Shown here piece by piece: positions 1 through 64,000 of a DNA stretch of 64,000 nucleotides. Source of the DNA: Ranitomeya imitator. Its lineage: Eukaryota. Under the pieces are notes generated by a model. The model saw only the letters and a list, made by a program, of their open reading frames with translations, did no database searches and was not told the origin of the DNA. Numbering within the stretch: position 1 is the first letter of the stretch; every line of letters starts with the position of its first letter. The stretch is taken from positions 2,728,001-2,792,000 of the forward strand of contig NC_091282.1 of assembly GCF_032444005.1 (NCBI RefSeq), written 5' to 3'. The position numbers and the translations under genes are program-made.

Positions 1-308
1 TCAGTGGGGCGAAGTTTCCTGCTGGCGTAAGCGATTACTCTCTCCTTGCCCTTCTGGACCTGGAACAGCACAGCTCCCAGACCCACGTTGCTGGCATCCG
101 TATACAATACAAACGGTTGGTCGTATTCCGGGTAGGCTAGTACTTCCTCTCCCGTCAGTACCGATTTCAAGCAAGTGAACGATCCTTCCAGTCCGTCGTT
201 CCAATCCAACGGGGCATTCTTATCCTTGGGTTTCTTGGGCTGGCCCACCAACAGGTCTTGCAACGGCGCGGCCTTCTTGGCGAAGTCCTTGATAAACCTC
301 CGGTAGTA
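1..308 (-). pseudogene. pol: Gypsy element A pol, RT-connection/RNase H part downstream of the CR1 insertion; continues off the left edge
   Basis: Manual minus-strand translation gives YYRRFIKDFAKKAAPL...YTDASNVGLGAVL...VIAYASRKL, the Ty3/Gypsy RNase H. It is collinear with ...EVRQFLGLVG at ~4626-4660. Confidence 0.9.
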
Positions 309-407
309 ACATAGTAACACAGTTAGGCCGAAAAAAGACATTTGTCCATCCAGTTCAGCCTATATTCCATCATAATAAATCCCCAGATCTCCGTCCTTCT
401 ACAGAAC

Positions 408-3186
408 CTAATAATTGTATGATACAATATTGTTCTGCTCCAGGAAGACATCCAGGCCTCTCTTGAACCCCTCGACTGAGTTCGCCATCACCACCTCCTC
501 AGGCAAGCAATTCCAGATTCTTACCGCCCTAACAGTAAAGAATCCTCTTCTATGTTGGTGGAAAAACCTTCTCTCCTCCAGACGCAAAGAATGCCCCCTT
601 GTGCCCGTCACCTTCCTTGGTATAAACAGATCCCCAGCGAGATATTTGTATTGTCCCCTTATATACTTATACATGGTTATTAGATCGCCCCTCAGTCATC
701 TTTTTTCTAGACTAAATAATCCTAATTTCGCTAATCTATCTGGGTATTGTAGTCCCCCCATCCCCTTTATTAATTTTGTTGCCCTCCTTTGTACTCTCTC
801 TAGTTCCATTATATCCTTCCTGAGCACCGGTGCCCAAAACTGGACACAGTACTCCATGTGCGGTCTAACTAGTGATTTGTACAGAGGCAGTATAATGCTC
901 TCATCATGTGTATCCAGACCTCTTTTAATGCACCCCATGATCCTGTTTGCCTTGGCAGCTGCTGCCTGGCACTGGCTGCTCCAGGTAAGTTTATCATTAA
1001 CTAGGATCCCCAAGTCCTTCTCCCTGTCAGATTTACCCAGTGGTTTCCCATTCAGTGTGTAATGGTGATAGATTCCTTCTTCCCATGTGTATAACCTTAC
1101 ATTTATCATTGTTAAACCTCATCTGCCACCTTTCAGCCCAAGTTTCCAACTTATCCAGATCCATCTGTAGCAGAATACTATCTTCTCTTGTATTAACTGC
1201 TTTACATAGTTTTGTATCATCTGCAAATATCGATATTTTATTGTGTAAACCTTCTACCAGATCATTAATGAATATGTTGAAGAGAACAGGTCCCAATACT
1301 GACCCCTGCGGTACCCCACTGGTCACAGCGACCCAGTTAGAGACTATACCATTTATAATCACCCTCTGCTTTCTATCACTAAGCCAGTTACTAACCCATT
1401 TACACACATTTTCCCCCAGACCAAGCATTCTCATTTTGTGTACCAACCTCTTGTGCGGCACGGTATCAAACGCTTTGGAAAAATCGAGATATACCACGTC
1501 CAATGACTCACCGTGGTCCAGCCTATAGCTTACCTCTTCATAAAAACTGATTAGATTGGTTTGACAGGAGCGATTTCTCATAAACCCATGCTGATATGGA
1601 GTTAAACAGTTATTCTCATTGAGATAATCCAGAATAACATCCCTCAGAAACCCTTCAAATATTTTACCAACAATAGAGGTTAGACTTACTGGCCTATAAT
1701 TTCCAGGTTCACTTTTAGAGCCCTTTTTGAATATTGGCACCACATTTGCTATGCGCCAGTCCTGCGGAACAGACCCTGTCGCTATAGAGTCCCTAAAAAT
1801 AAGAAATAATGGTTTATCTATTACATTACTTAGTTCTCTTAGTACTCGTGGGTGTATGCCATCCGGACCCGGAGATTTATCTATTTTAATCTTATTTAGC
1901 CGGTTTCGCACCTCTTCTTGGGTTAGATTGGTGACCCTTAATATAGGGTTTTCATTGTTTCTTGGGATTTCACCTAGCATTTCATTTTCCACCGTGAATA
2001 CCGTGGAGAAGAAGGTGTTTAATATGTTAGCTTTTTCCTCGTCATCTACAACCATTCTTTCCTCACTATTTTTTAAGGGGCCTACATTTTCAGTTTTTAT
2101 TCTTTTACTATTGATATAGTTGAAGAACAGTTTGGGATTAGTTTTACTCTCCTTAGCAATGTGCTTCTTTGTTTCCTTTTTGGCAGCTTTAATTAGTTTT
2201 TTAGATAAAGTATTTTTCTCCCTATAGTTTTTTAGAGCTTCAATGGTGCCATCCTGCTTTAGTAGTGCAAATGCTTTCTTTTTACTGTTAATTGCCTGTC
2301 TTACTTCTTTGTTTAGCCACATTGGGTTTTTCCTATTTCTAGTCCTTTTATTCCCACAAAGTATAAACCGCTTACACTGCCTATTTAGGATGTTCTTAAA
2401 CATTTCCCATTTATTATCTGTATTCTTATTTCTGAGGATATTGTCCCAGTCTACCAGATTAAGGGCATCTCTAAGCTGTTCAAACTTTGCCTTCCTAAAG
2501 TTCAGTGTTTTTGGAACTCCCTGACAAGTCCCCCTAGTGAAAGACAGGTGAAACTGTACAATATTGTGGTCGCCATTTCCTAGATGCCCAACCACCTGCA
2601 GATTTGTTATTCTGTCAGGTCTATTAGATAGTATTAGGTCTAAAAGTGCTGCTCCTCTGGTTGGATTCTGCACCAATTGTGAAAGATAATTTTTCTTGGT
2701 TATTAGCAGAAACCTGTTGCCTTTATGGGTTTCACAGGTTTCTGTTTCCCAGTTAATATCCGGGTAGTTAAAGTCCCCCATAACCAGGACCTCATTATGA
2801 GTTGCAGCTTCATCTATCTGCTTTAGAAGTAGACTTTCCATGGTTTCTGTTATATTTGGGGGTTTGTAACAGACCCCAATGAGAATTTTGTTACCATTTT
2901 TCCCTCCATGAATTTCGACCCATATGGACTCGACATCCTCATTCCCTTCGCTAATATCCTCCCTTAAAGTGGACTTTAGACAAGACATTACATAGAGACA
3001 AACCCCTCCTCCTCTCCGATTTTTACCATCCTTTCTAAACAGACTGTAACCCTGTAAGTTAACTGCCCAGTCATAGCTTTCATCTAACCATGTCTCGGTT
3101 ATTCCCACTATGTCAAAGTTACCTGTAGATATTTCTGCTTCTAGTTCTTCCATCTTGTTTGTCAGGCTTCTGGCGTTTGCGAGCAT
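408..3186 (-). pseudogene. CR1 copy 1 ORF2 (APE endonuclease + RT), with a frameshift near 1070 and a premature stop near 696
   Basis: Motifs NARSL, GITETW, MGDFN, SDH-like GDH, DFSKAFD, QGSVLGP and IFADD are present. The protein is split over ORFs 1033-3477, 696-1109 and 408-674. Confidence 0.92.
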
Positions 3187-3323
3187 GCAGTTTAGAGGAT
3201 TTTGTTTTGTTCTAATCTCCTTGGTGTGGATTGTTTTAGAAATGTTCTTACCTCCCTTCTGAGTAAGTTTTCTTGGGTCGTCTTTGTTCGAGTCTAATGT
3301 TTTTCTTCCCGTCCCCTCTTCTT

Positions 3324-4277
3324 CTAGTTTAACGCCCTCCTGATGAGTGTAGCGAGTCTTCTGGCGAATGTGTGTTTCCCAGGTTTGTTGAGGTGTAGTC
3401 CGTCTCTGGCGAGGAGTCCATCGTACAAGTAATTCACACCGTGGTCCAGGAATCCGAATCCTTGTTGTCTGCACCATCGTCTTAGCCAGTTGTTCGCATC
3501 AAGGATCCTGTTCCATCTCCTGATGCCATGCCCGTCTACTGGAAGGATAGAAGAAAAAACTACCTGTGCATCCAGTTCCTTTACTTTCTTCCCCAACTCT
3601 TCAAAGTCTTTGCAGATTGTCGGTAGGTCCTTCCTTGCCGTGTCATTGGTGCCAACATGTATCAGAAGAAATGGGTGGATGTCCTTGGAGCTGAAGAGCT
3701 TTGGTATCCTATCGGTCACATCCTTGATCATCGCACCAGGAAGGCAGCATACTTCTCTTGCGGTTATGTCCGGTCTGCAGATGGCTGCTTCTGTGCCTCT
3801 CAGTAGTGAGTCTCCCACCACCACCACTCTTCGTTGCTTCTTGGCTGTACTTTTTGCTGCCACTTGTTGCTGTGTGCCCTTTTCTTTTTTGCTTGCTGGT
3901 ATTGCTTCATTCTTAGGTGTGCCATCTTCATCCTCTACAAAGATTTGATATCGGTTCTTCAGTTGTGTGGTTGGTGATTTCTCCATGGTCTTCTTGCTTC
4001 TTTTGGTCACATGCTTCCACTCATCTGCTTTTGGAGGTTCTCTGACACTTTTTTCACCTTCTGTGACTAGTAGAGATGCTTCTGTTCTGTCTAGAAAGTC
4101 TTCATTCTCTTTGATGAGTTTCAAAGTTGCTATTCTTTCTTCCAGACCCCGCACCTTTTCTTCTAAAAGGGCCATTAGTCTACACTTCTGACAGGTGAAA
4201 TTTGATTCTTCTTCTGGTCGATCTGTGAACATGTAGCACATGCTGCAGCTCACCATGTAGGTTGTCACATCTGCCAT
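3324..4277 (-). CDS. CR1 copy 1 ORF1p (N-terminal Cys zinc finger, coiled coil, SGNH/GDSL esterase domain), 317 aa
   Basis: CSMC...CQKC, VVVVGDSLLRG, HVGTND and DGLHL motifs. Esterase domains are established for CR1-clade ORF1. Confidence 0.92.
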   Translation of the reverse strand: MADVTTYMVSCSMCYMFTDRPEEESNFTCQKCRLMALLEEKVRGLEERIATLKLIKENEDFLDRTEASLLVTEGEKSVREPPKADEWKHVTKRSKKTMEKSPTTQLKNRYQIFVEDEDGTPKNEAIPASKKEKGTQQQVAAKSTAKKQRRVVVVGDSLLRGTEAAICRPDITAREVCCLPGAMIKDVTDRIPKLFSSKDIHPFLLIHVGTNDTARKDLPTICKDFEELGKKVKELDAQVVFSSILPVDGHGIRRWNRILDANNWLRRWCRQQGFGFLDHGVNYLYDGLLARDGLHLNKPGKHTFARRLATLIRRALN

Positions 4278-4371
4278 GTTGCTCCTAGATCCTGCTGACT
4301 TGCTGTGTGTTTTCCTTCTTGTGTAATCTACTCAGCCAAGCTCTCTTGCAATAATGTCCTACAGGCAAAAA

Positions 4372-4619
4372 TGGTGATGCTTTCCAAGCAGCTGGTCCCG
4401 GCTGTACCCAACGATCTTCTTGCTTAGGGAGACTCTTCGCTTTTCCCAGAAGGCACCTGGAATATGCAAATTATCCTCCTCAAGCTTGAATCCCTGGTTT
4501 GGTGATGCTTTCCAAGCAGCTGGTCCCGGCTGTACCCAACGATCTTCTTGCTTAGGGAGACTCTTCGCTTTTCCCAGAAGGCACCTGGAATATGCAAATT
4601 ATCCTCCTCAAGCTTGAAT
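4372..4619 (-). repeat. About two copies of a 128-bp 5' monomer of CR1 copy 1
   Basis: tggtgatgctttccaag occurs at 4372 and at 4500 (period 128). Confidence 0.92.
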
Positions 4620-4625
4620 ACAGGA

Positions 4626-6310
4626 GCCCACCAACCCGAGGAACTGCCGGACTTCATGGAGGTTACCGGTCCTTGATCACCGTGACCTTGTCGGGGTCTG
4701 GGGCCACTCCTTCAGCGCTCACCACATGACCCAGGTACTGCACTTTGGGTTTGAGCAGATGGCATTTGGACGGTTTCACCTTTAAGCCAAAGTTGGACAG
4801 AGCTTCAAACACCTCGGCCAGGTGCTTCAGATGGTCTTCATAGGTCTTAGAGAAGACAATGACATCGTCCAGATACAGCAGCACGGTCTCAAAGTTCTTG
4901 TGTCCCAAACAGCACTCCATCATCCTCTGGAACGTCCCCGGGGCATTACACAATCCGAAGGGCATGTAGTTGAACTCGCAGAGGCCCACCGGCGTTGTGA
5001 AGGCCGTCTTTTCCTTGTCCGCCTCTGCCACGGGAACCTGCCAGTACCCACTGGTGAGATCCAAGGTAGAGAAGTAATTAGCAGACTTTAACGCAGCCAA
5101 GGACTCCTCTATCCTAGGCAGGGGGTATGCATCCTTATGTGTAATGCGGTTTAGTTGCCTATAATCCACACACATCCTCATGGTGCCATCTTTCTTCCTA
5201 ACGAGGACTAATGGAGCTGCCCAGGGGCTACAGCTGTCTCTCACTACCCCAGCCTCCTTCATCTCTCGTAACATGTCCTTGGCACACTGATAATGAGCTG
5301 GGGGTACAGGACGGTATCTTTCTTTTACGGGTGGGTGATCTCCTGTGGGAATATGGTGTTGAATCCCTTTTACCCGCCCGAAATCAAGGGGGTGTTTGCT
5401 GAATACCCGCTCATACTCGTGAATCACCCTGTAGGCCCCCTGTATCTGGTGAGATGGAGTAGCATCAGTGCCCACATGTAATTCCTGACACCAATCTTTT
5501 GATTGCTCTGCAGAGCCGTTGTCCTCCGCCGACTTGGACGGAGCCAAGGGCCCGGGTGCCTGTATCACACTATTATTAACAGTAAACAGCTTGGCAAGTG
5601 TGACATATTTGGTTAGGTGGACTTCCTCCTCCCCGCAGTTAAGAACATGCACCGGCACCCTCCCCTTGCGGACGTCAACCACCCCTCTGGCTGTCAGGAG
5701 GGTAGGCCTATTATCCGAATACACGGGTTCTACCAGGGCCTGATAGTCTTTACCCCCGAGACCTATGGCTGCCCGACACCATATTAACATTTCACTCCTG
5801 GGGGGGTATTGCAATGGGGTTCGAATCACTCACTGTGACCCGGCCAATTTCACCACCAGTGAGCTCCACTTTCTGTCTCCGCATTAGGGCTCTGATTTCT
5901 TTCTGCAAGGCACGCTGTTCACTGTGACCAGCTGTCTCTGCTACTTTCTGCAACAAGACAATAACTTCTGCAAGACAATTTTCTATGACATTAGTACCGA
6001 TGGTCATCATGGGGTTACATTCACGCCGGTCAATATCAACAATGACAATTCCCTGGGCCTCCAATTCTACCCGCCCCACCTTAATAGTGACCTCTTTATA
6101 CCCCACTTGCGGCAGCAGCTGACCATTGCTAGCTATTATGGTAAAATCATCATCGGGGCCACGGGTAATATCAGTGTCCTCCCAATAACGCCTATAAAGA
6201 ATATAGGGCATAGTTGTCACCTGGGAACCGGTGTCCAGCAAAGCGTTCAGGGGGATACCGTCGATCATGATGGGGAGAACTGGTTGCCCTCCGATGTATT
6301 TTGGCTCTCC
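4626..6310 (-). pseudogene. pol: Gypsy element A pol: protease + RT, with frameshifts
   Basis: LLDTGSQVT protease motif (5792-6268). SPWAAPLVLVRKKDGTMRMCVDYRQLN, MPFGLCNAPGTFQR and YLDDV are in ORF 4663-5829. Confidence 0.93.
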
Positions 6311-6331
6311 AATTTTGCGGGCCTGACCGTT

Positions 6332-7429
6332 CTACTCCTGGGGGTTGGCCCTCTGCCCCAGGGGTTGCTCGTTTAACTGACAGTACCTTGCAAGATGGCC
6401 CACCTGGTGGCAGCGGCGGCAGATAGGTCGTCCATCCCGATGAAAGCGATCGTCGTCTCTGCCTTTGGTCGACGGAACTCTCCTTGGTCGCTGCCAGGGG
6501 ACATCCTCCGATCTGGAAGCCAGCTAGGTCTTCTCCTTGGGGGCCTCCTGTAGGGACTGGACGGTCTGGGCTAGGGCAGCAACGCTCCTGGTCAGTTCCT
6601 GTATCTGGAGGCGCAGTCCTGCAGGGAAGTCTTCCAAGGTCTGGGCCTCGGCGGAAACAGGTGCGTTCGGCGCCACTTCCTGGTGGTACGTGAGGGCTTG
6701 ACGCCTGGGAAGTGCGGCACGGCTGGGCTGTCGCTCTGATAGTGCCTGGATGGCTTTATCTTTGAATTGCGCAAAAGTCAGGTCTGGATTCTGCATGGCC
6801 AGGAAGTGTAGCTGGGCCCTTTGGTTACTGCACAGGAGCCCCTCGATGAACCGCTCCTTCAGGAGTTTATCTTCATCTTGCATGCTGTTTGGGTCACTTT
6901 GCTTGATGGCCCGCAGCGCCTCCTGAAGATTAAGGGCATAGTCCCATAAGCTATCCTGCGGCCTCTGCTTGCACCCATAGAACATCAATTTAATTTCCGT
7001 AGCGGGGCGGGTGTCAAAGGTGGTTTTAAGCTTTGCAAATACCAGTTGCGCAGTTTTCTTATCCGCAACGGGCCAGGACTTTACTTCCCTCAATGCCGCT
7101 TCAAAGAGTTGGCCGGTTATCATATGAACTTTCTGAGGCTCCGTCAAGGGATAAAACTCGAGCAGGCTACAAATCCCTTCTTTAAAGTCAGTTAACGTAT
7201 GGGCTTCTCCGGAGTATCGCGGGAGCCAGGCGGCCCCAGGTAGGTACGGCATAGAGAAGGGCATTATGGCTGCTGTAGCTGCGGCAGTGTCCGGCTGGTT
7301 GATGGGAGCGGCAAGCGCCGCAGCATCCGGCGGTGATACCAGGCCCGTAGCTGCGTCTACTACGGAATCTGGAAGTGTTCCCGAGTCTGCAGCTGTGGCC
7401 GCTGCCTCCGCTCTTCCAGGATCCGACAT
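6332..7429 (-). pseudogene. gag: Gypsy element A gag, frameshifted, with C-terminal CCHC knuckle
   Basis: ORF 6524-7429 has LPRYSG and a helical capsid-like region. A CRRCHQVGHLARYC knuckle reads manually at ~6380-6420. It lies between the PBS and pol. Confidence 0.8.
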
Positions 7430-7685
7430 GGCCGTTCTTTACCCTCTGCTAACCTCCCGGGGTCGGGGTTCTTCTTCCGGGGTCGGGGTTCTCCTTCCGG
7501 GATCGGCACCTCACGGCGTCTTCCCGCTCCGCACTCTTTTCCAGCCGGCTCCACCCACGAAGCTATGGCTCCTCCCCTCGCGCTCCACACGGAGCGGCAA
7601 ATAGCGATACACCGTCTTTGCAATAAGTCACAGTTCAATCACAGTTCCAAGGCACACATGACCTGATCCTTCAGGCTTAAGTACA

Positions 7686-7703
7686 ATCCTGTTCGTGATG
7701 CCA
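7686..7703 (-). promoter_or_regulatory. Primer-binding site, probably tRNA-Ser(CGA)
   Basis: The plus strand reads ATCCTGTTCGTGATGCCA, 3 nt from the LTR. This matches the vertebrate tRNA-Ser(CGA) 3' end ATCCTGTTCGTGACGCCA (recalled from memory) with one CpG-type mismatch. Confidence 0.7.
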
Positions 7704-7706
7704 AGT

Positions 7707-8363
7707 TGGAGCGCCCCCAGACGCAGGGCCGCGGGGTACTCGGTCCGGGGTTGTCACGGTGGCTAGACCCGGTCCGTGACCCTGCTAAGGGGCCTCCTAT
7801 GTCCGTTTAGGTGATTTAAGTTAGACAGCCAACCTGTAATTAACTGTCCTGCCGCTGTTTGAAGTAATGCGTAGAGTCTGTTACTTCCTCGGTGCTCCGG
7901 CCATCGGCTACGCGCCTCAGAAGGATGTTGCCACAGTCTTAGGGACACGACTCCTTCTGTTTCTATCTCCTTCGTACTATGATCCCGCTTCTCACTTCTC
8001 CACAATATACTTCGCTTTGTGTCCTTCCTTGAGATGCCGCCGCAAGGTAGTGCAGGCGCGGCTCCGTAACAATCTGTATTTTCTGCTAGGTACCTGCCAG
8101 GTTCCCACTTCTGACAGGTCCTCTCCCGAGCTCTCCCGGGCTGCTTTCTGCCTAACTTTCTGTCCAACCCTCAGTTTTACCAGAGTGTGAGGAGTGGCCT
8201 AATACATAGAGCCTTTTGCTCCCCCTGGTGGCCGGAGTGTGAAGTGTAATGTGTAACTGTGATACCTGGTCAGGTGAACTCCTTTAGTGCAATCAGACAT
8301 AACATCACTCCCCTTAGTGGCAGAGCGACATTACTGCAACGACCAGGACTCTGGGGCGCTGCA
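7707..8363 (-). mobile_element. 5' LTR of Gypsy element A
   Basis: Termini TGGAGCGCCCC...GGGGCGCTGCA form an inverted repeat with one mismatch. It is adjacent to the PBS. Confidence 0.85.
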
Positions 8364-8689
8364 GATATGTTTGGGGTAGTCAGGATTTGGACCCACCAGT
8401 CACCTGGCTCCACGGAGATGTTCGGAGAAGGCAGGTTGTCACCCTCCGGTCAGCTTGCATTGTATCTCAATGGATTGTCAGCTTCCTAAGCTTGTCTCCA
8501 CAGCAGTGTAACTCTGATAGAGGGCAGGAGACGCAGTGTATCTGATGTGGTGGGAGACGCAGGGCAGCTATGATAGAAAGCTGTCATGAGAGGCCTCATA
8601 TTTGTGACGGAAAGGGGGCTGTAGAGGTCTCACATCTACAGCAGAAAGGTGGCAGGAGATGCAGTGCAGCTGTGACAGAAAGGTGTCAG

Positions 8690-9378
8690 GAGATCCAGTG
8701 CAGCTACGACAGAAAGGTGTCAGGAGATCCAGTGCAGCTGCGACGGAAAAGTGTCGGGAGATGCATCGCTGCTGTGATGGAAAGGCGTCGGGAGATGCAT
8801 CGCTGCTGTGATGGAAAGGTGTCGGGAGATACATCGCTGCTGTGATGGAAAGTTGTCGAGATGCATCGCTGCTGTGATGGAAAGGTGTCGGGAGACGCAT
8901 CGCTGCTGCGATGGAAAGGTGTCGAGATGCATCGCTGCTGTGATGGAAAGGTGTCGGGAGACGCATCGCTGCTGTGATGGAAAGGTGTCGGGAGACGCAT
9001 TGCTGCTGTGATGGAAAGGTGTCGGGAGACGCATCGCTGCTGTGATGGAAAGGTGTCGGGAGACGCATCGCTGCTGAGATGGAAAGATGTCGGGAGACGC
9101 ATCGCTGCTGAGATGGAAAGGTGTCGGGAGACGCATCGCTGCTGCGATGGAAAGGTGTCGGGAGACGCATCGCTGCTGCGATGGAAAGGTGTCGGGAGAC
9201 GCATCGCTGCTGCGATGGAAAGGTGTCGGGAGACGCATCGCTGCTGCGATGGAAAGGTGTCGGGAGACGCATCGCTGCTGCGATGGAAAGTTGTCGGGAG
9301 ACGCATCGCTGCTGTGATGGAAAGGTGTCGGGAGATGTATCGCTGCTGTGATGGAAAGGTGTCGGGAGACGCATCGCT
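8690..9378. repeat. 34-bp minisatellite (GGGAGACGCATCGCTGCTGTGATGGAAAGGTGTC), about 20 copies
   Basis: Visible 34-bp period; it explains the overlapping repetitive ORFs at 8568-9412. Confidence 0.93.
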
Positions 9379-10007
9379 ACCAAGCGAGTTCATCTATGAT
9401 CTGACTGGATAAGCCGGTGTCAGGGGAGCGTCATTGTTCCACACCAAAGCATCCTCAGACGGCAAAGAAATAGGTAGGCCACTTTGGACGAGTCAGAACA
9501 AACTGCTGGTGACACAACTCTATGTGCAGTGCATTGGTTCACAAAACCCAGCAGGCCTCAATGTCTCCATTCTAACAGGCAGGAGGGAGCGAATGTGGAG
9601 CTGTCTCCCAGGCAGAGTGTTGCTGGTGGAGAAGCTGCAGGAGTCTGGTACAGAGCGTCCACACAAGCTTTGAGATTCCCACAGTGCCTGCTAAAGCTGC
9701 CGTTGAACCACCAGACTGGGCAGATCGTCGGTTTCCAAAGGCAGCGGTGTTGTGCCTGCTGCTTGGTCTGGGGACTCTCTACCAGCTCACCAGGTGAGGT
9801 GGATCTGCCAAGCTCTAGCTCTGGGTGGGCACATGGGCCGTAGGCATTGGTGTAATAAGACAAGCGGCCAGCAAGGACTGTAAAGGAGCAGCAGGATGGA
9901 AGAAGCCAGCAGGGATGGTGGAGCACACCTAACATAGGAGACTAGGTCAATCCCAAGACACAGGTGTGTCTACCTGCCTAAAATAGGTCAAAGGGAGATC
10001 GTGTGTG

Positions 10008-10438
10008 TGTAACGGGGTCTACTGTGCTGTAGTACCTCTTTCAGCACCCCCCCGTGTTTCAGGAAGTCCACTCTGCTTTTGCTAGATTCTGAATGAAGGA
10101 CGCTGGCTGGAATTCCTTGATTACGTGAGAGCATATAAAAGGTGACTGCTACTCCACGTATTTCCAGTCTAAAAGAACACACTTTATTCACAGCACACAG
10201 AATATATAACACAGATACACAGGGCAGGCAAATAGAAAAAACAGGCCAGACATACATTACAATAGCCGCAGGGGGCCGGAGCCTGCTGATATTTACTGTG
10301 GGAATTACAAAGGTGGGGGAGGACAGAAGGGGAATATCTTGTCCAGGGGCGCAGCCTGTGGACTGATGCATTTCACATGGAAACTATTATACATACATAC
10401 ACTGCATAACATTCTTGGTGCTGGGGGGTTCTGTAACA
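10008..10438 (-). mobile_element. 3' LTR of Gypsy element B
   Basis: Termini are TGTAAC.GGG...GGGGTTCTGTAACA (TG...CA). tttatt (AATAAA on the minus strand) is internal. A polypurine tract directly precedes it on the minus strand. Confidence 0.85.
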
Positions 10439-10452
10439 CGGCTCCCCTTTTC
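10439..10452 (-). promoter_or_regulatory. Polypurine tract of Gypsy element B
   Basis: The minus strand reads GAAAAGGGGAGCCG immediately 5' of the LTR start TGTTACA. Confidence 0.75.
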
Positions 10453-10513
10453 AGCGACGCGATCGGCATACACAGTCTGATCCTTAACGGATCGGTTTGG
10501 GGATGACCGAAGT

Positions 10514-11875
10514 TTATGGGGTTGGTACAAGTTCCATTTGTCGACTTAGTCCATCGGCGTTACTGTTTTGTTTGCCGGGTCTGTAGTGGATGGTGAAGTC
10601 CAGAGGTTGTAGGGCTAAACTCCACCGCAGTAATCTGGTGTTGTCTCTGGAGACCTGATTAAGCCAGACTAGGGGATTATGGTCCGTTAGGAGGGAAAAC
10701 TGTCGTCCATACAAATATGGTTGTAACTTTTTGACTGCCCATACTATTGCCAGGCACTCCTTCTCGATGGCCGCATAGCTCACTACACGGGGCAGTAGTT
10801 TCCGACTCAGGTAAGCTACCGGGTGTTCTTGGCTGTCCGGCCCGACTTGGCTTAGTACTGCCCCCAATCCAAACATAGAAGCGTCTGTGTGAACAAGGAA
10901 ACGTTTAGTTGGATCGGGTGCGGCCAATACAGGGGTATTGGTGAGGGCGTCCTTTAGCTGGCGGAAGGCTTCCTCACACTCTGGGGTCCAGGTTACCTGG
11001 CGGGGTTGGTTCTTACGGGTCAGATCAGTGAGGGGCTTGGCTACGCTGCTGTAATTGGGAACGAATTTCCTGTAATACCCCGCTGTCCCTAGAAACGCCA
11101 TGATTTGGGTTTTAGTGCGTGGGGTGGGCCATTTGGCTATGGCCTCAATCTTGGCTGGTTCTGGTCTCTGTTTCCCACTTCCCACCCAATGCCCTAAATA
11201 CTGAACCTCTGCTTTGCCCACGTGACACTTGTTTGGGTTCGGGGTGATTCCGGCCTTGTGGATCCTGTCTAATACTGTCTCTAGATTTAGATGCTCTTCC
11301 CATGTCGCGCTGTAGATGGCGATGTCATCCAGGTAGGCAAACGCATAGTCCTGGAGACCATCCAGAAGCCGGTCAGCCAGCCTCTGGAAGGTCGCCAGGG
11401 CATTCTTCATCCCGAATGGCATAACTCAAAACTGGAATAAGCCGAACGGGGTGACAAATGCCGACTTGGGAATAGCGTCAGGACTAAGGGGAATCTGCCA
11501 GTAGCCTTTGCATAGATCGATGGTGATCAAATACTTTGTCCCTGCCAGCCGGTCTAACAAGTCATCCACACGCGGCATGGGATACGCATCCGTCACTGTT
11601 TTCTCATTGAGCTTACGATAGGCTACACAAAACCGTGTAGTCCCATCCTTCTTGGGCACTAACACTACGGGAGATGCCCAGGGACTATCTGACTCTTCAA
11701 TGACCCCTAAACAGAACATCTCTTGTATCTCTTGTCGCATCCCTTCTCGTACAGACTCAGGGACGCGGAAGGAGGGTTGTCGCAGGGGGGTCTCATCCTG
11801 GGTCCCAACCTTGTGTTGTGCCAGGTGAGTGTACCCTGGTCTCCCCGAAAACATCCTCTGTCGCTGCCTCAACAG
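10514..11875 (-). pseudogene. pol: Gypsy element B pol (RT-RNase H), frameshifted and 5'-truncated, ending right after RNase H
   Basis: SPWASPVVLVPKKDG, MPFGMKNA, YLDD, HTDAS, EKECLAI, TDHNPL and NADGLSR, then a stop within 8 codons. Confidence 0.9.
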
Positions 11876-12139
11876 TGTGATTAATCCATACTGGGCAATT
11901 TGTTAAACCAGACATGGAGCACAGCAGCGGGGAAGGGAGCAGAGCCCGGGATACGGGGACAGGTTCCTTGTGTTGTGCAAATACCGAAGTGCCGCACCTC
12001 ACTTTCTGACATACAGCGAGGGGAGATACTGGAGATGGGACCATCCTGCTGGGTGCACCTGGTCGCTGTGGGAGAGGACAAGCTTTACTATGTGTTACTG
12101 TGGGATGCAGGGCCTGCAATGGCCAGGGATGGCGCTATA

Positions 12140-12334
12140 GGGGCAGCACGGTGGCTCAGTGGTTAGCACTGCAAGGAGTTTGTATGTTCTCCCCGTGTTT
12201 GTGTGGGTTTCCTCCGGGTTCTCCGGTTTCCTCCCACATTCCAAAGACATACTGATAGGGAATGTAGATTGTGAGCCCCATCGGGGACAGCGATGATAAT
12301 GTGTGTAAAGCGCTGCGGAATATGTAATTATTAT
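12140..12334 (+). mobile_element. tRNA-derived V-SINE-like element with an L2-type 3' end, internally deleted
   Basis: A-box GGTGGCTCAGTGG, V-domain-like tgtatgttctccccgtgtttg...ggtttcctccc, and 3' motifs TGTAGATTGTGAGCCC and TGTAAAGCGC shared with the L2 in this window. Ends in an (ATT)n tail. Confidence 0.8.
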
Positions 12335-12942
12335 TGTGCGACCTCTCCGTCAATGAGGCTGAACCTGTGTACCATTTCTCCGCAGGATTATGGGCCGTTC
12401 ATCCCCTTGTACAGCCGGGAGCGCGAGCAATGGACTCCAGCACAGCGTCTCCCCTCCCCACTACTGCCCCCCAACACTGGTAAGACCACCGAAATGTGAT
12501 CCTGCATGTCATAGAAAATATTAAACATTCATTGAAATCACTCCTATCCCCACTCCTCCGTTTTTCTTCCCTCTCCCGTTCGCCATAACCCAGCAAGGTA
12601 GCACTGAAAGGTGCCTCTATGTAAGATGGCCGAGATGTCAGGACAAAGGCCATGAGGATGCATATTGTGCATTATAGGACAGCGGTCACTGAGGCCGGAG
12701 AGTTGGACAACAAAGCGGAGGAAACCTTCAGTCCCCAGGAAACACGCTGTCCGATCAGGGGAAATATTTCACATGCGCACCTGCGACAGACTCCGATAGA
12801 AAACAGAATATTGGAATTTCTATACATAGACTTTTTTGGCACCGGGGTTAACCAGGGAAACAGATACGTATTTTCTAATAATTCTAACCTACACGTTACC
12901 GCCAGCAGCTAGGCCATGTTTAGGTTCTTAAGTATAGGTGAA

Positions 12943-13551
12943 TGTGACGGGGTGTACGGCAGAGCAAGAAGGGACAACAGGCCGAGGGATGATTCCACAG
13001 ATTTATTATCAAGAACGCTGGAACAACACATGCAGGTAGATCTACAGAGTCCACAATTAGTCCAACAGAACAGGTTCGGGGGCACCTCCCGATAATCCTT
13101 GTGCCAGCTAACAAAGCAATAGTCCACAATTAGTCCAAGGGATCCCAAAACAATCCCACGAACGACGAGATATGTCCTCAGCTCAAGTCTCGCCCCTTTC
13201 TCTTCCGCAGTCCCAGATGGACATGGGGTCTTGCCTCAGCTAAGAATCCCCACTCCTTCTCCTTCAAGGATCAACTCACATCTGATCTCAAAATAAGAAT
13301 GGATTGTCTGAGCTCCTGGGATCCGCCCATGAAGGGGGGTCACACCTTCTATTCAATGGTTGGGTCCACCAGAAGATTCTAGACTGGTGGCTCCGCTTAA
13401 TCTATGTAGTATGTACATTTGACTAGCCACCTGCTGTGAGGAGGAATGGCTATTCCTCCACTAGTGATGTTGACAAAGCTTAATTACATTATAGCTCGGG
13501 GCTGCAAGTATTGGGGGAAGGAGACAGGTTAGTTACATACACCCCATGACA
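12943..13551 (-). mobile_element. Solo LTR
   Basis: Inverted termini TGTGACGGGGTGTA...TACACCCCATGACA, with tttatt near the left end. The flanking 5-mers match only 3/5, so the TSD is uncertain. Confidence 0.7.
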
Positions 13552-13642
13552 TTGCAAAATGTACAGTAAATACAACGAAAGAGAAGTCGCATCACATCCT
13601 GACATATTATACAAAAAACAGGACAGGGAAAAAAGTACAGAT

Positions 13643-15127
13643 CATGACGGTCTCAGCACCATTATCGGGGGGCTGGCACCATTATCGGGGGCTGGGCACC
13701 GTTATCGGGGGCTTGGCACCGTTATCGGGACCTCAGCACCATTATCAGCACCATTATCGGGGGCTCGATACCGTTATCGGGACCTCGGCACCGTTATCGG
13801 GGGCTGGGCACCGTTATCGGGGGCTTGGCACCGTTATCGGGGGGCTCTGCACCGTTATCGGGGGGCTTTGCACCATTTTCGGGGGCTCTGCACCCTTACC
13901 GGGGCTCTGCATCGGGGGGCTGGGCATCGTTATCGGGGGCTGGGCATCGTTATCGGGGGCTGGGCACCGTTATCGGGGGCTCTGCACCGTTATCGGGGGC
14001 TCTGCACCGTTATCGGTGGGCTGGCACCGTTATCGGGGGGCTGGCACCTTTATCGGGGGCTGCGCACCGTTATCGGGGGCTTGGCACCGTTATCGGGACC
14101 TCAGCACCATTATCAGCACCATTATCGGGGGCTCGATACCGTTATCGGGACCTCGGCACCATTATCGGCACCGTTATCGGGCGCTCGGCACCGTTATCGG
14201 GGGCTGGGCACCGTTATCGGGGGGCTCTGCACCGTTATCGGGGGGCTTTGCACCATTTTCGGGGGCTCTGCACCCTTACCGGGGCTCTGCATCGGGGGCT
14301 CGGCACCGTTGTCGAGGGCTCGGCACCGTTGTCAGGGGCTCGGCACCGTTGTCGGGGGCTCGGCACCATTATCGGGGGCTGGGCACCGTTTATCGGGGGC
14401 TGGGCACCGTTTATCGGGGGCTCGGCACCGTTGTCGAGGGCTTGGCACCGTTGTCGAGGGCTGGGCACAGTTATCAGGGACTCTGCACCGTTATCGGGGG
14501 CTCTGCACCGTTATCGGGGGCTGGGCACCGTTATCGGGGGCTCGGCACCCTTACCGGGGGCTCTGCACCATTTTCGGGGGCTCTGCACCCTTATCGGGGG
14601 CTGGGCACCGTTTATCGGGGGCTGGGCACCGTTGTCGAGGGCTCGGCACCGTTGTCGGGGGCTCGGCACCGTTGTCGGGGGCTCGGCACCGTTGTCGGGG
14701 GCTCGGCACTGTTATCAGGGGCTCGGCACCGTTATCGGGGGCTGGGCATCGTTATCGGTGGCTGGGCACAGTTATCAGGGACTCTGCACCGTTATCGGGG
14801 GCTCTGCACCGTTATCGGGGGCTAGGCACCGTTATCGGGGGCTCGGCACCCTTACCGGGGGCTCTGCACCATTTTCGGGGGCTCTGCACCCTTATCGGGG
14901 GCTGGGCACCGTTTATCGGGGGCTGGGCACCGTTTATCGGGGGCTGGGCACCGTTGTCGGGGGCTCGGCACCATTATCGGGGGCTGGGCACCGTTTATCG
15001 GGGGCTGGGCACCGTTTATCGGGGGCTCGGCACCGTTGTCGAGGGCTTGGCACCGTTGTCGAGGGCTCGGCACCGTTGTCGGGGGCTTGGCACTGTTATC
15101 GGGGGCTCGGCACCGTTATCGGGGGCA
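13643..15127. repeat. GC-rich 20-21-bp minisatellite (GGCACCGTTATCGGGGGCT[C/G]), about 70 copies
   Basis: Visible periodicity; it produces three open frames of repetitive peptide. Confidence 0.95.
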
Positions 15128-15369
15128 GGCTGAGCGCTCTCCGGGTTCTCACTCTTTCCTTTATATTTGCAGACTGTGCTTTTCCTCCGGTCACTGAATT
15201 CGATCTGGTTTATAGGAAGACGGCGTGTGTGCGTGACACGAGGCCGCGAGTGGCCGGGGTGTCGCTCGCCTTCAGCAGACAGGTCAGTCGCCTTCTGGTT
15301 CTAGTGGTAGGACCCTCGGAGAGTTCCTCCGTGGCTGCAGAGAGGGGGGTACATGGAATGCACATTGGC

Positions 15370-15480
15370 TTGTAATGGCTGAGAAAGGCTCTCCATGAGC
15401 CGAAACGTCGCTGCAATGGGCTATTAAAATTTATCACCTTTAAAACTTCAACTCTCAATGGTGTGCTGCCTCTAATCTTT
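15370..15480 (+). other. Penelope-like terminal sequence with a degenerate minimal hammerhead-ribozyme motif
   Basis: CTGAGAA (15379-85), stem GGCTC/GAGCC, then GAAACGTC, followed by attaaa. The core has G8>A and helix I is imperfect. Confidence 0.4.
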
Positions 15481-15845
15481 TTTGGACTCTCTGTAATGTA
15501 CAGTGGGTACGGAAAGTATTCAGACCCCTTTTAAAATTTTCACTCTTTGTTTCATTGCAGCCATTTGGTAAATTCTAAAAAGTTCATTTTTTCTCATTAA
15601 TGTGCACTCTGCTCCCCATCTTGACTGAAAAAAGAACAGAAATGTCGAAATTTTTGCAAATGTAATAAAAAAAGAAAAACTGAACTATCCCATGGTCATA
15701 AGTCTTCAGCCCCTTTGCTCAGTATTGGGTAGAAGCCCCTTTTGAGCTCGTACAGCCATGAGCCTTCTTGGGAATGATGCAACAAGTTTTTCACCCCTGG
15801 ATTTGGGGATCCTCGGCCATTCTTCCTTGCAGATCCTCTCCAGTT

Positions 15846-17690
15846 ATTTTTTTTGTATTATTTATTATTATAGCGCCATTTATTCCATGGCGCTTTACAT
15901 GTGAGGAGCGGTATACATAATAAAAACAAGTACAATAATCTTGAACAATACAAGTCATAACTGGTACAGGAGGAGAGAGGACCCTGCCCGCGAAGGCTCA
16001 CAATCTACAAGGGATGGGTGAGGATACAGGAGGAGAGAGGACCCTGCCCGCGAGGGCTCACAATCTACAAGGGATGGGTGAGGATACAGGAGGAGAGAGG
16101 ACCCTGCCCGCGAAGGCTCACAATCTACAAGGGATGGGTGAGGATACAGGAGGAGAGAGGACCCTGCCCGCGAGGGCTCACAATTTACAAGGGATGGGTG
16201 AGGATACAGTAGGAGAGAGGACCCTGCCCGCGAGGGCTCACAATCTACAAGGGATGGGTGAGAATACAGGAGGAGAGAGGACCCTGCCCGCGAGGGCTCA
16301 CAATCTACAAGGGATGGGTGAGGATGCAGGAGGAGAGGGGACCCTGCCCGCGAGGGCTCACAATCTACAAGGGATGGGTGAGGATACAGGAGGAGAGAGG
16401 ACCCTGCCCGCGAGGGCTCACAATCTACAAGGGATGGGTGAGGATACAGGAGGAGAGAGGACCCTGCCCGCGAGGGCTCACAGTCTACAAGGAATGGGTG
16501 AGGATACAGGAGGAGAGAGGACCCTGCCCGCGAGGGCTCACAATCTACAAGGGATGGGTGAGGATACAGTAGGAGAGAGGACCCTGCCCGCGAGGGCTCA
16601 CAATCTACAAGGGGTGGGTGAGGATGCAGGAGGAGAGAGGACCCTGCCCGCGAGGGCTCACAATCTACAAGGGATGGGTGAGGATACAGGAGGAGAGAGG
16701 ACCCTGCCCGCGAGGGCTCACAATCTACAAGGGATGGGTGAGGATACAGGAGGAGAGAGGACCCTGCCCGCGAGGGCTCACAATCTACAAGGGATGGGTG
16801 AGGATACAGGAGGAGAGAGGACCCTGCACACGAGGGCTCACAATCTACAAGGGATGGGTGAGGATACAGGAGGAGAGAGGACCCTGCCCGCGAGGGCTCA
16901 CAATCTACAAGGGATGGGTGAGGATACAGGAGGAGAGAGGACCCTGCCCGCGAGGGCTCACAATCTACAAGGGATGGGTGAGGATACAGGAGGAGAGAGG
17001 ACCCTGCCCGCGAGGGCTCACAATCTACAAGGGATGGGTGAGGATACAGGAGGAGAGAGGACCCTGCCCGCGAGGGCTCACAATCTACAAGGGATGGGTG
17101 AGGATACAGGAGGAGAGAGGACCCTGCCCACGAGGGCTCACAATCTACAAGGGATGGGTGAGGATACAGTAGGTGAGGGTAGAGCTGGCCGTGCAGCGGT
17201 TTGGTCGGTCAGTGGTTACTGCAGGTTGTAGGCTTGTCGGAAGAGGTGGGTCTTCAGGTTCTTTTTGAAGGTTTCGATGGTAGGCGAGAGTCTGATGTGT
17301 TGTGGTAGAGGGTTCCAGAGTAGGGGGGATGCGCGAGAGAAATCTTGTATGCGATTGTGGGAAGAGGAGATAAGAGGGGAGTAGAGGAGGAGATCTTGTG
17401 AGGATCGGAGGTTGCGTGTAGGTAAGTACCGGGAGATGAGGTCACAGATGTATGGAGGAGACAGGTTGTGGATGGCTTTGTATGTCATGGTTAGGGTTTT
17501 GAACTGGAGTCTCTGGGCAATAGGAAGCCAGTGAAGGGATTGACAGAGGGGAGAGGTCGGGGAATAGCGGGGGGACAGGTGGATTAGTCGGGCAGCAGAG
17601 TTTAGAATAGTTTGGAGGGTTGCGAGAGTGTTAGAGGGGAGGCCACAGAGCAGAAGGCTGCAGTAGTCAAGGCGGGAGATAATGATGGCA
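15846..17690 (-). mobile_element. L2-clade LINE, 3' part of the outer copy (ORF2 C-terminus, 3' UTR, ATT-rich tail)
   Basis: [14 protein letters not shown]...HLFRQAYNLQ*, tail at 15846-15870, and continuation at 19537. Confidence 0.88.
15966..17165. repeat. 20 tandem copies of a 60-bp unit of the L2 3' UTR
   Basis: Exact 60-bp period over 20 lines. A single copy of the same unit is present in the second L2 at ~17808-17865. Confidence 0.96.
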
Positions 17691-19536
17691 TTTATTATTA
17701 TTATTATTATTATTATTATAAATTTTTATAGCGCCATTTATTCCATGGCGCTTTACACGTGGAAGGGGCAAATATAGACAAGTACAAAACAAGGCACACA
17801 CAAGTACAGGAGAGAGGACCCTGCCCGCGAGGGCTCACAGTCTACAGGTGATGGGTGAGGATACACTAGAAGAGGGTAGAGCAGGTTGTGTGGCGGTTCA
17901 GCAGGCTAAGGATCAGTGCAGGCTGTAGGCCTGTTGGAAGAGGTGAGTCTTCAGGATCTTTTTGAAGGTTTCTATGGTAGGTGAGAGTCTGTGTTATGGT
18001 AGAGAGTTCCAGAGTATGGGGGAAGAACGAGAGAAATCTTGTATACGATTGTGGGAAGAGGAGATAATAGGGGAGTAGAGAAGGAGATCTTGAGAGGATC
18101 GAAGGTTGCGTGTAGGTAGGTAGCGGGAGACCATGTCACAGATGTATGGAGGAGACAGGTTGTGGATGGCTTTGTATGTCATAGTAAGGGTTTTGAACTG
18201 GAGCCTCTGGACAATAGGAAGCCAGTGAAGGGCTTGGCAGAGAGGGGAGGCTGGGGAATAAGGGGTAGACAGGTGGATTAATCGGGTAGCAGAGTGTAGG
18301 ATGGATTGGAGAGGTGCTGGAGGGGAGGCCAGAGAGAGGAAGTTGCAGTAGTTGAGGCGGGAGATGACGAGGGCATGCACTAGCGTTTTTGTGGATTCAT
18401 GGTCAAGGAATGCACGGATCCGGGAAATGTTTTTGAGTTTGAGACGGCAGGAGGAGGCAAGGGCTTGGATATGTGGCTTGAAAGAGAGGGCAGAGTCGAG
18501 GATCACCCTGAGGCACCGAGCGTGTGGGACTGGGGAAAGTGAGCAGCCATTGACATTGATGGATAGGTCTGGTGGAGGGATAGAGTGAGATGGGTGAAAG
18601 ATGATGAATTCTGTTTTGTCCATGTTCAGTTTTAGAAAACGAGCAGAAAAGAAGGATGAAATAGCTGACAGACATTTTGGGATTTTGGTCAGTAAGGAAG
18701 TTAAGTCAGGTCCAGATAGGTAGATCTGCGTGTCATCAGCGTAGAGATGATACTGTAAACCGTGGGAATCTATGAGCCGTCCCGGGCCAAAGGTGTAGAT
18801 GGAGAAGAGTAGGGGCCCTGGGACTGAGCCTTGAGGAACACCGACAGACGGGGCGAGATGAGGAGGTGGTGTGGGGGAGGGAGACACTGAATGTTCTGTG
18901 TGTCAGATATGACGAGATCCAGGAAAGAGCCAAGTCTGTGATGCCAAGAGAGGAGAGGATCTGTAGCAGGAGGGAGTGGTCCACAGTGTCAAAGGCAGAG
19001 GACAGGTCCAGGAGAAGGAGGACAGAGCAGTGTCGCTTGCTCTTGGCGGTTAGTAGCTCATTTGTGACTTTAGTTAGGGCAGTTTCAGTTGAGTGATGTG
19101 GTCGGAAGTCAGATTGTAACGGGTCAAAGAGGGAGCAGGAGGAGAGGTGGGAAGACAATTCAAGATGGACGTGCTGTTCCAGTAGTTTTGAGGCATAAGA
19201 GAGAAGAGATATCGGGTGATAGCTAGATACAGAGGATGGGTCTAGGGAGTGGTTTTTGAGGATGGGTGTGATCGAGGCATGCTTGAAGGATGAGGAGAAG
19301 ACACCATTTGTAAGTGAGAGGTTGAAGACGTGTGTTGGGGTTGGGATGAAGACTGTGGCGAGGTTAGGGATGAGGTGGGACAAGAGGGGGTCAAGCATGC
19401 AAGTGGTGAGATGTGATCTTGACAGGAGGGTGGAGAGCTGATCTTCTGTCATGGTGGAGAAGCTGATTTTGGAGGAACAGGGTTGAGCAGCTAAGAGGGG
19501 CATTGGGGCCTGCGGGCCATACCTTTCTCTGATCGT
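17691..19536 (-). mobile_element. Second, 5'-truncated L2 copy inserted into the first in the same orientation
   Basis: It has its own (ATT)n tail at ~17691-17720. RT motifs DLSSAFDTVDH, PQGSV.GP and YADDTQ are present, with frameshifts. Confidence 0.85.
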
Positions 19537-20626
19537 ACTAGGGTTTTTGCAGATAATTGGTTGAGGAATGTATGGATCCGGGACATATTTTTGAGTTGAA
19601 CTCTGCAGGATGTGGAAAGGACTTGGATATGTGGTTTGAAGGAGAGATCAGAGTCGAGAATTACCCCGCGGCAGTGAGCTTATGGGACTAATGAGAGTGA
19701 GCAGCCATTTGCTTTAATGAATAGGTCCATTGGGGAGTTCGAGTGAGATGGGGAAAAGATGATGAATTCTGTTTTGTCCATAAGTTTTAGAAATCTAGCA
19801 GAGAAGAAGGATGAAATAGTGGACAGACATTGAGGGATTCTGGTTAGAAGGGAGGTGATATCTGGTCCAGAGATGTAGATCTGTGTGTCATCAGCATAGA
19901 GATGATACTGAAAGCCATGAGATTCCATGAGCTGTCCCAGGCCAAAGGTGTAAATGGAGAAGAGCAGGGGCCCAAGGACTGAACCTTGTGGGACTCCGAC
20001 AGATAGGGGGCGAGGTGAGGAGGTGGTGTGTGAGTGGGAGACGCTGAATGTCCGGTCTGTTAGGTATGATGTGATCCAAGATAGGGCCAAGTCTGTGATG
20101 CCAAGGGATGAGAGGGTCTGTAGTAATAGAGAGTGGTCCACTGTGTCACTGTGTCAGAGGAGAGGTCCAGGAGAAGGAGGACAGAGTAGTGTCGCTTGGC
20201 TTTGGCAGTTAATAGGTAATTGATGGCTTTAGTTAGGGCAGTTTCAGTGGAGTGGTGTGATCGGAAGCCACATTGTAAGTGGTCAAAGAGGGAGCAGGAA
20301 GATAGATGGGAGGACAGTTCAAGATGGACGTGTTGTTACAGTAGTTTTGAGGCATAGGCGAGAAGTGATACAGGGGCGATGGCTAGATACAGAGGATGGG
20401 TCAAGAGAGGGCTTTTTGAGGATCTATGTGATTGAGGCATGTTTGAAGCATGAGGGGAAAACACCAGTTGTTAGTGATAGGTTGAAGAGATGGGTTAAGG
20501 CTGGGATGAAGACTGTGGTGAGGTTTGGGATGAAGTGGGATGGAATCGGGTCGAGTGCACAGGTGGTGAGATGTGATCTTCAGAGTAGAGTGGAGAGTCG
20601 ATCTTCTATGATGGTGGATAAGTTAG
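19537..20626 (-). mobile_element. L2 outer copy, 5' (RT) part
   Basis: It resumes exactly where 17690 stops when aligned to the inner copy (ggcat|gtactagggtttt). [10 protein letters not shown] and YADDTQ motifs are present. Confidence 0.8.
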
Positions 20627-20639
20627 TCCAGTTCCATCA

Positions 20640-21540
20640 GGTTGGATGGTGAACGTTGGTGGACGTCATTTTCAGGCCTCCAGAGATGCTCCATTAGGTT
20701 TAGGTCAGGGCTCTGGCTGGGCCGGTCAAGAATGGTCACAGAGTTTTTCTGAAGCCGCTCCTTTGTTATTTTAGCTGTGTGCTTAAGGTCATTGTCTTGT
20801 TGGAAGGTGATCCTTCGGCAATGTCTGAGGTCCAGAGCACTCTGGAAGAGGTTTTCATCCAGAATATCTCTGTACTTGGCCGCATTCATGTTTCCTTCAA
20901 TGACAGCCAGTCGTCCCGTCCCTGTAGCTGAAAAAGACCCCCATAGCATGATGCTGCCTCCACCATGTTTCACTGTTGGGATTGTATTGGGCAGGTGATG
21001 AGCAGTGCCTGGTTTTCTCCACACATACCGCTTAGAATTATCACCAAAAAGGTCTATCTTCGTCTCATCAGACCAGAGAATCTCATTTCTCATAGTCTGG
21101 GAGTCCTTTGTGTGTTTTTTTAGCAAATTCTCTGCGGACTTTCATATGTCTTGCACTGAGGAGTGGCTTCCGTCGGCCACTCTGCCTTAAAGGCCTGACT
21201 GGTGGAGGGCTGCAGTGATGGTTGACTTTGTGGAACTTTCTCCCATCTCCGTACTACATCTCTGGAGCTCAGCCACAGTGATCTTGGGTTCTTCTTTACC
21301 TCTCTCCAAGGCTCTTCTCCCACGATTGCTCAGTTTGGCTGGACGGCCAGGTCTAGGAAGACTTCTGGAGGTCCCAAACTTCTTCCATTTAAGGATTATG
21401 GAGGCCACTGTGCTCTTAGGAACCTTGAGTACTGCAGAAATTCTGTTGTAACCTTGGCCAGATCTGTGCCTTGCCACAATTCTGTCTCTGAGCTCCTTTG
21501 CCAGTTCCTTTGACCTCATGATTCTCATTTGGTCTGCCAT
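20640..21540 (-). pseudogene. Tc1 transposase A (frameshifted)
   Basis: HTH region (ELRDRIVARHRSG...PGRP), then WSDETK, FQQDND and SPDLNLMEHLW, the DDE motifs. Confidence 0.9.
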
Positions 21541-22619
21541 GCACTGAGCTGTGAGGTCTTATATAGACAGGTGTGCGCCGCTCCAAATCAAGTCCTATCA
21601 GTGTAATTACACACAGCTTTACTCCAATGAATGAGTAGAAGTATCTCAGGGAGGATCACAAGGAAATGGACAGCATGGGACTTACATACGAGAGTCTGAG
21701 CAAAGGGGCTGAATACTTATGACCATGGGATATTTCAGTTTTTCTTTATTAAATTTGCAAAAATTTCTACATTTGTTTTTTTTTTTTCAGCCAAGATGTG
21801 GTGCAGAGTGGACATTAATATGAGAGAAAAAAATGAACTTTTTTTTTCTTTTACCAAATGGCTGCAATGAAACCAGAGTGAAAAATGTAAAGGGGTCTGA
21901 ATACTTTCTGTACCCACTGTGTATATTCCATTACAGCACTATAGAACAGCTGGACCCAATATCTCATGGTGGGAGATCTGACCGACCAGTGAGCTTCTAC
22001 ATGCCACAAAGGTCCGTTCTCACTTTGTGCTTCAATATCTACGATTAATGGCAGATCTCGGTAGGTCGATTTCAGGCGGCTCTCTGTGAAGTGGCTCTCT
22101 GTGATGCGGCTCTTGGTGGCATGACCTTGGTGGGTGCTGCCTCAGTCATCTCTTGGTGGGGCTGCTCTTGTTGAAGCCTTCGTTGGGGCGGTCTAGGTGG
22201 TGCAGCCTTGGTTGGGCGGCCTCAGGAAGCTCTCGGCACTGCCTTGGTGAGGCGGCTCTCGGTGTGACGGCCTCAGGCATCTAATGGTGGGGCGGCCTCA
22301 AGTAGCTCTTGATGAGGCGGCTCTTTGTGGGGTGGCTCTCGGTGAGCGGCCTTATGGCTCTTGGTGGGGCAGCTCTCGTGGTTCGGCCTTCGTGAGGTGG
22401 TCTCGGGGATGTTGGTGGTGGGGGATGATGGTTGTGGGGATAGTGGGTGTTGGGATGGTGGTTGTGGGGATGGTGATGTTTTGTTTTGTTTTCCATAGAT
22501 GAGTCGCTTCTGTTGGGATCATAGCAGCATCGCCTTCCAGTGTATGGGCCGAGTCCTGGAGCCACACTGCTATGTGGGAGACGCCTATCTAACGGTGAGA
22601 CCCCCAAGAGTGTCACACT

Positions 22620-23230
22620 ACACGGGGGACAGGGGTGAGAGAGTGTCACGTTACACACGGGGGGGTGAGAGAGTGTCGTGTTACACACGGTGGGTGAGAG
22701 TGTTGCGTTACACATAGGTGGTGAGAGAGTGTCTCATTTTACACGGGGGTGAGAGAGTGTTGCGTTACACACGGTGGGTGAGAGTGTCACGTTACACACG
22801 GTGGGTGAGAGTCACGTTACACACGGTGGGTGAGAGTGTTGCGTTACACATAGGTGGTGAGAGAGTGTCTCATTTTACACGGGGGTGAGAGAGTGTTGCG
22901 TTACACACGGTGGGTGAGAGTGTCACGTTACACACGGTGGGTGAGAGTCACGTTACACACGGTGGGTGAGAGTGTTGCGTTACACAAGGCGGGGGTGAGA
23001 GTATCGTGTTACATTCGGTGGGTGAGAGTATCGTGTTACATTCGGTGGGTGAGAGTCACGTTACACACGGTGGGTGAGAGTGTTGCGTTACATACGGGGG
23101 TGAGAGTGTTACGTTACACACGGGGGTGAGAGAGTGTCTCATTACGCTCGGGGGAGAGACACACGGGGGAGGGAGGGGGGGGTGAGAAAGGGTCGCATTA
23201 CACACGGGGGAAAGAGTGTCACGTTACACG
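22620..23230. repeat. ~27-29-bp minisatellite (GAGAGTGTCACGTTACACACGGTGGGT) with a ~136-bp block duplication
   Basis: Visible periodicity; taggtggtgagagagtgtctcatttt occurs at 22715 and 22851. Confidence 0.85.
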
Positions 23231-23259
23231 CGGGGAAGCCCAGGAGCATTGGTCTGAGC

Positions 23260-25600
23260 CCTCACGTGTACAGGGTGGTCGGGGAGAGGACTGTTGGTGT
23301 AGATGGAGCTTGTTACGAGGGGGCTGCACACATTGACGCTTTTCCTCACATGTACAGGGTGGTCGGGGAGAGGACTGTTGGTGTAGATGGAGCTTGTTAC
23401 GAGGGGGCTGCACACATTGACGGTTTTCCTCATGTGTACAGGGTGGTTGGGGAGAGGACTGTTGGTGTAGATGGAGCTTGTTACGAGGGGCTGGACATAT
23501 TGACGGTTTTCCTCATGTGTACAGGGTGGTTGGGGAGAGGACTGTTGGTGTAGAAGGAGCTTGTTACGAGGGGGCTGCACACATTGACGCTTTTCCTCAC
23601 ATGTACAGGGTGGTTGGGGAGAGGACTGTTGGTGTAGATGGAGCTTGTTACGAGGGGGCTGCACACATTGACGCTTTTCCTCACATGTACAGGGTGGTTG
23701 GGGAGAGGACTGTTGGTGTAGATGGAGCTTGCTACGAGGGGGTCCTCACGTGTACAGGGTGGTTGGGGAGAGGGCTGTTGGTGTAGATGGAGTTTGTTAC
23801 GAGGGGGCTGGACACGTTGACTGTTTTCCTCACATGTACAGGGTGGTTGGGGAGAGGACTGTTGGTGTAGATGGAGCTTGCTACGAGGGGGTCCTCATGT
23901 GTACAGGGTGGTTGGGGAGAGGACTGTTGGTGTAGAAGGAGCTTGTTACGAGGGGGCTGCACACATTGACGCTTTTCCTCACATGTACAGGGTGGTTGGG
24001 GAGAGGACTGTTGGTGTAGATGGAGCTTGTTACGAGGGGGCTGCACACATTGACGCTTTTCCTCACATGTACAGGGTGGTTGGGGAGAGGACTGTTGGTG
24101 TAGATGGAGCTTGCTACGAGGGGGTCCTCACGTGTACAGGGTGGTTGGGGAGAGGGCTGTTGGTGTAGATGGAGTTTGTTACGAGGGGGCTGGACACGTT
24201 GACTGTTTTCCTCACATGTACAGGGTGGTTGGGGAGAGGACTGTTGGTGTAGATGGAGCTTGCTACGAGGGGGTCCTCACGTGTACAGGGTGGTTGGGGA
24301 GAGGGCTGTTGGTGTAGATGGAGTTTGTTACGAGGGGGCTGGACACATTGACTGTTTTCCTCACATGTACAGGGTGGTTGGGGAGAGGACTGTTGGTGTA
24401 GATGGAGCTTGTTACGAGGGGCTGGACATATTGACGGTTTTCCTCACGTGTACAGGGTGGTTGGGGAGAGGACTGTTGGTGTAGATGGAGTTTGTTACGA
24501 GGGGGCTGGACACATTGATGGTTTTCCTCACGTGTACAGGGTGGTTGGGGAGAGGACTGTTGGTGTAGATGGAGTTTGTTACGAGGGGGCTGGACACATT
24601 GACTGTTTTCCTCACATGTACAGGGTGGTTGGGGAGAGGACTGTTGGTGTAGATGGAGCTTGTTACGAGGGGGCTGGACACATTGATGGTTTTCCTCACG
24701 TGTACAGGGTGGTTGGGGAGAGGACTGTTGGTGTAGATGGAGTTTGTTACGAGGGGGCTGGACACATTGACTGTTTTCCTCACATGTACAGGGTGGTTGG
24801 GGAGAGGACTGTTGGTGTAGATGGAGCTTGTTACGAGGGGCTGGACATATTGACGGTTTTCCTCACGTGTACAGGGTGGTTGGGGAGAGGACTGTTGGTG
24901 TAGATGGAGTTTGTTACGAGGGGGCTGGACACATTGATGGTTTTCCTCACGTGTACAGGGTGGTTGGGGAGAGGACTGTTGGTGTAGATGGAGTTTGTTA
25001 CGAGGGGCTGGACACGTTGACTGTTTTCCTCACATGTACAGGGTGGTTGGGGAGAGGACTGTTGGTGTAGATGGAGCTTGCTACGAGGGGGTCCTCACGT
25101 GTACAGGGTGGTTGGGGAGAGGACTGTTGGTGTAGATGGAGTTTGTTACGAGGGGGCTGGACACATTGACGGTTTTCCTCACGTGTACAGGGTGGTTGGG
25201 GAGAGGACTGTTGGTGTAGATGGAGCTTGTTACGAGGGGGCTGGTCACATTGACGGTTTTCCTCACGTGTACTGCTTGGTTGGGGAGAGGGCTGTTGGTG
25301 TAGATGGAGCTTGTTACGAGGGGCTGGACACATTGACGGTTTTCCTCACGTGTACAGGGTGGTTGGGGAGAGGACTGTTGGGGTAGATGGAGCTTGTTAC
25401 GAGGGGCTGGACACATTGACGGTTTTCCTCACGTGTACAGGGTGGTCGGGGAGAGGACTGTTGGTGTAGATGGAGCTTGTTACGAGGGGCTGGACACATT
25501 GACGGTTTTCCTCACGTGTACAGGGTGGTTGGGGAGAGGACTGTTGGGGTAGATGGAGCTTGTTACGAGGGGGCTGCACACATTGACGGTTTTCCTCACC
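23260..25600. repeat. Satellite of 84/83-bp and 65-bp monomers with a 382-bp higher-order block, about 29 units
   Basis: The monomer begins CCTCAC(A/G)TGTACAGGGTGGTTGGGGAGAGG. Near-identical blocks at 23729 and 24111 give 382 = 65+84+65+84+84. Confidence 0.92.
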
Positions 25601-26382
25601 TGTATTTCTGACGAGTCCATGTATTTATAGGGGAAGATCAGAGAACGCATCCATCGCATGACCGGCCTAATGGAGAACCTGCAGACTGCTCCCCTCCAAG
25701 AGTGAGCGCGGTCTTCTCTACTCCACATCTTCTGTAATCTCCAGACACTGGCACATGTGTTTGTAATGTCTATCTAATCACAATCCACCAGGGATCCAGC
25801 TACTCCACCTCCTGGTGTCTCTTTTCATCTTTTTCCATCTTTTCCACTTTAGTCTGTTCCCAGTGTCTCTGATCACATCTAAAGTGCGTTGAAAAAGTCT
25901 TCATGCCCCGTAAACTTTTCCACATTTTTTTCACATTACAGCCACAAACTTAAATGTATTTTATGTGATTCCAACACAAAGTATTTGAGACGTGTAAAGG
26001 AAATGTTCCGAGGTTTTCTAATTATTGTAAAAATATAAATCTGAATATTGTGCCGTGCGTTTATATTCAGCTGCCTGTAGTCTGATCCCCCCTACCCACA
26101 TAAAATCCTGAGTGACCAATCGTCTCCTGACGTCACATAATTAGAAGATTGAGTCCACCTGTACAATTTCTTCTCAGTATAACTACAGCTGTTCTGTGAA
26201 GATCTCAAAGGTTTGTGTGACAACATTAAAGATCAGACTACATCATGGAAGCCAATGAACCCATCAGACAGGTCAGGGATAAAGTTGTGGAAAAGAGTAA
26301 AGCAGGGTAGGTTATAAAATATAGCTTAATCTTTGAACATCTCATGGCACAACTGCAAACGTACCAAGACATGGCCGTACAC

Positions 26383-27084
26383 TTTAGGCAAAAAACTGAT
26401 GAGTTTCCCTTTATCAATTAAAAATATCATGTAATAGAGTGTGTGCTATACATTCCCCAACTACTTGGGAAACCCCCCGACTCCCCATGAATCCCCCATA
26501 AGAACCTTTTTATATTGCTTTCGCGCTGTATGGAAATATCCTCGGTCCGGTCCGATGGGCGTTGGTTCTGGCCCCTCTCCCACCCTGAATCGTCGTGCTG
26601 TGCGCATTCCATTTTGTGAATAGCGTTGTTCGCGTACAGGCCTCCTGCGCAGTATGCTTTGCCCAACTGCGGGCAAAACCAAAAAGCACTAGTGCGCATG
26701 CATGGGTAAACTACGTCCCGGAACACAGCGAAAGACTTCCGGGACGTAGTTTACCGGTGCATGCGCACTAATGCTTTTCGGCTCACTGCGCATGTGCAGA
26801 AGGCAATTTGAAGGCACACGCGCGGGCCTGTACGCGAACAACGCTATTCACACAACGGAATGCGTACAGCACGCCGATTTGGGGTGGGGAGAGGGGCCAG
26901 AACCAACGCCCATCGGACCGGACTGAGGATATTTCCATACAGTGCGGGAGCAATATAAAAGGTTCTTATGGGGGATTCATGGGGAGTCGGGGGTTTTACA
27001 AGTAGTTGGGGAATGTATAGCTCACACTCTATTAGATGATATTTTTAGTTGATAGGCAAAAAACTGGTGACAGCTTCTCTTTAA
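26383..27084. mobile_element. T2/Kolobok-type foldback MITE with a TTAA target
   Basis: A ~340-bp-arm palindrome centred near 26730. The right end is CTGGTGACAGCTTCTCTTTAA; the left terminus is locally inverted. Confidence 0.85.
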
Positions 27085-27145
27085 CGGAGATCCCAAGCAA
27101 GGAGAAGATTAAGTAGACAAGCAGTCACGAGGCCCATGGTCACTG

Positions 27146-27560
27146 GCACTGTATGTGAAGGGAGATGAGGGTCACGGAGATTGCTTTCCTCCGTAATCTG
27201 GAAACCCATACGTTTCTTTTCAGCATGCTATGTGCTGAAGGAGTTAAGCGGCCGTGTTATGGGCGGCTTTTTAGGTAAGAGATGGGTGGGATGTCCACTC
27301 GCCATATCTCTACCTCAAGGGTGTGGCTGGGGAAATAAATGTCCAGACAGTTTTTTCCTCTGTGTGTGGAGGTGGGAAGCCTCCTGACTGCTAGCTCCTA
27401 CCAGAGCTGCCATATGTGTTGTCCCAGAGGAGCCGGGCAGGACGGTGTATGAACCTTTTTATTTTCATTATTGTTTTTTTTTGTTACCAGTCTGGGTTGT
27501 TGGTTTATGATGCAATAAACCACCCAGAAACTTTAACCCCACATGTGCCTGTGTCTACCA
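27146..27560 (+). mobile_element. LTR-like insert (continues 31901-31922 after CR1 copy 2)
   Basis: It begins ...TGTGAAGGGAG, has AATAAA at ~27514, and is not Tc1-like. It is bounded by a 14-bp direct repeat of Tc1 sequence. Confidence 0.45.
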
Positions 27561-27915
27561 GGGATTCAAGCTTCAGGAGGCTAATTTGCATATTCCAGGT
27601 GCCTTCTGGGAGAAGCGAAGTCTCCCTAAGCTAGAAGATCGTTGGGTACAGCCGGGACCAGCTGCTTCGAAAGCATCACCAAACCAGGGATTCAAGCTTC
27701 AGGAGGCTAATTTGCATATTCCAGGTGCCTTCTGGGAGAAGCGAAGTCTCCCTAAGCTAGAAGATCGTTGGGTACAGCCGGGACCAGCTGCTTCGAAAGC
27801 ATCACCAAACCGCGCGCCGAATTTTTGCCTGTAGGACATTATTGCAAGAGAGCTTGGCTGAGTAGATTACACAAGAAGGAAAACACACAGCAAGTCAGCA
27901 GGATCTAGGAGCAAC

Positions 27916-28869
27916 ATGGCAGATGTGACAACCTACATGGTGAGCTGCAGCATGTGCTACATGTTCACAGATCGACCAGAAGAAGAATCCAATTTCACCT
28001 GTCAGAAGTGTAGACTAGTGGCCCTTTTAGAAGAAAAGGTGCGGGGTCTGGAAGAAAGAATAGCAACTTTGAAACTCATCAAAGAGAATGAAGACTTTCT
28101 AGACAGAACAGAAGCATCTCTACTGGTCACAGAAGGTGCAAAAAGTGTCAGAGAACCTCCAAAAGCAGATGAGTGGAAGCATGTGACCAAAAGAAGCAAG
28201 AAGACCATGGAGAAATCACCAACCACACAACTGAAGAACCGATATCAAATCTTTGTAGAGGATGAAGATGGCACACCTAAGAATGAAGCAATACCAGCAA
28301 GCAAAAAAGAAAAGGGCACACAGCAACAAGTGACAGCAAAAAGTACAGCCAAGAAGCAACGAAGAGTGGTGGTGGTGGGAGACTCACTACTGAGAGGCAC
28401 AGAAGCAGCCATCTGCAGACCGGACATAACTGCAAGAGAAGTATGCTGCCTTCCAGGTGCGATGATCAAGGATGTGACCGATAGGATACCAAAGCTCTTC
28501 AGCTCCAAGGACGTCCACCCATTTCTTCTGATACATGTTGGCACCAATGACACGGCAAGGAAGGACCTACCGACAATCTGCAAGGACTTTGAAGAGTTGG
28601 GGAAGAAAGTAAAGGAACTGGATGCACAGGTAGTTTTTTCTTCTATCCTTCCAGTAGACGGGCATGGCACCAGGAGATGGAACAGGATCCTTGATGCAAA
28701 CAACTGGCTAAGACGATGGTGCAGACAACAAGGATTTGGATTCCTGGACCACGGTGTGAATTACTGGTATGATGGACTCCTCGCCAGAGACGGACTACAC
28801 CTCAACAAACGTGGGAAACACACATTCGCCAGAAGACTCGCTACACTCATCAGGAGGGCGTTAAACTAG
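27916..28869 (+). CDS. CR1 copy 2 ORF1p (zinc finger, coiled coil, SGNH esterase), 317 aa
   Basis: Same motifs as copy 1 (GDSL, GTND, DGLH). Confidence 0.92.
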   Translation: MADVTTYMVSCSMCYMFTDRPEEESNFTCQKCRLVALLEEKVRGLEERIATLKLIKENEDFLDRTEASLLVTEGAKSVREPPKADEWKHVTKRSKKTMEKSPTTQLKNRYQIFVEDEDGTPKNEAIPASKKEKGTQQQVTAKSTAKKQRRVVVVGDSLLRGTEAAICRPDITAREVCCLPGAMIKDVTDRIPKLFSSKDVHPFLLIHVGTNDTARKDLPTICKDFEELGKKVKELDAQVVFSSILPVDGHGTRRWNRILDANNWLRRWCRQQGFGFLDHGVNYWYDGLLARDGLHLNKRGKHTFARRLATLIRRALN

Positions 28870-29006
28870 AAGAAGAGGGGACGGGAAGAAAAACATTAGA
28901 CTCGAACAAAGACGACCCAGGAAAACATACTCAGAAGGGAGGTAAGAACATTTCTAAAACAATCCACAGTGAGGAGATTGGAACAAAACAAAATCCTCTA
29001 AACTGC

Positions 29007-31786
29007 ATGCTCGCAAACGCCAGAAGCCTGACAAACAAGATGGAAGAACTAGAAGCAGAAATATCTACAGGTAACTTTGACATAGTGGGAATAACCGAGA
29101 CATGGTTAGATGAAAGCTATGACTGGGCAGTTAACTTACAGGGTTACAGTCTGTTTAGAAAGGATCGTAAAAATCGGAGAGGAGGAGGGGTTTGTCTCTA
29201 TGTAAAGTCTTGTCTAAAGTCCACTTTAAGGGAGGATATTAGCGAAGGGAATGAGGATGTCGAGTCCATATGGGTTGAAATTCATGGAGGGAAAAATGGT
29301 AACAAAATTCTCATTGGGGTCTGTTACAAACCCCAAAATATAACAGAAACCATGGAAAGTCTACTTCTAAAGCAGATAGATGAAGCTGCAACCCATAATG
29401 AGGTCCTGGTTATGGGGGACTTTAACTACCCGGATATTAACTGGGAAACAGAAACCTGTGAAACCCATTAAGGCAACAGGTTTCTGCTAATAACCAAGAA
29501 AAATTATCTTTCACAATTGGTGCAGAATCCAACCAGAGGAGCAGCACTTTTAGACCTAATACTATCTAATAGACCTGACAGAATAACAAATCTGCAGGTG
29601 GTCGGGCATTTAGGAAATAGCGACCACAATATTGTGCAGTTTCACCTGTCTTTCACTAGGGGGACTTGTCAGGGAGTCACAAAAACATTGAACTTTAGGA
29701 AGGCAAAGTTTGAACAGCTTAGAGATGCCCTTAATCTGGTAGACTGGGACAATATCCTCAGAAATGAGAATACAGATAATAAATGGGAAATGTTTAAGAA
29801 CATCCTAAATAGGCAGTGTAAGCGGTTTATACCTTGTGGGAATAAAAGGACTAGAAATAGGAAAAACCCAATGTGGCTAAACAAAGAAGTAAGACAGGCA
29901 ATTAACAGTAAAAAGAAAGCATTTGCACTACTAAAGCAGGATGGCACCATTGAAGCTCTAAAAAACTATAGGGAGAAAAATACTTTATCTAAAAAACTAA
30001 TTAAAGCTGCCAAAAAGGAAACAGAGAAGCACATTGCTAAGGAGAGTAAAACTAATCCCAAACTGTTCTTCAACTATATCAATAGTAAAAGAATAAAAAC
30101 TGAAAATGTAGGCCCCTTAAAAAATAGTGAGGAAAGAATGGTTGTAGATGACGAGGAAAAAGCTAACATATTAAACACCTTCTTCTCCACGGTATTCACG
30201 GTGGAAAATGAAATGCTAGGTGAAATCCCAAGAAACAATGAAAACCCTATATTAAGAGTCACCAATCTAACCCAAGAAGAGGTGCGAAACCGGCTAAATA
30301 AGATTAAAATAGATAAATCTCCGGGTCCGGATGGCATACACCCACGAGTACTAAGAGAACTAAGTAATGTAATAGATAAACCATTATTTCTTATTTTTAG
30401 GGACTCTATAGCGACAGGGTCTGTTCCGCAGGACTGGCGCATAGCAAATGTGGTGCCAATATTCAAAAAGGGCTCTAAAAGTGAACCTGGAAATTATAGG
30501 CCAGTAAGTCTAACCTCTATTGTTGGTAAAATATTTGAAGGGTTTCTGAGGGATGTTATTCTGGATTATCTCAATGAGAATAACTGTTTAACTCCATATC
30601 AGCATGGGTTTATGAGAAATCGCTCCTGTCAAACCAATCTAATCAGTTTTTATGAAGAGGTAAGCTATAGACTGGACCACGGTGAGTCACTGGACGTGGT
30701 ATATCTCGATTTTTCCAAAGCGTTTGATACCGTGCCGCACAAGAGGTTGGTACACAAAATGAGAATGCTTGGTCTGGGGGAAAATGTGTGTAAATGGGTT
30801 AGTAACTGGCTTAGTGATAGAAAGCAGAGGGTGGTTATAAATGGTATAGTCTCTAACTGGGTCGCTGTGACCAGTGGGTACCGCAGGGGTCAGTATTGGG
30901 ACCTGTTCTCTTCAACATATTCATTAATGATCTGGTAGAAGGTTTACACAGTAAAATATCGATATTTGCAGATGATACAAAACTATGTAAAGCAGTTAAT
31001 ACAAGAGAAGATAGTATTCTGCTACAGATGGATCTGGATAAGTTGGAAACTTGGGCTGAAAGGTGGCAGATGAGGTTTAACAATGATAAATGTAAGGTTA
31101 TACACATGGGAAGAAGGAATCAATATCACCATTACACACTGAACGGGAAACCACTGGGTAAATCTGACAGGGAGAAGGACTTGGGGATCCTAGTTAATGA
31201 TAAACTTACCTGGAGCAGCCAGTGCCAGGCAGCAGCTGCCAAGGCAAACAGGATCATGGGGTGCATTAAAAGAGGTCTGGATACACATGATGAGAGCATT
31301 ATACTGCCTCTGTACAAATCCCTAGTTAGACCGCACATGGAGTACTGTGTCCAGTTTTGGGCACCGGTGCTCAGGAAGGATATAATGGAACTAGAGAGAG
31401 TACAAAGGAGGGCAACAAAATTAATAAAGGGGATGGGAGAACTACAATACCCAGATAGATTAGCGAAATTAGGATTATTTAGTCTAGAAAAAAGACGACT
31501 GAGGGGCGATCTAATAACCATGTATAAGTATATAAGGGGACAATACAAATATCTCGCTGAGGATCTGTTTATACCAAGGAAGGTGACGGGCACAAGGGGG
31601 CATTCTTTGCGTCTGGAGGAGAGAAGGTTTTTCCACCAACATAGAAGAGGATTCTTTACTGTTAGGGCAGTGAGAATCTGGAATTGCTTGCCTGAGGAGG
31701 TGGTGATGGCGAACTCAGTCGAGGGGTTCAAGAGAGGCCTGGATGTCCTCCTGGAGCAGAACAATATTGTATCATACAATTATTAG
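29007..31786 (+). pseudogene. CR1 copy 2 ORF2 with a nonsense codon (~29469) and a 1-bp deletion (~30875)
   Basis: Split into ORFs 29007-29471, 29517-30938 and 30896-31786; otherwise collinear with the intact copy 3. Confidence 0.92.
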
Positions 31787-32799
31787 GTTCTGTAGAAGGA
31801 CGTAGATCTGGGGATTTATTATGATGGAATATAGGCTGAACTGGATGGACAAATGTCTTTTTTCGGCCTTACTAACTATGTTACTATGTTACTATGTTAC
31901 CTTGAGGAGCAGCCAAGTGAGCGCCCATGGTCACTGTGGAGGAGCTGCAGATATCCACCGCTCAGGGAGAGAATCTTTCCCCAGACAGCTACTATTCGTG
32001 TACTTCACACACCTGGCCCTTATGGGCTAATGGTGAAAAGTAGCCATTTTCGAAGTTCCCATTTGCAGTTTGCAAAAAGCCATGTAGGGGACACAACATG
32101 CACGTGGAAGAAGTTTCTCTGTCCAGATGAGACCAAAGAAGAACTTTTTGGGCTAAATGTAAAAGGCTCTATGTGGCAGCAGAGAGGTAACTCTGCACAT
32201 CACCCTGAAAACAATGTGCCCCAATATCACAGTGGTGGTTAGCATCATGTGGCAGTGAGGGGCAGGGAAGATGGATGGAGCTAAATACAGGACCATCCTG
32301 GGGGAAAACCTGTTGGAGGCTGCAAAAGACTTCAGACTGGGACGTAGGGTCACCTTCCAGCAGGACAACGACCCTAAACATCCTGCCAGACCTACAATGA
32401 AGGGTTTGGATCAGAGCATATTCATGTATGTGAACGGCCCAGTCACAGTCCAGACCTAAATCCCGCAGACGTCTCCATCCAATCTCACTAAGCGGGTGTG
32501 CAAAATGTCACCTTTAGATCTGCAAAGCTGGGCGAGACGGAGCCCAAAAGACTGCAGCAGTAACTGCAACAAAAGATGTCCCTACAAAGTACTGACTCGT
32601 GGGATGAACACTAATGGACCTCACAATGTTCAGATTTAGATTTGTAAAATAATTAGAATTATCATTTCCTTTACACGTCACAAACACTTGTTACTTTGTG
32701 TTCTAGCAAATAAAATCCAAATAAAATACATTTAAACTTGGGTGTAAAATGGAAAAACGTGGAAAAGTTCACTGGGTATAAAGACTTTTTCAAGGCCCC

Positions 32800-35700
32800 A
32801 TATTTCCATCTCCTCAGTGCCCAGTGTCTGCGTCTTCTCAATCATTTTCTGTTGATTCCTCTCATCTCTTTCCATCTCCTCTGTCACTTCTCGATGTTTT
32901 GCCTCTCCTCCCTGTCATTTCCTATGCTTGCATTTCCTCTCTCTCCATCTTAATGACTTCTCGGTGTTTTGCCTCTTCTCACTCTCTGCCTTCTTCTCAC
33001 TCACTTCTCGGTATGTTGCCTATCCTCTCTGTCTTCTTCTCAGTCACTTCCCAGTGTTTTGCCTCTCCTTTCTCGCAGTCTTCTGTCACTTCCCGGTGTT
33101 TCTAATCTTTCTCTTCCCGTCTACTCCTCAGTCAATTCCCGGTGTTTTACCATTCCTTTCACCATCTCCTTAGTCACTTCCTGGTTTTTCGCTTCGCCTT
33201 TATTTGTCTTCTCAGTCACTTCCTGGTGTTTCTCCTCTTTCTATTAATGATAAACTTACCTGGAGCAGCCAGTGCCAGGCAGCAGCTGCCAAGGCAAACA
33301 GGATCATGGGGTGCATTAAGAGGTCTGGATACACATGATGAGAGCATTATACTGCCTCTGTACAAATCCCTAGTTAGACCGCACATGGAGTACTATGTCC
33401 AGTTTTTGGCACCGGTGCTCAGGAAGGATATAATGGTACTAGAGAGAGTACAAAGGAGGGCAACAAAATTAATAAAGGGGATGGGAGAACTACAATACCC
33501 AGCTAGATTAGCAAAATTAGGATTATTTAGTCTAGAAAAAAGACGACTGAGGGGCGATCTAATAACCATGTATAAGTATATAAGGGGACAATACAAATAT
33601 CTCGCTGAGGATCTGTTTATACCAAGGAAGGTGACGGGCACAAGGGGGCATTCTTTGCGTCTGGAGAAGAGAAGGTTTTTCCACCAACATAGAAGAGGAT
33701 TCTTTACTGTTAGGGCAGTGAGAATCTGGAATTCCTTGCCTGAGGAGGTGGTGATGGCGAACTCAGTCGAGGGGTTCAAGAGAGGCATGGATGTCTTCCT
33801 GGAGCACAACAATATTGTATCATACAATTATTAGGTTCTGTAGAAGGACGAAGATCTGGGGATTTATTATGATGGAATATAGGCTGAACTGGATGGACAA
33901 ATGGCTTTTTTCGGCCTTACTAACTATGTTACTATGTATTCCCGTCTTCTCCTCATTCGCTTCCGTTGTTTCTCCTCTCATTCGTCCCTTCTTCTCCTCA
34001 GTCAGTTTGCGCTTTTCGCTTTTGCTCTCTCTCCATCTTCTCAATCAGTTCCCGGTATTTCTCCTCTTTCTCTTCCTGTCTCCTTAGTCACTTCCCACTG
34101 TTTCACCTTTCATCTCCGTATTCTCAGTTACTTCCCATTGTTTCGCATTTCCTCTCTCCCCGTCTTCTCAGTCACTTCCCAGGGTTTCTCCCCTCTCTCT
34201 GTCTTCTCAGTTACTTCTTGGTGTTTTGCCTATCCTCTCTGTCTTCTTCTCAGTCACTTCCCAGTGTTTTGCCTCTCCTTTCTCACAGTCTTCTGTCACT
34301 TCCCGGTGTTTCTAATCTTTCTCTTCCCGTCTACTCCTCAATCAATACCCGGTGTTTTGCCTATCCTCTCTGTCTTCTCCTCAGTCACTTCCCGGTCTTT
34401 TGCCTCTCCTTTCTCACAGTCTTCTGTCACTTCCCACTGTTTCTAATCTTTCTCTTCCCGTCTACTCCTCAGTCAATTCCCAGTGTTTTACCGTTCCTTT
34501 CACCATCTTCTCCTTAGTCACTTCCTGGTGTTTCGCCTCTCCTCTCTCCCCGTCTTCTCAGTCATTTCCCGGTGTTTTGTGTTTCCTTTCACCATTTCCT
34601 CCTCAGTCACTTCCCAGTGTTTCGCTTCTTCTTTCTCACAGTCTTCTCAGTCACTTTCCAGTGTTTCTCCTCTCTCTCTTCCCTTCTTCTCAGTCACTTC
34701 CGTTGTTTTTCCCCTCTCTCTTCTCATTTACTCCTCAGTCACTTCCCTGTGTTTAGCCTCTCCTTTGTTTTTCTTCTCAGTCACTACTTCCCGGTGTTTT
34801 GCCTCTCCTTTCTCACAGTCTTTCAGTCACTTCCTGGTGTTTATCCTCTTTGTCTTCCCATCTTCTCTTCAGTCACTTCCCACTGTTTCTCCTCTCTCTC
34901 TTCCTTTCTTCTCCTCAGTCACTTCATCATGTTTCGCCTCTCCTCTCTCCATCTTTCCTTTCAACATCGTCTCAGTCACTTTCTGGTGTTTCGCCTCTCT
35001 TTTCTCACAGTCTACTTAGTCACTTCCCGTTGTTTCGCCTCTCCTCTCTCCATCTTTGCTTTCACCATCGTCTCAGTCGCTTCCTGGTGTTTCGCCTCTC
35101 TTTTCTCACAGTCTTCTTAGTCACTTCCCGGTGTTTCTCATCTTTCTCTTCCCATCTTCTCCTCAATCACTTCCCGTTGTTTCTCCTCTCTCTTCCAGTC
35201 TTCTCAGTCACTTCCCAGTATTTTGCCTTTCCTTTCTCACAGTCTTCACTGTTACTTCCCGTTGTTTCTCCTCTCTCTCTTCCTGTCTCCTCCTCAGTCA
35301 CTTCCCAATGTTTTGTCTTTTCTTTCACCATCTAATCCTCTGATGCTTCCCAGTGTTTTGCCTCTCCTCAGTCACTTCCCGGTGTTTTGCTTCTCCTTTC
35401 TCACAGTCTTTACATTCAGTTACCGATGTTTCTCCTCTTTCTCTTGCCATCTCCTGCTCCGTCACTTCCCAGTGTTCCACCTCACCTTTCTCTGTATTCT
35501 TAGTTACTTCCCCGGTTTTCACATTTCCTCTCTCTGTCTCCTCCTCAGTCACTTCCCTGTGTTTCCCTTTCTTCTCTCATCGTTTTCTCACTCACTTGCC
35601 GCTGTGTTTTTGCTCTCCTCAGTAACTTCCCGGTTTTTCGCTTCTCCTTTCTCACAGTGTTTGCAGGCACTTACCGATGTTTATCCTCTTTCTCTTACCA

Positions 35701-38700
35701 TCTTCTCCTCAGTCACTTCCCGGTGTTTTGCTTCTCCCTTCTCACAGTCTTTACATTCAGTTACCGATGTTTCTCCTCTTTCTCTTGCCATCTCCTCCTC
35801 CGTCACTTCCCAGTGATTCCCTCTTCTCTGCCATTGTTTTCTCACTCACTTCCCGCTGTGTTTTGCCTCTCCTCAGTCACTTCCCGGGGTTTCGCTTCTC
35901 CTTTCTCAGTGTTTGCAGGCACTTACCGATGTTTATCCTCTTTCTCTTGCCGTCTTCTCCTCAGTCACTTCCCAGTGTTTCACCTCTCCTTTCTCTTTTT
36001 TCTGAGTTACTTCCCCGTGTTTTGCATTTCCTCTCGCTGTCTCCTCCTCATTCACTTCCCTGTGTTTCCCTCTCCTCTGTCATCGTTTTCTCACTCACTT
36101 TCCTCAGTATTTTTCTTCTCCTCAGTCACTTCCCAGTGTTTCACCTCTCCTTTTTCTGTCTTCTCAGTTACTTCCCCGGATTTCACATTTCCTCTCGCTG
36201 TCTCCTCCTCAGTCACTTCCCGGTGTTTCCCTCTCCTCTGTCATCGTTTTCTCACTCACTTTCCTCAGTATTTTTCCTCTCCTCAGTCACCTCCCTGTTT
36301 CCCTCTCCTCTGTCATCGTTTTCTCACTTTCCTCAGTATTTTTCCTCTCCTCAGTCACCTCCCTGTGTTTCCCTCTCCTCTGTCATCGTTTTCTCACTTT
36401 CCTCAGTATTTTACCTCTCCTCAGTCACCTCCCTGTGTTTCCCTCTCCTCTCTCATCGTTTTCTCACTTTCCTCAGTATTTTACCTCTCCTCAGTCACCT
36501 CCCTGTGTTTCCCTCTCCTCTGTCATCGTTTTCTCACTCACTTTCCTCAGTATTTTTCCTCTCCTCAGTCACCTCCCTGTGTTTCCCTCTCCTCTCTCAT
36601 CGTTTTCTCACTTTCCTCAGTGTTTTTCCTCTCCTCAGTCACTTCCCTGTGTTTCCCTCTCCTCTCTCATCGTTTTCTCACTTTCCTCAGTATTTTTCCT
36701 CTCCTCAGTCACCTCCCTGTGTTTCCCTCTCCTCTCTCATCTTTTTCTCACTTTCCTCAGTATTTTTCCTCTCCTCAGTCACCTCCCTGTGTTTCCCTCT
36801 CCTCTGTCATCGTTTTCTCACTTTCCTCAGTATTTTTCCTCTCCTCAGTCACCTCCCTGTGTTTCCCTCTCCTCTGTCATCGTTTTCTCACTTTCCTCAG
36901 TATTTTTCCTCTCCTCAGTCACCTCCCTGTTTCCCTCTCCTCTGTCATCGTTTTCTCACTTTCCTCAGTATTTTTCCCCTCCTCAGTCACCTCCCTGTTT
37001 CCCTATCCTCTGTCATCGTTTTCTCACTCACTTTCCTCAGTATTTTTTCTCTCCTCAGTCACTTCCCGGTGTTTCCCTCTCCTCTGTCATCGTTTTCTCA
37101 CTCACTTTCCTCAGTATTTTTCCTCTCCTCAGTCACTTCCCGGGGTTTCCCTATCCTCTGTCATCGTTTTCTCACTCACTTTCCTCAATATTTTTCCTCT
37201 CCTCAGTCACTTTCCGGTGTTTCCCTCTCCTCTGTCATCGTTTTCTCACTCACTTTCCTCAGTGTTTTTCCTCTCCTCAGTCACTTTCCGGTGTTTCCCT
37301 CTCCTCTGTCATCGTTTTCTCACTCACTTTCCTCAGTGTTTTTCCTCTCCTCAGTCACTTTCCGGTGTTTCCCTCTCCTCTGTCATCGTTTTCTCACTTT
37401 CCTCAGTATTTTTCCTCTCCTCAGTCACCTCCCTGTGTTTCCCTCTCTCTCATCGTTTTCTCACTTTCCTCAGTGTTTTTCCTCTCCTCAGTCACCTCCC
37501 TGTGTTTCCCTCTCTCTCATCGTTTTCTCACTTTCCTCAGTGTTTTTCCTCTCCTCAGTCACCTCCCTGTGTTTCTCTCTCCTCTGTCATTGTTTTCTCA
37601 CTCACTTTCCTCAGTATTTTTCCTCTCCTCAGTCACCTCCCTGTGTTTCTCTCTCCTCTGTCATCGTTTTCTCCCTTTCCTCAGTATTTTTCCTCTCCTC
37701 AGTCACTTCCCGGTGTTTCCCTCTCCTCTGTCATCGTTTTCTCACTCACTTTCCTCAGTATTTTTCCTCTCCTCAGTCACTTCCCGGTGTTTCCCTCTCC
37801 TCTGTCATCGTTTTCTCACTTTCCTCAGTATTTTCCCTCTCCTCCGTCACTTCCCTGTGTTTCCCTCTCCTCTCATCGTTTTCTCACTCACTTTCCTCAA
37901 TATTTTTCCTCTCCTCAGTCACCTCCCTGTGCTTCCCTCTCCTCTGTCATCGTTTTCTCACTCACTTTCCTCAGTGTTTTTCCTCTCCTCAGTCACTTCC
38001 CTGTGTTTCCCTCTCCTCTGTCATCATTTTCTCACTCACTTTCCTCAGTATTTTTCCTCTCCTCGGTCACCTCCCGGTGTTTCCCTCTCCTCTGTCATCG
38101 TTTTCTCACTTTCCTCAGTATTTTTCCTCTCCTCAGTCACCTCCTGTGTTTCCCTCTCCTCTGTCATCGTTTTCTCACTTTCCTCAGCATTTTTCCTCTC
38201 CTCAGTCACCTCCCTGTGTTTCCCTCTCCTCTGTCATCGTTTTCTCACTTTCCTCAGTATTTTTCCTCTCCTCAGTCACCTCCCTGTGTTTCCCTCTCCT
38301 CTGTCATCGTTTTCTCACTTTCCTCAGTATTTTTCCTCTCCTCAGTCACTTCCCTGTGTTTCCCTCTCCTCTCTCATCGTTTTCTCACTTTCCTCAGTGT
38401 TTTTCCTCTCCTCAGTCACCTCCCTGTGTTTCCGTCTCCTCTGTCATCGTTTTCTCACTTTCCTCAGTGTTTTTCCTCTCCTCAGTCACCTCCCTGTGTT
38501 TCCCTCTCCTCTGTCATCGTTTTCTCACTCACTTTCCTCAGTATTTTTCCTCTCCTCAGTCACCTCCCTGTGTTTCTCTCTCCTCTGTCATCGTTTTCTC
38601 ACTTTCCTCAGTATTTTTCCTCTCCTCAGTCACTTCCCTGTGTTTCCCTCTCCTCTGTCATCTTTTTCTCACTTTCCTCAGTATTTTTCCTCTCCTCAGT

Positions 38701-40440
38701 CACTTCCCTGTGTTTCCCTCTCCTCTGTCATCGTTTTCTCACTCACTTTCCTCAGTGTTTTTCCTCTCCTCAGTCACTTCCCTGTGTTTCCCTCTCCTCT
38801 GTCATCGTTTTCTCACTCACTTTCCTCAGTGTTTTTCCTCTCCTCAGTCACTTCCCTGTGTTTCCCTCTCCTCTGTCATCATTTTCTCACTCACTTTCCT
38901 CAGTATTTTTCCTCTCCTCGGTCACCTCCCGGTGTTTCCCTCTCCTCTGTCATCGTTTTCTCACTTTCCTCAGTATTTTTCCTCTCCTCAGTCACTTCCC
39001 TGTGTTTCTCTCTCCTCTGTCATCGTTTTCTCTCACTTTCCTCAGTATTTTTCCTCTCCTCAGTCACCTCCCTGTGTTTCCCTCTCCTCTGTCATCGTTT
39101 TCTCACTTTCCTCAGTATTTTTCCTCTCCTCAGTCACCTCCCTGTGTTTCTCTCTCCTCTGTCATCGTTTTCTCACTTTCCTCAGTATTTTTCCTCTCCT
39201 CAGTCACTTCCCTGTGTTTCCCTCTCCTCTGTCATCGTTTTCTCACTCACTTTCCTCAGTATTTTTCCTCTCCTCAGTCACCTCCCTGTGTTTCTCTCTC
39301 CTCTGTCATCGTTTTCTCACTTTCCTCAGTATTTTTCCTCTCCTCAGTCACTTCCCTGTGTTTCCCTCTCCTCTGTCATCGTTTTCTCACTCACTTTCCT
39401 CAGTATTTTTCCTCTCCTCAGTCACCTCCCTGTGTTTCCCTCTCCTCTGTCATCGTTTTCTCACTTTCCTCAGTATTTTTCCTCTCCTCAGTCACTTCCC
39501 TGTGTTTCTCTCTCCTCTGTCATCGTTTTCTTTCTCACTTTCCTCAATATTTTTCCTCTCCTCAGTCACTTCCCTGTGTTTCTCTCTCCTCTGTCATCGT
39601 TTTCTCTCTCACTTTCCTCAGTATTTTTCCTCTCCTCAGTCACCTCCCTGTGTTTCCCTCTCCTCTGTCATCGTTTTCTCACTTTCCTCAGTATTTTTCC
39701 TCTCCTCAGTCACCTCCCTGTGTTTCTCTCTCCTCTGTCATCGTTTTCTCACTTTCCTCAGTATTTTTCCTCTCCTCAGTCACTTCCCTGTGTTTCCCTC
39801 TCCTCTGTCATCGTTTTCTCACTCACTTTCCTCAGTATTTTTCCTCTCCTGTCACCTCCCTGTGTTTCCCTCTCCTCTGTCATCGTTTTCTCACTTTCCT
39901 CAGTATTTTTCCTCTCCTCAGTCACCTCCCTGTGTTTCCCTCTCCTCTGTCATCGTTTTCTCTCTCACTTTCCTCAGTATTTTTCCTCTCCTCAGTCACC
40001 TCCCTGTGTTTCTCTCTCCTCTGTCATCGTTTTCTCACTTTCCTTAGTATTTTTCCTCTCCTCAGTCACTTCCCTTTGTTTCCCTCTCCTCTGTCATCGT
40101 TTTCTCACTCACTTTCCTCAGTATTTTTCCTCTCCTCAGTCACCTCCCTGTGTTTCTCCCTCCTCTGTCATCGTTTTCTCACTTTCCTCAGTATTTTTCC
40201 TCTCCTCAGTCACCTCCCTGTGTTTCTCTCTCCTCTGTCATCGTTTTCTCACTTTCCTCAGTATTTTTCCTCTCCTCAGTCACTTCCCTGTGTTTCCCTC
40301 TCCTCTGTCATCGTTTTCTCACTCACTTTCCTCAGTATTTTTCCTCTCCTGTCACCTCCCTGTGTTTCCCTCTCCTCTGTCATCGTTTTCTCACTTTCCT
40401 CAGTGTTTTTCCTCTCCTCAGTCACTTCTCGGTGCTTCGC
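32800..40440. repeat. Pyrimidine-rich satellite: degenerate from 32800 to ~36200, then a homogeneous 70/74-bp unit (~60 copies)
   Basis: The core CTCCTCAGTCAC(T/C)TCCC recurs throughout. ctgtcatcgt occurs at 38161 and 38231 (period 70). Confidence 0.93.
33244..33937 (+). mobile_element. 5'-truncated CR1 copy 4 inside the satellite
   Basis: Matches the ORF2 C-terminus, 3' UTR and TATGTTAC tail. It is more diverged than copies 1-3 and has possible TATT duplication. Confidence 0.92.
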
Positions 40441-41229
40441 CTCCTGCCCTGCTTTTGGTTTCTTCGTACTTTTTTTTCCCTCCTTTTCACCAGTAAATAT
40501 TTATTGTCTGGTTTTGCACACAGTTTTTTCATGTAATACACGTTTTCTCTCTCTGCAGTTGTCCATTTTCTCACAACTCGTACCTCTCGCGCTCCTTTTC
40601 CTATTTCACCGGTGGTTGGATTCATGATGTGCCTCCAGGATTACTGGCAGAGTTGGTGAATGAGGGAGTGGCTGAGGACTGGAGGAAATTGCAGTTTCAG
40701 GGATCTCTGACAGGGGGCGCTTTGTCCTGGACATCATACCCTGGCTCATCATATGGCTGTCTGATCTATCCCAGAGGAGCAGCTATGAATCAGCTTTGTA
40801 TCCAGCTAAAATAATGATAAGACATTCATCCTGGTCATCTCCTTGTTTCCTCCGTCTCGTTGTTCTCTGCTGTATGTGGGGTCACCTGTATTGCCCATCT
40901 TTGCTATATGGGGGGCTCCTGTGTACCTTCTTTGTTGTATGTTGTGGTCTCCTCTCTCCCTGTCCTTTCTCACTAGATGGGGTCTCTGCTTTCTCTCCGT
41001 CCTCCTCTCTGAGGTCTCTGGATGTGTTTTTGGCTTCCTTATCCTGGGTCAGATTTCCAGCAATGTCTCGTGGATGAATGTCATGAACTGGGAGTGAAAT
41101 TGCACGGAGATCCGGCTGTTTATGAGCTAAAAGAGCGAATCCAGCAAGTGAGCACTGGACACCACGAGCAAAGTAAGCTGGGTGTATATGGGGCTGATGA
41201 CTGTATAGAGTATTCTATATATGGCTGAC

Positions 41230-42620
41230 TGTAGGCGCACCTGAATAAGGGACCGCCGAATGTAGGCGCACCTGAATAAGTGACCGCCGGATGTAGGCAC
41301 ACCTGAGTAAGCGACCACCGAATGTAGGCACACCTGAGTAAGTGACCACCGAATGTAGACGCACCTAAATAAGTGACCGCCGAATGTAGGCGCACCTGAA
41401 TAAGGGACCACCGAATGTAGGCACACCTGAGTAAGCGACCACCGAATGTAGGCACACCTGAGTAAGTGACCACCGAATGTAGACGCACCTAAATAAGTGA
41501 CCACCGAATGTAGGCGCACCTGAATAAGCGACTGCCGAATGTAGGCGCACCTGAATAAGTGACCGCCGAATGTAGGCGCACCTGAATAAGTGACCGCTGA
41601 ATGTAGGCACACCTGAATAAGTGACCGCTGAATGTAGGCGTACCTGAATAAGTGACCGCCGAATGTAGGCGCACCTGAATAAGTGACCGCCGAATGTAGG
41701 CGCACCTGAATAAGTGACCGCCGAATGTAGGCGCACCTAAATAAGCGACTGCCGAATGTAGGCGCACCTGAATAAGCAACCACCGAATGTAGGCGCACCT
41801 GAATAAGTGACCGCCGAATGTAGGCGCACCTAAATAAGCGACTGCCGAATGTAGGCGCACCTGAATAAGCAACCACCGAATGTAGGCGCACCTGAATAAG
41901 TGACCGCTGAATGTAGGCGCACCTGAATAAGTGACCGCCGAATGTAGGCGCACCTGAATAAGTGACCGCCGAATGTAGGCGCACCTGAATAGGCGACCGC
42001 TGAATGTAGGTGCACCTAAATAAGCGACCGCCGAATGTAGGTACACCTGAATAAGGGACCGCTGAATGTAGGCGCACCTGAATAAGGGACCGCCGTATGT
42101 AGGCACACCTGAATAAGGGACCGCTGAATGTAGGCGCACCTGAATAAGCAACCACCGAATGTAGGCGCACCTGAATAAGTGACCGCCGAATGTAGGCGCA
42201 CCTGAATAAGTGACCGCCGAATGTAGGCGCACCTGAATAAGTGACCGCCGAATGTAGGCGCACCTGAATAGGCGACCGCTGAATGTAGGCGCACCTAAAT
42301 AAGCGACCGCCGAATGTAGGTACACCTGAATAAGGGACCGCTGAATGTAGGCGCACCTGAATAAGGGACCGCCGTATGTAGGCGCACCTGAATAAGGGAC
42401 CGCTGAATGTAGGCGCACCTGAATAAGCAACCACCGAATGTAGGTACACCTGAATAAGGGACCGCTGAATGTAGGTGCACCTGAATAAGGGACCGCCGTA
42501 TGTAGGCGCACCTGAATAAGGGACCGCCGAATGTAGGCGCACCTGAATAAGGGACCGCCGAATGTAGGCGCACCTGAATAAGGGACCGCCGAATGTAGGC
42601 GCACCTGAATAAGCGACCGC
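41230..42620. repeat. 31-bp minisatellite (GAATGTAGGCGCACCTGAATAAGTGACCGCC), about 45 copies, with a 279-bp (9-mer) block
   Basis: The unit starts at 41661 and 41692. ORF breakpoints at 42015 and 42294 recur at 279 bp. Confidence 0.93.
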
Positions 42621-42869
42621 TTCTAATTGACCCATTAGGGCCGTTATCCCCAATAACAGATTGCCCAGAATTCCCAGCCGGTAGCTCCTCAAGACTTTTT
42701 CTGGGTAGCTCCAAGAAAACTCCCTTCCATCTTTATCATCTGGCACCTGAGGGTTTATTGCTTCCCCTTATTCGAGGTGATCGTCCACAGAAAGCCAGAT
42801 ATTCTTCTGAATATATTCAGCGAGGGCATTTTTTCTCTCCATCTGCCGATCATTTAGAATGGGTGCGCC

Positions 42870-43130
42870 CTTTCTTTGTTCTGTATGGCTCCCACTAACC
42901 CTGCGCATGCAGTCTCCTATATCTATAAGCTTCTATTAGATAGTGGTCCGGATATGCTTCCCCCTGATTGTAAGGCGTGGGAAGAGAGCTCCATCAAACC
43001 TTCACAAGAAAGCAATGGTATAAATGTTTCCATCTCATAAATCTTATGTAGCCACTAAAGCTCAGGAAACTAGTTATAAAATATTATCTAGATGGTTTCC
43101 TGTTCCTTACATAAATGGTTCCCAAGAGTA
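42870..43130 (+). pseudogene. Old L1-like ORF2 C-terminal fragment
   Basis: Reads ...QETSYKILSRW..VP..LHKWFP across frameshifts, resembling the pre-CCHC region of L1 ORF2. Confidence 0.45.
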
Positions 43131-43340
43131 AAAAAAATCCGTGTACGGATAATTAAGAGAATTGGAATGGGAGCGTGTCCTAGCTGGCCATGTGAGTGGA
43201 AGCAGGGAAGAGTGCTCCTGCTGCCAGAAGGACAAAAATCCTGCTTTAACCCCGATTTTCGGGTAACCTCACCTAAATCCGGCTGGCTGAAGGTCCGGAG
43301 AGTGCAGCAGTGCGGAGCAGCAGGTCCGGAGTCGGCAGCG

Positions 43341-44019
43341 ATGACCAGGAGGCGGCAGAAAGACGCTGGCACCAGCGATGCAGGAGCTGGCCAAGATGGC
43401 TCCGATGCTAGGGAGGACGCCGAGAAGGAGAACGCCGCATGTCAGCGGCGCATGGAGGTGGCCGCAAAGCTGCAGCAGTATGCCAGAGTGGAGGCTGCTG
43501 AGGAGGCAGAACCAGGATCTGGAGCTGGAGCTGACCAGGAGGAGGAGGAAGCAAGCACAGCCGAGCAGCATGAGGTACAGAGGGGGAAGGAGAGAGGCAG
43601 CATGGCTGGGGCTAGTGGGGGACCTGAAGCCATATCACAGGGAGAGGAGCCGACTCTTAGAGATGTTATCACACTGATCTCTTCATGTCAGCAATCCCTG
43701 AACTCCTTGGCCCAGCAGATGCAGGAAGTTAAAGGGGACACGGCACAGATTAATGCGGCTCTGCAGAAAATGGACAAACGTATAGGAGTGGTGGAGGAGA
43801 GGGTGAGCACGGCAGAAGATCACATAGTTAAGCTACAAAAAGCTGAAAAGAAGTTCGCCCAAGCAATAGCCGAGCTCGCTGCCAAAAATGAGGATCTGGA
43901 AAATAGATCCAGAAGAAATAATATACGTATAGTGGGGCTGCCTGAAAAGACTGAGGGGAGAAATCCCACTGAGTTTGTGGAGAACTGGCTGCTGGAGAAG
44001 ATTGGGAACACAGTGTTGA
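43341..44019 (+). pseudogene. L1 ORF1, N-terminal part (coiled coil to RRM start)
   Basis: LENRSRRNNIRIVGLPEKTEG, the L1 ORF1p signature. The frame resumes at 52258. Confidence 0.9.
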
Positions 44020-44024
44020 TTCAA

Positions 44025-47000
44025 GGGATTCAAGCTTCAGGAGGCTAATTTGCATATTCCAGGTGCCTTCTGGGAGAAGCGAAGTCTCCCTAAGCTAGAA
44101 GATCGTTGGGTACAGCCGGGACCAGCTGCTTCGAAAGCATCACCAAACCAGGGATTCAAGCTTCAGGAGGCTAATTTGCATATTCCAGGTGCCTTCTGGG
44201 AGAAGCGAAGTCTCCCTAAGCTAGAAGATCGTTGGGTACAGCCGGGACCAGCTGCTTCGAAAGCATCACCAAACCAGGGATTCAAGCTTCAGGAGGCTAA
44301 TTTGCATATTCCAGGTGCCTTCTGGGAGAAGCGAAGTCTCCCTAAGCTAGAAGATCGTTGGGTACAGCCGGGACCAGCTGCTTCGAAAGCATCACCAAAC
44401 CAGGGATTCAAGCTTCAGGAGGCTAATTTGCATATTCCAGGTGCCTTCTGGGAGAAGCGAAGTCTCCCTAAGCTAGAAGATCGTTGGGTACAGCCGGGAC
44501 CAGCTGCTTCGAAAGCATCACCAAACCAGGGATTCAAGCTTCAGGAGGCTAATTTGCATATTCCAGGTGCCTTCTGGGAGAAGCGAAGTCTCCCTAAGCT
44601 AGAAGATCGTTGGGTACAGCCGGGACCAGCTGCTTCGAAAGCATCACCAAACCAGGGATTCAAGCTTCAGGAGGCTAATTTGCATATTCCAGGTGCCTTC
44701 TGGGAGAAGCGAAGTCTCCCTAAGCTAGAAGATCGTTGGGTACAGCCGGGACCAGCTGCTTCGAAAGCATCACCAAACCAGGGATTCAAGCTTCAGGAGG
44801 CTAATTTGCATATTCCAGGTGCCTTCTGGGAGAAGCGAAGTCTCCCTAAGCTAGAAGATCGTTGGGTACAGCCGGGACCAGCTGCTTTGAAAGCATCACC
44901 AAACCAGGGATTCAAGCTTCAGGAGGCTAATTTGCATATTCCAGGTGCCTTCTGGGAGAAGCGAAGTCTCCCTAAGCTAGAAGATCGTTGGGTACAGCCG
45001 GGACCAGCTGCTTCGAAAGCATCACCAAACCAGGGATTCAAGCTTCAGGAGGCTAATTTGCATATTCCAGGTGCCTTCTGGGAGAAGCGAAGTCTCCCTA
45101 AGCTAGAAGATCGTTGGGTACAGCCGGGACCAGCTGCTTCGAAAGCATCACCAAACCAGGGATTCAAGCTTCAGGAGGCTAATTTGCATATTCCAGGTGC
45201 CTTCTGGGAGAAGCGAAGTCTCCCTAAGCTAGAAGATCGTTGGGTACAGCCGGGACCAGCTGCTTCGAAAGCATCACCAAACCAGGGATTCAAGCTTCAG
45301 GAGGCTAATTTGCATATTCCAGGTGCCTTCTGGGAGAAGCGAAGTCTCCCTAAGCTAGAAGATCGTTGGGTACAGCCGGGACCAGCTGCTTCGAAAGCAT
45401 CACCAAACCAGGGATTCAAGCTTCAGGAGGCTAATTTGCATATTCCAGGTGCCTTCTGGGAGAAGCGAAGTCTCCCTAAGCTAGAAGATCGTTGGGTACA
45501 GCCGGGACCAGCTGCTTCGAAAGCATCACCAAACCAGGGATTCAAGCTTCAGGAGGCTAATTTGCATATTCCAGGTGCCTTCTGGGAGAAGCGAAGTCTC
45601 CCTAAGCTAGAAGATCGTTGGGTACAGCCGGGACCAGCTGCTTCGAAAGCATCACCAAACCAGGGATTCAAGCTTCAGGAGGCTAATTTGCATATTCCAG
45701 GTGCCTTCTGGGAGAAGCGAAGTCTCCCTAAGCTAGAAGATCGTTGGGTACAGCCAGGACCAGCTGCTTCGAAAGCATCACCAAACCAGGGATTCAAGCT
45801 TCAGGAGGCTAATTTGCATATTCCAGGTGCCTTCTGGGAGAAGCGAAGTCTCCCTAAGCTAGAAGATCGTTGGGTACAGCCGGGACCAGCTGCTTCGAAA
45901 GCATCACCAAACCAGGGATTCAAGCTTCAGGAGGCTAATTTGCATATTCCAGGTGCCTTCTGGGAGAAGCGAAGTCTCCCTAAGCTAGAAGATCGTTGGG
46001 TACAGCCGGGACCAGCTGCTTCGAAAGCATCACCAAACCAGGGATTCAAGCTTCAGGAGGCTAATTTGCATATTCCAGGTGCCTTCTGGGAGAAGCGAAG
46101 TCTCCCTAAGCTAGAAGATCGTTGGGTACAGCCGGGACCAGCTGCTTCGAAAGCATCACCAAACCAGGGATTCAAGCTTCAGGAGGCTAATTTGCATATT
46201 CCAGGTGCCTTCTGGGAGAAGCGAAGTCTCCCTAAGCTAGAAGATCGTTGGGTACAGCCGGGACCAGCTGCTTCGAAAGCATCACCAAACCAGGGATTCA
46301 AGCTTCAGGAGGCTAATTTGCATATTCCAGGTGCCTTCTGGGAGAAGCGAAGTCTCCCTAAGCTAGAAGATCGTTGGGTACAGCCGGGACCAGCTGCTTC
46401 GAAAGCATCACCAAACCAGGGATTCAAGCTTCAGGAGGCTAATTTGCATATTCCAGGTGCCTTCTGGGAGAAGCGAAGTCTCCCTAAGCTAGAAGATCGT
46501 TGGGTACAGCCGGGACCAGCTGCTTCGAAAGCATCACCAAACCAGGGATTCAAGCTTCAGGAGGCTAATTTGCATATTCCAGGTGCCTTCTGGGAGAAGC
46601 GAAGTCTCCCTAAGCTAGAAGATCGTTGGGTACAGCCGGGACCAGCTGCTTCGAAAGCATCACCAAACCAGGGATTCAAGCTTCAGGAGGCTAATTTGCA
46701 TATTCCAGGTGCCTTCTGGGAGAAGCGAAGTCTCCCTAAGCTAGAAGATCGTTGGGTACAGCCGGGACCAGCTGCTTCGAAAGCATCACCAAACCAGGGA
46801 TTCAAGCTTCAGGAGGCTAATTTGCATATTCCAGGTGCCTTCTGGGAGAAGCGAAGTCTCCCTAAGCTAGAAGATCGTTGGGTACAGCCGGGACCAGCTG
46901 CTTCGAAAGCATCACCAAACCAGGGATTCAAGCTTCAGGAGGCTAATTTGCATATTCCAGGTGCCTTCTGGGAGAAGCGAAGTCTCCCTAAGCTAGAAGA

Positions 47001-48177
47001 TCGTTGGGTACAGCCGGGACCAGCTGCTTCGAAAGCATCACCAAACCAGGGATTCAAGCTTCAGGAGGCTAATTTGCATATTCCAGGTGCCTTCTGGGAG
47101 AAGCGAAGTCTCCCTAAGCTAGAAGATCGTTGGGTACAGCCAGGACCAGCTGCTTCGAAAGCATCACCAAACCAGGGATTCAAGCTTCAGGAGGCTAATT
47201 TGCATATTCCAGGTGCCTTCTGGGAGAAGCGAAGTCTCCCTAAGCTAGAAGATCGTTGGGTACAGCCGGGACCAGCTGCTTCGAAAGCATCACCAAACCA
47301 GGGATTCAAGCTTCAGGAGGCTAATTTGCATATTCCAGGTGCCTTCTGGGAGAAGCGAAGTCTCCCTAAGCTAGAAGATCGTTGGGTACAGCCGGGACCA
47401 GCTGCTTCGAAAGCATCACCAAACCAGGGATTCAAGCTTCAGGAGGCTAATTTGCATATTCCAGGTGCCTTCTGGGAGAAGCGAAGTCTCCCTAAGCTAG
47501 AAGATCGTTGGGTACAGCCGGGACCAGCTGCTTCGAAAGCATCACCAAACCAGGGATTCAAGCTTCAGGAGGCTAATTTGCATATTCCAGGTGCCTTCTG
47601 GGAGAAGCGAAGTCTCCCTAAGCTAGAAGATCGTTGGGTACAGCCGGGACCAGCTGCTTCGAAAGCATCACCAAACCAGGGATTCAAGCTTCAGGAGGCT
47701 AATTTGGATATTCCAGGTGCCTTCTGGGAGAAGCGAAGTCTCCCTAAGCTAGAAGATCGTTGGGTACAGCCGGGACCAGCTGCTTCGAAAGCATCACCAA
47801 ACCAGGGATTCAAGCTTCAGGAGGCTAATTTGCATATTCCAGGTGCCTTCTGGGAGAAGCGAAGTCTCCCTAAGCTAGAAGATCGTTGGGTACAGCCGGG
47901 ACCAGCTGCTTCGAAAGCATCACCAAACCAGGGATTCAAGCTTCAGGAGGCTAATTTGCATATTCCAGGTGCCTTCTGGGAGAAGCGAAGTCTCCCTAAG
48001 CTAGAAGATCGTTGGGTACAGCCGGGACCAGCTGCTTCGAAAGCATCACCAAACCAGGGATTCAAGCTTCAGGAGGCTAATTTGCATATTCCAGGTGCCT
48101 TCTGGGAGAAGCGAAGTCTCCCTAAGCTAGAAGATCGTTGGGTACAGCCGGGACCAGCTGCTTGGAAAGCATCACCA
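44025..48177 (+). repeat. 33 tandem copies of the 126-bp CR1 5' monomer (putative promoter/enhancer array)
   Basis: GGGATTCAAG starts at 44025, 44151, ... 48057, giving 32 intervals of 126 bp. ATTTGCAT is present in 32 of 33 units. Confidence 0.97.
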
Positions 48178-48271
48178 TTTTTGCCTGTAGGACATTATTG
48201 CAAGAGAGCTTGGCTGAGTAGATTACACAAGAAGGAAAACACACAGCAAGCCAGCAGGATCTAGGAGCAAC

Positions 48272-49225
48272 ATGGCAGATGTGACAACCTACATGGTGAG
48301 CTGCAGCATGTGCTACATGTTCACAGATCGACCAGAAGAAGAATCCAATTTCACCTGTCAGAAGTGTAGACTAGTGGCCCTTTTAGAAGAAAAGGTGCGG
48401 GGTCTGGAAGAAAGAATAGCAACTTTGAAACTCATCAAAGAGAATGAAGACTTTCTAGACAGAACAGAAGCATCTCTACTGGTCACAGAAGGTGCAAAAA
48501 GTGTCAGAGAACCTCCAAAAGCAGATGAGTGGAAGCATGTGACCAAAAGAAGCAAGAAGACCATGGAGAAATCACCAACCACACAACTGAAGAACCGATA
48601 TCAAATCTTTGTAGAGGATGAAGATGGCACACCTAAGAATGAAGCAATACCAGCAAGCAAAAAAGAAAAGGGCACACAGCAACAAGTGACAGCAAAAAGT
48701 ACAGCCAAGAAGCAACGAAGAGTGGTGGTGGTGGGAGACTCACTACTGAGAGGCACAGAAGCAGCCATCTGCAGACCGGACATAACTGCAAGAGAAGTAT
48801 GCTGCCTTCCAGGTGCGATGATCAAGGATGTGACCGATAGGATACCAAAGCTCTTCAGCTCCAAGGACGTCCACCCATTTCTTCTGATACATGTTGGCAC
48901 CAATGACACGGCAAGGAAGGACCTACCGACAATCTGCAAGGACTTTGAAGAGTTGGGGAAGAAAGTAAAGGAACTGGATGCACAGGTAGTTTTTTCTTCT
49001 ATCCTTCCAGTAGACGGGCATGGCATCAGGAGATGGAACAGGATCCTTGATGCAAACAACTGGCTAAGACGATGGTGCAGACAACAAGGATTTGGATTCC
49101 TGGACCACGGTGTGAATTACTGGTATGATGGACTCCTCGCCAGAGACGGACTACACCTCAACAAACCTGGGAAACACACATTCGCCAGAAGACTCGCTAC
49201 ACTCATCAGGAGGGCGTTAAACTAG
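48272..49225 (+). CDS. CR1 copy 3 ORF1p (zinc finger, coiled coil, SGNH esterase), 317 aa
   Basis: Intact ORF with GDSL, GTND and DGLH. Its ATG is the first ATG downstream of the element start. Confidence 0.94.
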   Translation: MADVTTYMVSCSMCYMFTDRPEEESNFTCQKCRLVALLEEKVRGLEERIATLKLIKENEDFLDRTEASLLVTEGAKSVREPPKADEWKHVTKRSKKTMEKSPTTQLKNRYQIFVEDEDGTPKNEAIPASKKEKGTQQQVTAKSTAKKQRRVVVVGDSLLRGTEAAICRPDITAREVCCLPGAMIKDVTDRIPKLFSSKDVHPFLLIHVGTNDTARKDLPTICKDFEELGKKVKELDAQVVFSSILPVDGHGIRRWNRILDANNWLRRWCRQQGFGFLDHGVNYWYDGLLARDGLHLNKPGKHTFARRLATLIRRALN

Positions 49226-49362
49226 AAGAAGAGGGGACGGGAAGAAAAACATTAGACTCGAACAAAGACGACCCAGGAAAACATACTCAGAAGGGAGGTA
49301 AGAACATTCCTAAAACAATCCACAGTGAGGAGATTGGAACAAAACAAAATCCTCTAAACTGC

Positions 49363-52143
49363 ATGCTCGCAAACGCCAGAAGCCTGACAAACAAGATGGA
49401 AGAACTAGAAGCAGAAATATCTACAGGTAACTTTGACATAGTGGGAATAACCGAGACATGGTTAGATGAAAGCTATGACTGGGCAGTTAACTTACAGGGT
49501 TACAGTCTGTTTAGAAAGGATCGTAAAAATCGGAGAGGAGGAGGGGTTTGTCTCTATGTAAAGTCTTGTCTAAAGTCCACTTTAAGGGAGGATATTAGCG
49601 AAGGGAATGAGGATGTCGAGTCCATATGGGTTGAAATTCATGGAGGGAAAAATGGTAACAAAATTCTCATTGGGGTCTGTTACAAACCCCCAAATATAAC
49701 AGAAAGCATGGAAAGTCTACTTCTAAAGCAGATAGATGAAGCTGCAACCCATAATGAGGTCCTGGTTATGGGGGACTTTAACTACCCGGATATTAACTGG
49801 GAAACAGAAACCTGTGAAACCCATAAAGGCAACAGGTTTCTGCTAATAACCAAGAAAAATTATCTTTCACAATTGGTGCAGAATCCAACCAGAGGAGCAG
49901 CACTTTTAGACCTAATACTATCTAATAGACCTGACAGAATAACAAATCTGCAGGTGGTTGGGCATTTAGGAAATAGCGACCACAATATTGTGCAGTTTCA
50001 CCTGTCTTTCACTAGGGGGACTTGTCAGGGAGTCACAAAAACATTGAACTTTAGGAAGGCAAAGTTTGAACAGCTTAGAGATGCCCTTAATCTGGTAGAC
50101 TGGGACAATATCCTCAGAAATGAGAATACAGATAATAAATGGGAAATGTTTAAGAACATCCTAAATAGGCAGTGTAAGCGGTTTATACCTTGTGGGAATA
50201 AAAGGACTAGAAATAGGAAAAACCCAATGTGGCTAAACAAAGAAGTAAGACAGGCAATTAACAGTAAAAAGAAAGCATTTGCACTACTAAAGCAGGATGG
50301 CACCATTGAAGCTCTAAAAAACTATAGGGAGAAAAATACTTTATCTAAAAAACTAATTAAAGCTGCCAAAAAGGAAACAGAGAAGCACATTGCTAAGGAG
50401 AGTAAAACTAATCCCAAACTGTTCTTCAACTATATCAATAGTAAAAGAATAAAAACTGAAAATGTAGGCCCCTTAAAAAATAGTGAGGAAAGAATGGTTG
50501 TAGATGACGAGGAAAAAGCTAACATATTAAACACCTTCTTCTCCACGGTATTCACGGTGGAAAATGAAATGCTAGGTGAAATCCCAAGAAACAATGAAAA
50601 CCCTATATTAAGAGTCACCAATCTAACCCAAGAAGAGGTGCGAAACCGGCTAAATAAGATTAAAATAGATAAATCTCCGGGTCCGGATGGCATACACCCA
50701 CGAGTACTAAGAGAACTAAGTAATGTAATAGATAAACCATTATTTCTTATTTTTAGGGACTCTATAGCGACAGGGTCTGTTCCGCAGGACTGGCACATAG
50801 CAAATGTGGTGCCAATATTCAAAAAGGGCTCTAAAAGTGAACCTGGAAATTATAGGCCAGTAAGTCTAACCTCTATTGTTGGTAAAATATTTGAAGGGTT
50901 TCTGAGGGATGTTATTCTGGATTATCTCAATGAGAATAACTGTTTAACTCCATATCAGCATGGGTTTATGAGAAATCGCTCCTGTCAAACCAATCTAATC
51001 AGTTTTTATGAAGAGGTAAGCTATAGGCTGGACCACGGTGAGTCATTGGACGTGGTATATCTCGATTTTTCCAAAGTGTTTGATACCGTGCCGCACAAGA
51101 GGTTGGTACACAAAATGAGAATGCTTGGTCTGGGGGAAAATGTGTGTAAATGGGTTAGTAACTGGCTTAGTGATAGAAAGCAGAGGGTGGTTATAAATGG
51201 TATAGTCTCTAACTGGGTCGCTGTGACCAGTGGGGTACCGCAGGGGTCAGTATTGGGACCTGTTCTCTTCAACATATTCATTAATGATCTGGTAGAAGGT
51301 TTACACAGTAAAATATCGATATTTGCAGATGATACAAAACTATGTAAAGCAGTTAATACAAGAGAAGATAGTATTCTGCTACAGATGGATCTGGATAAGT
51401 TGGAAATTTGGGCTGAAAGGTGGCAGATGAGGTTTAACAATGATAAATGTAAGGTTATACACATGGGAAGAGGGAATCAATATCACCATTACACACTGAA
51501 CGGGAAACCACTGGGTAAATCTGACAGGGAGAAGGACTTGGGGATCCTAGTTAATGATAAACTTACCTGGAGCAGCCAGTGCCAGGCAGCAGCTGCCAAG
51601 GCAAACAGGATCATGGGGTGCATTAAAAGAGGTCTGGATACACATGATGAGAGCATTATACTGCCTCTGTACAAATCCCTAGTTAGACCGCACATGGAGT
51701 ACTGTGTCCAGTTTTGGGCACCGGTGCTCAGGAAGGATATAATGGAACTAGAGAGAGTACAAAGGAGGGCAACAAAATTAATAAAGGGGATGGGAGAACT
51801 ACAATACCCAGATAGATTAGCGAAATTAGGATTATTTAGTCTAGAAAAAAGACGACTGAGGGGCGATCTAATAACCATGTATAAGTATATAAGGGGACAA
51901 TACAAATATCTCGCTGAGGATCTGTTTATACCAAGGAAGGTGACGGGCACAAGGGGGCATTCTTTGCGTCTGGAGGAGAGAAGGTTTTTCCACCAACATA
52001 GAAGAGGATTCTTTACTGTTAGGGCAGTGAGAATCTGGAATTGCTTGCCTGAGGAGGTGGTGATGGCGAACTCAGTCGAGGGGTTCAAGAGAGGCCTGGA
52101 TGTCTTCCTGGAGCAGAACAATATTGTATCATACAATTATTAG
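49363..52143 (+). CDS. CR1 copy 3 ORF2p (APE endonuclease + reverse transcriptase), 926 aa, uninterrupted
   Basis: Endonuclease motifs NARSL, ITETW, GDFN, LDL and SDH; RT motifs [26 protein letters not shown] and FADD. Confidence 0.95.
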   Translation: MLANARSLTNKMEELEAEISTGNFDIVGITETWLDESYDWAVNLQGYSLFRKDRKNRRGGGVCLYVKSCLKSTLREDISEGNEDVESIWVEIHGGKNGNKILIGVCYKPPNITESMESLLLKQIDEAATHNEVLVMGDFNYPDINWETETCETHKGNRFLLITKKNYLSQLVQNPTRGAALLDLILSNRPDRITNLQVVGHLGNSDHNIVQFHLSFTRGTCQGVTKTLNFRKAKFEQLRDALNLVDWDNILRNENTDNKWEMFKNILNRQCKRFIPCGNKRTRNRKNPMWLNKEVRQAINSKKKAFALLKQDGTIEALKNYREKNTLSKKLIKAAKKETEKHIAKESKTNPKLFFNYINSKRIKTENVGPLKNSEERMVVDDEEKANILNTFFSTVFTVENEMLGEIPRNNENPILRVTNLTQEEVRNRLNKIKIDKSPGPDGIHPRVLRELSNVIDKPLFLIFRDSIATGSVPQDWHIANVVPIFKKGSKSEPGNYRPVSLTSIVGKIFEGFLRDVILDYLNENNCLTPYQHGFMRNRSCQTNLISFYEEVSYRLDHGESLDVVYLDFSKVFDTVPHKRLVHKMRMLGLGENVCKWVSNWLSDRKQRVVINGIVSNWVAVTSGVPQGSVLGPVLFNIFINDLVEGLHSKISIFADDTKLCKAVNTREDSILLQMDLDKLEIWAERWQMRFNNDKCKVIHMGRGNQYHHYTLNGKPLGKSDREKDLGILVNDKLTWSSQCQAAAAKANRIMGCIKRGLDTHDESIILPLYKSLVRPHMEYCVQFWAPVLRKDIMELERVQRRATKLIKGMGELQYPDRLAKLGLFSLEKRRLRGDLITMYKYIRGQYKYLAEDLFIPRKVTGTRGHSLRLEERRFFHQHRRGFFTVRAVRIWNCLPEEVVMANSVEGFKRGLDVFLEQNNIVSYNY

Positions 52144-52257
52144 GTTCTGTAGAAGGACGTAGATCTGGGTATTTATTATGATGGAATATAGGCTGAACTG
52201 GATGGACAAATGTCTTTTTTCGGCCTTACTAACTATGTTACTATGTTACTATGTTGA

Positions 52258-52643
52258 CAAAAGTCTTTGCTGTTGAACGGGCTCATAGGGTCCCGCCGCA
52301 GCCCCCTGCCCCAGGAGCAAATCCCCGTACCATGCTTGCTAAAATACTGAACTACAGGGACAGAGACATTATCCTTAGAAAGGCTAGAGAGATGGAGGAT
52401 CTGACGGCTGGAGGTCAGAAAATCGCCATTTATCCGGATTATTCCGCTGCGGTTCAGAAACAGCGGATGAAGTTTACTGGAGTCAAGCGGCGACTGAGGG
52501 AGCTGGGAGTGCAGTACTCAGTGATGTTTCCCGCCAAGCTGAGACTGGTGGCTTTTAATAAGACACATTTCTTCCTGACACCGGAGGACGCTACCCAGTG
52601 GCTTGATACTCATGAGAAAAAACTTAAGGGAATGGGCGACTGA
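52258..52643 (+). pseudogene. L1 ORF1, C-terminal part
   Basis: VERAHRVP...PRTMLAK...IYPDYS...FPAKLR, the L1 ORF1p RRM/CTD motifs. Confidence 0.9.
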
Positions 52644-53102
52644 CATTTCGGCGAGATCCAGTTGGGATTTGTTTTCTCTGTAGATGGAGGAGAGTTCTGC
52701 GCTCGTTAGCAATGGTTAAAGAGTTGAGCAACTGTTGGGGGTTTTACTGGGCCATATTGAAGGAATGGCCGGAGGGGACAGTACCAACTACTAAGTACGG
52801 GGGAGGAGGGTTATGCTGGGTACTGTGAACTGGTTTGGTACTTTTTCTATATGTTAATATAAGTTGAAATGTTAAGATACAATAAAGTGAAAGTTGGGGG
52901 GGAAATTGTGATTGCTATGGCAGCGGGACGCGAATGGAGAGGGTTAAGTAAGGGAGAGTGTTCGCAGTGGGCAGTGGAGCCCCACTCTTGATGAGAGGAA
53001 GAATGCGTTATATTGGGGGGGTTCGGGGGGCAAGTTGGGAGGGGGCAGGGGGGGTGGGAGGGTTGGGGCAGCTCATACTTGGGAAATTGGATACTTTAAG
53101 AA

Positions 53103-56100
53103 ATGATGAGCCACATGATGGGAGATTGTATTAAAATATTGAGTTGGAATGTGAGAGGTCTGGCGGATAAAACACGGCGGGCGGCAAGTCTGCAGTATGT
53201 CCGAGAACAGAAGGTCTCAATGATATGTCTGCTGGAGACACATTTAGTGCGGGAGAGGGTGAATGTATTGAATAGGCGCTGGATACAGAGGGCGTATCAT
53301 TCTACTTTCTCGACGTACTCTAGGGGTGTGTCTGTGTTATAACCTGCGGGGGTGCAGTATGAGGAGGTAGCGGTAAAAGAGGATGTCGATGGTCAGTATG
53401 TGGTGGTGAAATGTAAAATAAATGGAGTGTTGATGTGTATAGCGGCAATGTATATTCCGCCCCCATACTCAAGCAAGAAGATAAGAGAGGTGCTGGAGAG
53501 GGTAGAGCGTTGGGGACCGTTACCATCTCTAATTATTGGCGATCTTAATAATATCTGTGATGACTTTTGGGACAAAAACAAAAATCCCCAGAATAGAACA
53601 GGGGGACATATCACTACGTTTGGGACCTATGTCCGGGAAGTAGGTATGATTGATTTATGGAGAGTTAGACATATTGGGGAAAGGACGTACTCATGCTACT
53701 CGCCAGCTCATGGTACGCTGTCTAGGATTGACTTGGCGCTGGGTAACTGTTTACTGGATACGATGGTAAGGGACGTGAGATATTTACCTAGGGCTCTTTC
53801 AGACCATAGTCCAGTTGAGGTGGAATTTCGATCAGTGGGGACACGAATCGGGAGCAGGAAGGAGTGGAAGATTGACCCTAATTGGCTACACAGTATGGAC
53901 TTGGAAAAGATAAAGAAGGAGTTGGTGGAATTTTTTGAGATTAACGAGGGAAGTGTAGATGTTCTTACTGTGTGGGAAGCCATGAAAGCGTACTTGAGAG
54001 GGCTGTTGTTTAGGGATATTAGCAGGTGCAAGAGGAAATCGAGAGAGACAGAGAGGTTGGCGGTTGAAGGGCTGAGGATAGCCGAGGATGAGATGGTAAT
54101 AGCGGGTACTCCGGAAGCTGGGAGGAGGCTAAAGGCAGCTCAGAGTCAGTTGGAGGAGGTATTGCTCGGTAAGGCTGAAAGGAAGAGGGAATTCATGAAT
54201 CTGGCTTTTTACCAGGAGGGCGAATCTGTGGGTCATTTGCTATCGATGGTGGCTTCTGCCCAGAGAAACACTTCCTTTGTTCATTCTTTGGTATCGGGGA
54301 GCGGTGTGGCTGTCTCTGAGACTTCAGAGATTTTGGACATTTTTGCGGATTTTTATGCGGACCTATATTCCTCTCAGGTAGATGGGTCGGTGGAGGACAC
54401 GGTGGCGTTCCTTGAGGAATTGGAGCTCCCAAGGCTGAGTGACATAGATAGAGAAGATTTGGAAGCTCCCATTACGGAGGAGGAATTGGGTCGGGCACTG
54501 CAGTCTATGGCTAATGGGAAGGCACCTGGCGTAGATGGATTTCCTGCTGAAATTTATAAAAACTTTGGGGAAGTGCTGATCCCTAAATTAAGGGTACTTC
54601 TGGAGGAGGCTAGGAGTGGCGGTCGTCTACCGGCATCTATGCGGGAGGCCATAATAGTGGTGATTCCTAAGGAGGGGAAGGACCCGACACAGCCGGATTC
54701 ATATCGGCCAATCTCCTTGCTTACTACAGACGTTAAACTTCTGGCTAAGGTGTTGGCGATGAGGTTGACAAGTGTTATTTCCGGCCTGGTGCACTTAGAC
54801 CAGTCCGGCTTTATGCCTGATCGGTCCACTGCGATCAACTTACGAAGGCTGTATATGAATTTGCAACTCAGATCCAACAACTGTGGCCAGAGAGTTATTG
54901 CATCTTTAGACGCTCATAAGGCGTTCGATAGTGTGGAGTGGGGATATCTCTGGCAGGTGCTCTGGAGTATGGGGTTTGGACCGCAGTTCATATCCTGGAT
55001 TCGACTGATGTACTCGATGCCGATGGCCAGGGTTAGGGTAAATGGGGAGTTATCACGGACCATACAACTGGCTAGAGGGACGAGACAGGGGTGTCCGCTC
55101 TCTCCTCTTTTGTTTGCTCTGGCTGTGGAACCACTGGCTGCTAAGCTTCGACGGTCTGATGAGGTGACTGGGTTTAAATATGGGATGATTGAAGAAAGGG
55201 TGGCGTTGTATGCGGATGACATTCTGCTATTTCTGGCTGACCCGGGTATGTCCTTGGAGGGAGCCATTGGGATTATTGAGCGTTTCGGATCGGTGTCGGG
55301 ACTTAGGATAAACTGGAGTAAGTCTGTCTTGTTTAAGGTGGATGATGATGGTGGGGAGCCACTGGAGGATGGGCGACTGGAGGTGACTAGCCAATTTAAG
55401 TACCTTGGAATATGGGTATCTATGCCGGTCACTGAGTATATACATAGAAATCTGACTCCAATCTTAGGTGTTCTTAAAGCGAAAGCGGATGCTTGGCTTA
55501 AACTGCATTTATCTGTGGTAGGTAGGGTGAATCTTATTAAAATGATTTTGATGCCAAAAATACTGTATATTCTTCATAATGCGCCAGTTTGGATACCACG
55601 CGGGAGATTTAGACAGATTAACTCTCTGTTCAGGAATTTGATATGGGGGAGACAGCATCCGCGTATCAAACTGGAGACACTTCAGCGACCCAAGGAAGAT
55701 GGGGGATTGGCATTGCCTAACCCTGAAATATATTTTCTTGCAGCCCAGAGTCAGCATTTAAAAGGCTGGGCGCATGAAGGGTCATCTGGGGCGGTACAGC
55801 GGCTGATGGAAGTGGTGACAAAAAGAAGGCCAGTGGTACAATGTTAGGAGGATGGATCCCTGGGGGTTCTGGGGAAATTATACCCGACTGTGTTGTTGAT
55901 ACGCAGGCTGTGGGGTAGGCTGAGACATATACGGGGGGTCACGGATTTGACTAGATTCTCACCGCTATGGCATGACAGCAACTTACAGGAGTTTGAGGCA
56001 CTGGGGGTACTGACAGAATGGCAAGTCAAAGGGATTCAGTACGTGTATCAAATAATTGAGCGAGGTGAATTGAAATCATTTTCCCATATCAGGCGGAATT

Positions 56101-56897
56101 TGGTCTTGGGACTGTGGGGGAATTTCAGTATTTGCGGATGAGGCATGCTTTTGGAGCTCAGAGTAGAAACGGAGGTATTGGAATTCAGAGGGATATAGTA
56201 CTGGAGTATGTGTGTAATGAAGGGACTACTGGGGGAGTCATATCTACTTTGTATAAAGATCTGTTGCACACTTTCCTATTGGGGTTTCCAATAATGGCGA
56301 GAGCTAAATGGGAGAGGGATCTGGGTCCAATGGAGAATGAGACTTGGGAGTCGGTGCTAGAATGGGTCCCACGATTGTCACTGAGCGAACCGTATAGACT
56401 GTCACAGCTCTATGTGATACACAGGGTTTATAAGTCACCGATGGTGCTATATAAGGCTGGTGTGTGATGATTCTGAATGCCCGAGGTGTAAATCTACAGA
56501 TGCTGATATACTCCATATGATGCGGACGTGTCCGAGACTGGCTGCCTTCTGGGTGGTAGTTTTGAGTCGTATGGAAGGTGCGTATGGATGTAAGGTGCCA
56601 AGGGATCCACTTGTGTGCTTGTTGGGATGTGTGGATGAGATTGGGGTGGATAACAACCTAAAGATAGCTATTGCCAGATTGTTATACATGGCTAGGAAGG
56701 TAATAGCTCGAAATTGGATTAGGGAAGAACCGCTGTCAAGAGGAGAGTTCCTCCAGTATGTGAAGCAGGGCCGACACTGGAAAAGGGGTTTTATAAAAAA
56801 AGAGGGAAAATCGAAATGTTCAATAAAATGTGGTCTCCGTGGATTGCTATGGGATAGGGGTATTATAGAGGGAGAGTTAATTAAGGTTCCTAATTAA
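53103..56897 (+). pseudogene. L1 ORF2 (APE + RT + CCHC), with stops and frameshifts
   Basis: SWNVRGL, LLETH, GDLN, SDH, KAPGVDG, YRPISLL, QGCPLSP, YADD and CPRC...HMMRTC. Breaks occur at ~53340, 55845, 56110 and 56460. Confidence 0.92.
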
Positions 56898-57304
56898 TGG
56901 TAATGTTAAATGTGGCTTATATTATTGGCCGAGGGATTAGATAGTATATTGGTCTAATGATGGAAGTGCTAAGCAAGGTGAGCTGCTTTGTTGGGGGGTG
57001 GGGGGATTGAAGGGGAATGTTTGAAGTGGGGGGAAGCTTTGTATTGAAAATGAGAATGTAACATGTCATTTATCTTCTTATTCTTAATAAAAATTTATTT
57101 GAATAAAAAAAAGAGAATTGGAATGGATTATGAAGTTAAACACCTTAAACCACATGGTCTTAATGTAGACTTCAAGTTGAATCAAATTTTATAAAATATA
57201 GTGATTCTTTCTACTGTTCCTCTATTGCTATAAAATATTATGTATAGATTTTATATATTTTTAACATTCCCTTTTCTATTTTTCTCATGTAAAGATTTTT
57301 TGGT

Positions 57305-58400
57305 ATTTTCATGACTCTGAAAATTGTAAATTCACACTGAAGGCATCAAAACTATGAATTAACACATGTGGAATTATATACTTAACAAAAAAGTGTGAAA
57401 CAACTGAAATTATGTCTTATATTCTAAGTTCTTCAAAGTAGCCACCTTTTGCATTGATGATTGCTTTGCACACTCTTGGCATTCTCTTGATGACCTTCAG
57501 GAGGTAGTCACCGGGAATGGTTTTCCAACAATCTTGAAGGAGTTCCCATGATGCTTAGCACTTGTTGGCCCTTTTGCCTTCACTCTGTGGTCCAGCTCAC
57601 CCCAAACCATCTCGATTGGGTTCAGGTCTGGTGACTGTGGAGGCCAGGGCATCTGGGGTAGCCCCCCATCACTCTCCTTCTTGGTCAGATGGCCCTTACA
57701 CAGCCTGGGGGGGTGTTTGGGTTCATTGTCCTGTTGAAAAATAAATGATGGTCCAACTAAACGCAATCCGGATGGAATAGCATGCCGCTGCAAGATGCTG
57801 TGGTAGCCATGCTGGTTCAGTATGCCTTCAATTTTGAATAAATCCCCAACAGTGCCACCACAAAGCCCCCCCAGGCCATCACACCTCCTCCTCCATGCTT
57901 CACGGGGGGAACCAGGCATGTAGAGTCCATCCGTTCACCTTTTCTGCGTCGCACAAAGACACGGTGGTTGGAACCAAAGATCTCAAATTTGGACTCATCA
58001 GACCAAAGCACAAATTTCCACTGGTCTAATGTTCCTTCCTTGTGTTCTTTAGCCCAAACAAGTCTCTTCTGCTTGTTGCCTGTCCTTAGCAGTGGTTTCT
58101 TAGCAGCTAATTTACCATGAAGGCCTGCTGCACAAAGTCTCCTCTTAACAGTTGTTGTAGAGATGTGTCTGCTGCTAGAACTCTGTGTGGCATTGACCTG
58201 GTCTCTAATCTGAGCTGCTGTTACCCTGCGATTTCTGAGGCTGGTGACTCGGATAAACTTATCCTCAGAAGCAGAGGTGACTCTTGGTCTTCCTTTCCTG
58301 GGGCGGTCCTCATGTGAGCCAGTTTCTTTGTAGCGCTCTATGGTTTTTGCCACTGCAATTTCAACTTCATTTCCTAAAGTAATGATGGCCACTCGTTTTT
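57305..58400 (-). mobile_element. Tc1 transposon C, truncated and degenerate
   Basis: IERYKETGSHEDRPRKGRP, WSDESKFE, FQQDNEPKH and WPPQSPDLNPIEMVW. Confidence 0.88.
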
Positions 58401-60484
58401 CTTTACTTAGCTGCCTTTTTCTTGCCTCACTGACCTGCCTTCTATTTTACACAATGCACATAACCGTGTCGGCTTTGGAATTTTTTTTTACATCTGATAG
58501 ATGCCACTGTGCAAGCGGCTCCTCCATTTTGCTGAAGTTAATTTTATTTATTTTTTCCTTCCCACAAAATGGCGGTGTCACAATAATGCGAATATGCCAT
58601 GTTTGAGTATCTACCTAAAAGTATATTTCCCCCCTCACTTAAGAATTTATATGGCTTCAAAGTGAAAGAACAAGTAGAAGCACATGGGAAAAAAACAAGT
58701 TTCTTTGTCCTTGCAAATGTAAATATCATAGCACCGATTAATGATAGAAGTGGGACAAATACATTTTTGACATGGGCTTCAGTAGAACTATCAGCCAGTG
58801 AGTTTACTAAGTTTCAGAACCAGCACAATTGGGAAAAGGATTACTACAGAACTGGGTCACCCAGCCACCCCATGTCTATACTTAAACGAATCCCTATGGC
58901 ATGCTGAGCATAACGACATGTGTGTCGTCTTTCTACGAGGTTCCTACGCCAAGATATGTGGGATGATGGGTTTTCATAATGCTAAGACAGGGGAGTATCC
59001 AGCCTCTAAGTGAGGTCACCACAGGGGGAGTGCCTGGGTTTTAGGCTAGGAAATAAGTGAGTGAAGCAGCAGTCTTCACAGGTCTTTGTCTGGGGTCCTG
59101 CTGAGAGACAGGTGATGCATCTGGATATATGCTCGGCCTTCCCCCACAGCACACGGTCAGCCATCAGGTGATATGACCTAACGACATGTACGTTTTTTTC
59201 AACCTTAATCCCATTTTTTTTTGTAATTGTATTGTACATATGATACTTGTCTTCGTTCTAATATCTATTTATACCTCTGTAAACACGTACGGTCACGTCT
59301 TCTGAAGAGAATTATGCTACTAATCTGGGTTGGCTCCGGACCCGTTAATAATTAAGAAATCAGAGCTGTTGGCAGCAAAATTCGTCCTGTGCAATTGGGA
59401 GGCTTTGTAGCGACCAGCGGCGTTGATAATTATTGTTCCTGCCTGAGTGGGAGTAATTATATCGCCCTCGCTGCAGTGTGCCCAATAGTCAGTACATAGT
59501 AGGCAGCCTTTTGGGCGACTAATTACCCTAGGTGCAGTGCCCTGACTGACCTGAAGGTAAGTGGGCGCCACAGAGCTACAAGTTCCAAACCGGAAGTGGT
59601 ATATAGATATATCCCCTTTAGAAAGAACCAGGGGCAACCAAACAACCCCACTTCATGACAAATTGGTGCGAGTGGTGGGGATGATAAAGGTATCCTCCAA
59701 ATGAACCATGACAGGCGGCGCCAGCTGCATTTGCTCAGCATCTTTTGGCATGTGATGCATGCTTTTGCACAAGCACCGCTGGTGGAGCCATTTTTGCTAA
59801 AGTAAAATTTTTGGTTTTCACAAAACCAACACTATTGTGAAGGATCAGTGACCTGATAAGCCTAGAAGGATGAATATTTGAACAGAGCACCCCATAAAGA
59901 CCTGCCCACATCCCCGGCCACAGGCCTCCCCAGACCACAAGAATTACCACCACAAAGTGACCGAATAATACCACATGCAAGGGATAAATACAGTCACACC
60001 AATGACCAGACCTCATATTGCCATCACAGAGAACTGTGCTGCTTTGTTAATTAGTATGATAATAGTATTTTTCCTATCGCCATGACAGCACCCCTACGAG
60101 AGAGGGGATCCGCCCACCTTCCGGACAGGAACCTACAGGATTTAAAGGGGCGGTCCCCCTCACCACTCCAGTTTGGGTTCCTGTCCGGACGGCGGGAGCC
60201 TGCAGGATGAACTCACCCGGGTCCACCATGCCTCTGTGCGGTATCTCTAAGGAACGGCAGAATCGGAGGCCCGGAAGCAGCGTCGGGGGTGTCCTGCATG
60301 CAGACCCCCCTCGTCTGGCCATGCGGAGCGCGTCCCAGGAGTTGGGCAGTGCCGTCCTGGTCCGCAGTTGAGCGCGGTTTCAGCGTTCTCGCCGGCGCTG
60401 GTGAACCCGGAAGTAGTTCTTACACTTCCGGGGTAAGCCGGGGGAGGAGCGCTGCTGCGTTATGAAAAGAGCGGCGGCTGTGGA

Positions 60485-61915
60485 ATGAAGCGTGCATCAA
60501 TGTCCTCAGTAGGGGACGCCGAGCACCCTCAGGGAGAGGGACCGGAGCAGCCCAACAAGAGCGGTAGCGGCCGCTCGAGAAGCAGCAGCAGCAGCGTGGT
60601 ACGGGGGCAGCAGCGTGCGAGCGCCCCAGCGTCACATGTGGATCCTTCTCCTCCAGAACCGGTATTCACAGATTCAGCCTTATGGTGAGTGTTAACAATA
60701 CACCTGGTGCTGATATGGTCCGTTATTTTGTGCTTAGATTTAGATTATTTTTTCCCCCTAAAACAAAGCACAAACAATGTGCTTTATGCACGACTCCAAT
60801 GCCTGACAGTTATACCAAGAGGCTGTGTCAGGCGTGCATATCTCAGACCTTAGAAGAGGAAGCTCCCCTTCAGTCATCAGACTTTAGAGCGGTCATCAGG
60901 GAAGAAATAAGCTATTCCCTTAGAGGCAGCCGCCATGAAAGGTCGGTCAGGGACATATCTCCTGGATCTAGTCTGTCCCTGCAAGAAGGTGAATGTTCCC
61001 GCTCCTCATCTCCATCCTCCTCAGATGAAGAATGAAGGCCATGTTTTTCGGTTGATAACATGGATATGTTAGTTAAAGGAGTCCGAGCAACCATGGGTGT
61101 TGCAGAGAACAGGGAACCAAGATCCGCACAAGACATAATGTTTGCGGGCTTGTGCCAGAGGAGTCGTAAGGCATTCCCGGTGGTAGATACAGTTAAGACC
61201 CTTATTAAACGGGAATGGCATAAACAGGACAATGGTTTCCTGCCGTCATCAGCAAAAAGAAGGTATCCCTTTGACGATAATGATCTGGCAGAATGGATGA
61301 AAGTCCCAAAAGTGGACGCAGCGGTGGCTTCTACGTCTAAAGCCGGTGCTTTGCCGCTGGAGGATGTAGGCCTTCTGAAAGATCCGTCGGATAGGAAAGC
61401 GGACATGTTTTTGAAGAAGGTGTGGGAATCATCTGCTGGTGCATTCAAACCGGCGATCTCTAGTACGTGCACGGCTAGATCCGTCATGGTGTGGATATCC
61501 CAGCTGGAAGAACAGCTGAAGTCCAAGGTGCCCAGAGACAAGATGCTGAACTCCCTTTCGCAAATACAGGAAGGGGTGGCGTATTTAGCGGATGCATCTG
61601 TGGATTCTCTAAAATTAGCAGCCAGATCAGCAGGTCTCTCAAACGCTTCTCGCTGAGCCCTATGGCTTAAGACCTGGAAAGGAGATGCCCAGGCGAGAGC
61701 TAAACTGTGTACAATTCCGTGTAGGGGTGAGTACCTGTTTGGCCCGGTATTGGATGATATCCTAGCTAAGGCTGAGGATAGGAAGAAAGGTTTTCCTAAA
61801 GCTTTCAATCCTACCTTTAGGAATACCTTCAGGAGACGCTTCCCATACCGAAGACCTTACCAGAACCGAGACTGGGATGGGAGTCAACGGAGCCGAAAAA
61901 GAAAGGTCGGACTTT
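60485..61915 (+). pseudogene. DIRS1 ORF1 (gag-like; CxxC...CxxC finger and VPKVD domain) with stops
   Basis: CALC...CQAC, WMKVPKVDAAVA, D..DRKAD..LK and KGEYLFG..LD are typical of vertebrate DIRS1 ORF1. Confidence 0.75.
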
Positions 61916-61959
61916 AATGCCTCCATCTTCCTCAAGAAGAAGAAGAAATTATCGCTAAT

Positions 61960-63595
61960 AAAGATCTTCCAGTAGGGGGCAGGTTAAAATATTTCTATGC
62001 TCAGTGGGCCAAAATAACTTCGAGCAATTGGGTTCTGGGTATAATTAAATCGGGGTTAAAATTAGAATTCCGGGAAAAACCTTCTGATTTTTATATCTTG
62101 ACTGCCCCTGATTCCTTAGACCAACAAAAGGCCCTTGAAAAAGAGGTTCAGATGTTAAGACGGAAGGAAGTTATAGTAGAGGTTCCAAAACATCAGCAGG
62201 GGAAAGGGTTCTATTCCCCTTTATTTTTAATCTCCAAACCAGATGGATCCTTTCGAACCATCATAAATTTACGGAGATTGAACAAACATCTACAATATCA
62301 TGCCTTTAAGATGGAATCTATTAAAACGGCGACTAAACTTCTTTTTCCCAGATGTTATGACAGTCCTGGATTTAAAGGATGCGTATTACCATCTGCCCAT
62401 TCACCAGGATCATCAACAATTCCTCAGAATGGCGGTGCGCTTAAACGACCAGGTCAGACATTTTCAGTTTACTGCAATGCCATTTGGTCTATCTATGGCA
62501 CCGAGGGTGTTTACTAAAGTCATGGCAGAAGTAATGGCCTATATCAGAGAACATGATACGTTAATTATACCCTACTTGGATGACTTCCTGGTAGTGGGAA
62601 ATTTGTTTTCTCAGTGTAGAAGTCGCCTAAATCATGTAATATCTTCCTTACAGGACTTGGGTTGGCTAGTCAATATGGAAAAATCAAGATTGGAACCATC
62701 AACGACTCAGACCTTCCTGGGTATTCTGCTAGATTGGGAAGAGCAACTATGTTTCCTTCCGGAAGAGAAAAAGCAGAGGATTGTGCACAAAGTCTGTACT
62801 GTAACAAAAAAAACAGATCTGACTTTGAGAGACGCTATGTCTCTTCTGGGATCCCTGACATCTTGCATACCGGCCGTCCAGTGGGCTCAATTCCACACTC
62901 GAGTATTCCAGGGCCAGGTCTTGGATGCAGAGAGGAGTCTTCAAGGGCAATTAGGCGGAAGACTCAGGCTGTCCGCCGCCACTCTACACAGTCTGAGATG
63001 GTGGTTAAACAGAAGACATTTAGGAAAAGGAGTACGCTGGAGTATAGTTCCAGACAACACGGTTACAACCGATGCCAGTCCGATAGGATGGGGAGCTCAT
63101 ACAGGAGATGTTTGGACTCAAGGGCAATGGTTTCTCTTAGAGGCTCAAGAGTCCTCGAATTGGAAAGGGCTTACGGCAGTAAAAAAGGCCCTACTCAGGT
63201 TGCTACCATCTCTGCAGGATTCACATGTAAGAGTCCAGTCAGACAACACAACAGTAGTGGCGAATCTCCACCACCAAGGAGGTACAAGGTCAAGATCTCT
63301 AATGAACACCACCACAGACATACTCAACGTAGCCGAGGCTCACTTTCACTCTCTATCAGCCGTTCACATTCGGGGAGAGCTCAACACAGAGGCAGACTAC
63401 CTCAGCCGTCATTCTCTACGTCAGGGAGAATGGGTGCTAAATCGACGAGTGTTCAAACAGATAGTAGACCTATGGGGGTTGCCCGTTTTAGATCTATTTG
63501 CAACGAGAGAGAACAGACAGACCAGGAGGTTCGCTTCTCTTCGAGTGGCGGACAAGCCCTGTATAATAGACTCCCTTCAAATACACTGGGATTTC
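61960..63595 (+). pseudogene. DIRS1 RT-RNase H(-MT) ORF, frameshifted
   Basis: GFYSPLFLISKPDGSFR, LDLKDAYYH, MPFGLS.APRVFTK, PYLDDFL, TTDAS..GWG, SDNTT and LDLFAT.EN. Confidence 0.9.
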
Positions 63596-64000
63596 TGTTG
63601 TGAATTCTGTGGCTGAGTTCACTTCTGTGGTCACAAGTGGTATTGCAGTCTCTGGGCTTCCTCCCTCAGGTGTTTTGGTGAGCTCGTTGGCTGCCTTGCT
63701 ATTTAGCTCCACCTGAGTCTGTCTTCCTTGCTCCTTGTCAATGTTCCAGTGTTGGATCTGAGCTACTGCATCTTTCCTTGGGCCTGCTGCTCTGCTAGAT
63801 AAGTGCTTCTAGTTTGTTTTCTGTTTTTTTCTGTCCAGCTTGCTATTGTCTTTTGCTGGAAGCTCTGAGAAGCAGAGGGGTGCACCGCCGTGCTGTTAGT
63901 TCGGCACGGTGGGTCTTTTTGCCCCTTTGCGTGGTTTTCGTTTTAGGGTTTTTTGTAGACTGCATAGTTCTCTTTGCTATCCTCGCTCTGTCTAGAATAT
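63596..64000 (+). mobile_element. LTR of another LTR retrotransposon inserted into DIRS1; runs off the right edge
   Basis: DIRS homology stops abruptly at TGTTGTGAATTC (TG start), followed by non-coding sequence. Confidence 0.65.

Follow-up and report, generated by a model that had tools for sequence, protein, structure and literature searches.

The window (the whole stretch of 64,000 nucleotides that was analysed) contains a CR1 element of roughly 8.23 kb, extending from 44020 to about 52251, and the extreme 5' end of this element is formed by a tandem array. As the sequence-only reading had described, the array makes up half of the element. Only 4 bases separate the array from the insertion site, which lies in the ORF1 of an L1 element whose frame continues beyond the CR1 element. 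The features of the locus are listed in Table 1, where the element with the long array is copy C and the related copies in the window are copies A and B and a fourth, 5'-truncated copy.

Table 1. Features of the CR1 locus and of its sister copies (positions in the window)
Feature	Position	Strand	Basis
Copy A, two 128-bp variant units, 98.45% identical to copy C, ORF2 broken, within Gypsy-type pol gene	304..4619	-	Alignment
Copy B, two units, 99.24% identical to the body of copy C, ORF2 broken	27560..31898	+	Alignment
Fourth copy, 5'-truncated, 3' end only	33241..33937	+	Alignment
Host L1 ORF1, 5' part (coiled coil and start of RRM-like part), split by the CR1 insertion	43092..44019	+	ORF and translation
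Possible target-site duplication TGTTGA, left copy	44014..44019	.	Read directly; ambiguous, as TGTT also continues the CR1 tail repeat
Four bases TTCA between target and unit position 1	44020..44023	+	Sequence, alignment
Repeated part of CR1 5' UTR, 32 full 126-bp units and one 122-nt unit	44024..48177	+	Tandem Repeats Finder, unit cutting
First of 32 exact octamers ATTTGCAT, unit positions 25-32	44048..44055	+	Motif count
First Staf/SPH-like box, unit positions 36-54	44059..44077	-	16/19 positions of PMC5493778 consensus
First PSE-like box, unit positions 62-79	44085..44102	+	10/12 specified consensus positions
Unique linker (tether) of 94 nt from cut-off last unit to ORF1, without ATG	48178..48271	+	Sequence
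ORF1, 317 aa, N-terminal CxxC...CxxC, coiled-coil-like middle, GDSL esterase	48272..49225	+	Translation, Pfam, PDB match
ORF2, 926 aa, intact, endonuclease residues 4-207, reverse transcriptase residues 488-706	49363..52143	+	Translation, Pfam
3' UTR with three terminal 8-nt repeats ACTATGTT (52232-52255), without poly(A)	52144..52255	+	Sequence; last 4 nt ambiguous with target
Host L1 ORF1 resumption, in frame with 43092-44019	52258..52643	+	ORF and sequence

Structure of the array and of the CR1 element

Tandem Repeats Finder reported the array with a period of 126, 33.0 copies, 99% matches, no indels and a score of 8273, which confirmed the near-perfect array of 33 x 126 bp noticed earlier, the number being the count in the assembly. 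When the assembled sequence was cut into units, 32 had the full 126 bp and the last one was 122 nt long. Where about five point variants had been spotted by eye, the unit-by-unit comparison with the consensus gave exactly five differences, namely C109T in unit 7, G95A in units 14 and 25, C30G in unit 30 and C109G in unit 33. Apart from these variants, no letter differed between the units, and the pattern is star-like. Of the four private array changes, three were CpG transitions, which is the pattern expected of real genomic mutations, and the CpG observed/expected ratio of the array (0.47) was not above the window average. The predicted single HindIII site (AAGCTT) was located in each unit at unit positions 9-14.

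Downstream of the linker, the cassette of esterase ORF1 and reverse transcriptase ORF2 was intact as claimed, with both frames open (317 aa and 926 aa). A CxxC...CxxC motif lay within residues 11-33 of the ORF1 translation, the esterase was recognised as Lipase_GDSL_2 (Pfam PF13472, E 6.7e-09, above cut-off), and ORF1 matched PDB 4c1b, 'ORF1-encoded protein', with an E of 8.4e-23. We take the solved esterase of 4c1b to be that of a zebrafish L2-clade element, and for this reason the esterase ORF1 cannot separate CR1 from L2. In ORF2, Exo_endo_phos (E 5e-16, residues 4-207) was followed by RVT_1 (E 2.7e-32, residues 488-706), and the C-terminal part presumably resembles chicken CR1. The element ended in an 8-nt microsatellite without poly(A), copies C and B each having three ACTATGTT and copy A a variant form; an octamer-repeat 3' end is a named CR1 feature (PMC4316615). 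The ORF domains and this tail agree with the earlier description of a CR1-type LINE headed by tandem units, where "CR1-type" denotes the CR1 clade in the broad, 'CR1-like' sense and is assigned by ORF domains and 3' tail. A stem was predicted in the 3' UTR at about 52190-52226, with a fold not better than that of shuffled sequences (z -0.86).

Sister copies and the common start phase

The identical arrangement of units, linker and ORF1 was found in two further insertion contexts, copies A and B. About two monomers had been attributed to each of these copies, and arrays were observed at 4372-4619 (minus strand, 128-bp variant) and 27557-27811; the proposed variation of unit number between family copies was thus borne out, with 2, 2 and 33 units within the 64-kb window. 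When 47930-52400 was compared with sequencing runs, the 24 available being Logan contigs, which collapse identical units, word depth in the DNA run was about 1.7-2.9 times higher over the unit than over the linker. Depth is not equal to copy number, and this rough ratio suggests that a typical family copy has only about 2-3 units and that long arrays are exceptions. Two units may be all that the family needs.

The 5' ends of these three independent insertions were at unit position 1 in copy C, 1 or -3 in copy B and 5 in copy A, and all three array-bearing copies started within 5-9 nt of one common unit position. The chance of two further ends falling within 4 nt of the first was about 0.005 in this small sample of three copies. 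It had also been suggested that unit number may tune expression or buffer the element against 5' truncation; both ideas were unsupported, and the common start phase argues against random truncation inside arrays. The start of copy B is -3 if ACC is not a target duplication, and position 1 otherwise.

Sense-strand ATG was absent from the 4,253-nt leader of copy C, compared with 67 on the opposite strand, and the leaders of copies A and B also contained 0 sense-strand ATG each.

Promoter-type motifs and the proposed working of the 5' end

The exact octamer was present in 32 of the 33 units, unit 30 (47678-47803) having lost it through C30G. All 36 octamers of the window were located inside CR1 units, with 1.95 expected by chance, and the octamer was kept unchanged in the diverged A-type unit. 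The Staf-like box was found 3 nt from the octamer on the opposite strand (background rate about 1.5e-4 per position) and the PSE-like box at -65 to -48 from the first base of the next unit (background rate about 2.7e-4 per position), both by consensuses that are degenerate and human-based and as motifs sought after the fact. The A-type unit has a 2-nt insertion between the Staf-like and PSE-like boxes, and since this insertion is upstream of the PSE-like box, the distance from PSE to unit start is unchanged. No TATA-like box was found in the unit, as in snRNA promoters of the Pol II type.

In snRNA genes, about 220 bp separate the enhancer from the start downstream of it. Here the preceding unit has its octamer at -228 to -221, and the own-unit octamer is only about 100 bp from the start, so that about 220 bp is reached only from the unit before last; an enhancer spacing of about 100 bp against about 220 bp in the snRNA type counts against the reading of an snRNA-like promoter. 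The printed 3' box consensus had no match anywhere in the window, and the element is therefore not classed as an snRNA-type gene, only its promoter part possibly acting like one. Rfam gave no matches for 43000-53000 or for the whole window, meaning that no local snRNA gene offers its own PSE for comparison.

The whole element was contained in runs of putative RNA (assembled contigs, with the RNA label guessed), where depth climbed towards the 3' end, a rise that is expected because truncated copies ride inside other transcripts. The sole putative-RNA contig joining unit to linker had just 23 nt of unit, behind unrelated sequence, and no start of transcription was observed in the assembled contigs.

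With moderate confidence, the stretch is interpreted as the repetitive section of the 5' UTR in a CR1-type LINE that is young, full-length and intact in its coding regions and that inserted in L1 ORF1, with the units most likely carrying the promoter and this locus being a long variant. The units probably carry the element's promoter, and this role is made more likely by the start phase, the ATG-free leader and the arrangement of the three motif types. In the working proposed here from the sequence, the 5' end of the family would be organised as in mouse L1, with 126-bp tandem units, a cut-off last unit, the 94-nt linker and ORF1. Transcription would start at the first base of a unit, as the insertions suggest, the array and linker would be transcribed as an ATG-free leader, and full-length copying would leave each new insertion with a unit boundary at its 5' junction. 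The octamer and Staf-like box would form an enhancer, with the PSE-like box some 56 bp before the next unit begins, the acting factors being suggested by the motifs. This locus would represent a long variant (33 units, as opposed to 2 in each of its two neighbours) that lengthened in a single burst at or close to insertion. A long source RNA may have passed the units on, the first unit may have been copied repeatedly in reverse transcription or second-strand priming, or unequal exchange may have taken place early; thereafter only point mutations would have been gained.

Private changes numbered 3-4 in the 4,154 bp of the array and 5-8 in the 4,074 bp of the body, a difference that was not significant (p 0.14-0.75), and the similar density indicates that the array was full-sized at or near insertion and was not built by slow growth. 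This density also bears on neutral local amplification, in which a two-unit copy would have been multiplied by unequal sister-chromatid exchange or slippage into a nascent satellite whose extra units have no role. Such an origin seems rather unlikely to us, even though two units occur in each of both sister copies, the depth ratio suggests few units as the norm, G95A is common to units 14 and 25 as would fit a single 11-unit duplication, unrelated tandem arrays occupy 28.8% of the window, pointing to a region or genome prone to arrays, and an extreme 50-unit array of mouse L1 was attributed to unequal crossing-over (PMC6454616). With a private-mutation density equal to that of the body, amplification would have to be early, fast and not continuing; stepwise growth would spread older variants over the units, whereas three of the four variants are singletons, and the neighbouring arrays are 66-97% alike, not 99.9%. 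Moreover, amplification accounts for how the number arose and for nothing else, and units with promoter function are compatible with it.

The count of 33 could itself be produced by the assembler, real units being over- or under-counted, since near-identical tandem units are a known assembly hazard. The k-mer contigs of the sequencing runs collapse the array, and other mouse assemblies show fewer L1 units, possibly because highly similar units assemble poorly (PMC6454616). An artefact is nevertheless held to be very unlikely, as the unit-specific variants at units 7, 14, 25 and 30 provide anchors 0.6-1.4 kb apart, three variants are CpG transitions as real mutations would be, and both array ends are in register with unique flanks. 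A length of 4.15 kb is short for current long reads, which further lowers the likelihood of an artefact. The array also reads as an open frame of 1,404 aa (44050-48264), because the 126-bp unit is stop-free in one of its three sense frames, but a single stop-free frame among three, 42 codons in length, would arise by chance in about one case in three. The array contains zero ATG, the open frame stops 8 nt before ORF1 and in a different frame, the 128-bp A-type unit breaks it in the sister lineage, and Pfam matches were sub-threshold and zero-stretch only; a repetitive protein was rejected as having practically no likelihood.

Comparison with known systems and significance

The layout of its 5' end places this CR1 family beside mouse and rat L1 (A, Gf and Tf monomers and tether), in which a tandem array likewise forms the extreme 5' end and is followed by a short unique tether and ORF1. 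In mouse L1, unit number also varies between copies and very long arrays occur, with 50 units on record (PMC6454616), the units carry transcription signals, and their multiplication is debated between cDNA or second-strand synthesis and unequal crossing-over (PMC5381506, PMC6454616). The likeness is one of architecture and not of a homologous family, and promoter activity of the CR1 here is a prediction. Unlike the rodent L1, the present element has CR1-type ORFs with an esterase ORF1 and an 8-nt repeat tail without poly(A), and it belongs to a different LINE clade; its unit is 126 bp long, compared with about 200 bp in mouse L1 and about 650 bp in rat L1. The octamer, Staf-like and PSE-like motifs contrast with CpG-island signals or a YY1 site in mouse units (PMC5381506, PMC11602158). 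Here the cut-off unit is the last and the first unit begins at a fixed phase, unlike in mouse L1.

Within CR1, the 5' UTR of a full-length chicken CR1-H initiates transcription in oocytes, its 5' end being the start and being demethylated there (bioRxiv 10.64898/2026.03.19.712899), which indicates that a CR1 5' UTR can be an internal promoter, whereas tandem units are not described for CR1-H.

The vertebrate snRNA promoters (a DSE carrying octamer and Staf sites plus a PSE, recognised by Oct-1, Staf and SNAPc) are similar in their exact octamer, adjoining Staf-like box and PSE-like box, the latter centred here about 56 bp upstream of the start inferred from insertions. The position of the preceding unit's octamer, -228 to -221, is a further likeness. 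They differ in that the product here would be a coding RNA of 4-8 kb and not a short RNA, and in that the PSE match is 10/12 and the Staf match 16/19, without a 3' box. In amphibians, newt satellite 2 consists of tandem units each with an snRNA-type Pol II promoter, according to Coats et al. 1994 as cited in PMC2220036, so that on this secondary account snRNA-type promoters do occur inside repeated units. As far as that account goes, it is a satellite with a hammerhead ribozyme and unit-length RNAs, unlike the head of an autonomous LINE.

It is improbable that the CR1 units are genuine Pol II promoters of the snRNA type (Oct-1, Staf, SNAPc), firing at the first base of the next unit and forming a promoter ratchet. 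If they were, the first unit of any copy would be silent and at least one unit would be lost per round of retrotransposition, making two-unit copies near dead ends and long arrays lasting sources. The family would then persist only via rebuilding in bursts, by recopying of the 5' unit in reverse transcription or by unequal exchange, which would explain the letter-perfect arrays and the concerted evolution of units within a lineage, and the LINE would have a promoter type borrowed from small nuclear RNA genes.

A repeated 5' promoter module is also carried by a non-LTR retrotransposon of Dictyostelium, TRE5-A, in the form of its A-modules. TRE5-A has one or two modules, is targeted to tRNA genes and belongs to an unrelated clade, and arrays of tens of modules are not known to us in this element.

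No CR1 with 5' tandem units was found in the literature searched, and neither CR1 nor monomers were mentioned in the genome paper of the dyeing poison frog. An L1-style monomeric 5' UTR and probable promoter on a CR1 are described here, in a layout known from mouse L1, while the common start phase, the ATG-free leader, the octamer, Staf-like and PSE-like boxes per unit and the near-insertion timing are new. In birds, reptiles and many other vertebrates, CR1 is the main LINE. Little is known of its 5' UTR and promoter, and exact 5' UTRs of amniote CR1 are hard to determine, nearly all copies being truncated (PMC4316615). The present family displays the 5' end directly, with many young full-length copies, exact ends and a repeated promoter candidate, and it offers natural alleles of 2 to tens of units. 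Should the units prove to be promoters, the solution of mouse L1 would have arisen independently in another LINE clade. The family is suited to asking if the number of units determines transcription, silencing or how well progeny copies survive, and by what route units are multiplied, a question that is still debated for mouse L1 (PMC6454616). Such arrays are assembly hazards and, at the same time, possible variable-number markers.

The 126-bp units and the element behind them

A monomeric 5' UTR with a variable number of units is carried by the CR1-type LINEs of the window, with 33 units in copy C, the main element, and two in each of its sister copies A and B, as the sequence-only reading had proposed. 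In copy C, a single array with a period of 126, 33.0 copies, 99% matches and no indels was returned by Tandem Repeats Finder, so that the coordinates and the 33-unit count of the sequence-only reading were correct; the count is that of the assembled sequence. This array makes up half of the element. Splitting it gave 32 full units and a final unit of 122 nt, and the roughly five point variants noticed earlier proved to be exactly five departures from the unit consensus, namely C109T in unit 7, G95A in units 14 and 25, C30G in unit 30 and C109G in unit 33, with unit positions 95 and 109 lying within CpGs. The HindIII site expected in each unit is present once per unit, and the short two-unit arrays were found as well. 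The coordinates of all features are listed in the table.

From the linker to the tail, copy C has the CR1 hallmarks described in PMC4316615, and it is a CR1 in the broad, CR1-like sense only. In the 3' UTR, where CR1 elements have a conserved hairpin, a stem is predicted at about 52190-52226, with a fold no more stable than that of shuffled sequences (z -0.86). The nearest solved structure to its ORF1 is 4c1b, a LINE 'ORF1-encoded protein' (E 8.4e-23), and both ORFs are open in copy C alone among the copies in the window. In copy A, the ORF2 frame (1033-3477, minus strand) is open 5' of the copy C ATG and overlaps the ORF1 end. Upstream of copy C, the ORF represents the first part of an L1 ORF1, and the same frame picks up again at 52258, indicating that the CR1 occupies ~8.23 kb between the two parts.

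Features of the CR1-type copies and of the surrounding sequence (window positions)
Feature	Position	Strand	Description
Copy A	304-4619	minus	98.45% identity to C; two units; ORF2 broken; within Gypsy-type pol gene
Two-unit array, copy A	4372-4619
Copy B	27560-31898		99.24% identity to C; two units; ORF2 broken; within other sequence
Two-unit array, copy B	27557-27811
Fourth copy	33241-33937		97.86% identity to C; 0 units; 3' fragment only; beside satellite array
Front of L1 ORF1	43092-44019
Copy C	44020 to ~52251
Array, copy C	44024-48177
Unique linker	48178-48271		94 nt; between array and ORF1
ORF1	48272-49225		317 aa; CxxC...CxxC motif; GDSL esterase
ORF2	49363-52143		926 aa; endonuclease and reverse transcriptase
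3' UTR	52144-52255		~110 nt; three terminal ACTATGTT repeats; without poly(A)
Unrelated arrays	8644-9378, 13652-15126, 15965-17177, 22632-25604, 33945-40428, 41230-42620
Region with Gypsy-type LTR retrotransposon	304-11422	minus	gag 6524-7429; protease 5792-6268; RT 4663-5829
Second RT/RNase H piece	10514-11422	minus
Other LINE reverse transcriptase pieces	17994-20141	minus
Tc1-like transposase pieces	20623-21126	minus

Start phase and promoter-type signals of the units

A possible 6-bp target duplication, TGTTGA, flanks copy C, and its first four bases double as a continuation of the CR1 tail repeat. Between the target and unit position 1 lie just four unassigned bases (TTCA), indicating that the array stands at the very 5' end of the insertion. 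By alignment of the three independent insertions, copy C starts at unit position 1 and copy A at position 5, while copy B starts at 1 if ACC counts as a 3-bp target duplication and at -3 otherwise. Among 126 phases, two further ends would lie within 4 nt of the first by chance with p ~0.005. Such a shared phase is not expected from random 5' truncation, which is the rule for CR1, but from full-length copying of RNAs starting at a unit boundary, and it speaks against random truncation inside the arrays. In the 4,253-nt leader of C (array plus linker), ATG occurs 0 times on the sense strand versus 67 times on the opposite strand, and no sense ATG was found in the leaders of copies A and B, so a scanning ribosome would reach the ORF1 ATG first, even past 33 units. 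Start phase and ATG absence are signs that the units would be transcribed as a leader from a defined start site.

The exact octamer ATTTGCAT occurs 36 times in the window, each time within a CR1 unit and once per unit, where 1.95 occurrences would be expected by chance; C30G removes the octamer from unit 30. Three bases beyond the octamer, on the opposite strand, a Staf/SPH-like box matches 16 of 19 positions (background 19.5 matches per window), and a PSE-like box at unit positions 62-79 agrees with the consensus printed in PMC5493778 at 10 of its 12 specified positions (background 34.5 matches per window). Relative to the first base of the next unit, the PSE-like box lies at -65 to -48, the octamer at -102 to -95 and the octamer of the preceding unit at -228 to -221. 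In vertebrate snRNA genes, the PSE is usually found at about -55 and the enhancer at about -220, the places held here by the PSE-like box and the preceding-unit octamer. In the A-type unit, the octamer is untouched by substitutions, one substitution falls at an unspecified PSE position, and a 2-nt insertion 5' of the PSE-like box leaves the spacing between this box and the unit start unchanged.

An amphibian precedent for an snRNA-type Pol II promoter in repeat units is newt satellite 2, as cited in PMC2220036. Against this type of promoter count the absence of a 3' box anywhere in the window, the partial PSE-like and Staf-like matches, the post hoc search for the motifs, and the statement in PMC3337830 that Pol II on snRNA genes does not switch to long-range elongation. 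Judged from these sequence features, the presence of a promoter in the CR1 units, also proposed in the sequence-only reading, is likely. The same architecture is known from mouse and rat L1 (PMC5381506, PMC6454616), but the element here is CR1-type and the units are unrelated. In oocytes, transcription was shown to initiate at a chicken CR1-H 5' UTR; that paper describes no tandem units (bioRxiv 10.64898/2026.03.19.712899). A monomeric 5' end on a CR1 was not found in the literature searched, whose coverage is incomplete and leaves Repbase outside.

Sequencing runs were aligned to 47930-52400 only, as assembled contigs, in which identical units collapse. The DNA run shows the family to be extremely abundant (72,220 pieces placed on this stretch), and a contig from a second organism crosses a unit-to-unit junction with 0 differences. 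In three runs, RNA by guess, contigs span the whole element, and neither start site nor autonomous transcription is readable from them. DNA-run word depth of the unit is ~1.7-2.9 times that of the linker, and that of the 3' end ~2.6 times that of ORF1, so, if depth is trustworthy at all, the typical copy would carry few units and the full-length share of copies would be unusually large. Three of the four copies in the window are full-length; together with the depth ratio, as far as depth can be relied upon, this is an unusually high share for a CR1.

Growth of the array and divergence of the units

Over 4,074 bp of its body, C carries 8 private substitutions relative to A and B, and at five of these sites at least 99% of the DNA-run depth shows the other letter. 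In the 4,154-bp array, 3-4 changes are private, a density not different from that of the body (p 0.14-0.75), and all copy C units are otherwise letter-identical. Equal densities and identical units point to a single burst, at or near insertion, that brought the array to roughly the size it has now, followed by decay alone; a different pattern would be expected from slow stepwise growth or from continuing homogenisation. Unit position 109 is G in the last unit alone, matching lineage A, while the other 32 units are copies of one type, as predicted by repeated copying of the first unit; unequal exchange also allows this pattern, and the two models are under debate for mouse L1 (PMC6454616). Recurrent change at a CpG or a single 11-unit duplication may account for the G95A common to units 14 and 25.

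The two units of copy A are identical to each other and differ from those of B and C by five substitutions and the 2-nt insertion (~5%), whereas the bodies are 1.55% apart, indicating that units evolve in concert within a lineage. Copy B has a 10-nt insert between last unit and linker (27812-27821), and a contig from another run has a 20-nt G+C-rich palindrome there (at 48055/48177); in these insert-bearing members the last unit is whole, versus cut at position 122 in copy C.

Junctions and surrounding sequence

At the 3' junctions of A, B and C (304; 31898; 52251-52257), target and (ACTATGTT)n tail have 3-6 nt in common (ACTA in A, ACC/TACC in B, TGTT+GA in C), which fits a nicked target annealed to the tail repeat as primer for reverse transcription. 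The 5' junctions of C and A each hold a few unassigned bases. That of C (44014-44031) reads GA+TTCA+AG, a repeat of unit positions 4-11 resembling a brief unit restart, and at that of A (4620-4624) five bases, CCTGT, lie ahead of unit position 5.

Tandem arrays occupy 28.8% of the window, including the CR1 head, which takes up 6.5% of the window; the remaining arrays are unrelated to this head, with units of 20, 31, 34, 60, 70/144 and 84/149/382 bp and identities of 66-97%. The region, or the genome, readily makes arrays. Copy A splits the Gypsy-type element, the pol frame of which carries on below 304.
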